Source: an uncultured Gammaproteobacteria bacterium (GTDB taxonomy: Bacteria; Patescibacteriota; Microgenomatia; 2-02-FULL-39-11). From it: a stretch of DNA of 64,000 nt. The translations under genes and the position numbers were made by a program. Shown here in pieces: positions 1 through 64,000 of the stretch. Numbering within the stretch: position 1 is the stretch's first letter; every line of letters starts with the position of its first letter. The stretch covers positions 70,567-134,566 of the forward strand of contig CAYGXQ010000001.1 in the NCBI GenBank assembly GCA_964354025.1. The letters are read 5' to 3'. The notes below the pieces were generated by a model. That model was not told where the DNA came from. It worked only from the letters and a program-made list of their open reading frames with translations, and made no database searches.

Positions 1-2188
1 GCATGAAGGGATGAAGAAGTTTCAGGCAGACGGTGTAAACATGGATCAGTGTTATCAAAGCATTTTTATCAAGACTTTTTAATCTTTCCTTGATAGACTC
101 CAGATGTTTATCGGCCAGCGTGTGCCAGATGAAAGTGTAAAGGTCTTCGGCCGCCCGGCCGAAATGGTAATCTTCGATGGATTTGGTGGTTTCTTTGACT
201 AATTTGTCCAATTGGGAAGCTATTTTTTTATCTTCCGCTTTTAACTGTTTTTTTATTGTTTCGAAATCAGTCAGGGTTACCCCCTGTTCTTTGTAGGCAT
301 CGATATTCATCCTGATAAACCGGCCGATGTTCCAGAGCTTGTTGGTGAAATTTCTCATGCCGACGATTTTTTCTTCGCTTAAACAAATATCGCTGGCGGG
401 CGCCACGCCCATCACCAAAGCAAATCTCAAAGCATCGGCACCGTATTTTTGCGTTATCAGCAGAGGATCAATGACATTGCCTTTGCTTTTACTCATCTTC
501 TGGCCGAATTTATCAACCACTCTGGAGTGCAAATGGATAACTTTGAAAGGCACTTCACCGGTGACATAAAGTCCCAACATCATCATCTTGGCAACCCAGA
601 AAAAGAGGATATCCCAAAGGGTATCCAGGACGCCGGTCGGGTAAAAATATTTGAATTCGGATGAGCTGTTTTTGGGCTCGTTGATATTTATCCCGAGAGT
701 TGTTAGCGGCCATTGGCCGGAAAGAAACCAGGTGTCGAAAGTATCGGTTTCCTGCAGGATATTTGAACTGTGACATTTATCGCATTTTCCGCCGGAGAGT
801 TGATAGCTGGCCTCTTTATCAGCCATCATCGACTGCAATCCGCCATTGATTTCCTCTAAATGATATTTGTCTTTGAGATTTCTGAACGTGTCGTTGATCC
901 GCTCGCCTTTTTTGTTGATAAAATTTATTTTTATTTCCGGATTACAGTCGAGACAATACCAGACGGGAATTCTCGGTCCCCAGACGATTTGCCTACTGAT
1001 GTTCCAGTCGCGGATATTTTTCAGCCAGTCGAAATACATTTTCTCAAATCTTTTTTTTGGGATGATTTTCGTCCGGCCGGTTTTCACCGCCACAATAGCC
1101 GGCTTGGCCAATGGTTTCATCTTGATAAACCATTGGGGGATGACCATCGGTTCGATAGTCGTATGACAGCGGTAGCAGGTAGCCACACTATGGAGATAAT
1201 TCTCATCAACATGGTCGATCAAACCCATTTCTCTCATGGCCGCAAAAACAGCAGTTCTCGCCGGCGCCACTTTCATGCCGGCAAACCTGCCGGCCAGTTC
1301 ATTTAACCGGCCGTTCAGATCAATGACTTTTTTGACCGGTAAATTATGTCTTTGGCCGATTTCAAAATCCATGGCATCGTGTCCGGGAGTGACTTTCTCT
1401 ATCCCGGTGCCGAATTTGGGATCGATCGCCTCGTCGGCAACCACTTTGACTTTAAAAGGACCGTTAACGCCTTTGATTTCTATTTCCTGCCCCAGATATT
1501 TCAGGTATCTTTTATCGCCCGGGTGGAAAGCCACTGCCGTATCGCCGAATTTGGTTTCCGGCCGGGTAGTCGCCAAAACAAAAGGACCGTATTTTAGGAA
1601 GTAGAGCGGGTCCTTTCTTTCAACATATTCGATTTCCAGATCGGAAAAGGCCGTGCCGCATTTGGTGCAAAAATTGACGATCCGTTCCCCCCGGTAAATT
1701 AAACCGTCTTGGTGGAGTTTGCGGAAAGTGGCCATCACTTTTTCGACGATTTCCGGCTCCAGACTGTAGTGGTACCTGGTCCAATCAAGCGAGAACCCGA
1801 GTTTTTTGAGCTGGTCGCGGTTGATAGCCCGGTTTTTCTCCACGAATTCCCAAATCATTTTATAAAGGGTATCGCGGTCAAAATCAAAACGGCTTTTATC
1901 CTGTTTGGCCAGATGTTTTTCAAAGACAAACTGGGTTTCGATTCCCGCGTGGTCAGCCCCAGGCAGCCAAAGGGTTGGGCTGCCTAACATCCGGTGGTAG
2001 CGGATCATGATGTCCTGGATGGTGAAAAGGGCATGTCCCATGTGCATCGGATCATTGGCGTTTGGCAGAGGCAAAAGGATAGTAAAGGGCTTTTTATTGT
2101 TATCAATTTTCGGAATAAAATAGCCGGCCTTTTCCCAAAGCTGGTACCATTTGTCCTCAATCGTGTTGGCTTTATAGACTTTATCCAT
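1..2188 (-). CDS. valS: valyl-tRNA synthetase, 3' part truncated by window start
   Basis: Manual minus-strand translation from ATG at 2188: MDKVYKANTIEDKWYQLWEKAGYF..., PMHMGHA (HIGH-like), PGADHAGIETQ, ATTRPET, DPKFGTG..VTPGHD, KMSKSKGNVIDP (KMSKS). Class I ValS signature order. Confidence 0.85.
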   Translation of the reverse strand, partial: MDKVYKANTIEDKWYQLWEKAGYFIPKIDNNKKPFTILLPLPNANDPMHMGHALFTIQDIMIRYHRMLGSPTLWLPGADHAGIETQFVFEKHLAKQDKSRFDFDRDTLYKMIWEFVEKNRAINRDQLKKLGFSLDWTRYHYSLEPEIVEKVMATFRKLHQDGLIYRGERIVNFCTKCGTAFSDLEIEYVERKDPLYFLKYGPFVLATTRPETKFGDTAVAFHPGDKRYLKYLGQEIEIKGVNGPFKVKVVADEAIDPKFGTGIEKVTPGHDAMDFEIGQRHNLPVKKVIDLNGRLNELAGRFAGMKVAPARTAVFAAMREMGLIDHVDENYLHSVATCYRCHTTIEPMVIPQWFIKMKPLAKPAIVAVKTGRTKIIPKKRFEKMYFDWLKNIRDWNISRQIVWGPRIPVWYCLDCNPEIKINFINKKGERINDTFRNLKDKYHLEEINGGLQSMMADKEASYQLSGGKCDKCHSSNILQETDTFDTWFLSGQWPLTTLGININEPKNSSSEFKYFYPTGVLDTLWDILFFWVAKMMMLGLYVTGEVPFKVIHLHSRVVDKFGQKMSKSKGNVIDPLLITQKYGADALRFALVMGVAPASDICLSEEKIVGMRNFTNKLWNIGRFIRMNIDAYKEQGVTLTDFETIKKQLKAEDKKIASQLDKLVKETTKSIEDYHFGRAAEDLYTFIWHTLADKHLESIKERLKSLDKNALITLIHVYTVCLKLLHPFM

Positions 2189-2218
2189 AAGTAATTTTCG
2201 TTTATTATAATCGCCAGG

Positions 2219-3310
2219 CTATCCAACTTCAACTTCCAAGTCCGGACGGGCCTGAATTTCTCTCCAGAGTACCGGGTGGTTGTGGAAATAAGCGTAACTG
2301 GCGATATAGCTGGCGTTGTCAGTGCAAAGGGAAGGAGGAGGAATATATAAATCAATTTTTAATTTTAAATTTTCAATTTTTAATTTGAACTTTTCCGTTA
2401 ACCGTTTATTAGCAGCGACACCGCCACCGAGGAGAATGGATTTCACCCGATATTTTTCGGCGGCTTTCAGGGTTTTATCCACGAGGACGTCAGTAATCGC
2501 TTCCTGGATTTCGTAAGATAGTTGTTGAATGGTGTAAGAATTAAGTTTCTTAAGTGCCTTAAGTTTATTTACTTCTCTTAAAACCGCGGTCTTCAGTCCG
2601 GAAAAGGAAAAATCAAAATTATCTTCATGCATCATCGGTCGGGGAAGTTTCACAATGTCATGCTGAACTCGTCCTGATTTAATCGGGATAAATTCAGGAT
2701 GATCATTACAGAACTTTGCAGCAGCATCTGCAATAGCTGGTCCACCGGGGTATCCAAGTCCCAAAAGTCTGGCAGTTTTGTCAAAAGTTTCTCCGGCCGC
2801 ATCATCGCGGGTCCCGCCGAGCCATATAATATCCCGGTGATTTTTCATCAAAAATAATTCCGTGTGTCCGCCGGAGACAACCAAAGCGATGGCTGGAAAA
2901 GAAGGAGGTTTTTCGACATCAAGCCAGTTGGCGTAAAGATGGGCCAGGACATGGTTGACCGGAATAATCGGTTTACCGGTAAGATAAACGATGGTTTTGG
3001 CTGTTTCTACGCCGACTAAAAGCGAACCGATTAAACCCGGTCCAATGGTTACTGCGATGGCGTCGATTTTTTCAATTGTTGCATTGTTGCATTGCTTGCC
3101 CTGAGCGGAGTCGAAGGGTTTCATTGTTTCATTTATTACGGGTATCATACACTTCACCTGTTCCCGGGCGGCCACTTCCGGAATAATCCCGCCGGTTTTC
3201 GTATGCAGGTCTTTTGAAGAGGAAACCACGTTGGAGAGAATTTTGACACCGTCCTCCACCAAAGCCGCAGCGGTTTCGTCACATGATGTTTCAATGCCTA
3301 AAATAATCAT
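2219..3310 (-). CDS. tsaD: tRNA N6-adenosine threonylcarbamoyltransferase TsaD (Kae1/YgjD family)
   Basis: MIILGIETSCDETAAAL..., AIAVTIGPGLIGSLLVG, VSGGHTELF. Start taken at internal Met (ATG 3308-3310) rather than the long ORF start that overlaps the upstream gene. Contains an in-frame repeat-derived insertion PFDSAQGKQ. Confidence 0.85.
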   Translation of the reverse strand: MIILGIETSCDETAAALVEDGVKILSNVVSSSKDLHTKTGGIIPEVAAREQVKCMIPVINETMKPFDSAQGKQCNNATIEKIDAIAVTIGPGLIGSLLVGVETAKTIVYLTGKPIIPVNHVLAHLYANWLDVEKPPSFPAIALVVSGGHTELFLMKNHRDIIWLGGTRDDAAGETFDKTARLLGLGYPGGPAIADAAAKFCNDHPEFIPIKSGRVQHDIVKLPRPMMHEDNFDFSFSGLKTAVLREVNKLKALKKLNSYTIQQLSYEIQEAITDVLVDKTLKAAEKYRVKSILLGGGVAANKRLTEKFKLKIENLKLKIDLYIPPPSLCTDNASYIASYAYFHNHPVLWREIQARPDLEVEVG

Positions 3311-3315
3311 AGGAA

Positions 3316-3771
3316 TTAATCTATTCTTAAAATTTTTGCCAGTTTTGAAGAGGAATAATTTTGGAAAAAAGGAATGATCCGCATTATTGCTCCGCAACTT
3401 TCCGCCTGGTTTTTCTTTCGCTCAAGGAGCGGATCATTTCCGGTAGCGGCGATGACAGCCGGTTTGATTTGCTGAATAATCTTGTCATATTCCGGATCGT
3501 TTTTCAGATACGGTAACAAGATTACATAATCAACAATGGTAAGTGAGGTGAGCATTTCCGCTCTTTCTTTTTGGTTGAAAATCGGTCGGGAAATTCCTTT
3601 CAGTATTTTTGCCTTCTTGTCACTTTCCAAAAGAATCACCAGTCTTTCGCCCCTTTTTTTGGCAGCCCGGAAGAAACGCAGATGGCCGGGATGGAGAAGA
3701 TCAAAACAGCCGCCGGCTAAAACAATATTATTTATTTTTTTTACCTCTTGTAAAGAAATGATTTTTGCCAT
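3316..3771 (-). CDS. RfaE/HldE domain II-like nucleotidyltransferase (cytidylyltransferase fold, HxGH motif)
   Basis: GGCFDLLHPGH and KILKGISRPI resemble the ADP-heptose synthase adenylyltransferase domain (CFDILHAGH ... KRLKGDSRPV). Confidence 0.6.
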   Translation of the reverse strand: MAKIISLQEVKKINNIVLAGGCFDLLHPGHLRFFRAAKKRGERLVILLESDKKAKILKGISRPIFNQKERAEMLTSLTIVDYVILLPYLKNDPEYDKIIQQIKPAVIAATGNDPLLERKKNQAESCGAIMRIIPFFQNYSSSKLAKILRID

Positions 3772-3785
3772 ATCTTCAAACTAAA

Positions 3786-5387
3786 ATGAAATTGTATAAA
3801 TATCCGCTGCTTTTTATTGTATTACTTTTTACCTTTGTCGTTTTTTTCCACTCAGACGGAGCCATCTTACAGGATTTGGGCCGCCATCTGACTTTGGGAA
3901 AAATTATCTGGCAAACCGGAAAAATCCCCGCCACCAATTTATTTTCCTATACTTATCCCGACTTTCCCGTTCTTGATCATCACTGGGGCAGCCAAGTGTT
4001 ATTTTACCTTGTTGAAGTGGCTTTTTCCATCAATGGCCTGATTATCCTGAAATTATTATTGGTGATGGCCGCCGTCGGTCTCGTTTCCTTCTTTACAGTT
4101 AAACGGGGAGACGGATTGGCATATCTGATCTCCGGTTTTTTGGCTCTTGAGATTTTGCGCGACCGGACGCAGATCCGGCCGGAGATATTTGCCTTTTTGT
4201 TTTTTTCGATTTTTTTAGTCATTTTATACAGAGAAAAAGAAAAACCGGGAAGGGGGATTTGGCTGCTGCCTCTCGTCGAAATCCTTTGGACAAACCTGCA
4301 CATCAGTTTTGTATACGGTTTGGCGGTCTTCGGTTGTTTCGCCCTGGAGAGAATACTGATGGCAAAATTCAGAAAGCATTATCTATATATAGGATTAGCG
4401 TTAGCCGTGTCGGTTTTGATAAACCCCTACGGCATAAACGGCGCTTTATACCCTCTGCGGATTTTCCAAAATTACGGCTATCCGATCGTTGAGAACCAGT
4501 CGGTCCTTTTTCTTTCTTCAATGATAAAAAATAATGCCCTTTTCTATTTTAAAGCTGCGGCAATAATATTTCTTGGCATATTGCCGTTATTAATATTTAA
4601 AAAGAAATATTTTGAATTATTGACCGCCGGACTTTTTTGCGGTTTATCCTGGCTGGCGGTAAGGAATTTCCCCTTTTTCGCCATTTCTTTTATTTATCCT
4701 TTGTCTTTAGGCGTCAGTTATTTATTGGAGAAAATTAAAGAAAACAAAATCCTCCCGCCGGACAATTTTCAACTGCTGCGGATTTTTTCTGTTTTGGCGT
4801 TAATCATTTTTGTCTTTTGGGAAATGTATCTGACGGTTTCCAATAAATACTATGATGCTTATAGCGCGCCGGTGCGATTTGGCTTGGGACAAGTCAGCGG
4901 GGAAAAAGGAGCGCTTGATTATTTTTTGGCCAACAACCTGAAAGGCCCGGTCTATAACAGTTTTGATAACGGCAGTTACCTCATCTACCGGTTGTATCCG
5001 AAGGAAAGAGTTTTTACCGACGGCCGGCCGGAGGCCTATCCGGCTGATTTTTTTCAAAAAACCTATATTCCAATGCAGGAAAAAGAAGAGGTCTGGAGAG
5101 AGATTGACCGGAAATACCAGTTTCAGACGATTATTTTTCCCCATACGGATGCGACTCCCTGGGGGAAAAATTTCTTGAAAAGGATCGTTAATGACGGGAA
5201 TTGGCAAGTCAGATATTTGGATGATTATTCGCTGGTTCTTTCACGAAGGGCAGGAACGGTGAAAGACAGCGGTGCTCAAAATTTGGCCGAGATAAAAAAA
5301 CAGGGTCTGGAGTTATTTAAAAAGATAAATCAACAGGATGGCATAAACCGTTTGCGGAGTTTCTTTGATCTGATAGGACTCCGTTAA
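3786..5387 (+). CDS. polytopic membrane protein with C-terminal soluble domain, unknown function (possibly GT-C like)
   Basis: Long ORF, multiple hydrophobic segments in N-terminal two thirds. ATG at 3786 preferred over the TTG at 3765 used by the track. Confidence 0.5.
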   Translation: MKLYKYPLLFIVLLFTFVVFFHSDGAILQDLGRHLTLGKIIWQTGKIPATNLFSYTYPDFPVLDHHWGSQVLFYLVEVAFSINGLIILKLLLVMAAVGLVSFFTVKRGDGLAYLISGFLALEILRDRTQIRPEIFAFLFFSIFLVILYREKEKPGRGIWLLPLVEILWTNLHISFVYGLAVFGCFALERILMAKFRKHYLYIGLALAVSVLINPYGINGALYPLRIFQNYGYPIVENQSVLFLSSMIKNNALFYFKAAAIIFLGILPLLIFKKKYFELLTAGLFCGLSWLAVRNFPFFAISFIYPLSLGVSYLLEKIKENKILPPDNFQLLRIFSVLALIIFVFWEMYLTVSNKYYDAYSAPVRFGLGQVSGEKGALDYFLANNLKGPVYNSFDNGSYLIYRLYPKERVFTDGRPEAYPADFFQKTYIPMQEKEEVWREIDRKYQFQTIIFPHTDATPWGKNFLKRIVNDGNWQVRYLDDYSLVLSRRAGTVKDSGAQNLAEIKKQGLELFKKINQQDGINRLRSFFDLIGLR

Positions 5388-5390
5388 TGG

Positions 5391-6854
5391 TTATGTCTTA
5401 GTTCCATGCAGGAAGACTGCCTGCCAGGGTTGGTAATTGGAATAATAAGTGGTTTGAATAAGCGTTTCTCCGTTTCTGGTGACTTTATAATCAAAGTTAA
5501 CTTTAGCGCCCCAGGCTTTCCAGTCAACCTGTTTAACCGTACCTACCGGCAGGGTCGGGTCATCCTGATTAAGGTCCGGCGGCGGCGGATTCGAGGAAGT
5601 GATGACCGATTTGGAGATTTCCGCCTTTCTGCCATCAGCGGTTCCGTATATTTCAAAGGTTAAAGCGAAATTACCCGGATCCGGTTTGGCCTGGATAAGA
5701 ATATAATTTGGGGTGTCATTTTTGAATTTCAGGTCATAGCTGGGAGCAAAAACAGTGGCGTCAATCCCTGGCGGGGTACCCTGTTCGTAATAGCTAACCC
5801 GGTAGGAATGGGCATGGCGTTCAGTAACCGGCAGTCCGGCATTTAAGATGGCCCGAAAAAGTGTGGTGGAAACCTGGCAGACGCCGCCGCCGTCTCCCAG
5901 GACTGTCCGGCCGTCTTTGATGATGTAAGCCGGCTGGAAACCGGTACTCCCTGAGACGTCTCCCAAGGTGTCGTTAAAAGAAAAAATTTCGCCCGGCGGC
6001 AGCAGATGGCCGTTGATCCGGGAAGCCGCCAGGACGATATTGTGAATCCGGCCGGGGATGGAACCGGCATATTTGGAAGTGCCGACGCTTAAAAGTTCTT
6101 TGACGCCAAAATTATTGGAATCCTCAGTCGTAATCTGCGGCCTGACGGTTTTCACCGGCAGGTCAATGGCGATATTTTGAGGCTCAAACTGCGTTTGATT
6201 ATTTAAGGTATCGATATAGGAAGCAATCATCTGTTTCGTCTGCTGCTGGTCCAATTGCCGGCCCGGTTTTGACATTTTGAAAACAGAGACTTTGCCTTTT
6301 TCAAACTGGAAGAGGGCATCTTCGGTCGGGATATCGATACTGGTGGCCATAGAGGAAACGGTATCGTCGATAAGACCGGTATCCATGCGAAGAACGCTGG
6401 TTAAGTTGATGCCGATGGTAGCCCCTTTCCATTTCTGGTATAAGTCTGAAAAAATATGGCCTGAGCGTCCGATAGAATAAGCCTGTGTAGCCGAAAGTTT
6501 GGCATCATAGGCGATATTCAAATTCCGGCCGGAGATAGTGGCGATTTTATCTTCAAAAACGAGAGTGAATTTCAGGAGGGCAAACGGCAGGTTTTTCCGG
6601 TTATAGTAATCTTCGACCTCGGCCGGAGTTTTTCCCCCGTATGAGATTTTATCCACTCTGACCCCGGGATAGATTTTTCCCTGAAAATTTTTTTCAAAAT
6701 AATAATAACCGCCAAAAACAAGAATAATTGTTAGAAACACTAAAATGAGAATCAGATAAAAAAGGTAAGCAATAAAAGAAAAGCGGCCGGCAGGCTTAAT
6801 ATCAGGCTTTTGTTCATGAAGATGGGTTTTGGCGGATTTCTTTTCCTTGACCAT
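5391..6854 (-). CDS. VanW family protein, N-terminal TM anchor
   Basis: GGGVCQVSTTLFRAILNAGLPVTERHAHSYRVSYY matches the conserved VanW core. Hydrophobic helix near the N-terminus. Confidence 0.7.
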   Translation of the reverse strand: MVKEKKSAKTHLHEQKPDIKPAGRFSFIAYLFYLILILVFLTIILVFGGYYYFEKNFQGKIYPGVRVDKISYGGKTPAEVEDYYNRKNLPFALLKFTLVFEDKIATISGRNLNIAYDAKLSATQAYSIGRSGHIFSDLYQKWKGATIGINLTSVLRMDTGLIDDTVSSMATSIDIPTEDALFQFEKGKVSVFKMSKPGRQLDQQQTKQMIASYIDTLNNQTQFEPQNIAIDLPVKTVRPQITTEDSNNFGVKELLSVGTSKYAGSIPGRIHNIVLAASRINGHLLPPGEIFSFNDTLGDVSGSTGFQPAYIIKDGRTVLGDGGGVCQVSTTLFRAILNAGLPVTERHAHSYRVSYYEQGTPPGIDATVFAPSYDLKFKNDTPNYILIQAKPDPGNFALTFEIYGTADGRKAEISKSVITSSNPPPPDLNQDDPTLPVGTVKQVDWKAWGAKVNFDYKVTRNGETLIQTTYYSNYQPWQAVFLHGTKT

Positions 6855-6885
6855 GAGCTTCGTTTGCGGTTATCATAACATAAGG

Positions 6886-8484
6886 ATGAATAATAATACA
6901 CCTTCACCTTCGGGAGAAATCTTTTCCGGCGGCAACGTCAATAACGCTTCTTACCAGGAAGCATTAAACGTGACCCAGGACAACGAAGTGGCTCAAGCTC
7001 TGACTGACCAGCCGCAAGACCAACCGGGAGCGCAGGCAAACCCGAGTAATTCCGAAGGTTCAAGCGGTTTTCCCAATTATCCTTCCGGCAATCAGCCCAA
7101 TGTTCCATCGTCTGCCGAAGGCCCGCCGCCGTTTGTCGAGAATAACGCCAAGAAATTCCTGATTATCGGAGGAGTGATTGTTCTGCTTGTCATTTTCATC
7201 TTTCTGCTGTTTAAATTTCTCTCGGGCCGGTTTGCCAAACCGCCTGCACAGGCAAAAATCAATCTCACTTATTGGGGCCTTTGGGAGGAAGAGACAGTCA
7301 TCCGGCCGTTTATCGACGAATTCCAAAAGTCACATCCCAACATCACGGTTTCTTACAGCCGTCAGGACCCCAAACAATACCGGGAAAGACTGCAGGCGGC
7401 CATTTCCCGCGGTGAAGGCCCGGATCTTTTCCGCTTTCACAATACCTGGGTGCCGATGTTACTCGGAGAATTGGCGCCGATGCCCAAAACCGTTTATTCC
7501 GATAGCGACTTCGAAAAGATTTTTTATCCGGTGGCCGCTGAAAGTTTAAAAACCGGAGGCAATTTTTACGGGATACCTCTCATGATAGACGGTTTACTGC
7601 TTTTTTATAATGAAGACATATTAAAAAGCGCCAATGTTTCTGTCCCTGTCACCTGGGTTGATGTCCAAAACGCCGTCCCGAAATTGACCGTTAAGGAAGG
7701 TAACCGGATTGTCACTTCTGCCATTGCCCTGGGGACGGCTGAAAACATCGAACATTTCAGCGATATTTTGGGACTAATGATGTTGCAAAACGGGACCCAA
7801 CCGGTAAAATCCGTTTTCACCTGCACAGATCCGGCCAGCACCACCTGCGCGGTAGAAGCGCTTACCTTTTACCGCAAATTTGCCGAGACGCCAAATAATG
7901 CCTGGGATGCCACTTTGGAAAACTCCATTGTCGCTTTCGCCGGAGGGAAAGTGGCAATGATCCTTGCGCCCAGCTGGGAGGCGATTACCATCAAAAATCT
8001 CAGCCCCAATCTGAATTTCAAGACTGCCCAGGTACCGCAGCTTCCCTGTGACCGGACGCCCTGTCCGACGTTGAACTGGGCCAGTTTTTGGGTGGAAGGG
8101 GTTTCGGCAAAAAGCAAAAATCAGGAAGCGGCCTGGGAATTTTTGAAATATCTTTCTCAACCGGAAACGATGCAGAAAATGTATGCCGAGCAGGTGAAAC
8201 TGCGGCCGCTTTTCGGTGAACCTTACTCCCGGACGGATCTGGCCAAACTTTTGGCGGACAACGTTTACCTGGCGCCGCTTATTGTTTCGGCGCCGACGAT
8301 GAAATCCTTTTATCTTGCCTCGCGCACTTTTGACGGAGAAACCGGTTTGAATACTTCCCTTATCAATTACCTCAAAGACGCGGTTAATTCGCTTTCCCAA
8401 GGCACCAGTGTCGAGACGGCTTTAAAGACAGTCGACGATGGTTTCAAACAGGTGTTTGCCCGGTTTAACATCGGGGCCCCCTAG
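6886..8484 (+). CDS. membrane-anchored extracellular solute-binding protein (ABC transporter SBP family 1-like)
   Basis: Low-complexity N-terminal tail and one TM helix, then a domain with SBP-like layout (KINLTYWGLWEEE...). ATG 6886 with AAGG upstream; the track start at 6829 overlaps the convergent VanW gene. Confidence 0.55.
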   Translation: MNNNTPSPSGEIFSGGNVNNASYQEALNVTQDNEVAQALTDQPQDQPGAQANPSNSEGSSGFPNYPSGNQPNVPSSAEGPPPFVENNAKKFLIIGGVIVLLVIFIFLLFKFLSGRFAKPPAQAKINLTYWGLWEEETVIRPFIDEFQKSHPNITVSYSRQDPKQYRERLQAAISRGEGPDLFRFHNTWVPMLLGELAPMPKTVYSDSDFEKIFYPVAAESLKTGGNFYGIPLMIDGLLLFYNEDILKSANVSVPVTWVDVQNAVPKLTVKEGNRIVTSAIALGTAENIEHFSDILGLMMLQNGTQPVKSVFTCTDPASTTCAVEALTFYRKFAETPNNAWDATLENSIVAFAGGKVAMILAPSWEAITIKNLSPNLNFKTAQVPQLPCDRTPCPTLNWASFWVEGVSAKSKNQEAAWEFLKYLSQPETMQKMYAEQVKLRPLFGEPYSRTDLAKLLADNVYLAPLIVSAPTMKSFYLASRTFDGETGLNTSLINYLKDAVNSLSQGTSVETALKTVDDGFKQVFARFNIGAP

Positions 8485-8586
8485 TACTGTATTTCGTTAA
8501 TTTCGCGGCATTATTAGTGTTATGATAGATCGGTACAAAGGTTCAAAGAAAAATCTTTACACCGGAATATTCACGAAATACAGTAC
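8484..8586. repeat. MITE-like element bounded by perfect 14-bp terminal inverted repeats
   Basis: gtactgtatttcgt (8484-8497) and acgaaatacagtac (8573-8586) are exact reverse complements enclosing about 75 bp of AT-rich sequence. Confidence 0.6.
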
Positions 8587-8597
8587 AAGTAATTCTT

Positions 8598-9572
8598 ATG
8601 CCGCGACCACTTGAAAAAGCGATCATGAAAACTCTCATTTATGCTGATCTTTTTGATTATCCATTAACTAAGGAGGAGATTTGGAGAAGGTTGATAAAAT
8701 TACAAATTACAAATGATAAATTACAAATTAAATTAAAAAAATTAATAAATTCAATATTATTTGGGAAAAAAGAGAAATATTATTATTTGGTAGGGAGAGA
8801 GGAAATTATTCAATTGCGGAAAAGAAGGGAGAAATATTCGGAAGAAAAAGTAAAGATAGCCAGGCGGATTGCTAAACTTCTTAAATTTATTCCATTTGTT
8901 AAATTGGTCGGCTTGACCGGAGCGGTGGCCGCAGGAAACGCCGATGAAGATGATGATATCGATTTACTGATTATTACTTCGGGGAATTTGTTGTGGACGA
9001 CGCGTCTATTAGTTACTTTATCAGTTGATCTGATGGGACTTCGGCGAAGACCTGATGATAAAAAAGTGAAAAACAAAATCTGTTTAAATATGTTTATAGA
9101 TGAAAATTATTTGGCAATTGGTAAAGATGAAAGGGATTTGTTTACCGCTTACGAAATCACTCAGATGAAACCGCTGTTTGAAAAAAACCAGATATACAAG
9201 AGATTTATAAAAGCAAATGATTGGGTGGGAAAATATTTACCTAACGCTTTCAATGAACTAAGTACTTGTCCCATTGTCATCCCGACCGACCACAAGCGTG
9301 TAAACCACTTGTGGGAGTGGAGGGATCTTCCATATTCCGGAAGTTGGAAGATTCCTCCCCGATGGCCATCGGGACTCGGAATGACACTTTTTCGCTTGCT
9401 GGAAATACCAAGCAAGCGACTACAGCTTATATATATGAAAAAACGGCGCACGACCGAGAAAATCAAAACCGGAGTAATCCGATTTCACCCGAGGGATATC
9501 AGAAAGGAAATAATGAAACGGTTTGAGACGAGAGCCAAATCCCCCCTTGACAAGGTTTTTTTCACTGAGTAA
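8598..9572 (+). CDS. nucleotidyltransferase-domain protein (Pol beta superfamily) carrying two in-frame repeat insertions
   Basis: GLTGAVAAGNADEDDDIDLLII fits the GS-x(n)-DxD NTase motif. Residues KLQITNDKLQIKLKK are coded by the ttacaaattacaaat repeat (8697-8753). Residues CPIVIPTDHKRVNHLWEWRDL...LGMT are coded by a family-1 structured repeat (9276-9386). Confidence 0.55.
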   Translation: MPRPLEKAIMKTLIYADLFDYPLTKEEIWRRLIKLQITNDKLQIKLKKLINSILFGKKEKYYYLVGREEIIQLRKRREKYSEEKVKIARRIAKLLKFIPFVKLVGLTGAVAAGNADEDDDIDLLIITSGNLLWTTRLLVTLSVDLMGLRRRPDDKKVKNKICLNMFIDENYLAIGKDERDLFTAYEITQMKPLFEKNQIYKRFIKANDWVGKYLPNAFNELSTCPIVIPTDHKRVNHLWEWRDLPYSGSWKIPPRWPSGLGMTLFRLLEIPSKRLQLIYMKKRRTTEKIKTGVIRFHPRDIRKEIMKRFETRAKSPLDKVFFTE

Positions 9573-9600
9573 AATAGCACTCATCACAAGAAAGTGCCAA
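9547..9600 (+). promoter_or_regulatory. sigma70-like promoter (TTGACA-17-TAAAAT) overlapping a degenerate CIRCE operator upstream of groES
   Basis: TTGACA 9547-9552, TAAAAT 9570-9575. aTAGCACTC-N9-aAGTGCcAA at 9574-9600 matches the CIRCE consensus TTAGCACTC-N9-GAGTGCTAA at 15 of 18 positions. hrcA is present in the window. Confidence 0.6.
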
Positions 9601-9671
9601 TCCGCCAGCTGGCGGATTTAACCCAAATAAATATTTTAAAAAATTTGAACGGGTAAAGGAGGTCTTTATAT

Positions 9672-9974
9672 ATGGTTATTAAGCCAAATTCTATCAAACC
9701 GCTTTTTGATTACGTTCTCGTCAAACCCCTTGAAGAAGAAACCAAAACCCCGGGCGGAATATTGCTTCCCGATACAGTCAAAGAAAAACCCCAGATGGGT
9801 CAGGTCATGGCGATCGGTCCGGGAACAACAGACGATAAAGGTCATCCGGTAAAAGTTTTAGTCAAAGCCGGCCAAAAAGTGATGTACAAAAAATGGGGCG
9901 GCAACGAAATCAAAGTCGAAGGCAAAGAATGGTTGCTGGTCGAACAAAAAGATATCTTAGCTGTTATTGAATAA
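9672..9974 (+). CDS. groES: co-chaperonin GroES
   Basis: MVIKPNSIKPLFDYVLVKP...TPGGILLPDT...VEQKDILAVIE. RBS AAAGGAGGT at 9655-9663. Confidence 0.95.
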   Translation: MVIKPNSIKPLFDYVLVKPLEEETKTPGGILLPDTVKEKPQMGQVMAIGPGTTDDKGHPVKVLVKAGQKVMYKKWGGNEIKVEGKEWLLVEQKDILAVIE

Positions 9975-10106
9975 TAATTGTTATAAAGGTTAAGCCCGCC
10001 TGCTCTTACTTCTCGCCTTACCTACTATTCGTAGCGCGGCTCGAAGAGCGAGCTTAGGCGGGTTCAAGAAACTGTAATCCCGATAAGATCGGGAAACAGT
10101 TTCTAG

Positions 10107-11774
<1,668 letters not shown>

Positions 11775-11796
11775 AGTAATCAAAAATTATCAAAAT

Positions 11797-11829
11797 CAAA
11801 AAGTCCCGAGTCTACCTCGGGACTTTTTA
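11797..11829. terminator. bidirectional rho-independent terminator
   Basis: A-tract, stem gtcccgag / ctcgggac with 5-nt loop, then TTTTTA. Lies between convergent groEL and the minus-strand gene at 11849. Confidence 0.7.
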
Positions 11830-11848
11830 TATAGTTGATTTAGTCTCT

Positions 11849-12238
11849 TCACCATGAATTTATAATTGGAGTAACAGGAGATTTTATATTTTGTTGGAAA
11901 AAAAGAGATTTTTCTGATAAAAACGCGTATATTATAAACATATCAAGAAGTAGCGGAATAATTAAGAACAATGAGAAAGAGAAGATAAATGACAGGATAT
12001 TACCGATAGTGGTAAGAGTAATAGTTACTACTCCTGCGTACCAACTCCATTTTTTATGTCTTCTGATTGCAGAACCCAGGAAAAAAGAATAAATTCCTAA
12101 AATTAGTGCTATAAAACCCTGCCAGATTTGGCTGAGACTATCTACTTGACCACCACTAAAAAGTAATGGAAACAATACCATTACAATAAAAGAGAAAATA
12201 AATATCGGAGCTACAATTATAAACAGTAAAAAATACAC
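11849..12238 (-). CDS. small polytopic membrane protein, hypothetical
   Basis: 129 aa, about four hydrophobic helices. The predicted start is a GTG inside the flanking palindrome, so the true start is uncertain. Confidence 0.35.
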   Translation of the reverse strand: MYFLLFIIVAPIFIFSFIVMVLFPLLFSGGQVDSLSQIWQGFIALILGIYSFFLGSAIRRHKKWSWYAGVVTITLTTIGNILSFIFSFSLFLIIPLLLDMFIIYAFLSEKSLFFQQNIKSPVTPIINSW

Positions 12239-13008
12239 ACCAGGTGTGTATTAGCTTGACATATACGGGAAACTGATATAAATTGTAGTCATGCCGTACC
12301 GTAAGACCGTATTTGCTTGCGGAGAATATTACCACATTTACAACAGAGGCGTTGCTTATCAGCCGATTTATAAAAATAAAAGGGATTATGAAAGATTTTT
12401 ATTAACGCTTTCATATTACCGATTTCGGGACTGCCCGGTCAGACTTTCAAAATTATTGCTGACTCCTAAAGAAATCAGAGACGATATATTATCAGCCTTA
12501 GCTAAAGACAATAGTAAAAGAATAGAAATTCTTGCATATTGTCTTATGCCAAATCATTTTCATTTGCTTATTCAGCAAATCAAAGAAGGTGGAATATCAA
12601 AATATCTGCGTCAGTCAATAAATAGTTATGCAAAATACTTTAATACGAAATACAAAAGAGTAGGATCTCTTTTTCAGGATATGTTTAAGGCTGTCCGGAT
12701 AGAATCAGATGAGCAGCTTATACATGTTTCGCGATATATTCACCTTAATCCACTCGTTTCCTATTTGGTCAATCGAGAGGAACTACCCGAGTATCCTTGG
12801 TCATCACTGCAATCATATTTGGGAAAATCTGACTCTGATTTGGTAGTCGCGGAAACTGTTTTGGCCAATTTTAAAAACAAAAAGGAGTATATGCAATTTA
12901 TACTTGATCAGGAAGATTACGGAAAAAAGTTAGAACATATTAAACATCTTATGCTTGACGGAACATAATAATCCGTATGTGCAAACGTAATACACACCTG
13001 GTGTGTAT
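12233..13008 (+). mobile_element. HUH Y1 transposase gene (RAYT/IS200-like) flanked by inverted copies of a 19-bp palindrome
   Basis: atacacaccAGGtgtgtat at 12233-12251 and its reverse complement atacacaccTGGtgtgtat at 12990-13008 bracket the CDS. Confidence 0.7.
12291..12968 (+). CDS. REP-associated tyrosine transposase-like HUH endonuclease (Y1 transposase fold)
   Basis: HUH motif NHFHLLIQ and catalytic Tyr context SRYIHLNPL (compare RAYT YIHYNP). Own promoter TTGACA 12256-12261, ATAAAT about 12278-12283. Confidence 0.75.
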   Translation: MPYRKTVFACGEYYHIYNRGVAYQPIYKNKRDYERFLLTLSYYRFRDCPVRLSKLLLTPKEIRDDILSALAKDNSKRIEILAYCLMPNHFHLLIQQIKEGGISKYLRQSINSYAKYFNTKYKRVGSLFQDMFKAVRIESDEQLIHVSRYIHLNPLVSYLVNREELPEYPWSSLQSYLGKSDSDLVVAETVLANFKNKKEYMQFILDQEDYGKKLEHIKHLMLDGT

Positions 13009-13047
13009 GGTGTTGAAAAAAGGGTAGTTGGATGGTATAGTGAAGTC

Positions 13048-13896
13048 ATGAATAAGAAGGCTATCCTGATAGTCATTCTCTTTATTTCCGGTTTGGCAAT
13101 CGGCGGCTATAAACTCTTAAGCGCTCGCTCCATATCCAATTCCGGCATAAAAATAGCTTCTGTTCCTTCGGCCAGTGTTTTCTTAAACGACAAACTGGTC
13201 GGTAAAACCCCATATGAGGACAAATATCCGCCGGGAAAATATGTCGTCAAACTCATCCCCGAGGACACTTCCGCTAATTATTCTTCCTGGCAGGGAGAAG
13301 TTACCCTTAATTCCTCACTTTTGACCTATCTGAAACGGGAACTGGGTCCCAGTGAACTGCTTTCAGGCGGTGAGACTCTGACTTTAAGCAAGATTTCTAC
13401 GGCCACCGAGGCGCAAATTGACGTTTCTTCCCAGCCGGACGGAGCGAGAGTAATTTTTGACGGACAGGAAAAAGGGATGTCACCGGTTCTGATCCGCGAA
13501 GTTTCGCAGGGAGAGCATGATGTTTCGGTTTCTTCTCCCGGCTTCGTTCCGCGGACGATCAGGGCGCAGGTGACTTTAGGTTACAAACTCAATACCGCTT
13601 TTCAGCTGGCACTCCTTCCGAGCCAGCCGGCAACCGAATCGGGGGAAGTGACGACTACTCCCACTCCTCCTTCGAAAGAAAAGAGCGGTCAGGACAAGAC
13701 GGAAGTAACGATTAAAGATACGCCGACCGGATTTTTACGGGTCAGAAGCGGACCAAGCAGAAGTGCTTCCGAGGTCGCCCAGGTGAAACCGAAGGAAAAG
13801 TACTCCCTTTTGGACGAACAGAGCGGTTGGTACAAGATTGCTTATCTGGAGGGGAAAGAGGGTTGGATATCAAGCGCTTACGCTGAGAAGAACTAA
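13048..13896 (+). CDS. PEGA-domain protein with C-terminal SH3b-like domain, membrane anchored
   Basis: Two PEGA-like units (ASVFLNDKLVGKTPY ; GARVIFDGQEKGMSPV). C-terminal GFLRVRSGPS...SGWYKIAY...GWISSAY is SH3_3-like. Start taken at MNKKAILIV; the track start is a GTG inside the palindrome. Confidence 0.6.
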   Translation: MNKKAILIVILFISGLAIGGYKLLSARSISNSGIKIASVPSASVFLNDKLVGKTPYEDKYPPGKYVVKLIPEDTSANYSSWQGEVTLNSSLLTYLKRELGPSELLSGGETLTLSKISTATEAQIDVSSQPDGARVIFDGQEKGMSPVLIREVSQGEHDVSVSSPGFVPRTIRAQVTLGYKLNTAFQLALLPSQPATESGEVTTTPTPPSKEKSGQDKTEVTIKDTPTGFLRVRSGPSRSASEVAQVKPKEKYSLLDEQSGWYKIAYLEGKEGWISSAYAEKN

Positions 13897-14933
13897 TTGG
13901 ACAATTCTTTCTCATCCGGCAGTTTTCTGATCAGATTTACCCAAAAGATAAATCCCACAATAATGACCATCACCAATATCGTTACGAATACTTTCTGTTT
14001 CGAATTTAACATCAAAGCAAAGATGCCGAAAGCGGCGGTGATGAGCCAATAAAAAACGGCAATTTTTCGCTTCCCCCAACCCAACCGCAGCAGGTGATGA
14101 TGAAGGTGTTCCCGGGTGGCCCGAACCGGTGATTTATGGCTGACAATTCTTTTAAATAACATAAAAACGGCATCAGTCATCGGCATGGCCAAGACTAAAA
14201 GAGCCGTTCCTAATTTGCTGAAAGCCATAATGGAAAGGATAGCCAGTAAAAACCCGGCAAGAGTTTTGCCTCCGTATCCGGGCATAATTTTTTGCGGATA
14301 ATAATTCCACGGCAAAAAACCAAGGAAAGCGCCAGCGGTGAGAAAAGAAAGGACAAGAACCGGCAGTTGTTGCGGATCCAAAAGAGCGAAGCGCAGGGAC
14401 AAGAGTCCGATAATGACTGCCGCAATCGAGACAAAGCCGGGCAGTTGTCCGTCAACTCCTCCGGACCAGCCGATGATATTAGTCGTCCAGATGATCCAGA
14501 TGAAAGCAAGCAGATTTCCCGCCCCGGGAGAAAGCGGGAGGATACCGCCGAAAGGATTAGTGATGTAAGGGATAGTGACGCCGGATGAGACAACGATGAC
14601 AGCGGCCAGGCAGTTGGTAAAAAAGCGAAGATAAGGAGAGCGGTCTTTTCTGTCATCCCAAAGACCGACGGCAATCAAAATGACAGAGGCGATGAAGATG
14701 CCGATGATCTGTTTCATCTGCGGATATAGCAAAACCAGCGGCCAAAAGATGCCGATAAAAATGGCCAGGCCGCCGGCGCGCGGAATTATTCCCTGATGGG
14801 TGTGGGCGGGATGGGGACGGATTTTGGGATTATCTACCAGTTGGAAACGGAGGGCGATTTTTATCACATAAGGAGTAATCAGATAGGTGATGATGGCCGA
14901 AGTGATGATAGACCAGAGAATTAAAAATAGCAT
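13893..14933 (-). CDS. family 4 glycosyltransferase, polyprenyl-phosphate N-acetylhexosamine-1-phosphate transferase (MraY/WecA family)
   Basis: About ten TM segments; GLWDDRKD, NIIGWSGGVDGQ and HLHHHL motifs typical of MraY/WecA-type enzymes. Confidence 0.65.
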   Translation of the reverse strand: MLFLILWSIITSAIITYLITPYVIKIALRFQLVDNPKIRPHPAHTHQGIIPRAGGLAIFIGIFWPLVLLYPQMKQIIGIFIASVILIAVGLWDDRKDRSPYLRFFTNCLAAVIVVSSGVTIPYITNPFGGILPLSPGAGNLLAFIWIIWTTNIIGWSGGVDGQLPGFVSIAAVIIGLLSLRFALLDPQQLPVLVLSFLTAGAFLGFLPWNYYPQKIMPGYGGKTLAGFLLAILSIMAFSKLGTALLVLAMPMTDAVFMLFKRIVSHKSPVRATREHLHHHLLRLGWGKRKIAVFYWLITAAFGIFALMLNSKQKVFVTILVMVIIVGFIFWVNLIRKLPDEKELSN

Positions 14934-15311
14934 TTAAGTGACCAGAAAAATAATTTTTAAACAGGCGATCAGGAACAGAAAAGAAACTACCGTCCCTGAA
15001 ATAACCAGAAGATAAGCGGCGGTTTTCCTAGTTTCAAAGATGCCGGCCGCCAGAAAAAAATTGAGGGAAAAAAAGATGATAGAAAAAAGAAACGGGATAA
15101 AAATGCCGTAAGGGGAAGTAAGCTGCTCTACGCCTCTGGGGAGAGAGTAAAAAAGCGGCAATTGCGGCGGGAGTTTGTTCCATTTGAAGATGATGGCGAT
15201 CAGAAAAACCGCGATAATCCCCAAAAAGATCCTGATTAAATTTTCCGCCAGTTTATCTTTTAATAATACTTTAATCTTTTCTTTCATATCAGCGGATGAG
15301 AAGCAGGTCAT
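14934..15311 (-). CDS. small membrane protein, hypothetical
   Basis: 125 aa, three hydrophobic helices, co-directional with the GT genes. Confidence 0.4.
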   Translation of the reverse strand: MTCFSSADMKEKIKVLLKDKLAENLIRIFLGIIAVFLIAIIFKWNKLPPQLPLFYSLPRGVEQLTSPYGIFIPFLFSIIFFSLNFFLAAGIFETRKTAAYLLVISGTVVSFLFLIACLKIIFLVT

Positions 15312-16587
15312 AAGTCGCGTTATCTTTCATAAGATAAGTTTTTGAAGGCGGAGGAGGAAAATCCGCCCTGGAAACAGCCGGAAAAACGACGTTGACGCCG
15401 ATATAATCAGGAACGGTGATGCTATTGGGATTATAGATAAATACTTTTTCCGGGAATTTATAATAAAAAGCGGATTCCAAAAAAGCAATCGGAGTTTGGG
15501 TATAAACAAAATCAGACGCTTCAGCATTTTTGTTTATTTCCGAAAAAGCGCTCTTGAAATCGGTTTTGCGGTGACCCGGGACCAGGGCGATATCGATAAC
15601 AATGACTAAAAGAAGAAAAGCAGCGGCGGTAAAATTTCTCAATAATTTGTTTTTAATGCTCCAGATGCCCAAAGAGATGCCGAAGATTTCAAAAACAGTG
15701 ATAAAAATAAAATAGCGGTTGACATAAATCGGCCGGCGAAGATATGAATAGCCCAAAACTCCAAATAAGGTAAAAAATATCGGCGTCAAAAATAACAAAG
15801 CCTGTTTCTTATTTTGCCGAAATCCTATCCAGAAGAAAACAAGGATGATGACTGAAAGCCAAAAAGTCAAAGGCCACCAGTTGCCCGGCGTGCCTTCGAA
15901 GTTGGTAAAAAGATTGCCCAAAACTGATTTAACCAGTTGCAGGTCAACCGGGAAGATCCAGGAATCTTTTGAACGTATAAATTGATTTATGAGGACCGGC
16001 AGCCAGGGAAGGAAGAAAAGCAGCGGTTTGGCGGTATTGATTATCAGCCTGCGGTGGTTTTGTTTGGTCAGAAAATAATAAATGATGAAAGATACGGGGA
16101 TAAGGATAAAAAATGACTGGGTGTAAAGTCCCAGGACAGTCGCAACTAAATACCCTTTCCACTCTTTTTTGTACCAGAAATATAAGGAACAAACGGTAAA
16201 CAGGGCATAAAAAGAATACATCCGGATTTCAAAAGCGTAATAGAGAAGCATCGGGTTGAAAAAAGTGAAAGCGGCAACATATAGGGCAAAGCGGCGGGAA
16301 AAGATTTTCTCCGCCAGAAGCGAGGCCACATAAACACTGATAACGAAAGCCAGAAAAGAAAGCAGTCTCAGTCCTACGTCTGATTTGCCGACGATTTGCA
16401 TCCACAAATGCAAAATCAGGTAATAAAAAGGAGGGTTAAAATCATGGGCGGTATTGCTGATGATCTTTATCAGATCCGGTTTAGCCATAAAATATGAAAA
16501 AGCCTCGTCCCGCCAAATTGACTGGATCAGATAAAAAAGCGGTGTTTGGTAGAAAATATAATTAACAATATTCATTTTGTATTCCAA
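15289..16587 (-). CDS. GT-C fold glycosyltransferase (ArnT/PMT family 39/83-like)
   Basis: Polytopic; early DEAFSY loop motif characteristic of ArnT/PMT-type GT-C enzymes. Confidence 0.6.
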   Translation of the reverse strand: MEYKMNIVNYIFYQTPLFYLIQSIWRDEAFSYFMAKPDLIKIISNTAHDFNPPFYYLILHLWMQIVGKSDVGLRLLSFLAFVISVYVASLLAEKIFSRRFALYVAAFTFFNPMLLYYAFEIRMYSFYALFTVCSLYFWYKKEWKGYLVATVLGLYTQSFFILIPVSFIIYYFLTKQNHRRLIINTAKPLLFFLPWLPVLINQFIRSKDSWIFPVDLQLVKSVLGNLFTNFEGTPGNWWPLTFWLSVIILVFFWIGFRQNKKQALLFLTPIFFTLFGVLGYSYLRRPIYVNRYFIFITVFEIFGISLGIWSIKNKLLRNFTAAAFLLLVIVIDIALVPGHRKTDFKSAFSEINKNAEASDFVYTQTPIAFLESAFYYKFPEKVFIYNPNSITVPDYIGVNVVFPAVSRADFPPPPSKTYLMKDNATYDLLLIR

Positions 16588-16590
16588 CGG

Positions 16591-16652
16591 GATCCCTCGA
16601 TCCGCCAGCTGGCGGACTCGGGATGACAGAAAAGATTTAAATCTTTTCTGTC
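16591..16652. repeat. composite structured repeat: 16-bp perfect palindrome plus family-1 end module plus hairpin
   Basis: gatccctcga, then tccgccagctggcgga (16601-16616; the identical 16-mer is at 9601-9616), then ctcgggatgacag, then hairpin gacagaaaagatttaaatcttttctgtc. Confidence 0.6.
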
Positions 16653-18121
16653 ACTTTATATTCTAACCTTTTCCCCAAAAGAAGTCTGGTGTGCGCATCA
16701 AGGGCGGGAAGAGAGGAAAAAAGGAAAGAGACAATCGGCAGTAGAATCCACTGGAAAAGAAGAAGCGGAGTAGTGGAAATAGAAGTGTGAGCCGGCCTTT
16801 TCGGCCGGGATTTGGCATCCAGAATAATCAAGACCAAAAGAAAAGTAGTAGTAATCGTCAAAATCAAACCGGACATTTTCGGTAAATTATGCCCGAGGGT
16901 AGTTCTTGAAAAAACCGGATTAACCAAAGCCGGAATAGAAGCTCCCAACGTCAGGATGAAAAAAGAAGTCGGCCAAAAAAGATGGGTTTCGACAACGTAT
17001 AAGACGCGGTACAGCTTCGGCAGGATGGGGATATGTGAAGAGGTGAAAAACTTCTTCAAAGCATAAGGGACATCGGTAATTCCCCAAGCCCAGCGTTTTT
17101 CCTGTTCATAACGGGATTTGAAAGCATTTAAAAGAGTATTGCTGTTGACGGCATCGCGGGAAATCGTCAGATAAATAGGCAGCGTTTTTACTTTTTCACC
17201 TAAGGTAAAGAAAGCCTGAAGGAAAATATGCCAGTCTTCCGGAATGATATCCGTATCCCAATAACCGATTTTCTCAAGCATTTGTAAAGATAGAGAATAA
17301 GTGGAAATTTGGATTAAACTGCCAGGACGGGCAAGAGAAGCCAGGCGGGTAATGCTGGAAATGGTTGCCTGGATTCTGATGGGAAGAGGCACTTCCCAAA
17401 AATTGCTGTAAAGAAGAACCGGTGCCCAGTAGAAATGGTAGTAACGCTCTCCGTCAGTCAAAAACATAAAAGTCAGGTAGGAAAAATATTTTGCCGGGAA
17501 AAGAGAGTCGGCATCGCTTGAGGTGACGGTCACAAAATCCGGATTAATCTTTTTCTTTCTGATCACTTGGCTTAAATATTTGGCCGCCCAGGCGGCATTA
17601 CTGGCTTTGCCGGCAATTTCCCCGATTTTGGCCTGGTGGTATGTTGCCTCGATTAAGCCGAATTTACCTTTGAACTCGGCGATTAAAGCCTTTGCCCGTT
17701 CATGGGCCTGTTCACCCTCCCTTTCTTCCATGGCCAAAATGATGAAAATACGTTTGACGGGAAAATCCTGATTTACCAGAAATTCAAGGGTTTTTTTGAC
17801 TTTTTCCGTTGTTTCCTTGTAATTAGTGATGATGACAGCGTGATATATTTGGGCGTAATCGGGTAATTTTTTCGACTTTACAGCCCAATCAACCTGCGAA
17901 AGTTTGCGGAGCTTAAGGTAGGAAACGGTTGACATGATGGTCATGGATAGGGACTTGTAAAAGAAATAAACATCAAAACTGAGGATGAAATAGGCAACGA
18001 GGGCCGGGTGAAAAACAGAAAGCCAGACAGGTAAAGTGATGATCAGCCAGGTAGTGACCGGAATGATCATTTCAAAAAAACGCTCGATGAGATGCGGGTA
18101 ACGGTTAAAAAAGGCACGCAT
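16637..18121 (-). CDS. family 2 glycosyltransferase, cellulose/chitin/hyaluronan-synthase-like processive type
   Basis: DADS...QEKRWAWG (QxxRW) motif, cytoplasmic GT-A domain between N- and C-terminal TM bundles. Confidence 0.7.
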   Translation of the reverse strand: MRAFFNRYPHLIERFFEMIIPVTTWLIITLPVWLSVFHPALVAYFILSFDVYFFYKSLSMTIMSTVSYLKLRKLSQVDWAVKSKKLPDYAQIYHAVIITNYKETTEKVKKTLEFLVNQDFPVKRIFIILAMEEREGEQAHERAKALIAEFKGKFGLIEATYHQAKIGEIAGKASNAAWAAKYLSQVIRKKKINPDFVTVTSSDADSLFPAKYFSYLTFMFLTDGERYYHFYWAPVLLYSNFWEVPLPIRIQATISSITRLASLARPGSLIQISTYSLSLQMLEKIGYWDTDIIPEDWHIFLQAFFTLGEKVKTLPIYLTISRDAVNSNTLLNAFKSRYEQEKRWAWGITDVPYALKKFFTSSHIPILPKLYRVLYVVETHLFWPTSFFILTLGASIPALVNPVFSRTTLGHNLPKMSGLILTITTTFLLVLIILDAKSRPKRPAHTSISTTPLLLFQWILLPIVSFLFSSLPALDAHTRLLLGKRLEYKVTEKI

Positions 18122-18169
18122 ATTTTACGGGATTAATCCTTCGGCTACGCTCAGGATGAATCTATTGTA

Positions 18170-18973
18170 TCACAATCCGTGCGGTAAACGAAATAATTTT
18201 AGCGCGTTGGAACAGGTAATTTCCATTACTTTGTCGAGAGTAGTTTTTTTGATTTCCGCGACCGTTTGGGCGGTGTAAACCAAAAAAGCGGGTTCATTGC
18301 GATTGCCTCTTTGGGGGACCGGTGTTAAAAACGGAGCGTCGGTTTCCAGCAATAATTTATCATATGGCGCGTATTCCACCAGCTGCCGTAAATGCCCGTT
18401 TTCCGGATAGGTGATGTTGCCGTCAAAACCGAGGTAAAAGCCCATTTCCAACACTTGGGCCAGTTGTTGAATGTTACCGCTGAAACAATGGAATACACCT
18501 GAAATACTTTTATCCTTAATAATATTTAATAAATCATCAAAGGCTTCGCGGCAGTGCAGGATGACCGGCAAATTGTTTTCTTGAGCCAGTTCAAGCTGAA
18601 AAATAAACAACTCTTTTTGCCGCTTTTTTGAATCTTTATCAACCGCCGGGCCATCTTTATATTGATAATAATCAAGACCGATTTCGCCGACGGCCACTAT
18701 TTTGGGTTGTTTAATCAAGCCGGTTAGAATTTTTTCAAGATCACTCGCCTTGCCGGCATCTGATAACAGATCGGCATGGTGTGGGTGGATGCCGACGGCG
18801 GCAAAACAATTAGTATATTGCCCCGCGATTTCAATTGCTTTCCGGCTGGTATCAATTTTGGCGCCAGGAATAATAATTTTACCTATATTATTATTACTTG
18901 CCCGTTCGATGACTTCCCCAATATCCTTTTTGTATGACTTGAAATTCAAATGACAGTGAGTATCTATTAACAT
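18170..18973 (-). CDS. tatD: TatD family metal-dependent hydrolase
   Basis: MLIDTHCHLNF..., GEIGLDYY, conserved His/Asp pattern. The 5' extension MGLLRFARNDNPNKNS in the track ORF is a translated repeat and is excluded. Confidence 0.85.
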   Translation of the reverse strand: MLIDTHCHLNFKSYKKDIGEVIERASNNNIGKIIIPGAKIDTSRKAIEIAGQYTNCFAAVGIHPHHADLLSDAGKASDLEKILTGLIKQPKIVAVGEIGLDYYQYKDGPAVDKDSKKRQKELFIFQLELAQENNLPVILHCREAFDDLLNIIKDKSISGVFHCFSGNIQQLAQVLEMGFYLGFDGNITYPENGHLRQLVEYAPYDKLLLETDAPFLTPVPQRGNRNEPAFLVYTAQTVAEIKKTTLDKVMEITCSNALKLFRLPHGL

Positions 18974-18990
18974 TGAATTTTTATTAGGAT

Positions 18991-19060
18991 TGTCATTGCG
19001 AGCAAAGCGAAGCAATCCCATCCGAGATTGCCACGGCTACTTCGTAGCCTCGCAATGACA
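18991..19060. repeat. family-1 structured repeat with 12-bp perfect terminal inverted repeats
   Basis: tgtcattgcgag ... ctcgcaatgaca. The internal segment cgaagcgaagcaatcccatccgagattgc occurs inverted in the copy at 32483-32557. Confidence 0.7.
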
Positions 19061-19081
19061 AATAACAATATAATTTATGAC

Positions 19082-20530
19082 TTAAGACAATCTTGGGAAT
19101 AACGGTGATTCTGATTTAATTTCCGGACCCTGGAATTGTTTCAGAATTTTCTCCGCGGTTTGGGGAAGGAAAGGTTGAAGAAGAATGGCGACTTCCAGGA
19201 TTTTTTCGATATAGACATCAAGGACTTTTTTCAGATTGTTGCCTTCCAAAGTCCAGGGTTTATCCTTATCGATTATTTTATTGACGGCGGTAATTTTTTC
19301 CCAAATAAAATATATGGCGTCATTAAACCGGTATTCTTCAAGAGCCTTTTGATAAATGGAGTTACCACTATAATGATACGTATCATTAGAGTGCTTTGGT
19401 TTTGGATTGAAAGGCTGGCTGATTTTAGAAGTCAGGCGGGCAACCCGGGCAACCAGATTGCCCAGACCATTAGCAAGGTCAGCATTATAAATTTCCTTGA
19501 ACCTTCTTTCGGAAAAATCACCGTCGTCATAAGAGGGAATTTCTCTTAAAAAATAATACCGCAATGGATCAGTTCCGTATTTTTCGATCAAATAAAAAGG
19601 ATCGATGACATTGCCCAAAGTTTTGCTCATTTTTTGGCCTTCAACGGTAATATAACCATGGGCGAAAATTGTTTTGGGAAGTTTTAAGCCGGCAGACAAT
19701 AAAAATGCCGGCCAATAAACAGCGTGGAATCTGGTGATGCCTTTACCGATGACATGGACATCCGCCGGCCACCATTTTTCATATTGTTTGTTATCCCAAC
19801 CAAAACCGATACCGGACTGATAAATATTAAGGGCGTCAAACCAGACATAAATTCTTTGAGTGGGATCATCGGGTACAGGGACGCCCCAGTTTTTCGCTCT
19901 TTCATTTGAGCGTGAGATGCTGATATCGTTGAGCGGTTGTTTGAGGAAAGAGAGAACCTCATTTTTCCTAAACTGAGGAATAATTTTTAACTCGTCGGTC
20001 GACACCAGTTTAATCAATTGGTCCTGGTATTTGGAAAGCCGGAAAAAATAATTGACTTCGGAGATATTATCAAGTTTTTTACCCGGATGTTCATGGCATT
20101 CACCTTTTTCGTCAAGTTCATCAGGGGTATAAAATAGCTCGCAACCGACACAGTATAATCCCTCATAAGATTTTTTATAAATATCACCGTTTTTGGCGCA
20201 GCGGCGCCAAAGTTCCTGGCTCGCTTTGAAATGGTGCAACCGGTCACTGCCTTTTTGGAAAACATCAAATTGGACATTTAATTTTTCGGCCAACACTTGG
20301 AAAAGCTTGGCGTTCTTGTCAATAAATGTCTGTATATCTTCGTGGGCTTTTTCTGCTGCTTGGACATTTTTTAGCGCATTTTCGTCTCCGCCGGATAAAA
20401 GGCAAGTTTCTTCGCCTTGCAGACGGTGAAAGCGTGCGATTGCATCTGCCTGTATAAATTCGAGCGCGTGACCGATGTGAGGAGCGGCATTAACATATGG
20501 GATAGCGGTGGTGATATAAAATTTGTTCAT
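19082..20530 (-). CDS. metG: methionyl-tRNA synthetase (short form)
   Basis: PYVNAAPHIGHA, zinc-knuckle CVGCELF, KMSKTLGNVIDP. Confidence 0.9.
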   Translation of the reverse strand: MNKFYITTAIPYVNAAPHIGHALEFIQADAIARFHRLQGEETCLLSGGDENALKNVQAAEKAHEDIQTFIDKNAKLFQVLAEKLNVQFDVFQKGSDRLHHFKASQELWRRCAKNGDIYKKSYEGLYCVGCELFYTPDELDEKGECHEHPGKKLDNISEVNYFFRLSKYQDQLIKLVSTDELKIIPQFRKNEVLSFLKQPLNDISISRSNERAKNWGVPVPDDPTQRIYVWFDALNIYQSGIGFGWDNKQYEKWWPADVHVIGKGITRFHAVYWPAFLLSAGLKLPKTIFAHGYITVEGQKMSKTLGNVIDPFYLIEKYGTDPLRYYFLREIPSYDDGDFSERRFKEIYNADLANGLGNLVARVARLTSKISQPFNPKPKHSNDTYHYSGNSIYQKALEEYRFNDAIYFIWEKITAVNKIIDKDKPWTLEGNNLKKVLDVYIEKILEVAILLQPFLPQTAEKILKQFQGPEIKSESPLFPRLS

Positions 20531-20555
20531 AAATTTGGCTTATTATATCAAGAAG

Positions 20556-20861
20556 CTACCGGTTTCGAAAATACAAATAAAAAGTAATCGTGATACTGCC
20601 GAGAAGAATTAGATTTAAAAGATTGTCCAAGCGGTTTTGCCGCAGGAGAAGAAAAACAACAAGGATAATTGTTGAGAGGCAACTTTTTAGTCTGCCCGTG
20701 AAAATATTGAATGAGAAAAAGAAAGCCAGAAAGATATATAAGTAAAAGAAAAAAAAGGACAAGAGGTTTTCAGGGGGTAAAAAATTGAGGAACAGAAAAA
20801 GGAAAAACAGAGAGATTGCCGCCAGAATGATTTTTTTCCGGTCAAGATGTTTTCTACGCAC
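20556..20861 (-). CDS. small membrane protein, hypothetical
   Basis: 101 aa, very hydrophobic, Phe/Leu-rich; weak call. Confidence 0.3.
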   Translation of the reverse strand: MRRKHLDRKKIILAAISLFFLFLFLNFLPPENLLSFFFFYLYIFLAFFFSFNIFTGRLKSCLSTIILVVFLLLRQNRLDNLLNLILLGSITITFYLYFRNR

Positions 20862-20902
20862 AATTTCATTTTACTTTTTTTGGTGGTAGAATGGAACGAT
20901 GT

Positions 20903-20950
20903 AGTAGCAGACTTTAGTCTGCGTAAGCGCGAACTGAAGTTCGCTATTCC
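20903..20950. repeat. family-2 double-hairpin repeat
   Basis: tagcagacTTTAgtctgcg then agcgcgaacTGAAgttcgct, bounded by aatagc / gctattcc. Related copies at 33490, 38404 and 56392. Confidence 0.65.
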
Positions 20951-20973
20951 AATATTTCGCGTCGCCCATTTTT

Positions 20974-21966
20974 ATGTTGTCTGTAGAATTAATAACATTG
21001 TTAATTATTGTAATTTTCTCCTTGCTTATTTTTACCTTTTCCTTGAAAAAATGGATTACGGATTTGGCTGAGAAGCAAAAACCATCCGAGGATTTGCTTA
21101 AAATCATCCAGATGCTTCAGTCAGGCAGTAAAGAAGACCGGAAAGTTTTACTTGAGAGTTTACAAAGCAACACCCAGGCACTCAATCAGCGGTTGGATAA
21201 CGCCGCTCGGGTAATCGGCCAAGTGCAGAAAAATATCGGCGAGATGAGCGAAATCGGCCGGGGGATGAAGGAATTGCAGGAATTTCTCAAAAGCCCGAAA
21301 CTGCGCGGCAATATCGGCGAGCAGATTCTCAAAGAACTGCTTGGTCAAATGCTGCCCAAACAGTCATTCCACTTGCAATATGCTTTCAAATCCGGAGCCA
21401 TTGTTGACGCGGCGATCAAAACGGGCAGCGGTCTCATTCCGGTCGACTCCAAATTCCCGATGGAGAATTTCCGAAAGCTTTTGTCTGCAAAAGAAGACGC
21501 GGAAAGAAAAACGGTTCTTAAAGATTTTGAAAAAGATGTCAAAAAGCACATTGAAGACATTTCTAAAAAATATATTCTGACAGAGGAAGGAACAATGGAC
21601 TACGCCCTGATGTACATCCCCAGCGAAGCTGTTTATTACGAAGTTGTCAATGACCCTGCGCTTTTTGAATACAGCAGCGCTAAAAGGGTCCTGCCGGTTT
21701 CACCGACGACTTTTTACGCATACCTCAAGGCGATCCTCATGTCATTTGAAGGGCAGAAAATTGAAGCCAAAGCGAAGCAAATTTTACAAACGATCAGGGC
21801 GACTCAAAAAGATTATGAGAAGCTAGCCGATAATCTAGCGGTTTTAGGCAAACACTTAACTAACGCCTATAACCAGATGAATAATGTCACTAACAGTTTT
21901 ACCCTATTGGGACAAAAGCTATCCTCGACAAAAACATTAGAATTGAAAGAGAAGAAAGAACTTTAA
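20974..21966 (+). CDS. rmuC: DNA recombination protein RmuC
   Basis: N-terminal TM, coiled coil, KLRGNIGEQILKELLGQ (compare RmuC LRGNWGEQVLE). Confidence 0.75.
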   Translation: MLSVELITLLIIVIFSLLIFTFSLKKWITDLAEKQKPSEDLLKIIQMLQSGSKEDRKVLLESLQSNTQALNQRLDNAARVIGQVQKNIGEMSEIGRGMKELQEFLKSPKLRGNIGEQILKELLGQMLPKQSFHLQYAFKSGAIVDAAIKTGSGLIPVDSKFPMENFRKLLSAKEDAERKTVLKDFEKDVKKHIEDISKKYILTEEGTMDYALMYIPSEAVYYEVVNDPALFEYSSAKRVLPVSPTTFYAYLKAILMSFEGQKIEAKAKQILQTIRATQKDYEKLADNLAVLGKHLTNAYNQMNNVTNSFTLLGQKLSSTKTLELKEKKEL

Positions 21967-21968
21967 TC

Positions 21969-22056
21969 TGTCATCCCGACCGATCCCGACTTAGTCGGGA
22001 GAGTGGAGGGATCTTCCCAGAGGCGGAAGATTCCTCGACTTCGCTCGGAATGACAG
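21969..22056. repeat. family-1 structured repeat (full-length copy)
   Basis: tgtcatcccgac ... ggagggatcttccc ... ggaagattcctcgacttcgctcggaatgacag. Ends are inverted repeats with nested hairpins. Confidence 0.7.
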
Positions 22057-22066
22057 AGTTAGAAAT

Positions 22067-25063
22067 ATGGATCAAAAGAAGTTAAATAAGGAACAGCTTG
22101 AGGCGATCCGTCACTGGAAAGGCCCGCTTCTGGTGATTGCCGGCGCGGGGACGGGTAAAACAACGGTTATAACCGAGCGGATCAAATGGCTGATTGCCGA
22201 AGGCCTGGCCAAACCAGCCGAAATTCTGGCTTTGACTTTTACCGATAAAGCGGCTCGGGAAATGGAAGAACGGGTTGACCGGGCGCTTCCTTACGGTTAT
22301 ACCCAAATGTGGATTACCACTTTTCATTCATTTGGGGAGCGGGTTTTACGGCAGGAAGCGATCCAGATAGGTTTGAATCCGGGATACCGGCTCATGGCTG
22401 AGGCGGAGAGTATCATTTTTTTCCGCAAAAACCTCTTTAAATTTAACCTGAATTATTTCCGGCCAATGGGAAATCCGAACAAGTTTATTTCCGGTATGCT
22501 GCAGCATTTTACCAGGTTTAAAGATGAAGACATATCACCTAAAGAATATTTTAATTGGGCGAAATTAAACAATGAAACAACCCGCCAGCCGGCGAGGCAG
22601 GTGAAACAATTGAACAATGAGGAAAAAACTATTGAGAGTGAAAAATATATGGAACTGTCTGATGCTTTTCAAAAGTATGAAGAACTGAAAGTCAAAGAAG
22701 GTTTGATGGATTTTTCCGACCTGATAACTAACACTCTAAATCTTTTCCGGTTAAGGAAAAATATTTTGAAAAATTATCAGGAGCAGTTTAAGTATGTCTT
22801 GATTGATGAATTCCAGGACACAAATTTTGCCCAAAATGAACTGGCGGTTCTTCTGGCCGGAAACAGAAAAAACATAACGGTCGTCGGGGACGATGATCAG
22901 GCGATTTACCGATGGCGCGGCGCGGCTGTTTCCAATATTATCCAATTCCGGCAAAAATTCCCGGAGGCAAAGCCGGTGGTTTTGACGAAAAATTACCGTT
23001 CCACCACTGAAATTCTTGACCGGTCATATGACCTTATCCAAAACAACAATCCAGACCGGTTGGAAGTAAAAGAGAAAATTAATAAAAAACTAGAAAGCCA
23101 AAGAGGGATAAAAGGAGAAAAAATAGAATTGATTTATGAAAAGAGAGTGGAAGATGAAGCGGAAAAAGTAGCTAAACAAATTACAAATTATAAATTACAA
23201 ATTACAAATGACGAAGGGAAAGAATTATACAGTTGGAAAGATTTTGCCATTTTGGTTCGGGCCAACAGTCAGGCAGAACCGTTTGCCAGGGCACTATCCC
23301 GGGCCGGTATCCCTCACCAGTTTTTAGGACCGGGCATGCTTTTTAGGCAGTCTGAAGTCAAAGACCTGATCGCTTACCTTAAATTACTCGACGACTTCAC
23401 TGATTCGGTGGCCTTTTTCCGGGTTGTCACAATGCCGGTTTTTGGGATAAACACCCGGGATATTTATGCCGTCAATAATTTTGCCAAAAGAGTCGGGCTT
23501 TCCTTATTTGAAGCAGTTGAGGTGGTGGTGGCGTTTTTCTTAGGCGATGAAGGACATTGGAGCCGGATGAAAAATTACCAGAATTACCTGCCGTATACAG
23601 GCGAAACTACCAAAGAAAAACTGACCAAGATAATGAAAATGATCAACCGGCATTTGGATTTGGCCAGAAAAGAAACCGCCGGTCAGGTTCTCTACTACTT
23701 TCTGGAAGACAGCGGCATTTTGAAAGAACTGGTTGAGTACAAGACGGTCAAAGAGGAAAAGACCGCCTTAAATATCTCGAAATTTTTCGACAAGCTGAAG
23801 ACTTTTGAGACGGAACACGAAGAAGCAAATGTAGCGGCGGTGGTTGATTGGATTGAAATGGCGATGGAACTGGGTGAAAGTCCCCTGGCGGCGGATACTG
23901 ACTGGTCACAAAATGACGCGGTAAATATCCTGACAGTCCATTCGGCTAAAGGATTGGAGTTTCCGGTGGTCTTTTTAGTCAATCTGGTTAACCAGCGTTT
24001 TCCGACAGTTGAGCGGCATGAACAAATTCCCATCCCTGATGAGCTGGTGAAGGAGATATTGCCGGAAGGGGATTATCATCTGGAGGAGGAAAGACGGCTG
24101 TTTTACGTAGGTATGACCAGGGCCCGCGACCGGCTGATTTTGACCGCGGCCAATTTCTACGGAGAGGGCAAAAGAGAAAGGAAGATCTCGCAGTTTGTGA
24201 TGGAAACGTTGGGAGAGAAGAACATCAATAATTTAACAATTCAACCCTTCGACTTCGCTCAGGGTAAGCAATTGACTCTTTTAGAATGGAAAAAAACTGA
24301 AGAATTACCGGCCAAAACTATTAAACAACCCATCGAATATCTTTCTTATTCCCAAATTGAGAGTTTCACGACCTGTCCGCTGCAGTATAAATACCGCTAT
24401 ATCATCAGAATTCCGGCCCCTCCTTCGGCCGCCGGCTCTTTCGGAACATCCATCCATCTGACTTTGCAGAAATTTTACGAGCGGGTTAAAAGAGGCGAGC
24501 GGCCGCAAAAAGAGGATTTATTGCAGATATTGGATGAGGTCTGGCTGCCGGTCGGTTACGGTTCGAAACAATATGAAGAGAAAATGAAGACCAGAGGCCG
24601 CGACATGCTTCAGGCTTTTTTTGAGAAATTTTACGATCCCGACAAAAAGCCAAAAAGCCTGGAGCAGATTTTTAAGATAAAGCTGACACCGACTCTTAAA
24701 ATCGGCGGCAAAATCGACCGGGTGGATGAGACGCCTGACGGAAAGTTGGAAATTATCGATTACAAAACCGGCAAACGTCCCACCGATAAGGCCATCGCCG
24801 AAAACCTGCAGATGACGGTTTACGCGCTGGCCGCCTGCGACTCCGGTATTTACAACAGACGGCCGGAAGAAGTGGTTCTTTCTTTTTATTTTTTTGACGC
24901 CCGGGAGAAAGTAACTTCGACTAGGACAAAAGAACAGTTGGAAGAAGCCAAGAAAAAACTCCTGGAAAAAGCCCAAGATATTGCATCAAGCGATTTCTCT
25001 CCAAAAGTGGGCAAATGGTGCGATTTTTGCGATTTCCGCCTCATCTGTGAAGCCTGGCAATAA
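22067..25063 (+). CDS. UvrD/PcrA-family helicase fused to a C-terminal PD-(D/E)xK (RecB/Cas4-type) nuclease domain with Cys cluster
   Basis: Walker A GAGTGKTT, DEFQDT, VTLTKNYRS, C-terminal YSQIESFTTCPLQYKYRY...IDYKTGK...CDFCDFRLICEAW. Two in-frame repeat insertions at 23175-23212 and 24243-24264. Confidence 0.85.
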   Translation: MDQKKLNKEQLEAIRHWKGPLLVIAGAGTGKTTVITERIKWLIAEGLAKPAEILALTFTDKAAREMEERVDRALPYGYTQMWITTFHSFGERVLRQEAIQIGLNPGYRLMAEAESIIFFRKNLFKFNLNYFRPMGNPNKFISGMLQHFTRFKDEDISPKEYFNWAKLNNETTRQPARQVKQLNNEEKTIESEKYMELSDAFQKYEELKVKEGLMDFSDLITNTLNLFRLRKNILKNYQEQFKYVLIDEFQDTNFAQNELAVLLAGNRKNITVVGDDDQAIYRWRGAAVSNIIQFRQKFPEAKPVVLTKNYRSTTEILDRSYDLIQNNNPDRLEVKEKINKKLESQRGIKGEKIELIYEKRVEDEAEKVAKQITNYKLQITNDEGKELYSWKDFAILVRANSQAEPFARALSRAGIPHQFLGPGMLFRQSEVKDLIAYLKLLDDFTDSVAFFRVVTMPVFGINTRDIYAVNNFAKRVGLSLFEAVEVVVAFFLGDEGHWSRMKNYQNYLPYTGETTKEKLTKIMKMINRHLDLARKETAGQVLYYFLEDSGILKELVEYKTVKEEKTALNISKFFDKLKTFETEHEEANVAAVVDWIEMAMELGESPLAADTDWSQNDAVNILTVHSAKGLEFPVVFLVNLVNQRFPTVERHEQIPIPDELVKEILPEGDYHLEEERRLFYVGMTRARDRLILTAANFYGEGKRERKISQFVMETLGEKNINNLTIQPFDFAQGKQLTLLEWKKTEELPAKTIKQPIEYLSYSQIESFTTCPLQYKYRYIIRIPAPPSAAGSFGTSIHLTLQKFYERVKRGERPQKEDLLQILDEVWLPVGYGSKQYEEKMKTRGRDMLQAFFEKFYDPDKKPKSLEQIFKIKLTPTLKIGGKIDRVDETPDGKLEIIDYKTGKRPTDKAIAENLQMTVYALAACDSGIYNRRPEEVVLSFYFFDAREKVTSTRTKEQLEEAKKKLLEKAQDIASSDFSPKVGKWCDFCDFRLICEAWQ

Positions 25064-25090
25064 TTTTTCGGGCGTGCTATCATAATTTTA

Positions 25091-26230
25091 ATGGTTCCAG
25101 ATCAGATCAAAAAATTTCCCAAACCGCTCATTATCCTGCTGGCAATAATATTCTTTTTCATTGTTTGGCTTATCGCGATAAACATAAAACCGGCCGGTAA
25201 TCAGCCGGCAATTACCTCACGAATTACACCCTCTGCGTTTTTGACGGCGGTCCCGACTAAAACAACCGCGGACAAATCGGAAATTGCCCAAAAAGCCATC
25301 AATTGGCTTAACCTGCAAAAATCCCCGGACGGAGTCTATTATTTGAACCGGATAGTTTTACCAAACCAGCCAACATTACCGCCGACGGAGGATAAGCGGA
25401 TCGGAATAAATGTACTCTGGGGGAAATATAAATATTGGCAAAAAACAAAAGACCCAAAGATACCGGCTGAATTGTCAGAAGAGTTAAATACTCTGTCAGA
25501 TGAAAAACTGACCCGTCTTTTCCAGCCTGATTTTTGGAGTTGCCGGTTTTTATACGAAATCTGGACGGATAAGGATATCGGGCAGGAGATGAAAGACCAA
25601 GCGGACAGTTTATGTTCAAGAGCAAGTTTTGCCATCCCGTCCGCCGGTGAGTTGTCAACCTATCAGGAGAAAGAGACAAATTTACCATCTGTATTTTCCC
25701 CAAGTATAGACAAAATCACTTTGTCTGCCAAAGAAGAGATTGATTTGGGAAAGAAGTCTTACCAATATCCCGCCTTTGCTTCGGATTTTGCCGCCAAATA
25801 CTTATGGCATGGTAGAGTTAACGACCTGCAGACCGCCAAAGCACTTTTTAATCTGACAGTGGAGATTTACCAAAAACAATTGCGATCCGGAGTGATCCGC
25901 AATGAGTGTGTTCTGGGTATGGCTTCGCTTGATTTATACCGGCAGACAAATGACATGAAATATCTTATCTTTGCCGGAGATATTTTCAAAAATGATATTT
26001 TGGCCGGAAAGAGAAGTCTTTTCAGAAAAATTGCCTGTTATCTTTTCGTCGAAGAATTAGATACCGTCAGTCCGGAGATGAAATATGCCAATTTCGAAAA
26101 TAAACTGCTGGAAAATATCCTGTCGGAAAATTATGACCCCGTTTCCGGCGCGTTTTTCAGCGATATCGAAGATATCCGGCTTTATGAAACAAGAGATAAC
26201 GCTCTGATGCTGAAAATTTTATCTGAATAA
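25091..26230 (+). CDS. TM-anchored extracytoplasmic protein, cassette component A1 (paralog of 27192-28511)
   Basis: N-terminal TM. Motifs shared with the paralog: WLNLQKSPDGVYY/WLNMQKDEKGLYS, YWQKTKD/YWKKTKD, FWSCRFLYEIWTDK/FWHCKLFYEIWNDK, ECVLGMASLD/ECLLGIASLD. Confidence 0.6.
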   Translation: MVPDQIKKFPKPLIILLAIIFFFIVWLIAINIKPAGNQPAITSRITPSAFLTAVPTKTTADKSEIAQKAINWLNLQKSPDGVYYLNRIVLPNQPTLPPTEDKRIGINVLWGKYKYWQKTKDPKIPAELSEELNTLSDEKLTRLFQPDFWSCRFLYEIWTDKDIGQEMKDQADSLCSRASFAIPSAGELSTYQEKETNLPSVFSPSIDKITLSAKEEIDLGKKSYQYPAFASDFAAKYLWHGRVNDLQTAKALFNLTVEIYQKQLRSGVIRNECVLGMASLDLYRQTNDMKYLIFAGDIFKNDILAGKRSLFRKIACYLFVEELDTVSPEMKYANFENKLLENILSENYDPVSGAFFSDIEDIRLYETRDNALMLKILSE

Positions 26231-26234
26231 TATT

Positions 26235-27125
26235 ATGAAAAGAAATAATCTTTTTTGGGCTGTCAGCCTGTCTGTTATCCTGATCTTTTCTTTTACCCCC
26301 AAGAATGTTTTTGCCGACAACAGAACGGAGTGTGAAAGCTCGTCAAGCGATCCCAGCTGCGGACCGTGTGATTACAGCGATTCATGGGACGGCAAAAATC
26401 CGAACGGTGAATGTCACGCCGGCTGTTGGGACAATTCCGTTCCTTATGAATATCCGGGTCCCAAAAGAATGTGTACTTTTGAATGTACCTACTGCAATAA
26501 CGGCAATACCTGCGCTTATCCAATATCCGGTACTCCGCCGGTTCCCACCTCAATGCCCGGTACGCCTGTCCCTACCGTGGGTCCCTGTACTTGCGAAAAA
26601 GTAGACGTGGAAGGGATAATCGGCGCCGGCCAGACGATCACCCTGACCACTTATGCCCGTTCGCTTGACCCGGCCAAAAACAAAATTAACAGTATGATTT
26701 ATCATGTTGAGCAAAACGGTCAGGAGATTACCCATTCTGAACCAATCAGCGCCATTGAAGTAACCGGAGAACCCGGCCGGTATTACACCAACTGGACTTA
26801 TACCATTCCCTCAGACGGTATCGGTACGGTTGATTACCGGATTTGGGTAGATATCTTATGCGCTTATAAAACCGCCGCCAGCCAGAGTCAGACTGCGGTC
26901 CTGGGAATAGGGACAACCATCAAAATCGGCATCTTTGATCCCCTGGTCGGATTAATTCAATCAATTTTCACTCCCAAAAACGGCCAACCCGCCCCTTCTC
27001 TTGACACTAATCCGGATTCCTACACCATCCTCAGGCCTACCAGAGTGAATACCCTGCAATTGGGGACGTTTTATCCAACCCTTAAAAAAGGCTGTCATGA
27101 AATCAGTTTTTCCATCCATTTCTGA
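26235..27125 (+). CDS. secreted Cys-rich protein, cassette component B1 (paralog of 28504-30858)
   Basis: Signal peptide; N-terminal domain of about 60 aa with 10 Cys; C-terminal domain SMIYHV...YTIPS...GTVDY shared with B2. Confidence 0.6.
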   Translation: MKRNNLFWAVSLSVILIFSFTPKNVFADNRTECESSSSDPSCGPCDYSDSWDGKNPNGECHAGCWDNSVPYEYPGPKRMCTFECTYCNNGNTCAYPISGTPPVPTSMPGTPVPTVGPCTCEKVDVEGIIGAGQTITLTTYARSLDPAKNKINSMIYHVEQNGQEITHSEPISAIEVTGEPGRYYTNWTYTIPSDGIGTVDYRIWVDILCAYKTAASQSQTAVLGIGTTIKIGIFDPLVGLIQSIFTPKNGQPAPSLDTNPDSYTILRPTRVNTLQLGTFYPTLKKGCHEISFSIHF

Positions 27126-27191
27126 TTCTTGACTAAAATATCGGGAAACGTTAACCTTATTTTAAGGTAAACTTTTATCGGCATTTTTCTT

Positions 27192-28511
27192 ATGGATAAA
27201 AAGAAGATTTTGATTACCGCAGTTATAGTATTAATGGCAATTATCGCCATCGTTGCTATTTTTCTCTCCAAAAAAAATCAGCCGGGACAACCAGTCAGCT
27301 GCAATCTGCAAAATTGTCCTTCCGGCTGCTGCGCGGATGACAAATGCCAGACCCAGGGATCAATTTTTGCCGGCTACTTATGTTTGGGTGCCAATAACTG
27401 GCAGACGCCTGGTCGGCAAGTGGTGACTGGTGCGCCAAAAGAAGTCGCGGCAGAAGTGAAAAAGAATGCCGAAACGGATAAAATCTCTCCCAATCCTGCT
27501 TCGCAAAGAATAGAAATGGCCAAAAAAACGCTTGACTGGTTAAATATGCAGAAAGATGAAAAGGGCTTGTATTCCCTTTACCAAATCGTCCGTGCGAACG
27601 GTGAAGTGGTACCTTATATTACCGACAGCCGGGAAGTGATTGACGTCGTCCTGGCAAGATATGCATACTGGAAAAAGACAAAAGACACAAAGACACTGGA
27701 TCTGTTAAAACAGGATCTGGATGTACTAGGTGATGAGAAAAAACTGCCGCAGTTGATGCCTGAATTTTGGCATTGCAAGCTATTTTACGAAATCTGGAAT
27801 GATAAGCTTATGCCTGGGGATTTGAAAGATAAAGCCAAAGCCAGTTGCGCAAGAAGTATGACCTCCGGTTATCCTGATGTGGACCTTAAATCGATTTTAT
27901 CGGATACAATAACGGTGACTCCTTTTCCGGAAAAATCAATTCAGGAACTTGAGTCAGCCTTAAATAAACCGGAGAAGAATATTACTTTATCACCGCAGGA
28001 GGAGGAAGAACTCCAGCAGAAATATCCGAAATATGCCGCTTACGTTTCCGATTTCCTTAATAAATACCAATGGGAAAAAAAGAACCAGGATCTGGAAGCG
28101 GCCAAAACGTTTTTCAGCTACGCTTTAGACGCCTACAAGAGAGCGGAAGAGGCGGCAGTAATACCGCAAAAAGAATGCCTGTTGGGGATTGCTTCGCTTG
28201 ATTTTTTCAAAACGACTGCCGATGACAAATACCGCTCGTTTGCGCAAAAATTATGGGAAAAAATCTCAATCTCACCAAAAGGATCGCTTTTCTCACAAGC
28301 TACCTGCGCTATTTTTACCAATGAGATAAATACAATCACCCCTGATAAAAAATACGGTGATTTCCTGAAAAACTTGACTGATGAGATTATAAAAAATAAC
28401 CATGAAATAAATTCCGGCGCTTTCTTTTATAAAAGCAATGGAAGTATTATCAAAGAGATCAGGGATAATTGTCTCTTGGTGAAGGTTTTATCGGATTCTG
28501 ATAGTGAGTAG
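27192..28511 (+). CDS. TM-anchored extracytoplasmic protein, cassette component A2, with extra Cys-rich N-terminal segment
   Basis: Paralogous to A1 (see motifs there) plus CNLQNCPSGCCADDKCQTQG near the membrane anchor. Confidence 0.6.
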   Translation: MDKKKILITAVIVLMAIIAIVAIFLSKKNQPGQPVSCNLQNCPSGCCADDKCQTQGSIFAGYLCLGANNWQTPGRQVVTGAPKEVAAEVKKNAETDKISPNPASQRIEMAKKTLDWLNMQKDEKGLYSLYQIVRANGEVVPYITDSREVIDVVLARYAYWKKTKDTKTLDLLKQDLDVLGDEKKLPQLMPEFWHCKLFYEIWNDKLMPGDLKDKAKASCARSMTSGYPDVDLKSILSDTITVTPFPEKSIQELESALNKPEKNITLSPQEEEELQQKYPKYAAYVSDFLNKYQWEKKNQDLEAAKTFFSYALDAYKRAEEAAVIPQKECLLGIASLDFFKTTADDKYRSFAQKLWEKISISPKGSLFSQATCAIFTNEINTITPDKKYGDFLKNLTDEIIKNNHEINSGAFFYKSNGSIIKEIRDNCLLVKVLSDSDSE

Positions 28512-30858
28512 TATGAAAAGATTTTTTTATACAATATTTCTTGCCATTATCCTTTTGGGGATTTTTTATTCCTTTAAAAATAGCGCATATGCTGTAGATT
28601 GTTCGATTCTCAGCTCAAATCCTGCTTGCGGTAAATGTGTTATAGATCCATGGTCTGGGAGTGGTGCTTGTATGAAACAGTGTAATCCTGGTGCGATTAC
28701 GTGTTCCGGTAAGGAAGATCTGAATTCCTGCTGGTGGAGATGTAATGCAGCTGAAGGGGGATGTGATAATCCCTACCAATGCTGTTATCCGCCGAGTCCC
28801 ACTCCGACTAATTCACCACCCTCCTGTAACAGCCTGACTGTCCAGCCGGTTACCGTGATGCCTGGAGAGTCGATTACCCTAAAAGCAAACGTCGGCGAAT
28901 TGAACGGCTCGGTTACGAAAGTGGATTTTTATTACGGATTAGTATCGGAAATAGACGGAGGGGCGGCGGTCAATCCTCCAGGCGGTAACTGGCATCCTTT
29001 AGGCAGTGTGTCATCCAGTCAACCGACAATCCCCTTTGCTCCTTTGGTCACGCCGAATGTTAAAACAGGTAAAAGTTGTGACCAGATTTGTCAGGGATAT
29101 CAGGGCAGGTCCTGTTTGTCAGTTGGTACTGATACCGGGGGAACAAACGGGAGCGTGACGAAATTTAATAGTACTGGGAGTGAAGACGGCAGTTGTGATT
29201 CACAAACGGGCGGATGGGCAAGAGAGAAATGCAATGTAGCGATGAATGCTCATGGACAAATGCCTTGCGACTGGACAAATTGCCGCTGTTCGGATTGGCC
29301 GACTTTAACTACATTTACGGATGTTTCTTGGACCGGAACTTTTCCGGGAACAGGAGGAGCCTATTATTTCATCGCCAATGTCTTTGACGCTCAGGGCCTG
29401 TTTTGTTCCGGCAATCCTAAAAAACCGGCTGACGTAAAAGGATGTTCAGCCTGTATGTTGCAAACAACCGTGGTGACGCCATCACCGACTCCCAGTGAGT
29501 CTCCGACGCCTTCAGCAACACCTACATCTACCCCTACTTCTACTCCTACCCCGACACCTCTTGGATGCGGCAATCCCTGCAGCCCGGACAATAACGAATG
29601 TCCCGAAGAATGTCCATTTTGTCCGGTAGATAATTCCTTTTGCGTCGGTCCAAGTTCCACGCCCACTCCCACCCAAGTTCCTTGTAACGGCCCCTGTACT
29701 AACAGCAATGAATGTGATATAAACTGTCCTCTTTGTTCAACTGATCATACCTGTAGGGTACCTTGTGGTGATCTGTGCACCAACAGCAACGAATGCGATC
29801 TGTCCTGTCCGATTTGTACGGCTGATAACAAATGTTTGGCAGCCAGTCCGACTCCCACTAAAGTCCCCTGTACCCAACCATGTACCAATAGCCTAGAATG
29901 CGATATCAACTGTCCTCTTTGTTCAACTGATCATACCTGTAGGGTACCTTGTGGTGATCTGTGCACCAACAGCAACGAATGCGATCTGTCCTGTCCGATT
30001 TGTACGGCTGATAACAAATGTTTGGCAGCCAGTCCGACACCGACAGCTACACCGATTCCTCCGACAGCTACACCGACAGCGACTGTCACTCCGACACCGG
30101 AGCCATACTGCCTTTGCGATAGTATGGAATATACAGGATCTCCGGTACCGGGTGGGACAATGAGTTTCACTACCTGGGGTAGGATACCGGATTATGCCCA
30201 CAATAATTCAGGCATCCAGAGTATGATTTATCGGGTTTGGAACGGAAGACCGGAATCGCAATCTGTGCCTCCGGATGCAGCCGGACCCGTCACTGTACCA
30301 GCCCAAGGTCCGGTAACCGTCGGTGCTGATTACCGGTATTCGACGACTTGGAATTGGCAAATTCCGAGTACCGTGCCGACTTCCGGTTATGTCGATTATT
30401 ATTTCAACGCGGAAATCAAGTGTGTCAGACCAAGATCGACAGCGGATAGCGGCAGTAATCTGGTTCAGGCAAACACGGCGGTGCTGGGTACAACCGAGGA
30501 AAAAAGTCCCGGCTTTTTTGCCTCCATTCTTCGTTTCTTCGGTTCTCTTTTAGGAATTTCTCCATCTGTGGTTACTCCTTCACCGCTAGTACCTACTCCT
30601 ACCTCCTCTGCCCGGCTTGTTCCGCTGGCCGCCGAAGCACTTTCGCCTACACCTACCCAGGTCATGCTTCCTCCTTCTCCCACAATGGGAATGGGAGGGT
30701 ATTGCGCCAGTACTGTTCTTGCACCATCAGGAGTCCATAGCGATCAACTAGGCACTTTTACTCCCAATTGCGCCTGTCCTACCCCAGCAATTATCAAAAC
30801 ATGTACCTGGACAGTCTTAAGAATATATTACGGTGATGATTGTGTGAAGACACCGTAA
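28504..30858 (+). CDS. large secreted Cys-rich modular surface protein, cassette component B2
   Basis: Signal peptide; N-terminal Cys-rich domain homologous to B1; Pro/Thr linkers; five CxxxxECxxxCPxC modules; C-terminal domain homologous to B1. Confidence 0.6.
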   Translation: MSSMKRFFYTIFLAIILLGIFYSFKNSAYAVDCSILSSNPACGKCVIDPWSGSGACMKQCNPGAITCSGKEDLNSCWWRCNAAEGGCDNPYQCCYPPSPTPTNSPPSCNSLTVQPVTVMPGESITLKANVGELNGSVTKVDFYYGLVSEIDGGAAVNPPGGNWHPLGSVSSSQPTIPFAPLVTPNVKTGKSCDQICQGYQGRSCLSVGTDTGGTNGSVTKFNSTGSEDGSCDSQTGGWAREKCNVAMNAHGQMPCDWTNCRCSDWPTLTTFTDVSWTGTFPGTGGAYYFIANVFDAQGLFCSGNPKKPADVKGCSACMLQTTVVTPSPTPSESPTPSATPTSTPTSTPTPTPLGCGNPCSPDNNECPEECPFCPVDNSFCVGPSSTPTPTQVPCNGPCTNSNECDINCPLCSTDHTCRVPCGDLCTNSNECDLSCPICTADNKCLAASPTPTKVPCTQPCTNSLECDINCPLCSTDHTCRVPCGDLCTNSNECDLSCPICTADNKCLAASPTPTATPIPPTATPTATVTPTPEPYCLCDSMEYTGSPVPGGTMSFTTWGRIPDYAHNNSGIQSMIYRVWNGRPESQSVPPDAAGPVTVPAQGPVTVGADYRYSTTWNWQIPSTVPTSGYVDYYFNAEIKCVRPRSTADSGSNLVQANTAVLGTTEEKSPGFFASILRFFGSLLGISPSVVTPSPLVPTPTSSARLVPLAAEALSPTPTQVMLPPSPTMGMGGYCASTVLAPSGVHSDQLGTFTPNCACPTPAIIKTCTWTVLRIYYGDDCVKTP
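29677..30048 (+). repeat. tandem direct duplication of a 186-bp unit (62 aa, two Cys modules) inside B2
   Basis: 29722-29852 is 100% identical to 29908-30038 (131 bp); the upstream parts of the units are about 80% identical. Confidence 0.85.
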
Positions 30859-30913
30859 ACTACATCCAGTTTATGGGATTTCTTATGGGGCTTTATGCGT
30901 GGATGTAGTAAAG

Positions 30914-31228
30914 TTATTTATCCCGGATTTTGAGAGAAGCGAAACTGGTGATTCCTCCAAGAGTCAAGATGCCGCTGATTCCCAAAAGCAATAATGAGTT
31001 TTCCATATTTCCGGATACCGGCGGTTGGGGAGTGGCTGTGGGGCGGGGAGTCGAAGTGGGTGGTGGAGTATTGGTTGGTGCCGTAACGGGTGTACTGGTG
31101 GGGGCACAAGTGATACCGGGAATGGTCGTATCGCAGATGGGGCCGAAGGTATCCTGGGCAAAGACACTCCTTTTGGGAAGCAAAATGACTAAGACAAGAA
31201 TAAAATAGGATAATAATCGGGAATTCAT
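30914..31228 (-). CDS. small secreted Pro/Thr-rich peptide with C-terminal TM and basic tail (cell-surface anchor-like)
   Basis: Signal peptide MNSRLLSYFILVLVILLPKRSVFAQD, CDTTIPGITC, PT-rich linker, LLLLGISGILTLGGITSFASL then KIRDK. Confidence 0.45.
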   Translation of the reverse strand: MNSRLLSYFILVLVILLPKRSVFAQDTFGPICDTTIPGITCAPTSTPVTAPTNTPPPTSTPRPTATPQPPVSGNMENSLLLLGISGILTLGGITSFASLKIRDK

Positions 31229-31301
31229 CCTAAATCCATTGTGATGGATTATTTTTTGGGTGTCAAGTGGAAAGTTTTATGTTAAGATAAAAATTATAGA
31301 T

Positions 31302-31757
31302 ATGAAAAAAAAGCTGATCATCTTAATCGGTCTTATTATTTTAATTTTTATAGCAAAAATGACCGGTTTTAACGGGAAATATTTTTTTAAGTCTTTAGAA
31401 TTTTTACAGGATAATAGAAGTTACTCCGATTCCGGTATTTCCGCTTCAGAACCGACAAAGGTAACAGAAATAAACATCACAAAATGGGCAATCTCGCCGG
31501 AGTCATTGGCCAAATGTCTGGCTGAACGGCGTTTTAAGATGTACGGGACTGATACCTGCAGTTCGTGTAAGATGCAGAAAGAATTTTTCGGCGACAGTTT
31601 TCAGCTGATAAATTATGTGAACTGCGAAACGGAAAAAACTTTGTGTGACGCCAAAGGTCTGCATGCTTTTCCCGTTTGGGAAGACGACACCGGTAAGCAA
31701 TATAAAGGAGCGATAGAATTATCAGTTTTGGCCAATTTAACCGGTTGCGACAAATAA
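31302..31757 (+). CDS. membrane-anchored thioredoxin-fold protein with CxxC (CSSC)
   Basis: N-terminal TM, YGTDTCSSCKMQKEFFG, conserved distal Cys; immediately upstream of the ccdA-like gene. Confidence 0.5.
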   Translation: MKKKLIILIGLIILIFIAKMTGFNGKYFFKSLEFLQDNRSYSDSGISASEPTKVTEINITKWAISPESLAKCLAERRFKMYGTDTCSSCKMQKEFFGDSFQLINYVNCETEKTLCDAKGLHAFPVWEDDTGKQYKGAIELSVLANLTGCDK

Positions 31758-31760
31758 ATT

Positions 31761-32582
31761 ATGATTACCTCCGGTAATTTAATCGGCGCTTTTTTGGCAG
31801 GATTGACGTCCTTTTTTGCCCCGTGTCTGCTGCCGCTTTTTCCCTCTTACTTTTCCGCCGTCTCCGGCTTTACTTTTGCCCAGTTGTACGGACTGGATTT
31901 CGGCAAAATCAGGTTACGGGTCTTTGTCTCCAGTCTTTTTTTCTCGGCCGGATTTGCGATCGTTTTCACGGCTTTGGGAGCCACCGGTTCCCTTGTCGGA
32001 CAACTTCTGGAGAAGTACCTGCCGTATCTTTTGAGGCTAAGCGGGATATTTTTGATACTATTGGGTCTTGTACAACTGGGAATAATCAAAATTCCCTCTT
32101 TTGAATTTGACTATGCTTGGAAAATGCAGAAAAAAATGGCCGGTCTCGGGTTCTTAACCTCTTTGGTAACCGGGATTGCCGCCGCGCTGTCTTGGATTCC
32201 CTGTATCGGGCCGCTTTTGTCTCCGATCCTTTTGCTTTCTGCAGAAAGCGAGACGGTGTTTTCCGGCAGTTTACTTTTATTTATTTTTTCCCTGGGACTG
32301 ACGGTACCGTTTTTGGCCGGCGGATTATTTTTCCCGGCCGTAGTCAATCTTCTTCAGGGTCATAGGCAGCTGTTTCACCGGATTTCACAGCTGGCGGGAA
32401 TATTTATTATCATCCTCGGGATATTATTACTCGCAGATAAATATCAGTTATTGATAAAATTATTTGAAGGGATAGTTTTATCTGTCATTGCGAGTCCCGA
32501 TGTCACATCGGGACGCGGCAATCTCGGATGGGATTGCTTCGCTTCGCTCACAATGACATATAAACATAAATTCATTATATAA
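31761..32582 (+). CDS. ccdA: CcdA/DsbD-family transmembrane thiol-disulfide electron transporter
   Basis: Paired Cys motifs FAPCLLPL and WIPCIGPLL in TM helices. The last ~30 codons (VIASPDVTSGRGNLGWDCFASLTMT...) are read through a family-1 repeat and are probably not native. Confidence 0.75.
   Translation: MITSGNLIGAFLAGLTSFFAPCLLPLFPSYFSAVSGFTFAQLYGLDFGKIRLRVFVSSLFFSAGFAIVFTALGATGSLVGQLLEKYLPYLLRLSGIFLILLGLVQLGIIKIPSFEFDYAWKMQKKMAGLGFLTSLVTGIAAALSWIPCIGPLLSPILLLSAESETVFSGSLLLFIFSLGLTVPFLAGGLFFPAVVNLLQGHRQLFHRISQLAGIFIIILGILLLADKYQLLIKLFEGIVLSVIASPDVTSGRGNLGWDCFASLTMTYKHKFII
32483..32557. repeat. family-1 structured repeat with near-perfect 12-bp TIRs
   Basis: tgtcattgcgag ... ctcacaatgaca. 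Central module is the reverse complement of the central module of the 18991 copy. Confidence 0.7.
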
Positions 32583-32590
32583 GTCCTGAA

Positions 32591-33484
32591 TCATTTGAGG
32601 AAATTTTCCAAGAAGATAATTTTCTTTCCGCCAAAGCCTTCTTTGAATTTTGTAAATCCTTTCCAGGTAAGTGAAGCTTTGGGAAAACGGTCGTCGCAGA
32701 TGCCTTCAAAATCAAAAATCCGACAGCTTTTTCTTTTCGCTGTTCTCAGAGCTTCCCAAACCAAAAGAGTCGGCGCAAAAAGCTTTTTACCTTCCTTCAA
32801 AGCAGAAGCATACCAATAGTAGGCAACTTTATCATACATAAGCAGTAATATTCCGGCCAGGGGTTTCTCATTATTGATAGAAGCGATCGTTTGCATCCGC
32901 GTCAGGGGTTGACTTTTCATTGTTGGATAGGCCAACAGTAAAGCAGCGTGTCGTGGATGGAAATTTTTCCAGAGCATTTTCATTTCTTTGGTGATAAGAA
33001 AACCAATTAGTTTATATTGCTGCTTACGGACTTTGATAAAGGCTTCAAGATCGTTGGATTCTTTGACTGTAATTCCGTTTTTAACTGCCCGGCGGACACC
33101 TCTTCTTTTGGCTTCGGTAAAACTGTTAAATATTGTTTCTTCTTTTTGGGTCAGGTCTATCCGGATAGTGGTGGTGGGATTGAAAGGCGAATGTTCAATT
33201 TTAAAACCGCTACTTAATAATTTCCTTCTATAAAGTTCGGCATTTTTATCCTGAACAAGGAGATATGGGGCGATTTTCAGGCGGAAGATTATGTATTGTT
33301 TGTACAAATATTTTATTTGATTAAGAGAAAAATTTTTGTCCGGCCGGGGAATTTTGGCGAAATGGCCAAACAAAGGGAATTTTTTCAGATAGATATAAGC
33401 GGAACCTATTTTCGCCACCTGCCAGTTGAGATCTCTCATAAAAGCAGCAAATTGAGGTGATTGACGGATGTCTGTCATAATCAA
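32591..33484 (-). CDS. FemAB-family peptidoglycan branch aminoacyltransferase
   Basis: About 300 aa GNAT-like FemX/FemAB pattern (YIYLKKFPLFGHFAKIP ... LLMYDKVAYYWYASALKEG...). Confidence 0.6.
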   Translation of the reverse strand: MIMTDIRQSPQFAAFMRDLNWQVAKIGSAYIYLKKFPLFGHFAKIPRPDKNFSLNQIKYLYKQYIIFRLKIAPYLLVQDKNAELYRRKLLSSGFKIEHSPFNPTTTIRIDLTQKEETIFNSFTEAKRRGVRRAVKNGITVKESNDLEAFIKVRKQQYKLIGFLITKEMKMLWKNFHPRHAALLLAYPTMKSQPLTRMQTIASINNEKPLAGILLLMYDKVAYYWYASALKEGKKLFAPTLLVWEALRTAKRKSCRIFDFEGICDDRFPKASLTWKGFTKFKEGFGGKKIIFLENFLK

Positions 33485-33489
33485 CTCTG

Positions 33490-33534
33490 GGAATAGCGCA
33501 CTTTAGTGCGCGCGCAGACTAAAGTCTGCTATTA
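33490..33534. repeat. family-2 double-hairpin repeat
   Basis: aatagcgcacTTTAgtgcgc gcgcagacTAAAgtctgctatt. Confidence 0.65.
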
Positions 33535-35052
33535 CTTTTTATTTAAATTTTGAATTTTAATCATTATCTCTTTTAACTTTTCCTTCTCTCCCGTTTTTTC
33601 ATAAAGGTCAGCCAACGCATAATAACTGAAAATGAAAGTCGGATCCAGAGCGATTGCCTTTTGATATTCTTCCTCGGCTTCCTTATATTTCCCCTGTTCC
33701 TTATAGATATTGGCCAGGTTGTGGTGAGTATTGGGATAAACATCCGATAAAGCAATCAGATTTTTATATTCGGCTATCGCCAGATCCGTTTGTTTGTTTT
33801 CCGCGTAGGCCATAGCCAGATTATTGCGCATGGGAATATGCCAGGAAGATTGAGTCAGGCTTTTGGTATAAAAAGTGATCGGGTCGCGCCAGTCGTTATT
33901 GCGGATGATAGTCTTAATAATCAGAAGACTGAAGACGGTCAGACAGAAGACGGATAGAATTATCCGGTGATTACGATTGGAGAATTTCTGCCAGAGAAAT
34001 ATGAAAATAGAAGCAACCAGAAGAAAGAAACCGATTGAGGGGAGATACAGATAATGCTCGGAGGCAATACTGTTGATCGGGATAATGCCGCAAACTGGCA
34101 GGATGGTCAAGAAAAACCAGCCGGAGGAAAAAAAGAGGATTTTATTCTTTGTTTTATATATTAAAAAAAGAAGGCCAATGGTGATTAATAAAAACATTAT
34201 CACGGCCGGATTTACGGGAGAAGAAACATAAGTTATATTTCTGGCAAAAATCAGCTCTTTCGGGAAAAGAAGCAGCTGGAGATATTGGAAAAAAGCTTGA
34301 GGAAAAGTCAGCAATCTGACGAAAAGATTTTGGCTATAAAGATTACCAGTCTGGTAGAAGTTCAGGGTGTTGCCGAAATTCAGGACCGTCAGCCGAAGAA
34401 ATATATAGACAAAATCGATACCCAAAAAGACAACAGTTATTATAGACAATTTTTTATGAGAGTATTTACCTGTTTTATCGATTAGTAATATTAAAATCAG
34501 TAAAAAAGGCAAAATGACAGCCGTTTCTTTGGAAAGAAGCGCCAAAATAAAAAAAACAGTAGCGGGTAAAATATTTTTTCTTAAGGAGAAAAGGAGAGAC
34601 AGAAGGACAAAAAAAGAGCAAAGGAGATCGGTCCGGCCGGACGCGTAAGCGACGGCTTCCGTTTGGACCGGGTGGATGATAAATAACAAAGCAGTGACGG
34701 AAGCCAGGATTTTTCGCTTAAATAGACATTGGATAAGAAGAAAAACCAAAAAGGCATTTGCCGCGTGAAGAAAGATACTGGTCAGGTGATAGCCCAAAGG
34801 ATTTACGTTCCAGATGGTATGATCAATGGCAAAAGAAAGAAGGAGAACAGGACGGTACATATTGCTGGTTTTACCCGCCCCGGCCACCATATTTTCGGAA
34901 AAATATTTCGGCCAATATCGAAGGTCAGCGACGTAAGCATTTTTGTAGATCAGCTCTTCATCGTCATAAAAAAGTTTATTATTTAGGATATTGTGATAAC
35001 AGAGGAAGGTAACGAGTAAAAAAAATATCCCGATAAATAAATTATTTCTCAT
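33532..35052 (-). CDS. polytopic membrane protein with C-terminal TPR repeats (TMTC/PMT_2-like GT-C candidate)
   Basis: N-terminal multi-TM region with an early YDDEE loop, C-terminal TPR units (AIAEYKNLIALSD...AEEEYQKAIALDP...). Confidence 0.55.
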   Translation of the reverse strand: MRNNLFIGIFFLLVTFLCYHNILNNKLFYDDEELIYKNAYVADLRYWPKYFSENMVAGAGKTSNMYRPVLLLSFAIDHTIWNVNPLGYHLTSIFLHAANAFLVFLLIQCLFKRKILASVTALLFIIHPVQTEAVAYASGRTDLLCSFFVLLSLLFSLRKNILPATVFFILALLSKETAVILPFLLILILLIDKTGKYSHKKLSIITVVFLGIDFVYIFLRLTVLNFGNTLNFYQTGNLYSQNLFVRLLTFPQAFFQYLQLLLFPKELIFARNITYVSSPVNPAVIMFLLITIGLLFLIYKTKNKILFFSSGWFFLTILPVCGIIPINSIASEHYLYLPSIGFFLLVASIFIFLWQKFSNRNHRIILSVFCLTVFSLLIIKTIIRNNDWRDPITFYTKSLTQSSWHIPMRNNLAMAYAENKQTDLAIAEYKNLIALSDVYPNTHHNLANIYKEQGKYKEAEEEYQKAIALDPTFIFSYYALADLYEKTGEKEKLKEIMIKIQNLNKK

Positions 35053-35053
35053 T

Positions 35054-36079
35054 CTATAAGTTACTTTTAATTCTAAGGAAGAGATTTCTCATTCGATGAC
35101 CAAGGTTGTAGAAACGATAAAGAACCGGATCGATGATCAGATCGTAACTGCCGATAAATTCGACCGGTTTGGGAGAAAAGCCCATCTTAAACCGGTGGAA
35201 TCCAAACCAGGGGTCAGCCGGGTTTGGTTCGGGACCCAGCGCCCCCCACATGTCAAAAATTTTGGCTCCTTTTTTTTGGCCGAAACGGATTATTTCCCAC
35301 ATAAGAAGCGTAGAAGCCATGGTATTTCTGAACCGGTCACTTGAAGCGCCATACGGATAGTACAAAACACCGTTGAAAAGAAAAACAATCCAGGAGGCCA
35401 GAATATGTTTCTGCCCTTCATGAGAATAGGTGGCGGTAAAAAGGTGGGCCATACCGCTTTTTTTCAAGGTTTCCCACATCAGACGGTGATATTTTTCGTC
35501 GTGGGCGTAGAATTTTTGCCTTCTGGTGGTTTCAAAAGTCAGTTTTAAATAATTTTCAAAAGCTTCAGGAGAATCATCTTCGGCAATTACCACTCCGTGT
35601 TTTTGGGCGACTTTGATGTTGTACCGGGTTTTGGGATGCATATTCTTTAATAGATCTTCCTCACTTTTGGTCAGGTTGAGCTGAAGAGTGTATTTGGTGA
35701 AGAGTGGATGAGATGAATTTAGAATTATGAATCTAGAATTATGAATTAAGGATTGTGATTGGGTATTAGTAATAACATTTGGTTCTAATTTTATAAATAT
35801 ACAATGGTGTTTCTTCCCCACACAATATAACTCTTCTAACATTTCGTGGGAAGGAATATGACCTTTGGGGAAATAGCCGATGGTTTTTTTGATAAACGGA
35901 ATAGGATGGAGGGTGATCTGGGCGGTTTCCGCCAATTTATTATTGATATAATTGCCCAGGCGGATTTCTTCCAAACCTGTTTTTCGGCGAAAATCCCCCC
36001 ATTCCCATGACTGAAGGGGGTGGAGAGCCAGATAGTTAAAGGCTTCTTTATCTTCGATGGTAACTGGTTTGATACTCAT
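35054..36079 (-). CDS. FemAB-family peptidoglycan branch aminoacyltransferase (second paralog)
   Basis: FemAB-like length and pattern (LLMWEIIRFGQKKGAKIFDMWG...). Start set at MSIKPVTIEDK because the upstream extension translates the palindrome pair. Confidence 0.55.
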   Translation of the reverse strand: MSIKPVTIEDKEAFNYLALHPLQSWEWGDFRRKTGLEEIRLGNYINNKLAETAQITLHPIPFIKKTIGYFPKGHIPSHEMLEELYCVGKKHHCIFIKLEPNVITNTQSQSLIHNSRFIILNSSHPLFTKYTLQLNLTKSEEDLLKNMHPKTRYNIKVAQKHGVVIAEDDSPEAFENYLKLTFETTRRQKFYAHDEKYHRLMWETLKKSGMAHLFTATYSHEGQKHILASWIVFLFNGVLYYPYGASSDRFRNTMASTLLMWEIIRFGQKKGAKIFDMWGALGPEPNPADPWFGFHRFKMGFSPKPVEFIGSYDLIIDPVLYRFYNLGHRMRNLFLRIKSNL

Positions 36080-36097
36080 AGTATATCTTGTTCTCTT

Positions 36098-36130
36098 CAC
36101 ACCGGGTGTGTGCAGCACACACCCGGTGTG
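36098..36130. repeat. pair of CACACC-N-GGTGTG palindromes in inverted orientation
   Basis: cacaccGggtgtg (36098-36110) and cacaccCggtgtg (36117-36129); same core as the palindromes flanking the Y1 transposase gene. Confidence 0.7.
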
Positions 36131-36174
36131 GTTTTAAGGCACAATGATATTTTATATGTTATCATATCTATGAT

Positions 36175-36562
36175 GAGGAAAAGAAATACAAAATTTTTGC
36201 GTTCGCCACTGGCCAAGACGCCGAAGTGGTTATTGGTTGCTTTCGTTATTTTGATTGCCGGCTTAATTTCCCAAAAAGAAATAAGTTCAATTCAAAATAA
36301 ATATATGGACGGTTCAACTTCAAAATATGTCGAGATGGCAATTTCCGACCTGGTAAACAGGTTAAAAATCGGGAGAGAACAGATTGTACTGAAAGACATA
36401 AGTAAGAAAGACTGGTCGAATACGAGTTTGGGTTGTCCGAAGAAAAATATGATATATGCTCAGGTAATTGTCCCGGGTTATCTTATCACTTTAAACGCTT
36501 CCGGAAATTCCTATATTTACCACGCCGGTTCAAACCGGGTCGTTTCCTGCCAGAGTAACTAA
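36175..36562 (+). CDS. small membrane-anchored/secreted protein, hypothetical
   Basis: MMRKRNTKF..., one TM, about 100 aa extracellular part; the upstream track extension is palindrome-derived. Confidence 0.35.
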
Positions 36563-38371
36563 ATGTTCGGGGATATCAAGGATAAACCGGGAAATCTGGT
36601 TAGCATTCCTCTGACCGAAGTACAGCCGCTGCCGGGCAAAAGTGAGATATAAATTTTCCATCGCCCTCGTCACTCCCACATAACAAAGACGTCTTTCTTC
36701 CTCCAACTCCAAAGTGTCAAGAAGTGAGCGGGAATGGGGGAAAAGACCTTCTTCCATGCCGATGATGAAAACGGTTTTAAACTCCAGACCTTTGGCGGCA
36801 TGAAGAGTCATCAGGGTTAAGGCATCGTTTTTCTCTTGAGGAACAGGATGATCAGGGGTATATTCCTGTTCAACCAGCGCGACATTTTCCAAAAAAAGGG
36901 AAAGGTCGTCAAACTCAGCCGCCACCGAACGGAGCTCCCTGATATTTTCCAGCCGCGAAAATTCCTCTTCGATTTCCGGATCATATAAATCAAGATAGGT
37001 TGACGACTCGAGAGTTTGGTCCAAAATTTCCATAACGGTCAATTTCCGTGATTGTTCTGATTTTTTGAAATCCTGGGCAAAGACTAAAAAGCGCTCATAC
37101 TTTTTCTTGCCGATTTTTTCCGTCCTTTTAAGGGAAACCGAGTCGGCCGGATTAACCAGTAACCGAAGGTATGACAGGACATCCTTGATTTCCTTCCTTT
37201 CATAAAACCGGACGCCGCCAACCAGAAGATAAGGGATGCTTTTGGAAAGAAGCGCTTCTTCGATGACCCGGCTTTGGGCATTGGTCCGGTAAAGGACGAC
37301 GAAATCAGAATAAGCACTTTTCGGATGATAATATCTGTAATCGGAGACTACCCTGATGATGAAGTCCGCCTCATCGTGTTCGTTTCCCGCCTGATAAAGT
37401 TTAATCGCGTTGCCGCTTTTTTTGTCCGTCCAGAGTTTGAGGATCGGGTGCGACTGGTTTTTGGAGATTATCGAGTAAGCGGTATCCAGGATCATCTTGG
37501 TTGAGCGGTAATTTTGTTCAAGGTGGAAAACTTTGGTATCAGGGAAATCTTTCTGGAAATTGACAATATTGCGAAAATCCGCCCCACGCCAGGCGTAAAT
37601 GCTTTGGGAAGCGTCACCGACAACGCAGAGATTGCGCCATTTTTTGGCCAACAGTTTCGTTAATACATATTGGGCACGGTTGGTGTCCTGGTATTCGTCA
37701 ACTAAAATATAGCGGAATTTATTCTGTAAAAAGCCGGCCGTTTCCTTATCCTTTTCCAATAGACGGACGACCATAAAAATGAGATCGTCAAAATCCAGGG
37801 CTTGGTTTTCCCGGAGAATTTTTTGGTATTCAAGATAGATTTTACCGACTTCTTTTTGGAAAGGGCCGTAGGCATACTGCGGATATTCGGTCGAGGAAAT
37901 CAGTTCGTTTTTGGCTGAGGAAATCATAGCCCCAACGATGGTGGGTTTGAATTTGGTCCGGTCAAGATCAAGTTTGCCAACCGCCTCTTTGATAACCTCT
38001 TTTTGGTCCTGGTCGTCGTAAATGAGGAAACCGGGCGGGATGCCTAATTTGCAGCCGTATCGGCGAAGAATTTTAGCACAGATGGCATGGAAAGTACCGC
38101 AGATAGGAAGATTGGTCGCTGGTCGTTGGTCGCTGGTCTTTAGTAAACGGATAATCCTTTCCTTCATCTCCCCGGAGGCTTTATTGGTAAAAGTGACCAT
38201 CAGGAGGTTATCGGGAGAAATGCCTTTTTCAGCGATGAGGTAGGCGACTTTGTAAGTCAAAACCCGGGTTTTCCCCGAGCCGGCTCCGGCTAAAATCAGG
38301 ATTGGTCCGTCAGTCTGTTTGACAGCGGCCGCCTGCGCCGGATTAAGTTGTTTGAGAAGATTATCGCTCAT
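36530..38371 (-). CDS. ATP-dependent DNA helicase, UvrD/PcrA family
   Basis: LAGAGSGKTRVLT (Walker A), DEYQDTN, YRSTK, VGVTRAMENLYL. Confidence 0.9.
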   Translation of the reverse strand: MSDNLLKQLNPAQAAAVKQTDGPILILAGAGSGKTRVLTYKVAYLIAEKGISPDNLLMVTFTNKASGEMKERIIRLLKTSDQRPATNLPICGTFHAICAKILRRYGCKLGIPPGFLIYDDQDQKEVIKEAVGKLDLDRTKFKPTIVGAMISSAKNELISSTEYPQYAYGPFQKEVGKIYLEYQKILRENQALDFDDLIFMVVRLLEKDKETAGFLQNKFRYILVDEYQDTNRAQYVLTKLLAKKWRNLCVVGDASQSIYAWRGADFRNIVNFQKDFPDTKVFHLEQNYRSTKMILDTAYSIISKNQSHPILKLWTDKKSGNAIKLYQAGNEHDEADFIIRVVSDYRYYHPKSAYSDFVVLYRTNAQSRVIEEALLSKSIPYLLVGGVRFYERKEIKDVLSYLRLLVNPADSVSLKRTEKIGKKKYERFLVFAQDFKKSEQSRKLTVMEILDQTLESSTYLDLYDPEIEEEFSRLENIRELRSVAAEFDDLSLFLENVALVEQEYTPDHPVPQEKNDALTLMTLHAAKGLEFKTVFIIGMEEGLFPHSRSLLDTLELEEERRLCYVGVTRAMENLYLTFARQRLYFGQRNANQISRFILDIPEHLVTLAGNDPV

Positions 38372-38403
38372 GATATAATGGATATCTATAATAGCATATT
38401 GTA

Positions 38404-38453
38404 ATAGCAGACTTTAGTCTGCGTAAAACGCGCAATAAATTGCGCTAATCCAA
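38404..38453. repeat. family-2 double-hairpin repeat
   Basis: taatagcagacTTTAgtctgcg taaaa cgcgcaaTAAattgcgc taatcc. Confidence 0.65.
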
Positions 38454-38463
38454 TTATTAACTC

Positions 38464-39144
38464 ATGAAATACTTAATAGCAAACTGGAAATCCAACAAAA
38501 ACAGCCGGGAAGTGGAGATTTGGTTTTCCCAAATGAAGAAAAAATTTACGGACAATCCGGCCGTAAAAATCGACCGGCTGGAAATCGTTATCTGTCCGCC
38601 ATATCTTTATTTACCCCAAGCGGCGAAATTGATTAGTAAATATCAGCTACCTCTGAAATTGGGCACTCAGGACGTCTCACCTTTCCCTGCCGGAGCTTAT
38701 ACCGGAGCCGTCACCGCCCGGATGATTGCCGAATACGCTGCTTATACTATCATCGGCCACTCGGAAAGAAGAAAGTATTTTAAGGAAGATGAGGTTCAAC
38801 TTTCAGCCAAAGTAATCATGGCCAAAGATGAAGAATTAACTCCGGTTTATTGCATCGCCAACAAACAAAACCAGATTCCGGAAGAAGTGACCATTGTCGC
38901 TTACGAACCGGTAGAGGCTATCGGCAGCGGTCAACCGGAAACGCCGGAGAAAGCTTCGGAAATGGCTAATTTTTTGAAAAAACAAAACAGCCAGATCAAA
39001 AATATCCTTTATGGTGGCAGTGTTAAGCCCGGAAATATCAACTCCTACTTAAACGCATCCGGAATCGACGGGGTATTGGTCGGCGGCGCCAGTATGATTG
39101 TTGAGTCTTTTTGGGAGATGATCGTCAATGCTTCATCCGTTTAA
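38464..39144 (+). CDS. tpiA: triosephosphate isomerase
   Basis: ANWKSNKN, IIGHSERRKYF, AYEPVEAIGSG, GGSV. Confidence 0.85.
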   Translation: MKYLIANWKSNKNSREVEIWFSQMKKKFTDNPAVKIDRLEIVICPPYLYLPQAAKLISKYQLPLKLGTQDVSPFPAGAYTGAVTARMIAEYAAYTIIGHSERRKYFKEDEVQLSAKVIMAKDEELTPVYCIANKQNQIPEEVTIVAYEPVEAIGSGQPETPEKASEMANFLKKQNSQIKNILYGGSVKPGNINSYLNASGIDGVLVGGASMIVESFWEMIVNASSV

Positions 39145-40222
39145 GAGAAAATTGATTAAATTCAAGCGAATTCTCCTACCCACTTTGATCGTGGGAGTTT
39201 TTTTTGTGGCGATAATCATTTTAGTGCGGTTTTTTGCCCCTTATTATAACTTCGCCAGAGAAAATAATTTATCGTTCTCTTTAATCCAAAGTCTGGTTTT
39301 TGATAAAAAACCAGATTTGAAAGAATACAAAGGCAGGACAAACGTAGTCCTTTTGGGAATTTCCGGCGGCAGCCATGAAGGCGGAGATCTGACCGATACG
39401 ATCATTTTTACCAGCACGGATTTTGCCAAAAAAGACGTCGTGGTTGTCTCCGTACCAAGAGATGTTTGGCTACCGTCTTTGAAAGACAGGATCAATTCCG
39501 CTTATCATTACGGTGAAGAAAAAAAGCCGGGAGGGGGTTTGATTTTGGCCAAAGCGGCTATTGAGGAAGTTCTGGGACAGCCGGTGCAATACGGTTTGAT
39601 GATAAATTTTTCCGGGTTTGAGAAAGTGATTGATTTGATTGGCGGAGTCGATATTGAGGTGGAGAAATCATTTACGGATAAACTTTATCCGGTTGAAGGG
39701 AAAGAAAACGATACTTGCGGTAGCGACAAAACATACGCCTGCCGTTACGAAACACTGGTTTTTGAAAAAGGGAGGCAACATATGGACGGTAAACTGGCTC
39801 TGAAGTATGTTCGCAGCCGCCACGCCGAAGGGGAAGAGGGGACGGATTTTGCCAGAGGCAGACGGCAGCAGCAGGTGATTTTGGCCGTGAAAAATAAAAT
39901 TATTACCCAAAAACTTTGGAAAGATTTTAACTTAATGAAAAAATTGTATGAGGTTTTTATGCAAAACGTGGCCACTGATTTGAACTGGTCGGAGAAGATC
40001 CTTTTAGGGAAATTTTTCCTGACTATGCCGGAAGGTGTTGTCCGTCAACTGGTTTTGGATACCGGCGATGAAAAACAAAAGAGAAAAGGCTTTCTGGTCA
40101 ATCCGCCGGCCTGGCAGTATAAAGACATGTGGGTGCTGACTCCCCGAAGCGGAGATTTCACTGAAATCCAAAAATATATTTCCTGTCAACTGGAATCCCC
40201 AAGTTGTGAGATAAAACCGTAA
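39128..40222 (+). CDS. LytR-CpsA-Psr (LCP) family cell-wall glycopolymer ligase
   Basis: N-terminal TM; TNVVLLGISGG...DLTDTIIF...VVSVPRDVWLP...YGLMINFSGF. Confidence 0.75.
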   Translation: MLHPFKRKLIKFKRILLPTLIVGVFFVAIIILVRFFAPYYNFARENNLSFSLIQSLVFDKKPDLKEYKGRTNVVLLGISGGSHEGGDLTDTIIFTSTDFAKKDVVVVSVPRDVWLPSLKDRINSAYHYGEEKKPGGGLILAKAAIEEVLGQPVQYGLMINFSGFEKVIDLIGGVDIEVEKSFTDKLYPVEGKENDTCGSDKTYACRYETLVFEKGRQHMDGKLALKYVRSRHAEGEEGTDFARGRRQQQVILAVKNKIITQKLWKDFNLMKKLYEVFMQNVATDLNWSEKILLGKFFLTMPEGVVRQLVLDTGDEKQKRKGFLVNPPAWQYKDMWVLTPRSGDFTEIQKYISCQLESPSCEIKP

Positions 40223-40235
40223 AAATATTGTTCCC

Positions 40236-40448
40236 TTATACGGTTATCATTCTTCTTTCGATCTTTTGAGGAAGAGTATGATATGCACGGTTAAGTATCT
40301 CCTTAGCGTCCATAATCTCGAGAGCGACCGGTTGGCGGAATTTATTGAAATGCACGATGATATTGTCCTTCTTTTCCGCGAAGGCAATGGGATCGTCAGA
40401 TAATTCCATCATAAGTATATCGACGTCTTTACTGTATTTTAATTTCAT
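40236..40448 (-). CDS. DUF2283-like small protein (orphan TA-associated component)
   Basis: MKLKYSKDVDILMMELSD...IVHFNKFRQPVALEIMDAKE matches the DUF2283 pattern (YDKEADALYIKLSD...IVGIEILNA). Confidence 0.5.
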   Translation of the reverse strand: MKLKYSKDVDILMMELSDDPIAFAEKKDNIIVHFNKFRQPVALEIMDAKEILNRAYHTLPQKIERRMITV

Positions 40449-40654
40449 ATCTTCCTTTTAGACAATTTATCAAAATATTGCTTTAAGTTCAATAGAAGGA
40501 TCTTTCGCTTCTTCAGATCGGAAAAAATATATGATTTTATTGCTTAATTGTTCTATTGTTAAATTGTAAATTTTTCGTCTTCCCTCAATCCGTAAATAAT
40601 ATTTAGTCTCGTTAGGTTGTCTTACGTCTGTGTAAGTTATATACTAATACTATT

Positions 40655-40978
40655 GTGAACGTAATTAACAGTGAAACAGATCAAATAATCGAAAGAATAA
40701 TTCAACACTGCCAACCGGAAAAAATTATTCTTTTTGGTTCAGTCGCCAGAAATGAGATTAAAGAGAACTCTGACATCGACCTTTTAATCATCAAGGAAAG
40801 TGATAAAAAGAGGCCGTTCAGAGTAAAAGAAATATTCAAAGCTTTAAGAGGCATGGTGAGAAATTATCCTTTAGATGCAATTGTATATACGCCTGAAGAA
40901 TTGGATAAACGTATTCTGATAGGAGATTACTTTATAAAAAGAATATTGAGTGAGGGAAAGACTGTCTATGGCGACTGA
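40655..40978 (+). CDS. minimal nucleotidyltransferase (MNT) antitoxin-type protein
   Basis: ILFGSVARNEIKENSDIDLLII (GS...DxD). Confidence 0.75.
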   Translation: MNVINSETDQIIERIIQHCQPEKIILFGSVARNEIKENSDIDLLIIKESDKKRPFRVKEIFKALRGMVRNYPLDAIVYTPEELDKRILIGDYFIKRILSEGKTVYGD

Positions 40979-41366
40979 CAAACAAGTTCTTGCCAAGGAG
41001 TGGTTTGATGCGGCGATAAGCGATTACCGGTATGCGGAAATAGGTCTTAAGGAAAATCAGATTTATCCCCAGATTGCCTTTCTGTCTCAACAGGTGGCGG
41101 AGAAACTTCTTAAAGGATTTCTGATACTTCATGACGTTGAACCTCCAAGAATTCATGAATTACCTAAGCTTCTGGATGAATGTGTGAAAATAGATTCTTC
41201 TCTTGATTCTCTTCGTGACGCTTGTGAGTCGTTAACAGGGTTTTATACGGAAACCCGTTATCCACCGGATATCACCGATTATACAAAAGAAGAAATAACG
41301 GAAGCTTTCAATATGGCAAAACTCATCAAAGAGGAAATCGAGTCCATCCAAAACAAACCTCAATAA
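40968..41366 (+). CDS. HEPN-domain protein (toxin partner of the MNT)
   Basis: 4-nt overlap with the MNT gene; conserved TRYPP (R-x4-6-H-like HEPN region) and helical pattern. Confidence 0.65.
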   Translation: MATDKQVLAKEWFDAAISDYRYAEIGLKENQIYPQIAFLSQQVAEKLLKGFLILHDVEPPRIHELPKLLDECVKIDSSLDSLRDACESLTGFYTETRYPPDITDYTKEEITEAFNMAKLIKEEIESIQNKPQ

Positions 41367-41519
41367 TCTTATTTTTTCGCCTCTTCAGACCGGAAATAAT
41401 TCATGAGTTCATGGTTCAATTGTTACATTGTTAAATTGCTAAATTGTTAATTATTCGTCTTCCCTCAATCCTTGAATAGTATTTTTCGAAGACAGATGGC
41501 CGATGGCGGATGACAGATT

Positions 41520-41625
41520 TTTCCGTCCTCTGTATTCTGTCTTCCGATTTCTGTCCTCCATTTTCTGCTTTCAGTCTTCCGTATTCTGTCTTCTGACTTC
41601 CGTCCTCCAACTTCCGTCTTCGATA
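41520..41625. repeat. pyrimidine-rich tandem decamer array (consensus about TTCYGTCYTCC); complement strand GGA-rich
   Basis: About 9-10 imperfect units read directly in the sequence: ttctgtcctcc / attttctgct / ttcagtcttcc / gtattctgtcttc / tgacttccgtcctcc / aacttccgtcttcg. Confidence 0.6.
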
Positions 41626-41711
41626 AGTTTCAGGACTGGGGGAAACCTAAGGAGGTTTGCGCATCAGCGCTAAAGATAGTCAGCGGGGTAGGCTGGTAGA
41701 AATACAACTAT

Positions 41712-41990
41712 TTAACTGAATTGAACACGAAGCGGTGTGTTTAAAACATCAGCCAGGCGTTTAAGAAATGATAAGGTAGGCATTGTTCTGGCGTTTTCCA
41801 CCCGGGAAATAACTGACTGTTTGGTTTTGAGTCGTTTGGCTAGTTCTTTCTGGGTAAAACCGCGTTTTACTCTTGCCATAATCAGAGCACGGGCAATCTC
41901 GTATTCCAGCCGGTTGTCTTCAACGGCTTTACGAATCTCAGGATTTTTTAAAAGTCTTTTTTTATGGGTTTCCCAATCAGTGATGTGCAT
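41712..41990 (-). CDS. higA: XRE-family HTH antitoxin (HigA-like)
   Basis: GFTQKELAKRLKTKQSVISRVEN; lies downstream of the toxin gene on the same strand. Confidence 0.7.
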   Translation of the reverse strand: MHITDWETHKKRLLKNPEIRKAVEDNRLEYEIARALIMARVKRGFTQKELAKRLKTKQSVISRVENARTMPTLSFLKRLADVLNTPLRVQFS

Positions 41991-42030
41991 ATAAAAGATA
42001 ATATCACAATTTTGCTATATTGTCCAGCGG

Positions 42031-42387
42031 TTAAATCAGTGTCCGTGTTTTATATTCAGCTAATCTACTTAAGGCGATTTTAATTTCCTTTATTGGAGTT
42101 TTTTGTTTTTTCTTTTTGAAAGCATGCAACAGTAAAAAAGTGGATTCTTTCACGGTCACGTAGAAAATACGGAGGTTGTCTTCTCCTAATATCCTTATTT
42201 CCCAAAGCGGTGTTCCGGTTAATTTTTTCACGTGGGGTTCCCGAATAGTCAGTCCGAACTCGGTTAACAACTGAAATGTGTTATAAACCTTGGAGATTGC
42301 TTTAGGTGGTAAACTTTCGATAAATTCATAAATTGGTGATGTTCCGGTTAAAGGAGAATAATATTTTATTTTCCAAGTGCCTGTCAT
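42031..42387 (-). CDS. higB: RelE/ParE-superfamily toxin, phage Gp49-like (HigB-type)
   Basis: PLWEIRILGEDNLRIFY...LLLHAFKKKKQKTP matches the Gp49-like toxin family pattern; toxin-first gene order. Confidence 0.65.
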   Translation of the reverse strand: MTGTWKIKYYSPLTGTSPIYEFIESLPPKAISKVYNTFQLLTEFGLTIREPHVKKLTGTPLWEIRILGEDNLRIFYVTVKESTFLLLHAFKKKKQKTPIKEIKIALSRLAEYKTRTLI

Positions 42388-42756
42388 TAATAATAGTATA
42401 TAATATATTTTTTCGCTTCTTCAGAGCGTAAAAAAGTATTTTCTCTGTTTTCGTCCTGCCTTCAGTTTATTGAAGGAATGGACTCATCAGTACCGATTCC
42501 ATCGGTAAAACAGAGAAATTCAGATGGTAAAGGTTATGGTAGGAAGGTAATCCCGAAAAGGGATACAAATTAGAACCTAAGGTTCTAAAACCCCTTCCGG
42601 AAAATACCCAGACACCATAAACCAGCAAGAAAGGCTCATGCAGACAAAGCCGCACAATTTCTCGATATCCAATCGGATACCGATCATGCCTTTCTGCTCC
42701 CTCTGAATTCTCTTGAAGAAAAGATCGATTAGTCAAGGCCGCCAAGCCTTTGACTT

Positions 42757-43221
42757 TTACGGGTACCGGATGGGCTCGCAACCACCCCAGCCAGGGTTGT
42801 ATCTCCAGCCAGGCCCACAGTCGGTTTCAGCTGCACGGCCGAAATGGGCGAGTTCATAGAGCTCATGCCCGTTGGCGTCAATGACGACCAGGCGCCATGA
42901 CCCAGGAGCCGGTGTGTTCGTTCCTTGCTCGAAGACCGTCCGGTACAACTCCGGGTGAGCGAATCTTGCTTCGCGCATGTCATCGACTTCGTCATTGGGA
43001 ACGTACTCCCATTTCACCCGTGATGCAGCGAGTTCGGTATCGTTGCCCTGCACGTAGAACTTTGTTCTGTCCGGGTACCAGGCGCCGTTCACAACGGTGC
43101 CGGTTTTCGCGCCATTCTCGGTCAAGAAAGTGACATTGGATGCCGGCGCGGCGCTCACGTTCACGACGTTCATCAGCAACAAAGCGATCGTCGCGATGTA
43201 AACAATCTTGTAACGGTTCAC
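42757..43221 (-). CDS. small secreted protein, high-GC, probably foreign
   Basis: Signal peptide MNRYKIVYIATIALLLMNVVNVSAAPA; coding GC about 58% against a window background of about 40%. Confidence 0.5.
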   Translation of the reverse strand: MNRYKIVYIATIALLLMNVVNVSAAPASNVTFLTENGAKTGTVVNGAWYPDRTKFYVQGNDTELAASRVKWEYVPNDEVDDMREARFAHPELYRTVFEQGTNTPAPGSWRLVVIDANGHELYELAHFGRAAETDCGPGWRYNPGWGGCEPIRYP

Positions 43222-43578
43222 GGTTTACTCCTTTTTATCTTCTCTTGTACTTGTTTTTCGATAGACACTTCAGCTTGGCGGCGAGACTTGAATATAATAA
43301 GCAAAATTATACCCACGTCTAGCCGTCAAGCCTGATATCATCTTGATCTTTTCTTCATTTTTAAGGTGCGATAAAAATAACCTTTTATCCTGCGCAATTG
43401 CCGGATAAAGATTATTTTTACACGATTTTTCTCTGTAACTCGTGTTTCCTCAGCCCACAAACAAAAAGCGTTTCTGGGCTCAGGAAGTGAGGTAAATTTA
43501 GGGAAGGTTTGGTTGTCAGCGGGGTAGGCTGGCGACATTTCCCTCCTTTGGGTTTACCTCTAGCTTCTCTTGGGTAAT

Positions 43579-45336
43579 TTAGTGGCCTGGGGCCGCTGGG
43601 CGAACCGGCATGGGTTGCGTTGGTCCGGGAACAGTGGGGGTGACGGCGGCGCTCGCCGTGACGCCCGTTGCCTGGATCGTGAAGGGCCCGTACAGATTGT
43701 TTTCTTGCTGGCCCAAAATTTCATGCCTTTCGAGCTCGCCATTATACCAGTTGACCCGGTCGTCTGTATCGACCCGATAGTAGCCAATGCCGGAAAGGTT
43801 CGGATCAACGTTCGAGTAGTAGACCCAATAGTTGCAACCCTGTGACTCACTGGCCACAGTGCTGCATGTGATAGTCTCACCCGGTTTGAGTGAGACTGTG
43901 GTGCCGTTTGGCCACCAGTTGCTAAAAGCCACACCCCGACCAGTCCAGCGGGACCCATCCCAACCAGGGGAAAGATCTTGCCAGAAATCTCCGGGGCCGG
44001 GGACGCGAGGCGGGTTGACATACCCGTCAATCCACCATGAGCCAGTTGTCGGCGCCGTTCCGATGTTAGCAATAATGACCATTGCGTAATTGTTTCTAAT
44101 GGTGCCGGATACCACAACTAGGTCTGGGGCGTAAAGGAAATCGCGTTGTATGACTGGTAGGTACGTTCGGCAGGCGTCCATGCGGACTTGAGCCGCATCC
44201 ATAGCGCTCACGTTTTGTCCGTTTGCCCGGCCGGTGCTCGTGACGGTGTTAGTGAAACTTGCCGTTACGTTGGTCGTGCAGATATAGCCGTTGCTTGCGC
44301 CGACTACTAGCGTCCCGATGGAGCGACTGCAGGTTCCGACCGTGCCCGTCACCGTCACGTTAGACAGATCCAGGTCCCCTGTGTTAGTGACTGCGATAGT
44401 GAAAGTTGCGGATCGGTTGTAGCAGACGGTTTTGTTTTCCGGTTCGATGGTGATGGCGATTGCTGCGGTTTTGATCGTGAACATCGCCGTGACAACCTTG
44501 TTTGCCGTCATCATGACCGTCGTCGGGTTGGCCGTACCCGTGATTGCGCCGGTCCAATTGACGAACGTCGAGGTTATACTCGGCGACGCTGTCAACGTGA
44601 CGACCGTACCAGCCTGGTAGCTGGTCTGGTCCGGATTCTTCGTCACCGTGCCCTGGCCGACTACGTTGGTCGTCAGTTGGTAATTGCAGATGACCGAAAT
44701 CATCTCTTGGACGAGCTGGTCGAGCTCATCTGGCGACGAGGCATTTCCCCAGCTTCCATCGCCAGCCTCGGCGATTTCAGCCAGATAGCCTTCACGGGTC
44801 GAGTCGAGATCCACACCAATGGCGAAGACCCTGAGCCCCGCGAGTTGTGGATCGGCCTGTGCAACCTCGATCGCGGAAACTAGTTGATTGGTTTGAGTAA
44901 TGGTGATTTCCGCATCCGTTACCAACAGCACAACCGGGTCTTCTGCTCCGAGGAGCTGGTTCTTGGCCATAACGAAGGCAGGCACGATCTCTGTGCCGCC
45001 GTTGGCCGTTAGCGCGTTGACCGCGGCGATGACGTCCGTATAGACAGGAGTCAAGGCCAGGTCTACCCGAGGCGTGTCAGCGAAGCTAACCACCCCTTGG
45101 CGGGACCCGGGATTGCTGACTTGCGGTGTTACATGGGCGACCGCACCCTTCAACGCGTCCAGCCGGGTGCCGGAGCCGAAAGCGGTCCCCATCGAGCCCG
45201 ATCGGTCGAGTTGGTACATCAAGTTGACCGTCCGCGAGCAACCCAGCGTCATCGCTTGGTTCGTGATGAAACCAAGCGTCAATAAGGTGGCCAAAAAAAC
45301 CAGGCCCAAAACTTGCGCGAGTCTTCCGCGTTTCAT
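43579..45336 (-). CDS. secreted von Willebrand factor A (VWA) domain protein with C-terminal beta-rich repeats, high-GC
   Basis: Signal peptide; MIDAS DRSGSMG; T...D pattern; Thr/Val/Asn-rich Ig-like repeats; GC about 57%. Confidence 0.65.
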   Translation of the reverse strand: MKRGRLAQVLGLVFLATLLTLGFITNQAMTLGCSRTVNLMYQLDRSGSMGTAFGSGTRLDALKGAVAHVTPQVSNPGSRQGVVSFADTPRVDLALTPVYTDVIAAVNALTANGGTEIVPAFVMAKNQLLGAEDPVVLLVTDAEITITQTNQLVSAIEVAQADPQLAGLRVFAIGVDLDSTREGYLAEIAEAGDGSWGNASSPDELDQLVQEMISVICNYQLTTNVVGQGTVTKNPDQTSYQAGTVVTLTASPSITSTFVNWTGAITGTANPTTVMMTANKVVTAMFTIKTAAIAITIEPENKTVCYNRSATFTIAVTNTGDLDLSNVTVTGTVGTCSRSIGTLVVGASNGYICTTNVTASFTNTVTSTGRANGQNVSAMDAAQVRMDACRTYLPVIQRDFLYAPDLVVVSGTIRNNYAMVIIANIGTAPTTGSWWIDGYVNPPRVPGPGDFWQDLSPGWDGSRWTGRGVAFSNWWPNGTTVSLKPGETITCSTVASESQGCNYWVYYSNVDPNLSGIGYYRVDTDDRVNWYNGELERHEILGQQENNLYGPFTIQATGVTASAAVTPTVPGPTQPMPVRPAAPGH

Positions 45337-45435
45337 GATTTTTCCTCCATTTTGATTTTGTTTTTGTCAGCCTACCCCAGCTGGTGCTGAAGATAAATTG
45401 CTTTACTGCGGATTCAAAAAGAGTAAAATAAAATT

Positions 45436-45639
45436 ATGGTTAAGATTACCTCAAAGAAAATCGAAGTTTTCAGCGATCTGTTTACCGATCTTGCCGCGGG
45501 TTGTTTTGGGACGCTATTGATCTTTCCCGGCGTCATCGGCATAAAAACTCTTCTTGATTTGATACTCCTATTGATCATCAATCTTCCATTTGGTATATTA
45601 TGTTTGTTGATAGCATTAAAATTAAAAGAAAAAATATGA
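45436..45639 (+). CDS. small hydrophobic peptide, hypothetical (a second 35-aa hydrophobic ORF follows at 45638-45745)
   Basis: 67 aa with one or two TM segments; weak call. Confidence 0.25.
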   Translation: MVKITSKKIEVFSDLFTDLAAGCFGTLLIFPGVIGIKTLLDLILLLIINLPFGILCLLIALKLKEKI

Positions 45640-46224
45640 CTCCATCTATTACTTCAACGTCAATCGGTATGGGCATTGCTTTAGGTCTTTTAATTATTGC
45701 CTTTTTACTCTTCTGGAATACCTTCTACAAAAAAACCAGTAAGTAGCAGGTTGATTTTATCTTCAATACCAGCAGGGTAGAACTGACTCAAAAGTCCGCC
45801 TACGCATGAAGCTTCGGCGAGACAAGGGAGGAAAATACCCCTAATAATAAGATTATTACCCCAGTACCAGTCCTGATTTAACCTGAGGACGGTACGGGGT
45901 TGCGACTCCGTTTATTAATGGCGGAGTCTTACCCAAGGAAGCTTGTTAAAGAGCCCCTCGCTTCGCTCGGGGTAAACCCTTCTATTTGACTTAGGCTACC
46001 CTGAACTAAGCGAAGAAAGCCGTTATTAGTTGTCCAAATTTCAGTAATCAGAAGCAAATATCTGAACTTGAAAAAGACAACTTCAAACTTCTTCAGTTTG
46101 CATGCGGATTAATTAACCTATAGTTAAATATCCACAGCCGTTGTATTTATACAACTTTCTATGACAAAATCTTGATCATAAGAGGAGAAAAAGTATCAAA
46201 AATAGGGGATTTTTGACAAAATAC

Positions 46225-46253
46225 TTGACAAACTGTTTAAATTATAGGATAAT
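46225..46253 (+). promoter_or_regulatory. sigma70-like promoter (TTGACA-17-GATAAT) 8 nt upstream of the ATPase-wHTH gene
   Basis: ttgaca 46225-46230, gataat 46248-46253; a second TTGACA at 46213; essentially leaderless start at 46262. Confidence 0.5.
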
Positions 46254-46261
46254 ATCTCAAC

Positions 46262-47539
46262 ATGGATACGAACCAACAGATCCAAAATCAGTACTTCAAT
46301 TTTTATCGGGATAATCTGGAAAAGACAGCCCAAGCGATTCAAAAAGGCAAAGTGTTAATTTTTGTGGGGATGAATTCGATCGGCAAAACTTTGCTGATCA
46401 ACCAGATAACTTCTTCCAGATTCAAGCAGGAATACCTGTCAAATCAAAAAGTACAGACAGTATTTTTGGAATATAAAGACAAGAATCCGCCCACCCCGGC
46501 TCAACTTTATAAATATTGGCTTACCGAAACAGCTAAGATTCGGGGATATAATTTGCCTTTGAATGAAGAATTTAATGACTATTCTTTTTACTATCACCTG
46601 ACGGAAATGACCAAGAATTTAGGGGAAGAGAAACTGGTCTATATTCTCCAAGACACCCAAAAATTGCTTGACCAGGGAGAAGCTTTTTTTCGCAGTCTGA
46701 TCTACCTCCACCGCTTCACTTACGGAAAAGTTTCCTATCTGGTCTTTTCCGAACCGCAAATCCTGGATTGCAAAAACACCTGGGTACAAAGATTTGTGCA
46801 AGACCTTACCAACCATAAATTTATTTTTCTTAAATTATTGGATAAAGCCACGACAATTACTGACATTCAAAGGGAAGAACAGTTCCTGAAAGCTGATCTT
46901 AAACACAGATGGCCTTTGGTGATCAAGTATTCAGGCGGGCTGCATGGAGTAATCGGCGCCCTTTGTTATTTTTTGAAAAAATTTCCGGAAGTGAAAGATA
47001 TCAGACAACTGCGGAAAATTGTCGAAGATGACAAAATGTGTGAGTATTGGTTTAAGGATATTTTTGACAGTCTTCCGCTTGAGTCACTTCGAATTTTAAA
47101 AGAAGTAGTCATGCATAAAGATAACTGGAAAAAATACAACAGGGAGATTTTTGGGGAATACCTGGTCAATTTAGGATTTTTGAAAAATGACGGCACTTTC
47201 CGTCATCCACTGATGCTTTTGTCCCTCAAAAAATACGTGATAGGAGAAAGAAAAAACATCCAGGAACTTACATTGGTTAAAAATGCATTTTTTCTAAACG
47301 GTGCTAAAATAAAATTAACCAAAAGAGAGTTTGCGGTTTTACAGGTTTTGCATAAAAATAAGGGTAAGACGGTGACGACTGACCAGTTAGCCGAAGCTTT
47401 ATGGAAAGACAATCCGGAGGCATTCTCTCTTTGGGCGATCGCGCAGACAGTCCGGCGCTTGAGAAAAAAACTGGCTTTTTATTTTATCCCCCCTCAAACC
47501 ATTAAAAGCATCAGGGGAGAAGGGTATATGATGAGCTAA
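46262..47539 (+). CDS. P-loop ATPase with C-terminal OmpR/PhoB-type winged-helix DNA-binding domain
   Basis: Walker A VGMNSIGKT, Walker B-like VYILQD, C-terminal LTKREFAVLQVLHKNKGKTVTTDQLAEALW...VRRLRKKL...IKSIRGEGY (trans_reg_C pattern). Confidence 0.6.
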   Translation: MDTNQQIQNQYFNFYRDNLEKTAQAIQKGKVLIFVGMNSIGKTLLINQITSSRFKQEYLSNQKVQTVFLEYKDKNPPTPAQLYKYWLTETAKIRGYNLPLNEEFNDYSFYYHLTEMTKNLGEEKLVYILQDTQKLLDQGEAFFRSLIYLHRFTYGKVSYLVFSEPQILDCKNTWVQRFVQDLTNHKFIFLKLLDKATTITDIQREEQFLKADLKHRWPLVIKYSGGLHGVIGALCYFLKKFPEVKDIRQLRKIVEDDKMCEYWFKDIFDSLPLESLRILKEVVMHKDNWKKYNREIFGEYLVNLGFLKNDGTFRHPLMLLSLKKYVIGERKNIQELTLVKNAFFLNGAKIKLTKREFAVLQVLHKNKGKTVTTDQLAEALWKDNPEAFSLWAIAQTVRRLRKKLAFYFIPPQTIKSIRGEGYMMS

Positions 47540-47540
47540 T

Positions 47541-49856
47541 ATGATAGGAGAAACACCAACTGTTTTACCATCTATGTGGGCAAGAATAAGACAAAGACAG
47601 GCAGAAGCAAATGAATTGCAGGGGGATGCCAGAGTAGGAGCGCAAATAACTATTGATAGCTTAACGAGACGTATGCCCAATTTGCCGGAAGAAAAAAAAC
47701 AACTATGTATAGATTATCATCGTGTAGCCGAACCGGTTCTTACTGATTTGCGATGGGCGCCACGTATTACGACGAGAGATGATCTATTCAATACTTTTTT
47801 AAGAAGACGTATCGATGCCTGTCTTGATAATGGGGAAGATCGGGTATATATAGAGATGGCTTTTGGACAACTTAAGTCTTATATAGAACAGACACGCAAT
47901 GAAGTCGTTGATTTCCTTGAGGGATTAGTTCATAAAATGACTGCTACTAAAAATGCGGAAATGGTAGTGATAAATAATGAGGAGGTAAGTTTCAGCGAAA
48001 CCTTTTTAAGAGATTATTTGAGAGATTTTTTTAACAAGTATCCTTTGCAATGGAATGATAGTCAGGTTGATTTAAAGGATAGAATTTCGGCAGTCATGTA
48101 CGCCATCGATGATAATACCAAAGCCAAAGAGGGTGAACGTTATCTCCCGATTATTAAAGTAGGACAAAGGTTTGAGTTTGATATCCCAGAGGAATTCCAA
48201 TATGTTTTGGCCTTAAAAATTCTTGAACAAACTGATTTGACGGATGAAAGAACATCTCCACTATTATATACAAAATATATTAACTGGGATTTCTCGTCAG
48301 AAGCAGTCTTGGCAAAATTGGATGCGGTAAATTGTTTCAAGAATGGGAGATATAAGGATTTCCGTTTTTTATTATCAGCGATAGGAGAAATTATTTATGA
48401 TGATAGGAGTTATAGAGCGACGTTGATCGATTTTCTGACCGGAGTGACAGAAAGGATTGGAGGGAGAGATCCAGTCGAGATGCGCAAAGGATTTGCTTTT
48501 GCCAGAACAATTTTAGATGATTTTGCCAAGTATTACGTTAAGGACAGTAGGGAATCTATAGAATACAGGTTTTTGGAACAGACAAGAGAAGCATTGAACC
48601 AGCGCGAAAGAGAATATTTTTATCCAGACAGAAAACCGGTTGTTCCGGCTGATGTTATGGAGCAAGCGGTTTCGGCTATGGAAAGGAGAGGACCGTCTGC
48701 GATGAATGAAGCCATCTGGTTGGGAATGGTGCCGGAAGGATCAGTGGGAGCGCTTTTCCCGCCGGAGATGAGAGAGCAGATAGAACTAATAATCCAATAC
48801 GCTTTGAAACGGCGGAAAGCGGAAGCAGCAATCATTCCTGGGACTGCTGATGTTTATGGAGCAGATAGTGAGGAAGCGATTTGGATAATGAAACTAAAAC
48901 AGGCTTTTATTGGAGCAATGTTCGCTAAGGATGACGGATATGATATTCATCTACGAAGAGACAATGAGCCGACTTTGCAGGTAACAGAAGGTCCGACTGA
49001 TGCCTCCGAACGGGCGCTATTGATGATTCTGAATGTTATTAACGAAATAGTTAAGATAAAAGCTACAGATAACAGACTAGCTTTAGGTGTTTCTGAAATG
49101 ATGACTGCTGTTTATTATGGTGACGTGGCGAGTAGAAGTCTTTGTTGGGACAAAGAGAGAAAAAGATATGTCTGGGAAAATCCGAAATTTCTCGAACAGT
49201 ATGAGAAAGCAGAACGGGCAATTGCCGGTATTTTTGCCTGGTATCCGCTTTACGCTGGCGAAGTAACTGGATTTCCCGAATCAGGCGCTTTATGGGCTGA
49301 GGCTAACCGTGACTATGGCTATTTGATCTTAGTGGCGAATGATATGGAGGATATCTTGATAAGAGGAAAATATAAGAAACATGAGATGGGTAATGATATC
49401 GGTCAGAAGCCCTCTATTTACCAATGGCTTTTCATGCATCTTGAATTACCGGAAGATGATTCTTTATCTGCTTCCCTGGTTGCTGATCAAGAAATTGTCC
49501 GGAAAGCTTATGATGATATCGGCCGCAAAAGACACGCCGGAGAAAAACTAAACGATGTTGATTATCAGCAAATTGCTCAAGCTTGTGAAGCTCTAACGAA
49601 ATATGCACCAAGAATTATTCCCCAGATGCAAATCATGCTAGAACCGTTTTACACCAGAGCAAGAGAGTCTTTAGCTGAAGCATTTAAAAAATTGCCTTCG
49701 ATGGATAGACGGAATACCACTCAGCAGATAATTTTTGAAAATATGATTGATGGAGTCTGGCAGAAGATCTGCGGATTTTCTGGAAGCGGGGAAGAAGCAG
49801 CTATTGAACAATTATTTCAAGTAAGAGAAAAAGTAAAAGAGGAAGTTCTAGAGTAA
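47541..49856 (+). CDS. large soluble protein of unknown function, translationally coupled to the ATPase-wHTH gene
   Basis: 771 aa uninterrupted ORF starting 1 nt after the upstream TAA; no TM or recognisable motif. Confidence 0.5.
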   Translation: MIGETPTVLPSMWARIRQRQAEANELQGDARVGAQITIDSLTRRMPNLPEEKKQLCIDYHRVAEPVLTDLRWAPRITTRDDLFNTFLRRRIDACLDNGEDRVYIEMAFGQLKSYIEQTRNEVVDFLEGLVHKMTATKNAEMVVINNEEVSFSETFLRDYLRDFFNKYPLQWNDSQVDLKDRISAVMYAIDDNTKAKEGERYLPIIKVGQRFEFDIPEEFQYVLALKILEQTDLTDERTSPLLYTKYINWDFSSEAVLAKLDAVNCFKNGRYKDFRFLLSAIGEIIYDDRSYRATLIDFLTGVTERIGGRDPVEMRKGFAFARTILDDFAKYYVKDSRESIEYRFLEQTREALNQREREYFYPDRKPVVPADVMEQAVSAMERRGPSAMNEAIWLGMVPEGSVGALFPPEMREQIELIIQYALKRRKAEAAIIPGTADVYGADSEEAIWIMKLKQAFIGAMFAKDDGYDIHLRRDNEPTLQVTEGPTDASERALLMILNVINEIVKIKATDNRLALGVSEMMTAVYYGDVASRSLCWDKERKRYVWENPKFLEQYEKAERAIAGIFAWYPLYAGEVTGFPESGALWAEANRDYGYLILVANDMEDILIRGKYKKHEMGNDIGQKPSIYQWLFMHLELPEDDSLSASLVADQEIVRKAYDDIGRKRHAGEKLNDVDYQQIAQACEALTKYAPRIIPQMQIMLEPFYTRARESLAEAFKKLPSMDRRNTTQQIIFENMIDGVWQKICGFSGSGEEAAIEQLFQVREKVKEEVLE

Positions 49857-49970
49857 ATGTTACGATTTTTTCGATCAGATTACTGCCGGGAATTTATGCT
49901 TGAAGTAATATATCATGCTAAAAAGAGCCTGTCAAGCACTATAGGCTTAGTATAATTTACCACTAGATTG

Positions 49971-50026
49971 GAAGATCCCTCAACGAAGTTTATCCTGAGC
50001 GAAGTCGAAGGGTTCGGGATGACAGA
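49971..50026. repeat. family-1 structured repeat, half copy
   Basis: ggaagatccctcaacgaagtttatcctgagcgaagtcgaagggttcgggatgacag; contains the same 22-mer found in frame in tsaD and in the helicase. Confidence 0.65.
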
Positions 50027-50033
50027 TACAATT

Positions 50034-51476
50034 TTACGGAAACAGGAGGAGTTTGGTGCCTAAGAAAAGCAAGGCGGCGGAGGCGGCAAACAGGATGGTA
50101 GTAGGCCCGGTTGAGCCTGATCGGGGAGCGCCGACGGGCGGTGAGGTTGGTTGCGGTTGCAGAGTAGGCGCAATTACAGTCGGTTGAACCGCGGTCGGTT
50201 GAGGAGGGCTGGTGGGGGCCGGTGTAGCTGAAGGAACGGTCGGCGCGGTGGTTGGGATGGTTGTGGGAGACGGAAGGCAAACTGAAGGAGCACAGGTAAC
50301 GGTTATCAGTTCTCCCGATAAGGTGGCCTCGCCCAAGACGCTTTCCCCGCTTTTGAGAACATAAAAAGTTTTCTTGACAGTAACTAATTTCCCGGAAGAA
50401 TCATATGATTGGATAGTGACTTCATGCAAGCCCGGTTCAAGGTTTTTCGGCGGGGTCCAGGACCAGGTACCGTCTTTGGCGGTTTTTATTTTCCCCGTCT
50501 GCGGATCAGATTTAACCGTAATGAGAACCTGACTGCCCGGCCGGGCCACTCCCCGCAGTTTGGGTTTCTTATCCGGAGTATAATCACGGTCGTTTTGGGG
50601 GAAAAGGATATCGATCTCCGCGGGCTTTTCCGGTTTTTTCGTCATGGTGGGAAAAATGGTGACCGCGGTTTTCGCCCCCAAAATATTTTGATTGTTCAGT
50701 TTAGCCAGTTGGTCTTTTTTGGAAAGCAAATTGATAAAATTGTAAGAATTGCCGATGACCATGTCGGGAATTGCCAGGTTTTGTTTGATGGATTTCAGAT
50801 CAATGACGGCTGAAGAAACTCCATCAGAAGAATTTTTCACCGTTATTTGGATAAGATCACTGTCGGATAAATTCGGCCGTGAAAGAAGGTCTCCGGTTCG
50901 TAAATTATTAAAAGGGATAACCCAAAGCCCAAGTTTATCGGTTTTGCCGGACAAGATGGAATTATTGCTCACCGTCAAGTAGACGATAGCACCTTCTTGA
51001 GGTTTGCCGTTTTTATCTACGATGACGCCGTGAGTCGGCGGCAAGTCGAGCGTCGAAGACAATTTCGAAGCGGTTTTTTGGGAAAAAACCGGGCATGCCC
51101 GTTCTTCTTTACAGGAATTTGTCCCGCTGATGACTTTCACCGAATAGTTCGTGTCTTCGCTTAAATTTTTCACTGTTACATAATGAGTATTTCTTGGGCG
51201 CGGCAGATTGTCACTGTCGCCGTCATCCAAAAAGGTTAGCTTTTGCACGTCCGAAGAAACAACAACAGAACCGGTCGTTTCTTGGGCCGTCAGCCAGGAA
51301 ACGGTTAAGGAACTATCAGAGACATTGGTAAATTGGACATCCACCGGTACATTCGACGGATTAGCCATTGAGGTAAACGACTGGGGTCGGCGGTCCAAAT
51401 AAACACCAATGCCTAAGCCTCCGAGGATAAGGAAAAGGGCTATAATTGTCGGAATCTTTTTTTCTTTGCGGTACAT
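50034..51476 (-). CDS. surface protein with FN3-like and Ig-like domains, Pro/Thr linker and C-terminal TM anchor
   Basis: N-terminal TM; PVDVQFTNVSDSSLTVSWLT...TNYSVKV (FN3-like); Ig-like segment; PT-rich stretch; C-terminal ILFAASAALLFLGTKLLLFP. Confidence 0.5.
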   Translation of the reverse strand: MYRKEKKIPTIIALFLILGGLGIGVYLDRRPQSFTSMANPSNVPVDVQFTNVSDSSLTVSWLTAQETTGSVVVSSDVQKLTFLDDGDSDNLPRPRNTHYVTVKNLSEDTNYSVKVISGTNSCKEERACPVFSQKTASKLSSTLDLPPTHGVIVDKNGKPQEGAIVYLTVSNNSILSGKTDKLGLWVIPFNNLRTGDLLSRPNLSDSDLIQITVKNSSDGVSSAVIDLKSIKQNLAIPDMVIGNSYNFINLLSKKDQLAKLNNQNILGAKTAVTIFPTMTKKPEKPAEIDILFPQNDRDYTPDKKPKLRGVARPGSQVLITVKSDPQTGKIKTAKDGTWSWTPPKNLEPGLHEVTIQSYDSSGKLVTVKKTFYVLKSGESVLGEATLSGELITVTCAPSVCLPSPTTIPTTAPTVPSATPAPTSPPQPTAVQPTVIAPTLQPQPTSPPVGAPRSGSTGPTTILFAASAALLFLGTKLLLFP

Positions 51477-51665
51477 TTATTCCTCCCGTTTTTGTAGCTG
51501 TTTGATTATGTCATTATCAAAAGTGGGTGTCAACGGGACAACCTGTTTGAGTTGTATTTCAGTGACGGAAGTAGTTTTGCCGGCACCAAAGACGCTGAAA
51601 AAAATCCAGGCGATGACCGTCAGTAACATGATCAGGGCAATGATGGTAAATTCTCTACGGTTCAT
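51477..51665 (-). CDS. small single-TM protein, hypothetical (pilus operon)
   Basis: 62 aa, one TM, co-directional and abutting pilO. Confidence 0.35.
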   Translation of the reverse strand: MNRREFTIIALIMLLTVIAWIFFSVFGAGKTTSVTEIQLKQVVPLTPTFDNDIIKQLQKREE

Positions 51666-52275
51666 AGTAAGCGGTAGCCTTCAGGGCAATCCGCAAATTT
51701 TTATTATCAGTTCCGCCCTCACGGGTCATTTCCAATGAATTAATAGTGATTATCCTTTTCCAGTTGATAAGGTGTTGTACAAAAAAAGACATTGCCTGAT
51801 AATTGCCGGTTCCGATCAGGCTGAAACTGTATTTCTGGAGTTTGCCGGAAGGCGTGAGTTTAGAAATCGGGACATTATCAATCTGCAGCTGGTTGATGGA
51901 AAGTTCGGAAACCTGGGCAAAATTCTCAATCGCCTGTGCCAGCTTATGAAAAAGGGCGTTACCGGGAATCGCCAAATTAATCAAGGGGAGACTGTCTCTT
52001 ATCTGCTCGTATTCAGTTTGGGCCCGGATAATACCGCTGATTTTGTTTTCATATTCCAGGTCGATTTTTTTCAAATCGGAAACGCTTTTTATCAGTTTGA
52101 CCGCGGTTATGATCGTCGGGCGGATGGCGAAAAAGCCAAAAAATGAAAGCGTAAAAAGCGAGAGGGAAATAGTGAAATAAGAAACAGTCTTCTTGTTTTT
52201 GGTGATTTGCGGCAATTTTTTGTAAGCTTGTGTAAAAAGTGAACGGTTGATATTGAATAGCGGCATATTTATCAA
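51655..52275 (-). CDS. pilO: type IV pilus assembly protein PilO-like
   Basis: Single TM, coiled coil, C-terminal domain; placed directly after pilN. Confidence 0.5.
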   Translation of the reverse strand: MINMPLFNINRSLFTQAYKKLPQITKNKKTVSYFTISLSLFTLSFFGFFAIRPTIITAVKLIKSVSDLKKIDLEYENKISGIIRAQTEYEQIRDSLPLINLAIPGNALFHKLAQAIENFAQVSELSINQLQIDNVPISKLTPSGKLQKYSFSLIGTGNYQAMSFFVQHLINWKRIITINSLEMTREGGTDNKNLRIALKATAYYEP

Positions 52276-52277
52276 AA

Positions 52278-52832
52278 TTATTGGAAAAATTTTTGATTAA
52301 TTTTGGCCTTTACTTTATATTCTATCTTACCGTCTGTCCGGCGTAAAATATCCTCAAGGGTGACCTCAGAAAACTTGTTCTCTTTCTGAAGCTGTTGAAG
52401 AAGGTAGCTGAAACTGCGAAGGTTTGAGGCAGTGGCTGCGAAAGTGATCCGGTCGCCTGAAAGTGAGACGGTGGTGTAGTAAGTGTCGACCGGCGTATTT
52501 TCCTGCAGGAAATGCAGAACCTTACTGTATAAGTTTTGGTTTTCGGAGGTTGTGCGGATATCCGCCAGTTTTCCCTGTACACGTCTGATATCCGTTTCCA
52601 GATCAGCCACTGATTCGACGATAGCCTGTTTTTGGCTGACTGATTCTTTCAAATCGGTATGATCGCGGTCCAGCTTAAAGCGGAGAAAAAAAACGATCAG
52701 GACAGTGATTTGGGTCAGAATGATAATATAACGGCCGTAAGTTAAGGCCCAGGCAAGAAACTGTTCGGAAAAAGAGGTCGGTGCTTCCCGGACGACGAGG
52801 TTGATATTGACTTTCGGTTTTTGGGCAGACAT
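52278..52832 (-). CDS. pilN: type IV pilus assembly protein PilN-like
   Basis: N-terminal KVNINLVVRE (compare PilN INLLPWRE), single TM, periplasmic domain. Confidence 0.6.
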   Translation of the reverse strand: MSAQKPKVNINLVVREAPTSFSEQFLAWALTYGRYIIILTQITVLIVFFLRFKLDRDHTDLKESVSQKQAIVESVADLETDIRRVQGKLADIRTTSENQNLYSKVLHFLQENTPVDTYYTTVSLSGDRITFAATASNLRSFSYLLQQLQKENKFSEVTLEDILRRTDGKIEYKVKAKINQKFFQ

Positions 52833-52836
52833 AAAG

Positions 52837-52893
52837 ACAATTATAAATTACAAATTCTAAATTATAAATTAAATTAAAAATTCAATAATTAAG
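52837..52893. repeat. AT-rich ttacaaatt/ttataaatt repeat, intergenic copy
   Basis: acaattataaattacaaattctaaattataaattaaattaaaaattcaataattaag; same family as the in-frame copies at 8697-8753 and 23175-23212. Confidence 0.6.
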
Positions 52894-52916
52894 AATGAGA
52901 GAGATCTTTAACTAAA

Positions 52917-53183
52917 TTATACTACGGATTTCTTTTTTCGGGAGGTTTTCTTACCAACCAATTTTGCCAGCCGTGATTTCAGTCTGGCGACTTTATTCCG
53001 GTGAAAAATCTTTTTCTTGGCGGTTTCGTCCAGAAGGCTATAGATTTGGGAAAGGAGAGCCGTGGTAGGAGATTTACGGTATTTATTGATGATTTTCTTG
53101 ACTTCTTTTTTCACCAGCAGATTTTGGTTTTGTCTTTTTTTATCCTGGCGTAATTTTTTCCTGGCACCTCTAGTGATTGGCAT
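52917..53183 (-). CDS. rpsT: 30S ribosomal protein S20
   Basis: 88 aa, very basic, MPITRGARKKLRQDKKRQ...SRLAKLVGKK pattern of bS20. Confidence 0.7.
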   Translation of the reverse strand: MPITRGARKKLRQDKKRQNQNLLVKKEVKKIINKYRKSPTTALLSQIYSLLDETAKKKIFHRNKVARLKSRLAKLVGKKTSRKKKSVV

Positions 53184-53213
53184 ATACTTGGTAGTATACT
53201 AAAGAAGAGGCTT

Positions 53214-54881
53214 ATGGTCAAGCTATTTCGAAGTACGCTTTCACTTTTTACCCGCCAGCAAAAAAATATTTTTTCGGCGGCAACTGTCATCATGCTGACG
53301 GTTGCGCTGTCCCGCATCCTGGGTCTTTGGCGGGACAGGCTTCTGGCCGCCCGTTTTTCACCTTCGGATTTGGGTGTCTATTACGCCGCTTTCCGTTTGC
53401 CTAATATGATCTTCGAACTGTTGGTAATGGGAGCCTTAGCTGCCGCTTTTATCCCTGTTTTTACCAGCTATCTGGACACAAAGGGCAAAAAAGAAGCTTT
53501 CATGATGGCCTCGATTGTGATCAATATTGGTTCGGTCGTTTTTCTTATAATCTCTTTACCGTTGGTTATTTTCAGCCGGCAGGTTTCACAGGTATTGGCT
53601 CCCGGTTTTAACCAACAGCAGCTTGATCTGATGGCCGTTTTTTCCCAAATAATGATGCTGGCTCAGGTTTTTCCGCTCATTATCGGTAATTTTATTACCG
53701 GGATGCTGCAGTCTTTCCGCAATTTTTTTATTTCCTCACTGGCTCCGGTGGTCTACAATCTGGGTATTATTTTCGCCATCATTATTTTATCCCCGGCGAT
53801 TGGATTGTACGCGCCGGTAGTCGGCGTCGTTATCGGAGCTGTCCTTTTTGCCCTTGTCCAAATACCGACAATTGTCTCTTATGGCTACCGGCATAACTGG
53901 TTATTTGCCTATAAACACCCGGGAGCGCGGGAAATTGGAAAACTAATTCTACCGAGGACTTTGGGACTGGCGGTAACTCAGATAGATACGACGATTGACC
54001 TAATTCTTTCTTCATTGCTTGGAGCCGGGGCAGTCACGATTTTTAGTTTTGCCCAGCATCTGCAGCAATTGCCGATCGGTTTATTTGGCGTCAGCCTCGC
54101 CCAGGCAACTTTGCCTTCCCTTTCTTCGAATTTTGCCCAAAAAAATTGGCTGGAGTTTAAAAAGACTTTTATTTCCTCATTTCACCAGATTCTTTTTCTG
54201 GTTGTGCCGATGTCCGTCATTTTGATAGTCCTGCGGATACCGATTGTCAGGCTTGTTTTTGGCGCTTCAACTTTGTTTGACTGGGAGAGTACAGTGACTA
54301 CCGGTACGACTTTGGCCTATTTCAGCTTTTCTCTTTTTGCCCAAAGCCTGGTGCATCTTTTAGCCCGGTCTTTTTACGCCATGCATGATACAAAGACGCC
54401 GGTGATTGTGGGAGCTGTTTCTGTTTTGTTAAATTCGGTTTTATCGGTTTTAATGATTATTCATTTTCATCTTGGCGTCTGGTCGCTGGGTTTGACGGCG
54501 ACGGTGGCGAACCTTTTAAATATGTCGTTGCTTCTAATTTTCCTTGATAAGAAAATCGGCCATTTTAGTCGTAGAGAATTATTTTTGCCGGCCGGCAAGA
54601 TTTTTTTGTCCTCGGCTGTTTCCGGCCTGGCTCTTTATATCCCGCTTAAACTTTTTGACCAGCTGGTTTTTGACACCACCAGAACTATTAACCTAATCAT
54701 GCTTACCGGCGTGTCGACTTTTTTCGGCCTCTCGGTTTACCTTTTCCTGGTCTGGTTTTTGGAAGTGCCGCAAATCGGTCTTCTTCGTAAGTTATATAAA
54801 AAGATAAGGAAAGAACCGTATCAGGGAGTCTTGATCGATACCACCGCGGAGGCCGTCAACGTCCAGAAATCCGAGATTTGA
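53214..54881 (+). CDS. murJ: lipid II flippase MurJ
   Basis: SRILGLWRDRLLAARF...YYAAFRLPNMIFELLVMGALAAAFIPVF; 14 TM-type profile. Confidence 0.85.
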   Translation: MVKLFRSTLSLFTRQQKNIFSAATVIMLTVALSRILGLWRDRLLAARFSPSDLGVYYAAFRLPNMIFELLVMGALAAAFIPVFTSYLDTKGKKEAFMMASIVINIGSVVFLIISLPLVIFSRQVSQVLAPGFNQQQLDLMAVFSQIMMLAQVFPLIIGNFITGMLQSFRNFFISSLAPVVYNLGIIFAIIILSPAIGLYAPVVGVVIGAVLFALVQIPTIVSYGYRHNWLFAYKHPGAREIGKLILPRTLGLAVTQIDTTIDLILSSLLGAGAVTIFSFAQHLQQLPIGLFGVSLAQATLPSLSSNFAQKNWLEFKKTFISSFHQILFLVVPMSVILIVLRIPIVRLVFGASTLFDWESTVTTGTTLAYFSFSLFAQSLVHLLARSFYAMHDTKTPVIVGAVSVLLNSVLSVLMIIHFHLGVWSLGLTATVANLLNMSLLLIFLDKKIGHFSRRELFLPAGKIFLSSAVSGLALYIPLKLFDQLVFDTTRTINLIMLTGVSTFFGLSVYLFLVWFLEVPQIGLLRKLYKKIRKEPYQGVLIDTTAEAVNVQKSEI

Positions 54882-54891
54882 TATAGAGCGA

Positions 54892-56238
54892 TTATAACAA
54901 ATAATATGCCGGAATATACTTTATCATGATATTATCTGTCATTTTCTCTTTATAAATATCTCTGGTAACTAAAATCGCACTGTTTAACTTTTCCTGCCGG
55001 CAGAAATATAATAAATTTTTCAGGTCTTCCCGCCTGATCTGTTTCTGGTATTTTACTTCAATCGGGACTAATCCCTGATTTGTCTTCCAAATAAAATCTA
55101 TTTCCTGACCGGCACGTTTCCGCCAGAAATATACTTCTCCGCTTTGTTGGAATAAGTAATTAGCGACAAAACTTTCCGCCAATATACTTTCACTTGGAGC
55201 CCAGCTTGCCTCTTGTATTCCTGAGGCGGATTGCAGCGCCGATAAATTAACTGACGAGGGATAAATTTTTCTTTGCCGGACATTTCTGGTTCGAAATCCC
55301 ATTTTCCAGTTAAACAATTGTTTTACCAGCAAAGTTTTTTCCAACAAATCAATATAGTGCGACAGAGTATTTTTAGCCAGCTGCAAATCAGCAGACAAAT
55401 TTACCAGTTCTATCAGTTGTCCGGGTTTTTCTGTCAGTATCCGGGTCAAATTGACCAGTTCCGCTTCTCTGACCACCCGCAAATATTTGGGAATGTCCTG
55501 CTCCACCACTTTACCAATCACCCAGCTTCTTAAATACTCCTGCTTGTCTTTCCAGGCATCTAATTTTAGAAGATATGGAAATTCGCCCCAGGCTAAATAT
55601 TGTTTAAACAACTGTTCAATTTCCCATTCCGGTCTTTCAAAACTAATATTGGCAAATGGAGCAGTTTTGGTAAATTTTACCCCATGCTGTATACGTAAAA
55701 ACTCTCCAAAACCAAAAGGCCGCATGATAGTTTCTGATATCCTGCCGGCTAAACTTTCCCTGGCCTTGGTTTTAATAAATAGACTGGAAGAACCGCTGAT
55801 AATAAATTTAATTTGCGGATATAAATCGGTGAATTTTTTTAATATCGCGTTCCAATAGTCAACATACTGAATTTCATCGAAGAAAAAATAAAGCTTCCCT
55901 TTAGGATATTTATCTATCCGCATCTGGATAGTTTTTTCTAAAAATTTGGGTTCTTGGGCCAGCACAAACTCTTCGAAGGAAAAATAAAGGATTGTTTGTT
56001 TGTCTATGTCATGATGCAATAAATCAGCAATTACCTGTTTTATTAAGGTAGTTTTTCCTACCCGGCGCATTCCTATAATCGCGGTAATCAGATCTGACTC
56101 AGTAATTTTATTTTTCAGCATTTGATAAATTTCCCGCTTTGGTTTTTTTGCTTCTTCGATTTCCACCCCTTTATCCGCCCACCAGGGATTTTGCTTTATC
56201 AGTTCATTTGCGATTAATTTGTTATCAATATTGATCAT
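54892..56238 (-). CDS. AAA_14-type ATPase with DUF4143-like C-terminal domain
   Basis: NPWW start motif, Walker A GMRRVGKTTL, Walker B LYFFFDEIQYV. Start moved to MINIDNK (cat at 56236-56238). Confidence 0.65.
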   Translation of the reverse strand: MINIDNKLIANELIKQNPWWADKGVEIEEAKKPKREIYQMLKNKITESDLITAIIGMRRVGKTTLIKQVIADLLHHDIDKQTILYFSFEEFVLAQEPKFLEKTIQMRIDKYPKGKLYFFFDEIQYVDYWNAILKKFTDLYPQIKFIISGSSSLFIKTKARESLAGRISETIMRPFGFGEFLRIQHGVKFTKTAPFANISFERPEWEIEQLFKQYLAWGEFPYLLKLDAWKDKQEYLRSWVIGKVVEQDIPKYLRVVREAELVNLTRILTEKPGQLIELVNLSADLQLAKNTLSHYIDLLEKTLLVKQLFNWKMGFRTRNVRQRKIYPSSVNLSALQSASGIQEASWAPSESILAESFVANYLFQQSGEVYFWRKRAGQEIDFIWKTNQGLVPIEVKYQKQIRREDLKNLLYFCRQEKLNSAILVTRDIYKEKMTDNIMIKYIPAYYLL

Positions 56239-56391
56239 AAATGTCACATTAACGATCAATATCGTATCATGATTAACCGTAAATGTCAAATTGAGGATAA
56301 AGAAAGAATTATTCAGTTTTTTATTAATGGATGCGGTCTTTATTGATTTGGGTTGTGATGACAAGATTTAAAGCTTGGGAATTTGTTGGTA

Positions 56392-56564
56392 ATAGCGGAC
56401 TTTAGTCCGCGTCCTTCGGCTTCACTCAGGACAAGTTCAGCGCGCACTTAAAGTGCGCTATTCCAGAAACTGTGGCAAGCCAAATACGTGAATTCAAGGT
56501 GGAAGATCCCTCGACTTCTCCTTCGTCTCGCTTCGTTCGCTCAGGATTCGCTCGGAATGACGAC
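56392..56564. repeat. family-2 double-hairpin repeat fused to a family-1 half copy
   Basis: taatagcggacTTTAgtccgcg...agcgcgcacTTAAagtgcgctattcc (56392-56466), then ggaagatccctcgacttctcc...gctcggaatgacg (56501-56564). Confidence 0.6.
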
Positions 56565-56568
56565 TGCT

Positions 56569-58503
56569 TTATTTATCCACCCGGTTGTTGAAGGTTCTGG
56601 TGATGGTTTGCTCTCCTCCCAAGACTATTTTCAGATTATCGATAGCGGCATTAATCGGATAAAAACGGAGGATGATGCCGTTTCGGACATCAACCGCAGT
56701 TTCCAGTTTGGCGGCCGGCTGGTTATCCGCTGTTAACGACAAACCGTTGATACCCCAAGAAGCCAGTAGGTGATGCCAGGTTTCTCCTGTCCAATTATTG
56801 ATAGGGAGACTAACTCTATCTGTCAGGTTGTTGCCGCCCACCCCGAAAGTTAAAAAATCTCCGGTGTCTTTTTTCTCTTTGGCCAAAAAGAGCCGGTTAA
56901 TGACGGCGGAAGTGGTGGCGTAAGGGGCATCAAAAATCAGAAAAGTTTTATTCTCTCCGTTTTGCCAAAAAGGTTTGATATCAAAGCTGATTTCTCCGCT
57001 TGGACGCAGACGAAATTCCGGCGCACTTAAAATAAACGGAGCGTTATCAGCCAGAACCAGAGCCTGATCGGAAGCAGCGTTACTTCGTCCCGACACAAAT
57101 GAAGCGAGCGGGGCATTGGTTTCCAGTTCCAAAATCAAAATATTATTGGCGGAGATCGGAAATTCCTTAGTCAAATTTCCATTGGTAGCGATTAATTCAT
57201 AAGTACCGTTTGTCTGGCTTAAAGGATACAAATAATTTATTTTATAAGAAGAAGGCGGCAGGCCGGTAAAAGTGACCGGGACATTTTCCGTATTTTTTCC
57301 GTTCAGATCATAATTGGCAAGGACAACGGTAATTTTTTGCTCATTTTTGGAAGCTAGCCCACTGACATAAGTACCTGAGCCGGAAAGCCCAAGCTTTTGT
57401 CCGGAAAGCTTGCTAAGGGCCGAGTAGGCAAAAAAGCGCGGTTTAGGCGACATGGGCGGCGTATTTTTTTCATGGGTAAAAAGCCCCCAGCGGCCGCCTG
57501 ATGGTGGAGGGCCGTCTTTGACTTCAAAAGCAAAGGCCAGGTCAATATCATTGATAAACTGGGTAATCGCGAGTACGGTAAAAGAAGCCGCTGTTTCCGA
57601 ATTATTAATAGGCGTATTTTCCGAGTCAATGCCCCATTCGCTTAAAACAAGGGGCAGCTTGGCATATTTTGGGAAAGCGGCCAGATTTTTGCGGATATTT
57701 TGAGCATCCTGATCAAAAATTCCCGGCCGTTTGTGGTAACGGTGCCAGGAATAAAAATCCAGCCGGAGGTTATTTTGCACGGCGTAAGATAAAAATCCGT
57801 TTACCCAGTTGGGATAATACGAACCGACAGCCGGCCCGCCGAAGAAAAAGTTATTGGTTCCTTGCACTTCGGCAGCTGCGGTGGCCGCATGAAAATATAA
57901 GAGGCGGTAGTCTTTATCACCGCCGATTTTCCAACTGCCGAATTGGGGCAGTTCCGGTTCATTCCAAACCTCATAATAAACGCCGGTCAAATCTTTACCG
58001 GATTTACCGCTGTAGTGTTCAACAGTCGCCTTAACCAGATCCTTCCACCAGTTCCAGTTCGAAGGGACATCGATGACGTTGCCGGAAGCGGTGAAAACAT
58101 TCGGCATATAGGAGAGACTGAAGAAAGGTATTGCCCCGACAGCAATGATGTCGTTGACGGTTTCGTCAAGACGGGAAAAATCATATTCGAAACCGCTATC
58201 TTTCCGTTTGACAATGCCGTAATAATCGTAAATATGATCCAGACGGATGTATTTGGGAGAAATTTCCTTCAACTTCGATACAGCCGCCTTCAGCATCGGC
58301 GGCGGCTCTTCTCCGCCTTGAGAGTGTGAATTCCAAAGTAAAGGAAAGGGACCGAGCTGGTTTTGGGTATCGATGACGATATTGGCCGGTTGGGGAGCCG
58401 CTTTACTCAATAATTGCTGGACTTGTTCAGAGACGATAATCACCAGAGGTAGAGAAAGAAGAATCAGAAGCAGATAGAGCAGCTTGCGGTTCATTAATTT
58501 CAT
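56569..58503 (-). CDS. secreted glycoside hydrolase, clan GH-A TIM barrel (GH39/GH5-like) with C-terminal lectin/LamG-like domain
   Basis: Signal/TM; YYEVWNEPE (acid/base Glu context) and LVLSEWG (nucleophile context). Confidence 0.6.
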   Translation of the reverse strand: MKLMNRKLLYLLLILLSLPLVIIVSEQVQQLLSKAAPQPANIVIDTQNQLGPFPLLWNSHSQGGEEPPPMLKAAVSKLKEISPKYIRLDHIYDYYGIVKRKDSGFEYDFSRLDETVNDIIAVGAIPFFSLSYMPNVFTASGNVIDVPSNWNWWKDLVKATVEHYSGKSGKDLTGVYYEVWNEPELPQFGSWKIGGDKDYRLLYFHAATAAAEVQGTNNFFFGGPAVGSYYPNWVNGFLSYAVQNNLRLDFYSWHRYHKRPGIFDQDAQNIRKNLAAFPKYAKLPLVLSEWGIDSENTPINNSETAASFTVLAITQFINDIDLAFAFEVKDGPPPSGGRWGLFTHEKNTPPMSPKPRFFAYSALSKLSGQKLGLSGSGTYVSGLASKNEQKITVVLANYDLNGKNTENVPVTFTGLPPSSYKINYLYPLSQTNGTYELIATNGNLTKEFPISANNILILELETNAPLASFVSGRSNAASDQALVLADNAPFILSAPEFRLRPSGEISFDIKPFWQNGENKTFLIFDAPYATTSAVINRLFLAKEKKDTGDFLTFGVGGNNLTDRVSLPINNWTGETWHHLLASWGINGLSLTADNQPAAKLETAVDVRNGIILRFYPINAAIDNLKIVLGGEQTITRTFNNRVDK

Positions 58504-58524
58504 ACTAACAGATAAAGGACTCTC

Positions 58525-58561
58525 TTGACAAACATTAGCAGTCGTGGTATTTTAGTGCTAA
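58525..58561 (+). promoter_or_regulatory. sigma70-like promoter with canonical CIRCE operator upstream of hrcA
   Basis: TTGACA 58525-58530; TTAGCAgTC-N9-tAGTGCTAA at 58535-58561 (16 of 18 to consensus); -10-like TATTTT 58548-58553 inside the CIRCE spacer. Confidence 0.8.
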
Positions 58562-58563
58562 TT

Positions 58564-59295
58564 ATGGCAGAATTAACCCAAAGACAACTGCAGATTCTAA
58601 AGGCAGTTGTGGATGAATATATTGAAACCGCCGAACCGGTAGCCTCAGAAACATTGGACAAGAAATACAATCTGGGTGTTTCACCGGCCACCATCAGGAA
58701 CGAGATGGTTAAGCTGACCAAGATAGGATATCTTAAACAACCGCATACCTCAGCCGGAAGGGTGCCGACGCCGGTAACTTTAAAACTATATATCGGCAAA
58801 CTCATGAAACCTAAGGATTTGTCTGTGGCTGAGGAAGTTTCCGTCAAACAGAATATCTGGGAACATCGGACCCAGATGGAGAAAATTTTGAAGGATGCGA
58901 CGCTGGCTTTATCCAAATACACGAAAACGATGTCTTTAGCCGCTACAGATGAAGGTGAAGTCTATACCTCAGGCGTTGGCAATATTTTGGAAATGCCGGA
59001 ATTTTACGACATTGATATCACCAAACATCTTTTGGACACGCTTGACCAGTATAATTTCTGGTGGAATGTTTTATCAAAATATACCGGTGAAGGAGACGCT
59101 TTGTCGGTTATCATGGGCGAAGAGCTGGGGAGCAGTTTTTTGTCTCCCTGCGGCGGGGTTTTTATCCATTTTTCTTCACCGTCTCATAGCGGTGCCATCG
59201 GTGTCGTCGGGCCGGCCAGGCTGAATTACCCGCGGGTCATCCCGATGGTACGTTATATCGGAAGTCTTATTAATGAAATTTCTTCAAACTGGTAA
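58564..59295 (+). CDS. hrcA: heat-inducible transcription repressor HrcA
   Basis: MAELTQRQLQILKAVVDEYIETAEPVASETL...; precedes grpE-dnaK-dnaJ. Confidence 0.85.
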   Translation: MAELTQRQLQILKAVVDEYIETAEPVASETLDKKYNLGVSPATIRNEMVKLTKIGYLKQPHTSAGRVPTPVTLKLYIGKLMKPKDLSVAEEVSVKQNIWEHRTQMEKILKDATLALSKYTKTMSLAATDEGEVYTSGVGNILEMPEFYDIDITKHLLDTLDQYNFWWNVLSKYTGEGDALSVIMGEELGSSFLSPCGGVFIHFSSPSHSGAIGVVGPARLNYPRVIPMVRYIGSLINEISSNW

Positions 59296-59300
59296 GGGAA

Positions 59301-59771
59301 ATGAATAAAAAAACTGACATTTGCCAGCGGTGTGAGAAACAACTTAAAGAACTTCAGGACGAAAATGAAGGATTAAAAAGTAAATATTTACGGGCCCTGG
59401 CTGATTACCAGAACCTGGAAAAAAGAGTCTTCAGTGCGCGTGAGGAAACCGCCAAATACGCCGCCGAGAAAATAATTAAGGAACTTCTGGCAGTTTTGGA
59501 TACGCTTGAAAAAGCTGATAAACATCTGAATGATCCGGGCTTGAGGTTGGGAGTACAGGATTTTTTAAGAGTACTGACAGAAAACGGAGTCAAAAAGATT
59601 GAGGTATTGCATAAAAAATTTGACCCGAATTTCATGGAGTGTGTGGAGATAGCTGAAAGTGACAAAGAAGACGAAGCTATTGAAGAAATCAGAGCAGGCT
59701 ATACGCTTTGGGATAAAGTCATCCGGGTTGTCCAGGTAAAAGTGGGAAAGAAAACGCAAGTTAAAAATTAA
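59301..59771 (+). CDS. grpE: nucleotide exchange factor GrpE
   Basis: Coiled-coil N-terminus ([13 protein letters not shown]), C-terminal beta domain. Confidence 0.85.
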
Positions 59772-59788
59772 ATAAGGAGGTAAATTAT

Positions 59789-61705
59789 ATGTCAAAAATT
59801 ATCGGTATTGATTTAGGAACAACCAATTCCTGTGTGGCGGTGATGGAGGGCGGCAGTCCCAAAGTCATCCATTCAGCCGAAGGCCGGAATGTCATCCCCT
59901 CGGTCGTTGATCCGGTAAAAAGGGTTGTCGGTGATGTGGCCAAAAGACAGATAGTTATCAATCCCAAATCGACGGTTTATTCCATTAAAAGATTAGTTGG
60001 TAGAAAATATTCTGATAAATCAGTGCAGCATGATATAAAACTTTTACCTTATGCGATAAAAAGTGGTCGGGACAATATGGCGGTTGTGGAAGTGGCCGGC
60101 AAAACATACACCCCGCAGGAAATCTCGGCAATGATTTTACAGAAAATCAAGGCCGATGCTGAAAGTTATCTGGGCGAGAAAGTGACGGAAGCGGTCATCA
60201 CTGTACCGGCTTATTTTGACGACAGCCAAAGGCAGGCCACCAAGCAGGCCGGAGAAATTGCCGGTTTGACGGTTAAAAGGATCTTGAACGAACCGACGGC
60301 CGCCGCTTTAGCTTATGGTCTTGAGAAAAAACACGCCCATACAGTGGCAGTTTATGACCTGGGCGGCGGAACTTTTGACATCTCCGTTTTGGAACTGGGT
60401 GAGGGAGTCTATGAAGTCAAAGCCACCAACGGCGATACTCATCTGGGTGGAGATGATTTTGACAAAAAAATCCTTGACTATTTAGCCGACGAATTTAAAA
60501 AGGAAAACGGGGTGGATTTGCGCCGCGACCCGCAGGCACTGCAGCGTCTTCGGGACGCGGCGGAAAAAGCCAAAATAGAACTCTCAAGCAGTCTGGAAGC
60601 GGAGATCAATCTCCCTTTTATCACCCAGGGAAAAGAAGGGCCGCTGCATCTGGTGACCAAGCTAACACGCTCGAAGCTGGAGAGTATTGTCGGTGATTTG
60701 ATCGACAGCACTATTACTCCGGTTGAAGCTTGTCTGAAAGACGCCAAAATCACCAAAGATAAAATTGACGAGATTGTGATGGTTGGGGGAATGACGCGGA
60801 TGCCGAAAGTAGTGGAAGTAGTGGAAAAATTTTTCGGCAAAGAACCGAACCGTTCCGTCAATCCCGACGAAGTGGTAGCAATAGGAGCGGCAGTCCAGGC
60901 CGGTGTTTTGACCGGAGAAGTGCGTGATGTCGTCCTTTTGGATGTGACGCCGCTTACATTAGGAGTAGAAACTTTAGGACGAGTAATGACGCCGCTGATT
61001 ACCAGAAATACGACCGTGCCGACTTCTAAATCGGAAATTTTCTCAACCGCCGCCGATAATCAGACTTCGGTTGAAATAAACGTCCTTCAGGGAGAACGGC
61101 CGATGGCAGCAGATAATAAATCACTGGGCCGGTTTATCCTCGACGGTATCCCGCCGGCGCCAAGAGGAGTGCCGCAGGTGGAAGTGACTTTTGACATAGA
61201 CGCCAACGGCATCTTAAACGTTTCTGCTAAAGATAAAGCGTCCGGCAAAAGCCAGAGCATCAAGATCACCGGTTCGACCGGTCTTTCCAAAGACGAAATT
61301 GAGAAGATGACCAAAGAGGCAGAAGCTCACGCTTCGGAAGACAGCGACAAAAAAGAGAAGATCGAAACCAGGAATAAAGCGGATAACATGATCTATGTGG
61401 CGGAGAAGTCGCTGAAAGACGCCGGTGACAAAGTCAGCGCTGAAATAAAAAAAGAAGTCGAGGAAAAAATCAGCGTCTTGAGAGGGATTTTGGAAAGCGG
61501 TACCAAAGAAGATCTGGAAGTAAAGACGAAAGATCTTTCCGACTCAATGCAAAAAATCGGCCAGGCGATGTATCAACAGCAACAGCAAGCCTCTTCTGCA
61601 AAACCTTCCGAGGAGAAGCCAACCGGTGATGATAAGAACGGGGAGGATAAGAAAAAGAATCATGCGAAAAAAGAGGATGCGCAGGAAGGGGAAGTGGTTA
61701 GTTAG
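59789..61705 (+). CDS. dnaK: molecular chaperone DnaK (Hsp70)
   Basis: [33 protein letters not shown]; RBS AAGGAGG. Confidence 0.97.
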
Positions 61706-61735
61706 TTGTAAGTTGTAGGTTGTAAGTTATAAGTT

Positions 61736-61758
61736 GGGGCGCGCTTCGCGCGCCCTTT
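61736..61758 (+). terminator. GC-rich hairpin with UUCG loop followed by T-run (attenuator/terminator between dnaK and dnaJ)
   Basis: ggggcgcgc ttcg cgcgcccc ttt. Confidence 0.6.
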
Positions 61759-61763
61759 GATAT

Positions 61764-62669
61764 ATGTCAAAAGATTTTTATGGAGTTTTGGGAGTTTCCA
61801 AAACCGCCACGGAGGCGGAGATAAAACGCGCTTACAGGAAATTGGCGCTTCAGTGGCATCCCGACAGAAATAAAAGCGCTGAGGCAAACGAGAAATTCAA
61901 AGAAATCAACAAAGCTTACGAAGTTCTGTCCGATCCGAAGAAAAAAGAAGTTTACGACCAATACGGCGATTCGGCTTTCCAGCCCGGAGCAGGTTTTGGC
62001 GGAGGCGCTCCATACGGTCAGCAGCCCGGACAATACGGACCTTTTACGTATTCATATTCTAACTATGGTGGTAGTGGGGGAGGAACAGGATTCGAAGGGG
62101 TTGATTTCGGCGGATTTTCCGACCCGTTTGAGATTTTTGCTCAGTTCTTCGGCGGCGGCTCGCCTTTTGGCCGAAGATCACAAAGGCGTTCAATTTACCA
62201 ATTACCTTTGGATTTCATGGAGGCGGTGCAGGGAGTAGAAAAAACAGTGGAGATCGGCGGCAAAAAACAAAATATTAAAATCCCGGCCGGGGTAGACAAC
62301 GGCACCCGCATCCGTTTCCAGGATTACGATATTGTGGTTGAAGTCACTTCGGACCCCCGTTTTAAGCGGGAGGACTATGATCTGATTACTGATGTGGAGA
62401 TCAGTTTCCCCCAGGCGGTTTTGGGCGATGTCGTTTCCGTGCCGACCATAGACGGCCCCCTGAATTTGAAAATCCAGCCGGGAACACAGCCGGGCAGTTT
62501 GATAAGACTTCGTGGTAAAGGCGTCCCCCATGTCCGCAGCCACGGCCGCGGCGACCAATATATCAGGGTGAAAGTAACTGTCCCTACCAAACTTACCGGC
62601 AGGCAGAAAGAATTGTTAAATGAATTTGAAGCAGAAAATTCATCCCATAAAAAACACGGGTGGTTTTAA
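61764..62669 (+). CDS. dnaJ: DnaJ-family co-chaperone (J domain plus G/F region, no zinc-finger Cys repeats; CbpA/type II-like)
   Basis: [33 protein letters not shown], Gly/Phe-rich segment, no CxxCxGxG repeats. Confidence 0.8.
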
Positions 62670-62675
62670 ATATCA

Positions 62676-63452
62676 GTGAAAAAAATAATTGTCCTCATTA
62701 TTGTATTATTAGTACCAATATTAATTTTCTTTTTCCGTTGGCAATCTGCAAGAGATATAATTGTTGAACAAGCAGTCACAACCCCAATCATCTCTTCGTA
62801 TCCAAAAAACACGGCAGAAGTTATTTTCGATGAAAATTCATATAGAATTTCTTGGATAAAAATTGATGATGTTAATAAATTATCGCTTATTCCCAATTTT
62901 GCCGAAAAAGAAACAGCCAGGACATTTGCTGATAAAAATAAATGCAGATATTTGACCAGCGCCGGGTTTTATACCAAAGATAATCAGCCTTTGGGATTGT
63001 TTATCGCGGGTGGAAAAGTTATCAAAGAAAAAACAGTCAATAATCTGATTCCGGAAATATTTTATATCACGGATAACGGGCAATATGGTATTGCTGAATC
63101 ATTACCGTCAGGGACGATAAAATATGCCATTCAGCTTGGACCGCCGCTGATAAACAATAATTTACCGAGAAAATTAGCCATCCGTGATGACGAGCCGGCC
63201 AGAAGGATTGTTTTGGCGATTGATATTAATCGGGTAATTTATTTATTAGCCGTTTATGACAAAGAAAATAATTTTCAGGGGCCGACTCTGACGGATTTAC
63301 CAAAGGTACTTGCGGAATTTCAGAAAAAAACCGGTGTCAATTTTCAAAAAGCAGTTAATCTCGACGGCGGCAGTGCTTCGGCATTTATAAAAGATGATTT
63401 ATCGCTTGAGGAATTAACTTCCGTGGGCAGTTTCTTCTGCGTTACCGATTGA
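62676..63452 (+). CDS. phosphodiester glycosidase family protein (NAGPA-like, DUF2233)
   Basis: N-terminal TM; NLDGGSASAF motif near the C-terminus. Confidence 0.5.
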   Translation: MKKIIVLIIVLLVPILIFFFRWQSARDIIVEQAVTTPIISSYPKNTAEVIFDENSYRISWIKIDDVNKLSLIPNFAEKETARTFADKNKCRYLTSAGFYTKDNQPLGLFIAGGKVIKEKTVNNLIPEIFYITDNGQYGIAESLPSGTIKYAIQLGPPLINNNLPRKLAIRDDEPARRIVLAIDINRVIYLLAVYDKENNFQGPTLTDLPKVLAEFQKKTGVNFQKAVNLDGGSASAFIKDDLSLEELTSVGSFFCVTD

Positions 63453-64000
63453 GATATTGAGTGATGTTGGCGTTGTGTTCCTCGATGTCTTTGGCAAAAT
63501 GGGATTTGCCGTTTTTGTCAGCCACGTAATAAAGATAATCATTATCGGGCGCTTCAACGACGGCGTTGATGGCCGCCAGCCCAGGATTGGCAATGGGGGT
63601 GGGCGGCAAACCAGGATTCAAATAAGTATTATAAGGAGAATCAATCGCCATATCCTCGGCCGTCAGATCTTTTTTCCACCAGGATTTTTGCCCCGGCTGA
63701 TAACCGAGGGCATACTGGATGGTGGCGTCGATATCCAGCTTCATCCCGATTCTCAAACGGTTTAAAATGACGCCGGCCACCAGCGGCCGGTCTTCGGTCA
63801 GTTTGGCTTCCCGCTCTACCAGGGAAGCAACCGTGATCAACTCATCCAAATTCAAATTTTTCTTAGCGGCTTTATTTGCAATATCAGCGGTCACTTTTTT
63901 TTGGAAATTTTTGTTGAAAATATCAATAATGGCAGCGGCAGAAGCGTCCTGAGGGATAAGATAAGTGTCGGGAAAAAGATAACCTTCTTTACTCAATTTC
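63442..64000 (-). CDS. mltG: endolytic murein transglycosylase MltG/YceG, C-terminal part (N-terminus beyond window end)
   Basis: LDIDATIQYALGY, YNTYLNPGLPPTPIANPG, YLYYVADKNGKSHFAKDIEEHNAN. Confidence 0.75.
   Translation of the reverse strand, partial: KLSKEGYLFPDTYLIPQDASAAAIIDIFNKNFQKKVTADIANKAAKKNLNLDELITVASLVEREAKLTEDRPLVAGVILNRLRIGMKLDIDATIQYALGYQPGQKSWWKKDLTAEDMAIDSPYNTYLNPGLPPTPIANPGLAAINAVVEAPDNDYLYYVADKNGKSHFAKDIEEHNANITQYLNR

Follow-up and report, generated by a model that had tools for sequence, protein, structure and literature searches.

Introduction

Cytochrome c maturation is the role in which the membrane protein CcdA was first described. In the Bacillus ResA/StoA–CcdA and Streptococcus SdbB/Sgo_1177–CcdA1/2 systems, a six-helix CcdA with two cysteines in Pro-Cys motifs is encoded beside a membrane-tethered protein that has a thioredoxin (Trx) fold and a CxxC motif, and electrons presumably pass outward from cytoplasmic thioredoxin. 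In Streptococcus gordonii, CcdA1/2 and SdbB/Sgo_1177 supply MsrAB (PMC7034828). In the DsbD/ScsB systems (alpha-beta-gamma reductases of Gram-negative bacteria), which are paired with DsbC/DsbG, a DsbD_TM core and a Trx-fold domain are found in one polypeptide. DsbD also occurs in gene clusters together with a thioredoxin-like protein and a small secreted CXC protein, DUF4266, and the small protein has been proposed to redox cycle (PMC8238504).

The locus described here lies in a 64-kb stretch of DNA from a Microgenomates bacterium, a member of the CPR; the whole of this stretch is called the window, and coordinates are positions within it. An earlier note, made from the DNA letters, had reported three genes at this locus, encoding a Trx-like CSSC protein, a CcdA and a 104-aa peptide, and all three are found where it placed them. 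The likeness to the Bacillus and Streptococcus systems lies in the six-helix CcdA with its two Pro-Cys motifs, the neighboring membrane-tethered CxxC protein and the presumed outward flow of electrons. However, the Trx partner is VKOR-associated rather than of the TlpA/ResA type, has two extra disulfide pairs and is usually fused to the N-terminus of CcdA, and the locus has no cytochrome, sporulation or Msr client: its conserved neighbors are a Cys-loop peptide and Cys-rich proteins of the B-family. With DsbD/ScsB, relatives of the window unit share the joining of a DsbD_TM core to a Trx-fold domain, and a role in keeping the isomerisation or repair of multi-disulfide proteins reduced is plausible for both. 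The unit differs in lacking an Ig-like alpha domain and in having its Trx-like domain N-terminal or separate, not C-terminal. Against the NCBIfam DsbD model NF001419 (cut-off 330), the window protein scores 45.5 bits and fused relatives score 39–56 bits, with only the TM core matching. Unlike the hosts of DsbD/ScsB, this bacterium lacks an outer membrane that would enclose a periplasm.

The best match to the Trx-like domain, in both sequence and structure, is that of Synechococcus VKOR (3kp8/3kp9), with which it shares the CxxC, the cis-Pro and an extra Cys pair. Here, however, the partner is CcdA, and CSSC or CSAC stands in place of CPHC at the active site, which implies an opposite (reducing) supply line for the domain. 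The resemblance to the DUF4266 clusters is by analogy, as the peptide and eight homologues have no PF14086 homology (Pfam, E ≤ 10) and flavinylation components are missing; instead, the peptide is characterized by a C-x6-8-C loop near its start, followed by a PT stalk and by an anchor of LPXTG-like type. Finally, the peptide resembles the LPXTG sortase substrates of Gram-positive bacteria in its N-terminal signal peptide and in the three parts of its C-terminal signal (pentapeptide motif, hydrophobic segment and basic tail), the latter being common to unrelated surface proteins of one genome, whereas the motif here (PPVSG, LPRAG or LLRAG) seldom contains Thr and falls outside curated models.

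CPR bacteria (Patescibacteria), which presumably live in attachment to other cells, have many unannotated surface proteins. To our knowledge, they have no periplasm, no quinones and no respiratory chain. No account of a unit made up of Trx-CcdA and such a peptide in CPR bacteria was found in the literature. The locus points to an undescribed system for the management of cell-surface disulfides in these organisms.

The Trx-Like Protein

The Trx-like gene (31302–31757, plus strand) encodes 151 aa when read from its ATG, which is also where the public product P0001 begins; an in-frame GTG is present at 31260. The protein comprises an N-terminal TM helix (residues 2–20 in the AlphaFold model), a flexible linker of ~45 aa and a VKOR-type Trx-like domain, which is modeled with pLDDT >95 over residues 70–150. 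The active site, CSSC, occupies residues 86–89, at the start of a helix spanning residues 87–102. The cis-Pro, P124, does not vary in an alignment of 80 sequences, and six Cys are kept across the family: those of the CxxC plus two extra pairs.

Neither Pfam nor NCBIfam gave a match for this protein, even at E ≤ 10. The Trx-like domain of Synechococcus VKOR, to which it is 31% identical, is matched by phmmer at E = 2.3e-6, and with Foldseek the model aligns with 3kp8 at E = 2.6e-7 (TM 0.83, rmsd 1.5 Å, 90 columns). On the strength of these sequence and model comparisons, the protein is assigned to the thioredoxin fold and, within it, to the VKOR-associated subfamily. Its closest solved relative is an oxidising partner of VKOR, an observation that counts against a reductive reading of the locus. 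In the 64-kb window, no VKOR membrane domain is fused or adjacent to the Trx-like protein, which has CcdA as its partner instead. As to DsbB homologues, raised earlier as something to look for in this genome, genes for DsbB and for VKOR are both absent from the 64-kb window.

A word-index search with the Trx-like protein returned four proteins, and one with an alignment (A1) returned short stand-alone members and no fusions; the family including its fusions was seen only by index-free search of a library of 1.8 billion proteins. Related loci were retrieved with a five-sequence alignment of the family (A2). In members linked to CcdA, the CxxC is CSSC, CSAC, CGAC, CHAC or CAAC, and never CPHC. 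The CS[SA]C-type dipeptides of these members are similar to that of CVAC, the motif in the gamma domain of DsbD. CPHC is seen in members linked to VKOR or DsbB, one of which is in a Wolfebacteria locus (L015) beside a DsbB-like gene. As a way of telling cleanly which members are linked to CcdA, the dipeptide proved only partly usable, since there are many stand-alone CSAC proteins with no CcdA inside 10 kb and since the pattern used in the metagenome scan was biased toward C[SGP][AS]C, that is, toward Ser, Gly or Pro followed by Ala or Ser.

CcdA and Its Fusion to the Trx-Like Domain

The ccdA gene (31761–32582, plus strand) starts 4 nt past the stop codon of the Trx-like gene. Its product scores 59.5 bits for Pfam DsbD_TM (PF02683), well above the cut-off of that profile (27.1), at E = 3.8e-16 and over profile positions 6–215 of 219. 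In the match to Thermus CcdA (5vkv; E = 6e-21), the two segments that hold the redox cysteines, FAPCLLPL and WIPCIGP, are aligned with LSPCVLPL and WTPCIGP, the Pro-Cys motifs of TM1 and TM4. Judged by these alignments, the product is a CcdA-type transmembrane thiol-disulfide electron transporter.

The Trx-like and CcdA parts form one polypeptide in 17/23 lineages and are split but adjacent in the other 6/23 (lineages at <90% identity with linked Trx-like and CcdA genes). Among the best 25 homologues in the library of 1.8 billion proteins, four are such fusions. The split genes of the window are thus the minority state. The order in fused relatives is anchor, Trx-like domain, CcdA. Fusion in so many lineages lends indirect support to a transfer of electrons that would run from cytoplasmic thioredoxin via CcdA to the Trx-like domain as acceptor. 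The earlier claim that the two proteins form a module for passing reducing equivalents across the membrane is borne out, and in most relatives the module is a single protein.

The Small Cys-Loop Peptide

The gene for the surface peptide (30914–31228, minus strand) encodes 104 aa, is convergent with the B-family gene B2 and divergent from the Trx-like gene, and is separated from the latter by a 73-bp spacer. The peptide consists, in order, of a signal peptide, a QDTFGPIC-x8-C loop, a PT-rich stalk, the pentapeptide PPVSG, the residues NMEN, a TM helix and a KIRDK tail. Cleavage of the signal peptide would be expected after VFA. In the AlphaFold prediction, a helix forms at either end (the signal peptide and residues 76–103), the PT-rich stretch between them is disordered, and there is no folded domain.

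Homologues are conserved across ~32 protein clusters, and on this ground the open reading frame is regarded as a real gene. Throughout the family, the mature N-terminus is almost invariant (Q-D-TFGPxC-x6-8-C), and it stays nearly constant while the Trx domains at the same loci are only ~45–57% identical to that of the window. No match to the peptide was found in Pfam or NCBIfam even at E ≤ 10, and eight homologues likewise had none in Pfam. The tag ‘ArabinogalactanP (weak)’ (PF27998) carried by some homologues was set aside, as it reflects PT-rich composition.

The peptide adjoins Trx-CcdA at all loci where it was found. Starting from the peptide, a DsbD_TM gene was adjacent in six of six independent look-ups; starting from Trx, the peptide was present in 10 of the 14 lineages with usable upstream sequence and missing in four (L015, L043, L044 and L046). 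The two genes are usually divergent and 3–121 bp apart, the distance being ~3.2 kb in two cases. Of the neighbors of Trx-CcdA, the small peptide is the one with the tightest linkage.

A promoter-like, near-consensus site for the peptide gene (31238–31266, minus strand) is composed of TTGACA, a 17-nt spacer and CACAAT. Since this −10 element stops 10 nt short of the ATG, the peptide is probably translated from an mRNA with little or no leader. Blocks of TGTCAAG and ATTGTG are kept in the spacer between the Trx-like and peptide genes at most of the related loci compared. The sequence AATCCAT-TGTG-ATGGATT was considered as an operator and dropped, as the blocks that are conserved across loci are the −35 and −10 boxes from which the peptide gene would be transcribed.

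The Sorting-Like Signal

The C-terminus of the window peptide is of the tripartite sorting type: PPVSG, the helix at residues 76–103, and KIRDK. In other members the LPXTG-like motif is LPRAG, LLRAG or IPVTG (LPRAG n = 10, IPVTG n = 1), giving a family consensus of [LPI][PLM]x[AST]G in which Thr is rare. The same kind of signal, followed by N-[LM]-E-x-S, ends an unrelated fn3/Big_13 surface protein of 480 aa (50034–51476, minus strand), whose C-terminus in the window consists of GAPRSG, a hydrophobic stretch and K; its orthologues in L031, L035 and L040 terminate in APRSGNLETSLMFIG... or LLRSGNN....

Cutting of the peptide at this motif and its linkage to the wall are what such a C-terminus suggests. 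A competing explanation, somewhat less likely though a serious one, is that the peptide is merely anchored in the membrane by its C-terminus and that [LPI][PL]x[AST]G is the end of the PT linker rather than a sortase signal. That explanation is favored by the window copy of the motif, which is PPVSG and not LPXTG, and by the curated models: Gram_pos_anchor (PF00746) reached E = 6.6, for P0182 only, and the NCBIfam sorting-signal models gave no significant match for the four tails searched. A match to EF0750_LPXTG at E = 0.033, below the cut-off of that model, was taken as compositional. It is also favored by the lack of a sortase gene in the 64-kb window (Pfam). Against it, the pentapeptide, the hydrophobic stretch and the basic tail are kept across the peptide family despite free variation of the linker, the signal recurs on the fn3 protein in the window and three other loci, and a sortase has been reported from another Microgenomates genome, a complete one (PMC7143001). 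Of what the earlier note had proposed for a cell-wall-anchored stalk, the architecture holds and a sorting motif can be recognized, in an LPXTG-like form common to an unrelated protein; a sortase in the window and a match to a curated sorting model were not found.

The Cys-Rich B-Family Neighbors

Upstream of the unit, on the plus strand, lie two pairs of genes. The product of B2 (28504–30858) is secreted, belongs to the B-family and is 784 aa long, with repeated 6-Cys modules, PT linkers between these and a conserved C-terminal domain; the count of its Cys is 61 (7.8% of residues), in agreement with the more than 60 given earlier. B1 (26235–27125) codes for a shorter secreted member of the family (296 aa, 13 Cys), in which this C-terminal domain recurs. 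Each is preceded by a gene for a membrane-anchored partner protein: A1 (25091–26230) upstream of B1, and A2 (27192–28511) upstream of B2, the latter protein having a Cys-rich N-terminal stretch and a homologue in L040. B2 may be regarded as a candidate client of the Trx-CcdA module.

Nine of the 14 lineages with enough flanking sequence have B-family genes flanking the Trx-CcdA unit. An HMM built on the C-terminal domain of the B-family matches, in nine lineages, only open reading frames adjacent to the peptide. The outer contexts of B-positive loci differ and include UvrD...FemAB, TIM-LytR and G6PDH neighborhoods. However, the window, L027, L031, L035 and L040 form one clade with a common long-range gene order, so that the synteny of B in these five could reflect descent and not function. 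Thus, the synteny with such cassettes that the earlier note had raised does extend over several genomic contexts, but it is not universal, five lineages having no B-family gene. In two lineages without B, other Cys-rich proteins are encoded beside the unit, one of them 850 aa long and containing 48 Cys, the other 334 aa long and containing 24.

Proposed Mechanism and Alternatives

On balance, the locus is rather likely to be an extracytoplasmic thiol-disulfide reductase unit of this bacterium, acting as reductase or isomerase for the surface proteins encoded in its cluster. Reducing equivalents would pass from cytoplasmic thioredoxin to CcdA, a step proposed because of the established biochemistry of the CcdA/DsbD family. 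Via its two membrane-embedded Cys, CcdA would hand them to the CSSC of the membrane-tethered Trx-like domain on the outer face, and this domain would reduce or shuffle disulfides in the exported proteins encoded alongside. This is the direction of electron flow that we infer for the unit. The clients may be the Cys loop of the peptide, the B proteins, or both, and by analogy with DsbD–DsbC the unit could proofread surface proteins with many disulfides.

The peptide itself may be a client or a relay. More specifically, though this is doubtful, it might be a third redox component, its disulfide/dithiol loop at the tip of the flexible PT stalk relaying reducing equivalents from Trx-CcdA through the wall to distal B proteins; the stalk would then probably be glycosylated, and the tether would be to membrane or wall. 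If so, the peptide would be the functional counterpart of the alpha domain of DsbD, built as a tethered loop of ~18 residues in organisms without a periplasm, and the three proteins would form a three-part surface redox relay, to date seen in Microgenomates only.

The earlier note had pointed out that cytochrome c maturation, in which a ResA/CcmG–CcdA pair keeps the CxxCH of apocytochrome reduced, would explain CcdA independently. This role, the first to be described, is echoed in the name of PDB 5vkv (‘cytochrome c-type biogenesis protein CcdA’), but it is scarcely credible here: Pfam revealed no ResB, ResC or other ccm/res gene in the window (the 104-aa peptide and every non-shadow open reading frame of 110 aa or more) or at the annotated related loci, none of the 52 window genes contains CxxCH, and CPR bacteria lack respiratory chains, respiratory cytochromes and cytochrome oxidases (PMC7143001). 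An oxidative, DsbA-like pathway, with the VKOR-type Trx-like domain inserting disulfides into the Cys-rich proteins and CcdA recycling it, is improbable, if less so. The B proteins plainly require many disulfides, the nearest solved structure is a domain reoxidised by VKOR, and the CPHC family member of L015 is next to a DsbB-like gene; on the other side, members linked to CcdA have CS[SA]C-type dipeptides in place of CPHC. Moreover, CcdA/DsbD proteins carry electrons outward from cytoplasmic thioredoxin, and the reverse would be thermodynamically uphill.

A further alternative, unlikely though less so than the oxidative one, is a general housekeeping pathway that supplies reductant for extracytoplasmic repair or defence against oxidative stress, the adjacency of B being inherited gene order. 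The absence of B-family genes in 5/14 lineages and the long-range synteny common to several B-positive loci are in keeping with it, as is the feeding of MsrAB by CcdA and a Trx-like lipoprotein in streptococci (PMC7034828). However, no Msr, peroxiredoxin or other redox enzyme lies beside the unit at any locus with Pfam-annotated genes, B-family genes recur by the unit in several distinct outer contexts, and wherever the peptide was found its conserved Cys loop is encoded next to the unit. The locus provides a conserved and testable three-part unit: a VKOR-type Trx-like domain rewired to CcdA, mostly within a single polypeptide; a promoter-sharing, strongly conserved Cys-loop peptide whose stalk has an LPXTG-like anchor; and hypervariable Cys-rich B-family proteins. 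To disulfide biochemistry it adds a domain architecture that is new, along with a candidate for a minimal redox partner. CPR biology gains a possible sorting signal, [LPI][PL]x[AST]G, and a way into the maturation of surface proteins.

A Repeat Element at the End of ccdA

The last ~100 nt of the ccdA open reading frame are made up by a palindromic repeat element of ~70 bp (32484–32557, with no strand assigned), which takes the place of the CcdA C-terminus found in close relatives. The stretch given in the earlier note, 30914–32480, covers the three genes but ends 102 nt short of the ccdA stop codon. A second copy of the repeat is present at 18992–19059.

The Trx-Like Protein and CcdA

The gene at 31302–31757 (+) encodes a thioredoxin-like (Trx-like) protein without a match in Pfam or NCBIfam, which aligns with the thioredoxin-like domain in the VKOR homologue from Synechococcus (E = 2.3e-6). 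In the AlphaFold model, made from an input alignment of 80 sequences, an N-terminal helix (residues 2–20) and a low-confidence linker precede a predicted Trx fold at residues 66–150 (pLDDT above 95), which superposes on 3kp8 with a TM score of 0.83 and an rmsd of 1.5 Å. The CSSC motif starts helix 87–102 of this model, and the family alignment has a conserved cis-proline and two further conserved Cys pairs. The VKOR-type match and the predicted fold thus bear out the earlier note, which had read the protein as a membrane-anchored Trx-fold protein with a CSSC motif.

By sequence comparison the next gene, 31761–32582 (+), is unambiguously assigned as ccdA: its product scores 59.5 bits against Pfam DsbD_TM (cut-off 27.1) and aligns with the CcdA of Thermus, whose structure is solved (5vkv; E = 6e-21), the two Pro-Cys redox motifs included. 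The earlier description of the genes, including that of B2 (a Cys-rich secreted protein) as having more than 60 cysteines, was accurate, but the end of ccdA had been misplaced, the true end being 32582. The final ~100 nt of the gene are a palindromic repeat element of ~70 bp (GTCATTGCGAG...CTC[GA]CAATGAC), of which there are two copies in the window (32484–32557 and 18992–19059) and whose predicted RNA fold has an energy of −38.9 kcal/mol (z = −6.5). The copy in ccdA gives CcdA a 38-aa tail that is lacking in the relatives L001 and L002; in close relatives ccdA has no repeat element and CcdA is 244 aa long.

Close homologues of the Trx-like protein carry the annotation Candidatus Microgenomates, and Gottesmanbacteria and other CPR genomes contain related loci, which places the window in a Microgenomates (CPR) bacterium. 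Four of the best 25 matches to the protein are fusions to a CcdA closely similar to that of the window. An alignment of the subfamily was scanned against genome and metagenome collections, giving 71 loci, with an ascertainment bias, since the patterns used came from the subfamily itself. Where the Trx domain is at least ~43% identical to that of the window, it is fused to CcdA or encoded directly upstream of it in nearly every locus, the sole exception being L048, a contig of 1.8 kb. When loci were grouped into lineages with a 90% identity threshold on the Trx domain, the two were fused in 17 of the 23 lineages with linked genes and split in six; the two-gene arrangement of the window is therefore the less common one, a single protein being the norm. 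This agrees with the earlier proposal that the pair forms a module for reducing equivalents. The fused proteins (344–426 aa) start with the anchor, followed by the Trx-like domain and then CcdA. None of the curated NCBIfam models spans such an architecture, and the transmembrane core alone matches DsbD far under the cut-off. In three split lineages, the Trx-like gene and ccdA are separated by a gene for a conserved multi-pass membrane protein of ~100 aa without a family match (L042, 375–677; L046, 7252–7554; L078, 7147–7452).

An index-free search across 1.84 billion representative proteins gave 1970 matches related to the Trx-like protein. They are mostly anchored single domains of 115–170 aa, with some tandem arrays or VKOR fusions, the more distant cyanobacterial members being VKOR fusions. 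The active sites of CcdA-linked members are CSSC, CSAC, CGAC, CHAC or CAAC and never CPHC, a contrast limited by the preference of the metagenome scan pattern for C[SGP][AS]C and by the existence of CSAC members without a nearby CcdA. In the Wolfebacteria locus L015 (7182–9667), the gene of a CPHC member precedes one for a DsbB-like membrane protein, and the opposite strand has a separate CcdA paired with a TlpA/ResA-like protein; this one CPR locus appears to combine an oxidative arm with a reductive one.

A nearby cytochrome c maturation system, as the earlier note pointed out, could explain CcdA independently. A Pfam scan of every non-shadow ORF of at least 110 aa in the 64-kb window, together with the 104-aa peptide encoded beside the Trx-like gene, found no Ccm/Res, VKOR, DsbB, DsbA or Msr; the CxxCH motif is absent from every window gene; and none of these families, nor a sortase, was found in the annotated related loci. 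The lack of Ccm/Res and CxxCH in the window and of Ccm/Res in annotated relatives makes a role in cytochrome c maturation very unlikely. CPR bacteria have no respiratory chains (PMC7143001).

The Conserved Neighbours

The gene order is as follows: a UvrD/PD-(D/E)XK helicase–nuclease (22067–25063), the membrane-anchored A1 (25091–26230) and its Cys-rich partner B1 (26235–27125), the second such pair, A2 (27192–28511) and B2 (28504–30858; 61 cysteines), the peptide (30914–31228, minus strand), the Trx-like protein, and CcdA.

From sequence and synteny, the peptide is the tightest partner of Trx-CcdA. Its homologues lie divergently upstream, at 3–121 bp, in the window group, L027, L028, L030, L031, L033, L035 and L040, and ~3.2 kb upstream in L005 and L036; the peptide is lacking beside Trx-CcdA in L043, L044, L046 and L015. 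Part of this linkage evidence starts from loci found via Trx, and so carries an ascertainment bias. From the peptide side, a profile search gave 32 further clusters, and all six members looked up adjoin a DsbD_TM gene (five Trx-CcdA fusions, and one series of Trx, 100-aa membrane protein and CcdA). The spacer shared with the Trx gene has a conserved promoter-like site for the peptide gene, TTGACA-17-CACAAT, ending 10 nt before the ATG.

All members have a common layout. A signal peptide with A-x-A at its end precedes a mature N-terminus of the form Q-(D/EP)-TFGP[ITV]C[DE]...(T)C-x-P, whose cysteines are spaced C-x6-C in 30 of the 37 sequences and x8 in the window's peptide. Next come a PT-rich linker, very variable in length, and a pentapeptide [LPI][PLM]x[AST]G (LPRAG 10, LLRAG 8, PPVSG 4, PPRAG 3; also IPVTG, IPVSG and IPDSG), followed by a hydrophobic helix with a basic tail. 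In the AlphaFold prediction for the window's peptide, a helix for the signal peptide and a C-terminal one (76–103) flank a disordered middle.

B1 and B2 have variable N-terminal parts and a common, conserved C-terminal domain of ~180 aa that follows a PT linker and opens with CxC[DE]. The domain's HMM matches no ORFs other than immediate neighbours of the peptide gene that converge with it (window group, L027, L031, L035, L040, L076, L077, L078 with three copies, and L079), in outer contexts as varied as UvrD...FemAB-TPR-FemAB, TIM-LytR and G6PDH neighbourhoods. Many B proteins are high in cysteine (61, 46, 31, 28, 25) and others have 10–18. Among 14 peptide-containing lineages with enough flanking sequence, nine have a B-family gene beside the peptide, some of this synteny being confined to one clade; two lineages without B have other Cys-rich secreted proteins beside the unit (850 aa/48 Cys and 334 aa/24 Cys), and L030, L080 and L081 have neither. 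Therefore, the proposed tie between Trx-CcdA and the Cys-rich cassette is supported statistically, but is not obligatory.

The partner encoded ahead of the B gene belongs, in most lineages, not to the A1/A2 family but to another of ~520–570 aa, which has a signal peptide, the motif ESCF.YY.YG, a C-terminal TM and a poly-basic tail (L027, 3221–4873; L031, 6269–7990; L076, 10351–11949; L077, 10142–11803; L078, 12266–13816); an A2 homologue is found only in L040. In the N-terminal part of the B-family protein of L035 (7238–9568, +), two Hint/intein-like modules (CFLPGTK[IV]TM.DGTKKNIEE...) replace the Cys-rich repeats, which shows modular exchange of N-terminal regions on a constant C-terminal domain.

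Proposed Function

In the CcdA/DsbD family, a pair of cysteines in the membrane relays electrons from cytoplasmic thioredoxin to a Trx-fold acceptor that faces outward, and the periplasmic alpha domain of DsbD precedes TM1. In the fusions, the exported Trx-like domain precedes TM1 of CcdA, and so occupies the position of the alpha domain. Electrons would thus pass from cytoplasmic thioredoxin via CcdA's two membrane cysteines to the CSSC outside, and this domain would reduce or isomerise disulfides of exported proteins. The best client candidates are products of the conserved neighbours, namely the Cys loop of the peptide and the multi-disulfide B proteins; by analogy, a DsbD–DsbC-like proofreading role would fit proteins of repeated 6-Cys modules. 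The peptide may act as a client, as an adaptor or relay, or in both ways; DsbD clusters with a Trx-like protein and DUF4266 are a precedent for a small partner with a Cys motif (PMC8238504). Streptococcal CcdA/Trx-like pairs serve another type of client, MsrAB (PMC7034828), whereas no Msr gene is nearby here. Literature searches gave no description of the Trx-CcdA/peptide/Cys-rich unit, and what appears new is a VKOR-type Trx-like domain re-wired to CcdA, together with a conserved Cys-loop peptide that has an LPXTG-like anchor signal and with Cys-rich surface proteins that vary.

The C-Terminal Signal of the Peptide

The C-terminal signal of the peptide also ends an unrelated fn3/Big_13 surface protein (50034–51476, −), as GAPRSG, a hydrophobic stretch and K. 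Its counterparts in L031 (18598–19968), L035 (18570–19943) and L040 (18795–20231) have [AL][PL]RSG, a hydrophobic stretch and a basic tail, reading APRSGNLETSLMFIG... in the first two and LLRSGNN... in L040, and what follows the Gly is similar to the peptide's sequence at that point (NMENSLLLLG in the window, HMETMLMFLG in L033). Occurring on unrelated surface proteins, the signal behaves like a sorting signal, and these likenesses suggest that it is specific to the lineage. One peptide member has IPVTG, and a sortase gene has been reported from a complete Microgenomates genome (PMC7143001), but curated anchor models do not match the peptide/fn3 signal and the same Pfam scan of the window found no sortase gene. 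Therefore, of the cell-wall-anchored stalk proposed earlier, the signal peptide, PT linker and sorting-like C-terminus stand, whereas the anchoring itself is plausible but unproven.

Directly 3′ of ccdA is a minus-strand trio (32591–36118) of a FemAB-like gene (32591–33484), a gene for a membrane protein with C-terminal TPR repeats (33532–35052) and a second FemAB-like gene (35054–36118), which is kept in L027, L031, L035 and L040. FemAB enzymes build peptidoglycan cross-bridges, the usual acceptors of sortases; a connection of these to anchored stalks is speculative, as is the idea that the TPR membrane protein might act on PT-rich stalks.

PilO- and PilN-like type IV pilus assembly genes (51655–52832, −) adjoin the fn3 surface protein gene. 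Elsewhere in the window are mobile or toxin–antitoxin-like elements: an IS200-like Y1 transposase (12291–12968, +), a HEPN-domain protein (40950–41366, +) and a Gp49-like (DUF891) toxin-type gene (42031–42387, −).

Follow-up and report, generated by a model that had tools for sequence, protein, structure and literature searches.

Integrons consist of a tyrosine recombinase, IntI, and an attI site beside an array of cassettes, the attC sites of which are imperfect palindromes of 55-140 nt that fold as single-stranded DNA and carry R''(RYYYAAC) and R'(GTTRRRY) cores. REPs are dispersed elements that occur in tens to hundreds of copies, the same repeat also flanking a cognate Y1 transposase gene. 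The dif modules of Acinetobacter plasmids carry 28-bp pdif sites, in which a 6-bp spacer separates two 11-bp arms, one for XerC and one for XerD, the latter with the conserved TTATGTTAAAT (PMC13141974); these sites alternate in orientation, and pdif sites that recombine share identical or near-identical spacers (PMC13141974). Little has apparently been described on gene cassettes in CPR bacteria, whose genomes are small, and in the full-text literature on integrons and attC in Patescibacteria we found only resistome surveys. Here we describe a toxin-antitoxin (TA) island from a Microgenomates/Gottesmanbacteria-like (CPR) lineage, located in a 64-kb stretch of DNA that was analysed as a whole (the window) and compared with related strains; at this single locus one short site borders four different TA modules.

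The island lies between two convergent core genes. Its conserved left anchor is an LCP (LytR_cpsA_psr) gene (39128-40222, + strand), recognised by Pfam and syntenic in all of the relatives, and its conserved right anchor is a gene for an fn3/Big_13 surface protein (50034-51476, - strand), identified by Pfam and by synteny; the region in between varies by strain. Module 1 is a DUF2283 gene (40236-40448, - strand; Pfam PF10049, E = 4e-9), for which we found no second ORF as a partner toxin up to the first site copy. Module 2 is an operon (40655-41366) of an MNT gene (NTP_transf_2; 40655-40978, + strand) and a HEPN gene (40968-41366, + strand), and module 3 is an operon (41712-42387) of higB (Gp49/HigB; 42031-42387, - strand) and higA (HTH_3, HigA-like; 41712-41990, - strand). 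These Pfam assignments agree with the gene calls of an earlier note on this DNA, which had listed an orphan DUF2283, MNT-HEPN and HigB-HigA as three TA-like modules with a shared boundary repeat. The arrangement is real, since the repeat has three copies, each of them at a module edge, and the coordinates given for them in that note are within ~5 nt of the 30-mer positions reported below. The closest non-self protein to HigB is merely 68% identical, and no second higBA copy was therefore detected by that route. Two short proteins listed in the cluster of the VWA protein were discarded, their sequences being unrelated.

The repeat is defined most simply by TTTCGCYTCTTCAGANCG, which is matched exactly, with 0 mismatches and on the + strand each time, at 40503-40520, 41375-41392 and 42411-42428. 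These three matches compare with 0.02-0.10 expected in 64 kb from shuffles, and no fourth match was found in the 64 kb even when 2-3 mismatches were allowed; likewise, a position-weight scan of the window returned no site copies beyond the three. We describe the site as a 30-mer centred on TCTTCAGA. Copy 1 (40499-40528, + strand) reads GATCTTTCGCT TCTTCAGA TCGGAAAAAAT and lies 50 nt upstream of the DUF2283 start, copy 2 (41371-41400, + strand) reads ATTTTTTCGCC TCTTCAGA CCGGAAATAAT and lies 5 nt past the HEPN stop, and copy 3 (42407-42436, + strand) reads ATTTTTTCGCT TCTTCAGA GCGTAAAAAAG and lies 20 nt upstream of the higB start. All three thus fall within 2 kb on the + strand. Every TA module, made up of promoter, genes and stop, has one site copy at its chromosome-right end, and the orientation of the site is the same regardless of gene direction.

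The arms of the site, TTTYCG(N) and (N)CGGAAA, are imperfectly inverted around the asymmetric centre TCTTCAGA. When six variants of the site were aligned, 8/8 columns of the centre were invariant, whereas 15/22 arm columns were variable (hypergeometric P = 0.0011), although the six variants come from ~5 strains and, through common ancestry, overstate how conserved the centre is. An exact pattern, TTTCGCYTCTTCAGANCGNAAA, gave 3 chance-level matches to other taxa among genome contigs, 0 among viral contigs and 0 among metagenome contigs, and was too strict because the arms differ in the relatives. A scan of metagenomes with a degenerate pattern gave 43 matches, 3 of which (in relatives L024, L033 and L041) are real; nearly all of the others are inside long open frames of unrelated organisms. 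The true matches occur only at the LCP-Big_13 locus, in three JGI metagenomes that contain the lineage. That the site is restricted to this locus is a statement about the 64-kb window and incomplete metagenome assemblies; within the window there is no copy outside the island.

The first two copies extend into longer repeats, for which a length of about 110 nt had been claimed and which we measured as 107 nt (40498-40604) and 115 nt (41370-41484). The two are identical at 88 positions out of 115 aligned columns, and their 8-nt difference in length is due to a (AATTGTTA)n tandem. Copy 1 is followed by a linker (40529-40604, + strand) made up of an AT-rich (AATTGTTA)n spacer and a tail, TTCGTCTTCCCTCAATCC..TATTT, and copy 2 by a linker (41401-41484, + strand) with the same succession of a (AATTGTTA)n-containing spacer and a tail, the exact 18-mer TTCGTCTTCCCTCAATCC being present in both long repeats. 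The two window copies with spacer and tail thus form a ~110-nt linker that separates modules. In relative L016 the tail is found directly past the LCP stop, preceding hicBA, and the tail, which begins at the LCP stop in that strain, is the only part of the long repeat that is homologous. We also considered whether the middle of the long repeat is a decayed LCP 3' end left as an integration scar, and rejected this after local alignment against shuffles (copy 1, P ~0.05; copy 2, P = 0.66-0.99). A promoter-like site of MNT-HEPN, TTGTCT-17-TATACT (40617-40645, + strand), ends 9 nt before the start codon and is outside the repeat; it recurs ahead of MNT in L006 and L017, both of which are without the long repeat.

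Between the second linker and higBA there are heptad arrays (41488-41631, + strand), which comprise a short purine-rich arm (41488-41517) and a TTCYGTC array of ~15 units. In L018 two equivalent inverted heptad arms flank a gene for a four-helix-bundle (23S_rRNA_IVP) protein; the arms in the window enclose no gene. They are followed by a fragment (41632-41711, + strand) that resembles the 3' flank of the surface-protein gene and contains GTCAGCGGGGTAGGCTGG, repeated at 43515-43532 (repeat family D8). To the right of copy 3, a segment at 42436-42755 is common to the window and to L006, L017 and L033 with ~90% identity, and in these relatives it lies directly 3' of the single site that follows HEPN. 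Not every unit of the island has tidy edges: the DUF2283 module is without a tail on its left, and the heptad piece of L018 is without a site on its right.

Beside copy 3, at a distance of 2 nt, lies a candidate type III hammerhead ribozyme (42438-42520, - strand; Rfam RF00008). The match covers model positions 1-54 of 54 with 29 bits (E = 0.004), which is below the gathering score of 48.5 bits because stem II is long. Type III hammerheads have a CUGANGA...GAAA core and are cleaved at an NUH site; loops close stems I and II, and stem III is open. The core here reads CUGAUGAG..CGAAA, the three-way junction is the minimum-free-energy fold, and 42438-42520 has the features of type III by sequence and predicted fold. 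In each of the two strain versions all of the modelled pairs (21/21) are standard; stem I shows one compensatory pair, and the inner stem II is compensated as well. We conclude from the sequence and the modelled fold that this is a genuine type III hammerhead, for which cleavage is predicted. The idea that the tails are hammerhead relics was rejected, as a search of 40200-42430 with a covariance model that combined both ribozyme versions found nothing, even with filters off.

Relatives were gathered via the 90% cluster of the LCP protein together with the metagenome scan. The locus is empty in one syntenic relative, the LCP of which is 54% identical: here only 5 nt separate the stop of LCP from that of Big_13, and there is no copy of the motif. 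Elsewhere different modules occupy the position next to LCP: hicBA directly follows it in L016, L024 and L018, and MNT does so in L017, where the HEPN gene behind it has suffered an internal deletion. In L006 MNT-HEPN is intact and lies deeper inside the island, and in L063 the 3' end of higA is found ~20 nt past the LCP stop (14-nt exact match). Overall, hicBA with the site is seen in two contexts, MNT-HEPN with the site in three and higBA in two, the site copy of higBA being known only from the window because the L063 contig stops first. The site begins immediately past the hicA stop, and 5 nt past the HEPN stop. The copies of the relatives are oriented like those of the window; the only inverted copy is a degenerate one that adjoins the direct copy in L018 and, as read from the sequence, in L016 and L024. 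Distant MNT-HEPN loci (L007-L015, 70-76% identity) do not have the motif in any case.

The strain comparison also defines an event. In L006, L017, L033 and L041 the HEPN gene is followed by one site and then by the sequence that is otherwise 3' of copy 3, from which it follows that window positions 41375-42410 are an indel with copies 2 and 3 at its borders. These 1,036 bp, which comprise the linker, the heptads and higBA, are missing in L006 and L017, and the ends of the indel fall within copy 2 (left) and copy 3 (right). MNT-HEPN has ~92% nucleotide identity to L006 and L017, whereas the adjacent core genes have ~85%. Identities of 90-92% for MNT-HEPN and the shared segment, as against ~85% for the core, point to recent exchange. 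As the strains differ in their modules and these differences break at the site, the site most probably marks the places of module gain, loss and replacement.

We tentatively propose, with a little less than even confidence, that the 30-bp motif serves as junction site in this strain-variable TA island and is used by a site-specific recombinase encoded elsewhere. The site would be the core site for a putative recombinase whose gene is outside the window; recombination between direct copies would excise a module, and modules would be inserted or swapped when the reaction runs backwards or when strains exchange DNA. Such behaviour would be that of integron cassettes or dif modules, at an unrelated site. 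Pfam scans covered the long, non-overlapping ORFs of at least 120 aa across the 64 kb as well as the small ones in the island and detected neither Phage_integrase nor any recombinase, and there are no tyrosine or serine recombinase genes in the contigs of the relatives either. An integron-type integrase, which the earlier note had had in mind, is accordingly absent among the scanned ORFs of the 64 kb.

The main rival to this site-specific reading is homologous recombination between the copies. The repeats would then be passive, portable homology, leftover intergenic DNA that came along with incoming sequence, and the island would have been shaped by LCP-anchored homologous recombination together with unequal crossing-over or slippage between repeats of 28-110 bp; we consider this possible, though on the doubtful side. 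It is favoured by the absence of a recombinase gene nearby, and by the fact that the single mapped indel places the crossover only within ~28 bp of common sequence. RecA-dependent or slipped recombination at 28-bp direct repeats can delete a module without a dedicated enzyme, and the ~110 nt common to copies 1 and 2 are sufficient for RecA. The region is also generally plastic, as insertion sequences disrupt it, and transformation and recombination would be expected to leave the modules of different strains more alike than their core genes. However, it is left unexplained why four unrelated TA modules should end in one site 0-20 nt from coding sequence, why an 8-bp centre is invariant amid drifting arms and why all of the copies have a single orientation; moreover, copy 3 and the copies of the relatives share only ~28 bp, which is short for efficient RecA. 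If passive homology were nevertheless all that is at work, the locus would still be a clean TA hotspot between two core genes.

A further explanation is that the site is a functional DNA or RNA element, retained beside each module for the sake of expression (as an RNA hairpin, an insulator or the target of a binding protein, for instance), and that its place at module edges is secondary. A hairpin is possible for copy 3 (-6.1 kcal/mol, z = -3.4 against shuffles), and the L018 arms TTTCCG and CGGAAA, read from the sequence, pair perfectly, but copies 1 and 2 fold like shuffled sequence (z = 0.6 and 0.2). In addition, the site lies directly past the stops of two operons and across the predicted -35 region of higB. 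An intrinsic terminator was rejected, since on both strands the T-run is 5' and the A-run 3' of the stem, which leaves no U-tail, and the site was missed by a terminator scan; canonical terminators do occur elsewhere in this genome, such as AAAAAGTCCCGAG..CTCGGGACTTTTT after groEL. A shared operator would be expected to be a palindrome that spans the promoter in front of every operon and binds the antitoxin of that operon. The earlier note had offered a shared TA operator or sigma-70 promoter as an alternative, and this too fails, because the site is downstream (3') of two operons, hicBA and MNT-HEPN, but upstream (5') of two, higBA and DUF2283, because the antitoxin families are unrelated and because the MNT-HEPN promoter is not in the repeat. 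None of the promoter-like matches is explained by the motif, and one merely touches the T-run of copy 3. We therefore regard a role in expression as the explanation of the site as improbable.

That the locus is an integrase-less integron array (CALIN) with the 107-115-nt repeats as attC is highly improbable: TA-rich arrays of short cassettes with ~100-nt repeats do look like chromosomal integrons, and GTTAAAT in the spacer fits GTTRRRY, but no RYYYAAC partner can be read from the sequence, no inverted repeats were found inside the long element, the two ends of which are alike as direct and not as inverted repeats, single-stranded DNA of both strands of both long repeats folds no better than shuffles (z = 0.62, 1.04, -0.05 and -0.01), and an IntI-like gene is absent among the scanned ORFs. 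The attC-like R/L symmetry for which a search had been suggested is not borne out, as the 107-115-nt repeats are without inverted R''/R' cores and without excess folding. What stands of the earlier suggestion is cassette-like recombination at a common site, which the strain comparison supports through the four modules and the 1,036-bp indel that ends in two copies; its integron version is not supported. A chromosomal dif or IMEX site was also rejected: it would lie at the replication terminus, where GC skew changes sign, but the skew stays positive to the left and right of the island and its cumulative value climbs through the whole window.

How, then, does the island compare with described systems? 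REP/BIME elements with RAYT (Y1 HUH) proteins resemble it in being short imperfect intergenic palindromes just past stops, and a Y1_Tnp gene (12291-12968) is present in the window; however, the island site occurs at one locus only, and a REP/RAYT link was rejected because the Y1_Tnp gene carries flanking hairpins of its own, ATACACACCWGGTGTGTAT, which are unrelated to the site. With tandem accretion of integrative elements at a single attachment site, and with variable defence or TA hotspots, it shares a fixed spot between core genes that is empty in a relative, strain-variable cargo and directly repeated junction sequences between units, but the units of the island are only 0.3-1 kb long, lack genes for integrases or mobility functions and do not sit beside a tRNA gene.

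The likeness to integrons is in layout. As in Vibrio superintegrons, short modules are stacked, many of them TA pairs with their own promoters, and as in chromosomal integrons a similar repeated site comes after each module and the content of the array differs between strains: hicBA, MNT-HEPN, higBA and DUF2283 modules all have the one site at the same end, and their presence is strain-variable. Unlike integrons, the island has no IntI or attI, its repeat is without the R''/L''-L'/R' folded palindrome, and its conserved unit is ~30 bp with a direct-repeat-like tail, placed between convergent core genes of a CPR bacterium. The likeness to dif modules is in the site itself, as these too are small modules, often TA, that are shuffled, lost and replaced between relatives at ~28-bp sites of arm, spacer and arm, and the near-identical spacers of pdif parallel the invariant TCTTCAGA of the island. 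The arms TTTYCGYY and NSGKAAAAAA differ, however, in having no TTATG and no XerD-arm consensus when compared with Table 1 of PMC13141974, and the island sites are all direct and chromosomal, whereas pdif sites are on plasmids and inversely oriented.

It is conceivable, although we would not rate it as probable, that the island is a so far undescribed cassette platform of CPR (Microgenomates) bacteria, in which the ~30-bp site serves to capture, stack and exchange small TA or defence modules at one set place in the chromosome. The same platform, with its site in a ~110-nt linker unrelated to attC or dif, may be an analogue of integrons and dif modules by function that evolved independently. A short defined site, together with natural presence/absence variants in several public metagenomes, would make cassette exchange directly testable in an uncultured lineage, and if the proposal is true, a third and unrelated site type joins the integron and dif-module paradigm.

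The site, a junction sequence of ~30 bp, is present in three copies in the window (40499-40528, 41371-41400 and 42407-42436). A motif scan of the 64 kb found TTTCGCYTCTTCAGANCG at 40503-40520, 41375-41392 and 42411-42428, all three on the + strand, against 0.02-0.10 matches expected from shuffled sequence. No further copy was found in the 64 kb when 2-3 mismatches or a degenerate pattern were allowed, and a position-weight scan with a matrix from six site variants gave no additional site in the window. The earlier note had described one boundary repeat in three copies, of which the first two lengthen to a segment of about 110 nt, and both points were borne out: the long repeats measure 107 nt at copy 1 (40498-40604) and 115 nt at copy 2 (41370-41484), are identical at 88 positions and have the exact 18-mer TTCGTCTTCCCTCAATCC in common, the difference in length sitting in a (AATTGTTA)n tandem. 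Pfam also upheld its gene calls, namely DUF2283 (40236-40448, - strand, partner toxin absent), MNT (40655-40978, +) with HEPN (40968-41366, +), and a HigA-like HTH_3 protein (41712-41990, -) with Gp49/HigB (42031-42387, -). TIM and the LytR_cpsA_psr gene LCP (38464-40222, +) lie directly upstream of these toxin-antitoxin (TA) genes. The chromosome is low in GC and has a gene content typical of CPR bacteria, including FemAB, type IV pilus genes, MurJ, GroEL and a HrcA-GrpE-DnaK-DnaJ cluster; close homologues bear the names Candidatus Gottesmanbacteria or Microgenomates. No tRNA genes were found in the window, and no family reached its gathering score in an Rfam scan of it. A family of tandem arrays of AT-rich heptamers, (AAATTAC)n with its variants, recurs in the window at 8697-8756, 23176-23209 and 52839-52896, those at 8698 and 52839 being 90% alike.

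Contigs of related strains were reached via the 90% identity cluster of the LCP protein (L016, L017, L018 and L063), via a 95%-identical HEPN protein (L006) and via a metagenome scan (L024, L033 and L041). The core genes of the first four are 85-90% identical to those of the window. It can be seen that 3' of LCP the window carries DUF2283, MNT-HEPN and higBA, while hicB-hicA is found there in L016, L024 and L018, and MNT followed by a HEPN carrying an internal deletion in L017; in L063 the 3' end of higA lies ~20 nt past the LCP stop, as placed by a 14-nt exact match. A more distant syntenic relative (LCP identity 54%), in which the gene order TPR, FemAB, UvrD to MurJ, GH39 is kept, has only 5 nt between the LCP and Big_13 stop codons and lacks the motif, so that window 40223-50033 is an inserted, strain-variable island, with the fn3/Big_13 gene (50034-51476) as its right-hand anchor. 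The island spans 9.8 kb in the window; L018 has ~4 kb at this place, L017 ~1.8 kb and the distant relative 5 nt. The comparison shows a hotspot between two core genes. Besides the TA modules, a block at 43-45.4 kb is GC-rich (51-56% GC) and encodes a VWA/InlB-B-repeat/DUF11 surface protein; a Trans_reg_C regulator (46262-47539) and a 771-aa ORF without a Pfam match are further contents of the island.

The site starts immediately past the hicA stop codon in L016, L024 and L018, and 5 nt past the HEPN stop in L006, L017, L033 and L041. In L006 and L017 the alignment to the window is colinear from the MNT promoter, across HEPN, into one site copy, past which both strains run straight into the sequence 3' of copy 3 (42436-42755) at ~90% identity, so that window 41375-42410 is a presence/absence difference. 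This segment of 1,036 bp has copies 2 and 3 as its ends and contains the linker, heptad arrays and higBA; the strain comparison thus agrees with the earlier proposal of cassette-like, repeated recombination at a common site. Across strains, hicBA with the site was found in two contexts, MNT-HEPN with the site in three, and higBA in two, the L063 contig stopping short of the expected site position. Modules have on their left further copies of the tail seen in the long repeats (TTCGTCTTCCCTCAATCC..TATTT): in L016 it begins right at the LCP stop, and in L018 a degenerate form precedes hicBA. The layout of an island unit therefore seems to be tail, module, site, and the ~110-nt linker of the window, composed of site, spacer and tail, is found where two units meet. 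An overlap of ~165 identical nt joins the L016/L024 contigs to L006, giving the order LCP, tail, hicBA, site, surface-protein-flank fragment, insertion sequence, MNT-HEPN, site, shared segment. We conclude from these alignments that the modules end in a common oriented site, that one indel is bounded by two of its copies and that modules recur across contexts. Between-strain identity is ~92% for TA modules versus ~85% for core genes, which suggests recent exchange of the former.

Six site variants were aligned on the centre, TCTTCAGA. Its left and right sides are GATCTTTCGCT and TCGGAAAAAAT in copy 1, ATTTTTTCGCC and CCGGAAATAAT in copy 2, ATTTTTTCGCT and GCGTAAAAAAG in copy 3, ATTTTCTCGTT and TGGGAAAAAAG in L017, and TAATTTCCGCC and CCGGAAAAAAG in L018; L016 has the left side of L018, then CCGGAAACTCC. 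Inverted symmetry links the two arms imperfectly (TTTCCG / CGGAAA in L018 is one example), and 15 of the 22 arm columns vary, against 8/8 invariant columns in the centre (P = 0.0011, six variants). Because the centre is asymmetric the site has polarity, and its orientation is the same in all copies, independent of the direction of the adjacent gene. In core sites of tyrosine and serine recombinases, arms in inverted orientation enclose a short centre that is conserved and asymmetric, and we infer that the layout of the site matches theirs. Our leading reading, tentative and put at a little under an even chance, is that a site-specific recombinase encoded elsewhere would act on the site, both enzyme and reaction being putative: a module would be excised when two direct copies recombined, and insertion or replacement would come about through the reverse reaction or through exchange between strains. 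The main rival, RecA-type recombination using the repeats as passive homology, accounts for the indel but leaves the invariant centre, the fixed orientation and the recurrence at four unrelated modules unexplained, and we consider it rather less likely.

A regulatory or structural role for the site is less probable still. The shared TA operator that the earlier note offered as an alternative did not hold up, as two operons have the site on their 3' side and two others on their 5' side, the antitoxins are unrelated to one another, and MNT-HEPN has a separate promoter, TTGTCT-17-TATACT (40617-40645), kept in strains without the long repeat. A terminator was rejected, with a T-run 5' and an A-run 3' of the stem on both strands; canonical terminators are used elsewhere in the genome. 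A dispersed REP-like repeat was likewise rejected, only 3 of 43 matches in a degenerate scan of the metagenome collection being related, all from the island locus; by our estimate, 43 is about the chance number for the pattern's information content. An integron, for which attC symmetry and an integrase had been suggested as checks, is most improbable, since ssDNA folding of the long repeats is no better than shuffled on both strands (z = 0.62, 1.04, -0.05, -0.01), they have no internal inverted repeats, and no integrase, transposase or recombinase gene was found in the island or its neighbourhood. The window's only mobility-type gene is a Y1_Tnp/IS200-like gene (12291-12968; 225 aa, possibly RAYT-type) in a low-GC patch; within 12236-13010 the gene has on either side the palindrome ATACACACCWGGTGTGTAT, which differs from the site.

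Several other features were observed. Heptad arrays of TTCYGTC or its complement GACRGAA lie at window 41488-41631 and at L018 3650-3840 and 4222-4388; in L018 they form two long inverted arms around a four-helix-bundle (23S_rRNA_IVP, PF05635) gene, in the window the arms abut with no intervening gene, and a further purine-rich arm lies directly past the LCP stop in L018 (777-835). The heptad arms have the look of a second type of small mobile unit within the island. Insertion sequences interrupt the island in other strains (L024 848-2112; L006 1240-1614 and L033): one carries a 390-aa ORF that matched no Pfam family, has AAAATGTAACGGAA as its terminal inverted repeats and is represented by five near-identical database proteins, and the other is IS3-like and lies within ORF161. 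GTCAGCGGGGTAGGCTGG recurs at 41679-41696, 43515-43532 and, inverted, ~45366-45384. The copy at 43515-43532 belongs to a long hairpin (43489-43561; homologue at L018 1480-1550) that lies in the 3' flank of the VWA surface-protein gene, and the one at 41679, next to higA, looks like a remnant of this flank. A non-coding block (window 45828-46099, L018 4435-4666) with 77% between-strain conservation and several hairpin-like palindromes may be an unannotated structured RNA; it had no Rfam match at E <= 1. There are also signs of decay, namely a 205-nt internal deletion in the L017 HEPN (L017 11400-11620), which leaves MNT without an intact partner, and a frameshift in the window (42470-42560) within a 79-aa ORF, of which L006 (960-1199) has an intact version. 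TTATATACTAWTAYTATT stands immediately 5' of the start codon of both MNT (40637-40657) and higB (42385-42403), and the distance of 7-9 nt between the end of the -10-like TATACT and the start suggests that both mRNAs are leaderless or have a very short leader.

At 42438-42520 on the - strand, 2 nt away from copy 3, there is a type III hammerhead ribozyme. Its core, CUGAUGAG..CGAAA, is perfect, all three stems pair, and minimum-free-energy folding gives the three-way junction. The ribozyme is conserved in L006, L017 and L033, where stem I (A-U to G-C) and inner stem II show compensatory changes; the match to Rfam RF00008 (29 bits, E = 0.004) is under the gathering score because stem II is long. 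The hammerhead occupies the end of the shared segment; ORF154 and higBA, on the same strand, lie to either side of it, and it could therefore, speculatively, cut read-through transcripts just upstream of higBA. A full-text literature search for hammerhead ribozymes with 'Candidate Phyla Radiation' found no paper.

Full-text literature on integrons and attC sites in Patescibacteria gave no description matching the island, only three resistome surveys. A canonical dif/pdif site was rejected, as the XerD arm is missing, the copies all point one way instead of alternating, and the GC skew keeps its sign here. The island site fails the defining sequence and structure tests of integron arrays and of dif modules, although in function the island resembles both chromosomal integron arrays, which are TA-rich, and the dif modules of Acinetobacter, which are likewise rich in TA modules (PMC13141974).

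Follow-up and report, generated by a model that had tools for sequence, protein, structure and literature searches.

Genomic and defence islands at conserved integration hot spots are characterized by variable cargo between conserved flanks, by toxin-antitoxin modules and STAND NTPases, and by a partly atypical base composition. The locus described here is alike in all of these respects and is an ordinary strain-specific genomic island with some unusual details: its borders are without an integrase, a tRNA gene or direct repeats, and only two of its ORFs are compositionally foreign, with boundaries that are ORF-precise. VWA/MIDAS surface adhesins (sortase-target and pilus-tip VWA proteins, and InlB B-repeat/DUF11 proteins of Chloroflexota and Actinomycetota) combine an N-terminal export signal, a VWA domain with a complete MIDAS and beta-rich repeats that follow it. 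The larger of the two foreign ORFs encodes a 585-residue protein with the same layout, but it has no sortase motif, its C-terminal ~190 residues are unassigned, and the NCBIfam marine sortase-target model matches it far below cut-off (25 bits versus 552).

The island also contains an 18-mer repeat that resembles two known kinds of short palindromic sequence. As in REP/BIME sequences and REPINs (RAYT/Y1), its copies lie between genes, mostly at operon 3′ ends and in either orientation, and each is a short, imperfect palindrome; GTAG is part of the 18-mer, and there is a RAYT-like gene in the window, by which we mean the whole 64-kb stretch analyzed, from a 139-kb contig. It differs from REP/REPIN elements in that the loop, rather than the 5′ foot of the stem, holds GTAG, and that its four copies in the window (c1 to c4) are confined to 4.1 kb. 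As with pdif sites (XerC/D, Acinetobacter plasmids) and integron attC sites, short palindromes with an asymmetric center stand between modules of one operon each, a higBA-type pair among them, and c2, c3 and c4 alternate in orientation. However, the sites are 19 bp long, not 28 bp or 57–141 bp, and lack Xer-like or RYYYAAC/GTTRRRY motifs, and the island has no integrase and mixed gene orientations. Finally, a candidate type III hammerhead ribozyme shares with the Rfam family RF00008 the complete catalytic core, three canonical helices, an open stem III and a cleavage triplet that fits NUH, but differs in a score below the gathering threshold, a stem II longer by 21 nt and the triplet UUU.

CPR bacteria are thought to rely on attachment to other cells, and to our knowledge little is known about how their small genomes acquire surface proteins. 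We consider it probable that this Gottesmanbacteria island is a mosaic in which two GC-rich genes, horizontally gained and little ameliorated, lie at a hot spot together with an island-only 18-mer repeat. It would represent a clean, assembly-verified case in which GC-rich donors supplied a Gottesmanbacteria strain with a MIDAS adhesin-like gene and with a secreted orphan. That the boundaries are ORF-precise hints at capture on a finer scale than donor-block insertion. Further value lies in two testable side leads, the local palindromic repeat family and the candidate hammerhead ribozyme within an operon.

Host and location of the island

The host is assigned by sequence to Candidatus Gottesmanbacteria (CPR/Patescibacteria); the named homologues of its LCP protein are from Gottesmanbacteria. 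The gene order TIM-LCP-(0–4 genes)-fn3/Big_13-PilO-PilN is found in all five sister Gottesmanbacteria, whose flanking orthologues share 44–68% amino-acid identity with those of the window. The content of the site differs among the five sister loci (0, 0, 1, 1 or 4 genes) and is unrelated to the island; a PhdYeFM toxin-antitoxin module is found at one of them, together with a STAND NTPase. In a tblastn search, none of the 10 island proteins matched the five sister loci, whereas all flanking genes did. The island and its compositionally ordinary modules are as follows.

40223–50033: strain-specific accessory island of 9.8 kb, between the LCP gene (ends at 40222) and the fn3/Big_13 gene (50034–51476, minus strand)
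40498–40604 and 41370–41484, plus strand: ~110-nt direct repeats, either side of the MNT-HEPN module
41712–42387, minus strand: low-GC higBA toxin-antitoxin module, with higB (Gp49 family) at 42031–42387 and higA (HTH_3) at 41712–41990
45436–45639 (67 residues) and 45636–45746 (36 residues), plus strand: small hydrophobic ORFs that overlap one another and lie between c3 and c4, the 36-residue ORF being read by eye
46262–49856, plus strand: right-hand part of the island, with a P-loop/STAND-like NTPase of 425 residues, whose C-terminal part is an OmpR-type winged helix, and after it a 771-residue protein without a family match

The higBA module has its toxin gene first and scores 76 bits for Gp49 and 57.6 bits for HTH_3; further modules are DUF2283 and MNT-HEPN. 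A recombination hot spot between the convergent LCP and fn3/Big_13 genes would be the best explanation of this locus. No tRNA gene or flanking direct repeat was found at the island borders, and no integrase or transposase within the island. Searches for a plasmid origin (tblastn of the VWA protein against plasmids) or a phage origin (blastn of the left 6 kb, 40223–46261, which includes both GC-rich genes, against phages) found nothing, as did a scan of IMG/VR with peptides of the VWA protein. Literature on horizontal gene transfer in Gottesmanbacteria yielded nothing usable.

Base composition of the two GC-rich ORFs

The first-pass annotation of this DNA had reported a coding sequence of about 57% GC, with signal-peptide and VWA genes, against a background of about 40%. 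The coding part is borne out by two minus-strand ORFs:

42757–43221, minus strand: 154-residue putative secreted protein, near-orphan, with a GTG start and AGGAG upstream
43222–43514: AT-rich spacer separating the two GC-rich ORFs, 293 nt, 38% GC, with promoter-like hexamers for the 154-residue gene
43579–45336, minus strand: 585-residue VWA/MIDAS protein, predicted to be secreted or anchored in the membrane; it also has an InlB B-repeat, a DUF11-like domain and a C-terminal domain without assignment

The two ORFs have GC contents of 57.4% (GC3 0.69, 154-residue ORF) and 57.6% (GC3 0.67, VWA ORF), compared to a mean GC of 0.426 (sd 0.043) and GC3 of 0.452 (sd 0.063) for the 48 other ORFs of the window. 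The background had been set too low: the stretch 42740–45340 has 55.2% GC and the rest of the window 43.2%. Tetranucleotide and codon usage, the two measures by which the first-pass annotation had proposed to compare the segment, are both atypical. The most atypical 1.5-kb tetranucleotide window of the 64 kb is 43501–45000 (z = 4.8), and under the host model the likelihood of the synonymous codons has z = −3.9 in the VWA gene and z = −2.3 in the 154-residue gene.

The island apart from these two ORFs has 38.8% GC, and atypical composition and codon usage are confined to the two. The rise in GC ends within about 50 nt of either end of each ORF, and the spacer at 45337–45435 has 34% GC. What had been described as a single high-GC segment between 18-mers is therefore two ORFs that are 293 nt apart with 38% GC between them; this spacer, and the GC stopping at the ORF ends, argue that the two genes were not brought in as one donor block. 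The Shine-Dalgarno sequence of each ORF lies in the AT-rich flank at the correct distance from the start codon. Promoter-like hexamers are present upstream of the 154-residue gene, and none were found for the VWA gene.

The predicted proteins

The description of the 585-residue protein as a VWA/MIDAS protein is supported by Pfam scores above gathering for VWA_2 (50.5 bits, cut-off 27) and VWA (33.6 bits, cut-off 23.8), and by a complete MIDAS motif, DxSxS-T-D, formed by D44-R-S-G-S48, the threonine in GGTEI and the aspartate in VTDAE. Further Pfam matches are to the InlB B-repeat and, weakly, to DUF11. No solved structure was matched by sequence. Both proteins have hydrophobic N-termini as read by eye (MKRGRLAQVLGLVFLATLLTLGF... 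and MNRYKIVYIATIALLLMNVVNVSA/AP). The best homologue of the VWA protein, P0001, is 53% identical over residues 33–329, which covers the VWA and B-repeat region only, and keeps the MIDAS motif; it is rich in K, N and T, and a CPR genome of low GC may be its own source. The named matches reach the repeat domains only, and the homology search proposed for finding the donor lineage named none.

The 154-residue protein matched only itself among 5.8 billion clusters, and an exhaustive HMMER search of 1.84 billion representatives returned four weak partial matches only. It belongs to no Pfam, NCBIfam or PADLOC family and has no significant similarity to the VWA protein, and its AF2 model (pLDDT 50) was too poor for a fold search. 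Judged by their domains, the products are likely a secreted or anchored metal-dependent (MIDAS) adhesin and a small secreted partner.

The 18-mer repeat

41679–41696, plus strand: c1 (GTCAGCGGGGTAGGCTGG), exact, 15 nt beyond the higA stop codon
43515–43532, plus strand: c2, exact, 46 nt beyond the VWA stop codon; a ~72-nt imperfect palindrome (43489–43560) has it at its apex
45366–45384, minus strand: c3 (CCAGCTGGGGTAGGCTGAC on the minus strand), imperfect, in the gap between the divergent VWA and 67-residue genes, 29 nt before the VWA ATG
45769–45787, plus strand: c4 (CCAGCAGGGTAGAACTGAC), degenerate, 22 nt beyond the stop codon of the 36-residue ORF

The first-pass annotation had located c1 and c2 exactly, and its third, inverted copy was one base off and proves imperfect: c3 aligns at 15 of 16 positions with one indel and has the exact 11-mer CAGCCTACCCC in common. 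The core of the repeat is a CAGC/GCTG stem around an asymmetric GGGGTAG center, and c3 and c4 resemble c1 and c2 with the core alone flipped. In addition, c3 and c4 lie in 37-nt inverted repeats (45361–45397 and 45756–45792; alignment score 33, shuffle mean 16.2, sd 2.5). The expected number of copies with at most three mismatches is 0.01, and about 0.06 exact 18-mer pairs of any kind are expected in 64 kb. Where shuffles predict 0.035 sites for a loose pattern that admits all variants, the pattern finds exactly these four.

All four copies are intergenic and fall within 4.1 kb; no copy was found in the other 60 kb of the window or in the sister loci. Other short repeat families (Y, Z and D19) span the whole window, and the 18-mer family is island-only. 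The copies occupy four successive inter-operon gaps, one in each; the fifth gap holds the hammerhead candidate. It had been suggested that the foreign segment, together with higBA, is bounded by inverted 18-mers. However, the real insertion relative to the sister loci is 9.8 kb (40223–50033), not 3.7 kb, the four copies stand in four successive gaps, and neither end of the GC-rich 154-residue ORF bears a copy; the 18-mer marks no end of foreign DNA.

The exact 18-mer was matched singly in 9 GTDB species genomes, 18 times in JGI metagenomes and once in IMG/VR; about 17 exact matches are expected by chance in 596 Gb, and the observed number is not beyond chance. These matches are mostly on GC-rich contigs of unrelated organisms, and none has flanks like those of c1 or c2. 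The most similar in appearance, L008, was rejected, being internal to an ORF for a membrane protein.

The most likely of the readings considered, though a tentative one, gives the 18-mer a role in the DNA itself: it would be either a small hairpin repeat of the REP/MITE-like kind or a junction that recombination left behind when the modules were assembled. The only Y1/RAYT-like gene of the window (12291–12968; NCBIfam 52.7 bits, below the cut-off of 80) is flanked by a different palindrome, ACACACCWGGTGTGT, and not by the 18-mer. No target-site duplications were seen by eye around the c2/c3 and c3/c4 units.

An RNA-level or regulatory site, either an mRNA-end hairpin (terminator or stabilizer) or an operator for the wHTH-STAND regulator or HigA, is unlikely. 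It would suit the placement of c1, c2 and c4 15–46 nt past stop codons. It would also suit that of c3, which precedes the −35-like hexamer of the 67-residue gene by about 20 nt and the VWA start by 29 nt; the VWA start itself lacks a good sigma-70-like promoter. The stable long hairpin that contains c2 (fold z-scores of −3.8 on the minus and −3.6 on the plus strand) would also be expected, but the contexts of c1 (z = −1.8) and c3 (z = −0.1) show no folding beyond that of shuffles. None of the copies is followed by a U-tract, the consensus terminator scan called none at any copy, and an Rfam search at the copies found nothing at E values up to 10. The copies occur in both orientations relative to transcription, which counts against a single sequence-specific RNA role, and the conserved loop reads C-rich (c1, c2) but G-rich (c3, c4) on transcripts. 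Moreover, c1 cannot be an operator, since it lies between convergent operons.

Slightly less likely again is that the 19-bp palindromes are sites of a site-specific recombinase (pdif-, shufflon/inverton- or integron-cassette-like) that moves or inverts single-operon modules. The copies show what such a system would present: an asymmetric core of 7 nt between two short inverted arms, the core flipped in c3 and c4, and a toxin-antitoxin module adjoining c1, as in pdif arrays. The alternating c2, c3 and c4 bracket the VWA ORF (c2/c3, tightly) and the small-peptide operon (c3/c4). However, the arms are just 5–6 bp, c1 and c2 are direct rather than alternating, no recombinase or integrase gene was found in the 64 kb, and attC R″/R′ core motifs (RYYYAAC...GTTRRRY) were not seen by eye, including in the c2 palindrome. 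Contig L001 (from run ERR3804373) is unbroken through c2–c4 and contig L039 (ERR3804374) through c3–c4, and only one orientation occurs in the per-run assemblies; the motif is also not beyond chance in 596 Gb of genomes or in JGI metagenomes.

By analogy with pdif and attC, the palindromes might even be exchange sites of a CPR cassette system without a linked integrase, which would capture single ORFs, among them surface adhesins of GC-rich neighbors or hosts, and place them in AT-rich expression slots, with the hammerhead separating adjacent cassette transcripts. We regard this as improbable; if true, it would explain the ORF-precise GC mosaic, the layout of one site per gap and the core-flipped variants.

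Candidate hammerhead ribozyme

42443–42515, minus strand: candidate type III hammerhead ribozyme, between the 154-residue gene and higB, with predicted cleavage after U42508

The candidate matches RF00008 over its full length (model positions 1–54) with 29 bits, short of the gathering score of 48.5 (E 0.004–0.04), as one sequence and without covariation support. The CUGAUGA/GAAA core is intact, the three stems are canonical with no non-canonical pairs flagged, and the minimum-free-energy fold gives the same three-way junction (z = −5.9). No hammerhead was found in the sister loci or, with the hammerhead core as query, in a viral scan, and literature on hammerhead ribozymes in CPR bacteria yielded nothing usable. 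A partial third copy of the ~110-nt repeat, at 42406–42461, adjoins the candidate.

Origin of the two GC-rich genes

In the reading that we favor, the strain would carry its 9.8-kb accessory island at a hot spot between LCP and fn3/Big_13, composed of independent modules: DUF2283, MNT-HEPN, higBA, the 154-residue orphan, the VWA/MIDAS gene, the two tiny membrane peptides, and the STAND-like wHTH regulator with its 771-residue partner. The two GC-rich ORFs would have been gained horizontally from one or more GC-rich donors and have been little ameliorated, and each would now be placed in AT-rich DNA that provides its Shine-Dalgarno sequence. This setting in AT-rich DNA suggests that the junction is ORF-precise and not that of a block of donor DNA. 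Horizontal acquisition, which the first-pass annotation had put forward as one of two possibilities, is supported by the atypical composition and codon usage and by the absence of both genes from the five sister loci.

The same absence speaks against the two genes being native, with a high GC content that reflects amino-acid composition or expression-linked codon bias, which we consider very unlikely. GC2 is also raised in the two ORFs (0.46–0.50), as for a Gly/Ala/Thr/Pro-rich surface protein, and the best homologue, P0001, may be from CPR. However, their GC3 is 3.5 sd above the host mean, whereas the highly expressed groEL and dnaK reach only 0.51–0.54, and R/(K+R) is 0.71–0.74, a ratio as in proteins of GC-rich genomes, versus 0.25–0.32 in host proteins.

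The other possibility raised at first, an assembly chimera of a GC-rich fragment of another organism and the CPR contig, has hardly any probability left and is rejected: it would account for the abrupt GC change and for the lack of homologues of either gene in the sister loci, but both GC transitions recur, 100% identical, in the independent assemblies of ERR3804373 and ERR3804374, four joins would be needed because of the AT-rich spacers on either side of each GC-rich ORF and between them, and the AT-rich flanks supply correctly spaced Shine-Dalgarno sequences for both start codons. L001, L002, L003 and L039, from the two runs, are 100% identical to the window across 36434–45978.

An accessory island at a variable site

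The feature belongs to a known type, the strain-specific accessory island; it occupies a hot spot and carries compositionally foreign cargo. The LCP protein next to it has homologues labelled Candidatus Gottesmanbacteria or Patescibacteria, the closest relative being only ~60% identical, and the remaining window carries typical CPR housekeeping genes (GroEL, GrpE-DnaK-DnaJ, MurJ, FemAB, PilN/PilO, MetRS and TsaD). The gene order UvrD-TIM-LCP-x-fn3/Big_13-PilO-PilN-S20-MurJ-GH39-HrcA-GrpE-DnaK is common to five sister Gottesmanbacteria loci (L015, L017, L018, L040 and L041), whose flanking orthologues share 44–68% identity with those of the window. Site x is empty in L018 and L040 and holds a single small gene in L015 and L017. 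L041 has four genes there, among them those for a PhdYeFM antitoxin and a 761-aa STAND NTPase. In the window, the same site is occupied as follows:

40223–50033: island, 9.8 kb

The island encodes DUF2283, an MNT-HEPN module, higBA, a 154-aa gene, a 585-aa VWA protein, two small hydrophobic ORFs, a 425-aa P-loop/wHTH protein and a 771-aa protein without a family match. None of the island proteins gave a tblastn match in the five sister loci, and no DNA similarity to these loci was found. The absence of the cargo from the sister loci points to the entire island as the foreign unit, probably at a recombination hot spot, with the two GC-rich ORFs (VWA and the 154-aa gene) as modules inside it. 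Without these ORFs, the island has a GC content of 38.8%. No integrase, tRNA gene or border repeat was found at or in the island. Two details are of modest interest: GC boundaries that are precise to the ORF and accompanied by a local palindromic repeat, and a hammerhead ribozyme candidate.

Base composition of the two GC-rich ORFs

The two ORFs are:

42757–43221, minus strand: 154-aa gene, GTG start; 57.4% GC, GC3 0.69
43579–45336, minus strand: VWA gene, 585 aa; 57.6% GC, GC3 0.67

Forty-eight other ORFs of the window have a mean GC of 42.6% (sd 4.3) and a GC3 of 0.45 (sd 0.06). The GC anomaly reported in the first-pass annotation is real, with 55.2% GC over 42740–45340 and 57.4–57.6% in both ORFs; its background of ~40% was too low, since the window outside this segment has 43.2% GC. 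The tetranucleotide and codon-usage comparison that it proposed found the GC-rich DNA atypical on both measures. The tetranucleotide profile is the most deviant in the 64 kb at the 1.5-kb window 43501–45000 (z=4.8). Scored by synonymous-codon likelihood under the host model, VWA has z=-3.9 and the 154-aa gene z=-2.3. The ratio R/(K+R) is 0.71–0.74 in the two encoded proteins, compared to 0.25–0.32 in host proteins. These measures agree, so the anomaly lies in codon choice and amino-acid usage, beyond protein composition alone.

The GC content drops to host-like values or below within ~50 nt of the ends of either ORF. The spacer between them (43222–43514) has 38% GC and contains promoter-like hexamers, and the gap 5' of VWA (45337–45435) has 34% GC. 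Third-codon positions are expected to decay no slower than spacers; therefore, a GC3 of 0.68 beside spacers of 38% GC is not explicable by amelioration. We infer that the GC-rich ORFs and their flanks differ in origin, and thus that the two genes were not imported as a single donor block. In both cases, the Shine-Dalgarno sequence is supplied by the AT-rich flank and correctly spaced: GGAGG stands 8 nt ahead of the VWA ATG, and AGGAG precedes the GTG start of the 154-aa gene by 7 nt.

Continuity of the assembly

Horizontal acquisition and assembly chimerism had both been put forward for the GC-rich segment. The continuity of the contig was compared with Logan assemblies, which are built one run at a time. 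The ERR3804373 assembly reproduces 36434–42411 and 42391–45978, and the ERR3804374 assembly reproduces 38841–44053, all at 100% identity. A further ERR3804374 contig, L039 (1954 nt), carries the N-terminal 437 aa of VWA and a 67-aa gene; its span of ~44025–45978 was deduced from gene positions rather than from alignment to the window. The aligned per-run contigs span both GC transitions, and at the upstream transition the genes carried by L039 are in agreement. Moreover, AT-rich DNA lies on both sides of each GC-rich ORF, so that a chimera would require four joins. With the assemblies of two runs in agreement and the Shine-Dalgarno spacing correct, an assembly chimera was rejected; horizontal acquisition of the GC-rich genes is supported.

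A stable hairpin cluster (45790–46060, z ~-3.5 on both strands) lies 5' of the gene for the 425-aa regulator. The ERR3804373 contig L001 ends within it, at 45978, and L039 appears to stop at the same point, which suggests a graph branch or variant.

Predicted proteins

In the 585-aa protein, the N-terminus is hydrophobic and is followed by a VWA domain in which the MIDAS motif is complete (D44xSxS, T, D), an InlB B-repeat and a weak DUF11/DUF7507 match, with the C-terminal ~190 residues lacking an assignment. Its best homologue among 5.8 billion clusters (P0001) is 53% identical over residues 33–329 and has the same VWA-B-repeat-DUF11 order; the K/N/T-rich sequence of this homologue, which carries no taxon label, suggests that it is not the donor. 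Other matches are limited to the repeat domains, and no sequence match to the 585-aa protein was found in the PDB. The N-terminus of the 154-aa protein is likewise signal-like (VSA|AP); this protein is essentially an orphan, for which the single-sequence AF2 model is unreliable. Judging from the domains, the likeliest function would be that of a secreted metal-dependent adhesin (VWA) with a small partner (the 154-aa protein).

The 18-mer family

Four copies of the family are present:

41679–41696: c1, 15 nt beyond the higA stop
43515–43532: c2, 46 nt beyond the VWA stop
45366–45384, minus strand: c3, divergent gap between VWA and the 67-aa gene
45769–45787: c4, 22 nt beyond the stop of a 36-aa ORF

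The two direct copies described earlier, c1 and c2, are exact matches to GTCAGCGGGGTAGGCTGG (0.01 expected at ≤3 mismatches). The third is imperfect and lies one base from its original coordinates: c3 reads CCAGCTGGGGTAGGCTGAC on the minus strand and, with one indel in the alignment, agrees at 15 of the 16 aligned positions. The degenerate c4 (CCAGCAGGGTAGAACTGAC) is additional, with a local alignment score of 33, where shuffles average 16.2 (sd 2.5). Copies c3 and c4 lie in 37-nt inverted repeats (45361–45397 and 45756–45792). A loose pattern covering all variants matched exactly these four sites in the window (0.035 expected) and none in the five sister loci. The exact 18-mer occurs at chance level only in 596 Gb of genomes, JGI metagenomes and IMG/VR; these public matches are all single, most come from GC-rich contigs, and in no case are the flanks related.

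All four copies are intergenic and occupy four of the five inter-operon gaps in 41.4–46.3 kb, with no copy at either end of the 154-aa ORF. The motif thus does not bound the GC-rich DNA, contrary to the first-pass annotation, in which inverted copies delimited the segment together with higBA.

The motif consists of a perfect 4-bp stem (CAGC/GCTG) around a centre, GGGGTAG, that is asymmetric and conserved. On the strand with outer bases GTCAG...GCTGG, the centre is GGGGTAG in c1 and c2 and CTACCC in c3 and c4, so the two subtypes resemble centre-only flips. Copy c2 is the apex of a ~72-nt imperfect palindrome (z ~-3.7 on either strand). The left flank of c1 is similar to the arms of this palindrome, and the right arm is absent; the contexts of c1 and c3 fold no better than shuffles.

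The family is tentatively best read as an element acting at the level of DNA, which would be a small hairpin repeat of the REP/MITE type or else a junction from module-by-module assembly; the likelihood left by this and the following two readings falls to a functionless relic. An RNA hairpin or operator is unlikely: the copies occur in both orientations relative to transcription and none is followed by a U-tract, which argues against a single RNA role, and the position of c1 between convergent operons speaks against an operator. A role as exchange sites of a site-specific recombinase is rather improbable, as the window contains no recombinase gene and contigs L001 (through c2–c4) and L039 (through c3–c4) are unbroken, giving no sign of inversion.

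Candidate hammerhead ribozyme

The fifth inter-operon gap, which separates the 154-aa gene from higB, holds a candidate ribozyme on the coding strand of these genes:

42443–42515, minus strand: candidate type III hammerhead

The match to the Rfam type III hammerhead is full-length but sub-threshold (29 bits, where the gathering score is 48.5; E 0.004–0.04). The CUGAUGA and GAAA cores are intact, the three stems are canonical, the cleavage triplet UUU fits NUH, and the minimum-free-energy fold reproduces the three-way junction (z=-5.9). The element is known from a single sequence, without covariation, and therefore stays a candidate. If active, it would separate the 154-aa mRNA from higBA by cleaving a read-through transcript.

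The MNT-HEPN toxin-antitoxin module lies between direct repeats of ~110 nt (40498–40604 and 41370–41484, ~80% identical). A third, partial copy (42406–42461), 5' of higB, overlaps the 3' end of the hammerhead (...GACGAA...).

Other repeats and insertions in the window

The 18-mer family is restricted to 4.1 kb, unlike other short palindromic families, which are spread window-wide. At least three such dispersed intergenic families are present: CCTGAGCGAAGTCGAAGGG (five copies, at 3100, 18137, 24245, 49994 and 56412), AGCAGACTTTAGTCTGC (four copies, at 20906, 33514, 38406 and 56394) and TGTCATTGCGAGCAAAGCGAAGCAATC (18991–19035 and 32514–32558). The CCTGAGCGAAGTCGAAGGG copy at the right border of the island adjoins GGGATGACAGA, a further family of this kind. 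An IS200/RAYT-like Y1 transposase gene (12291–12968, 225 aa, 34.8% GC), within 12233–13008, is flanked by 36-nt inverted repeats containing their own palindrome, ACACACCWGGTGTGT, which differs from the 18-mer; two weaker copies occur at 36097–36131. Between the MNT-HEPN module and c1, ~15 heptamer repeats (TTCYGTC, period 7 and 14) extend over 41483–41631, with an inverted partner at 41483–41517 that makes a long hairpin possible.

An AAA_14/DUF4143 ATPase (54892–56364, minus strand; PADLOC candidate PDC-S01, 194 bits), between MurJ and GH39, is found in none of the five sister loci and is a second strain-specific insertion. At 25091–32582, the place of the NIF3 gene, which in the sisters comes after the UvrD/PD-(D/E)XK helicase, is taken by ~7.5 kb of genes that mostly lack a family match; among their products are two paralogues (379 and 439 aa) and a 784-aa protein (GC2 0.59), whose gene contains a 186-nt tandem duplication (29657–30028). 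Sub-threshold Rfam n00280 matches in UvrD-type helicase genes (36630–36724 and 24058–24153, and also in L015, L017 and L041) are most likely conserved coding sequence, not an sRNA.
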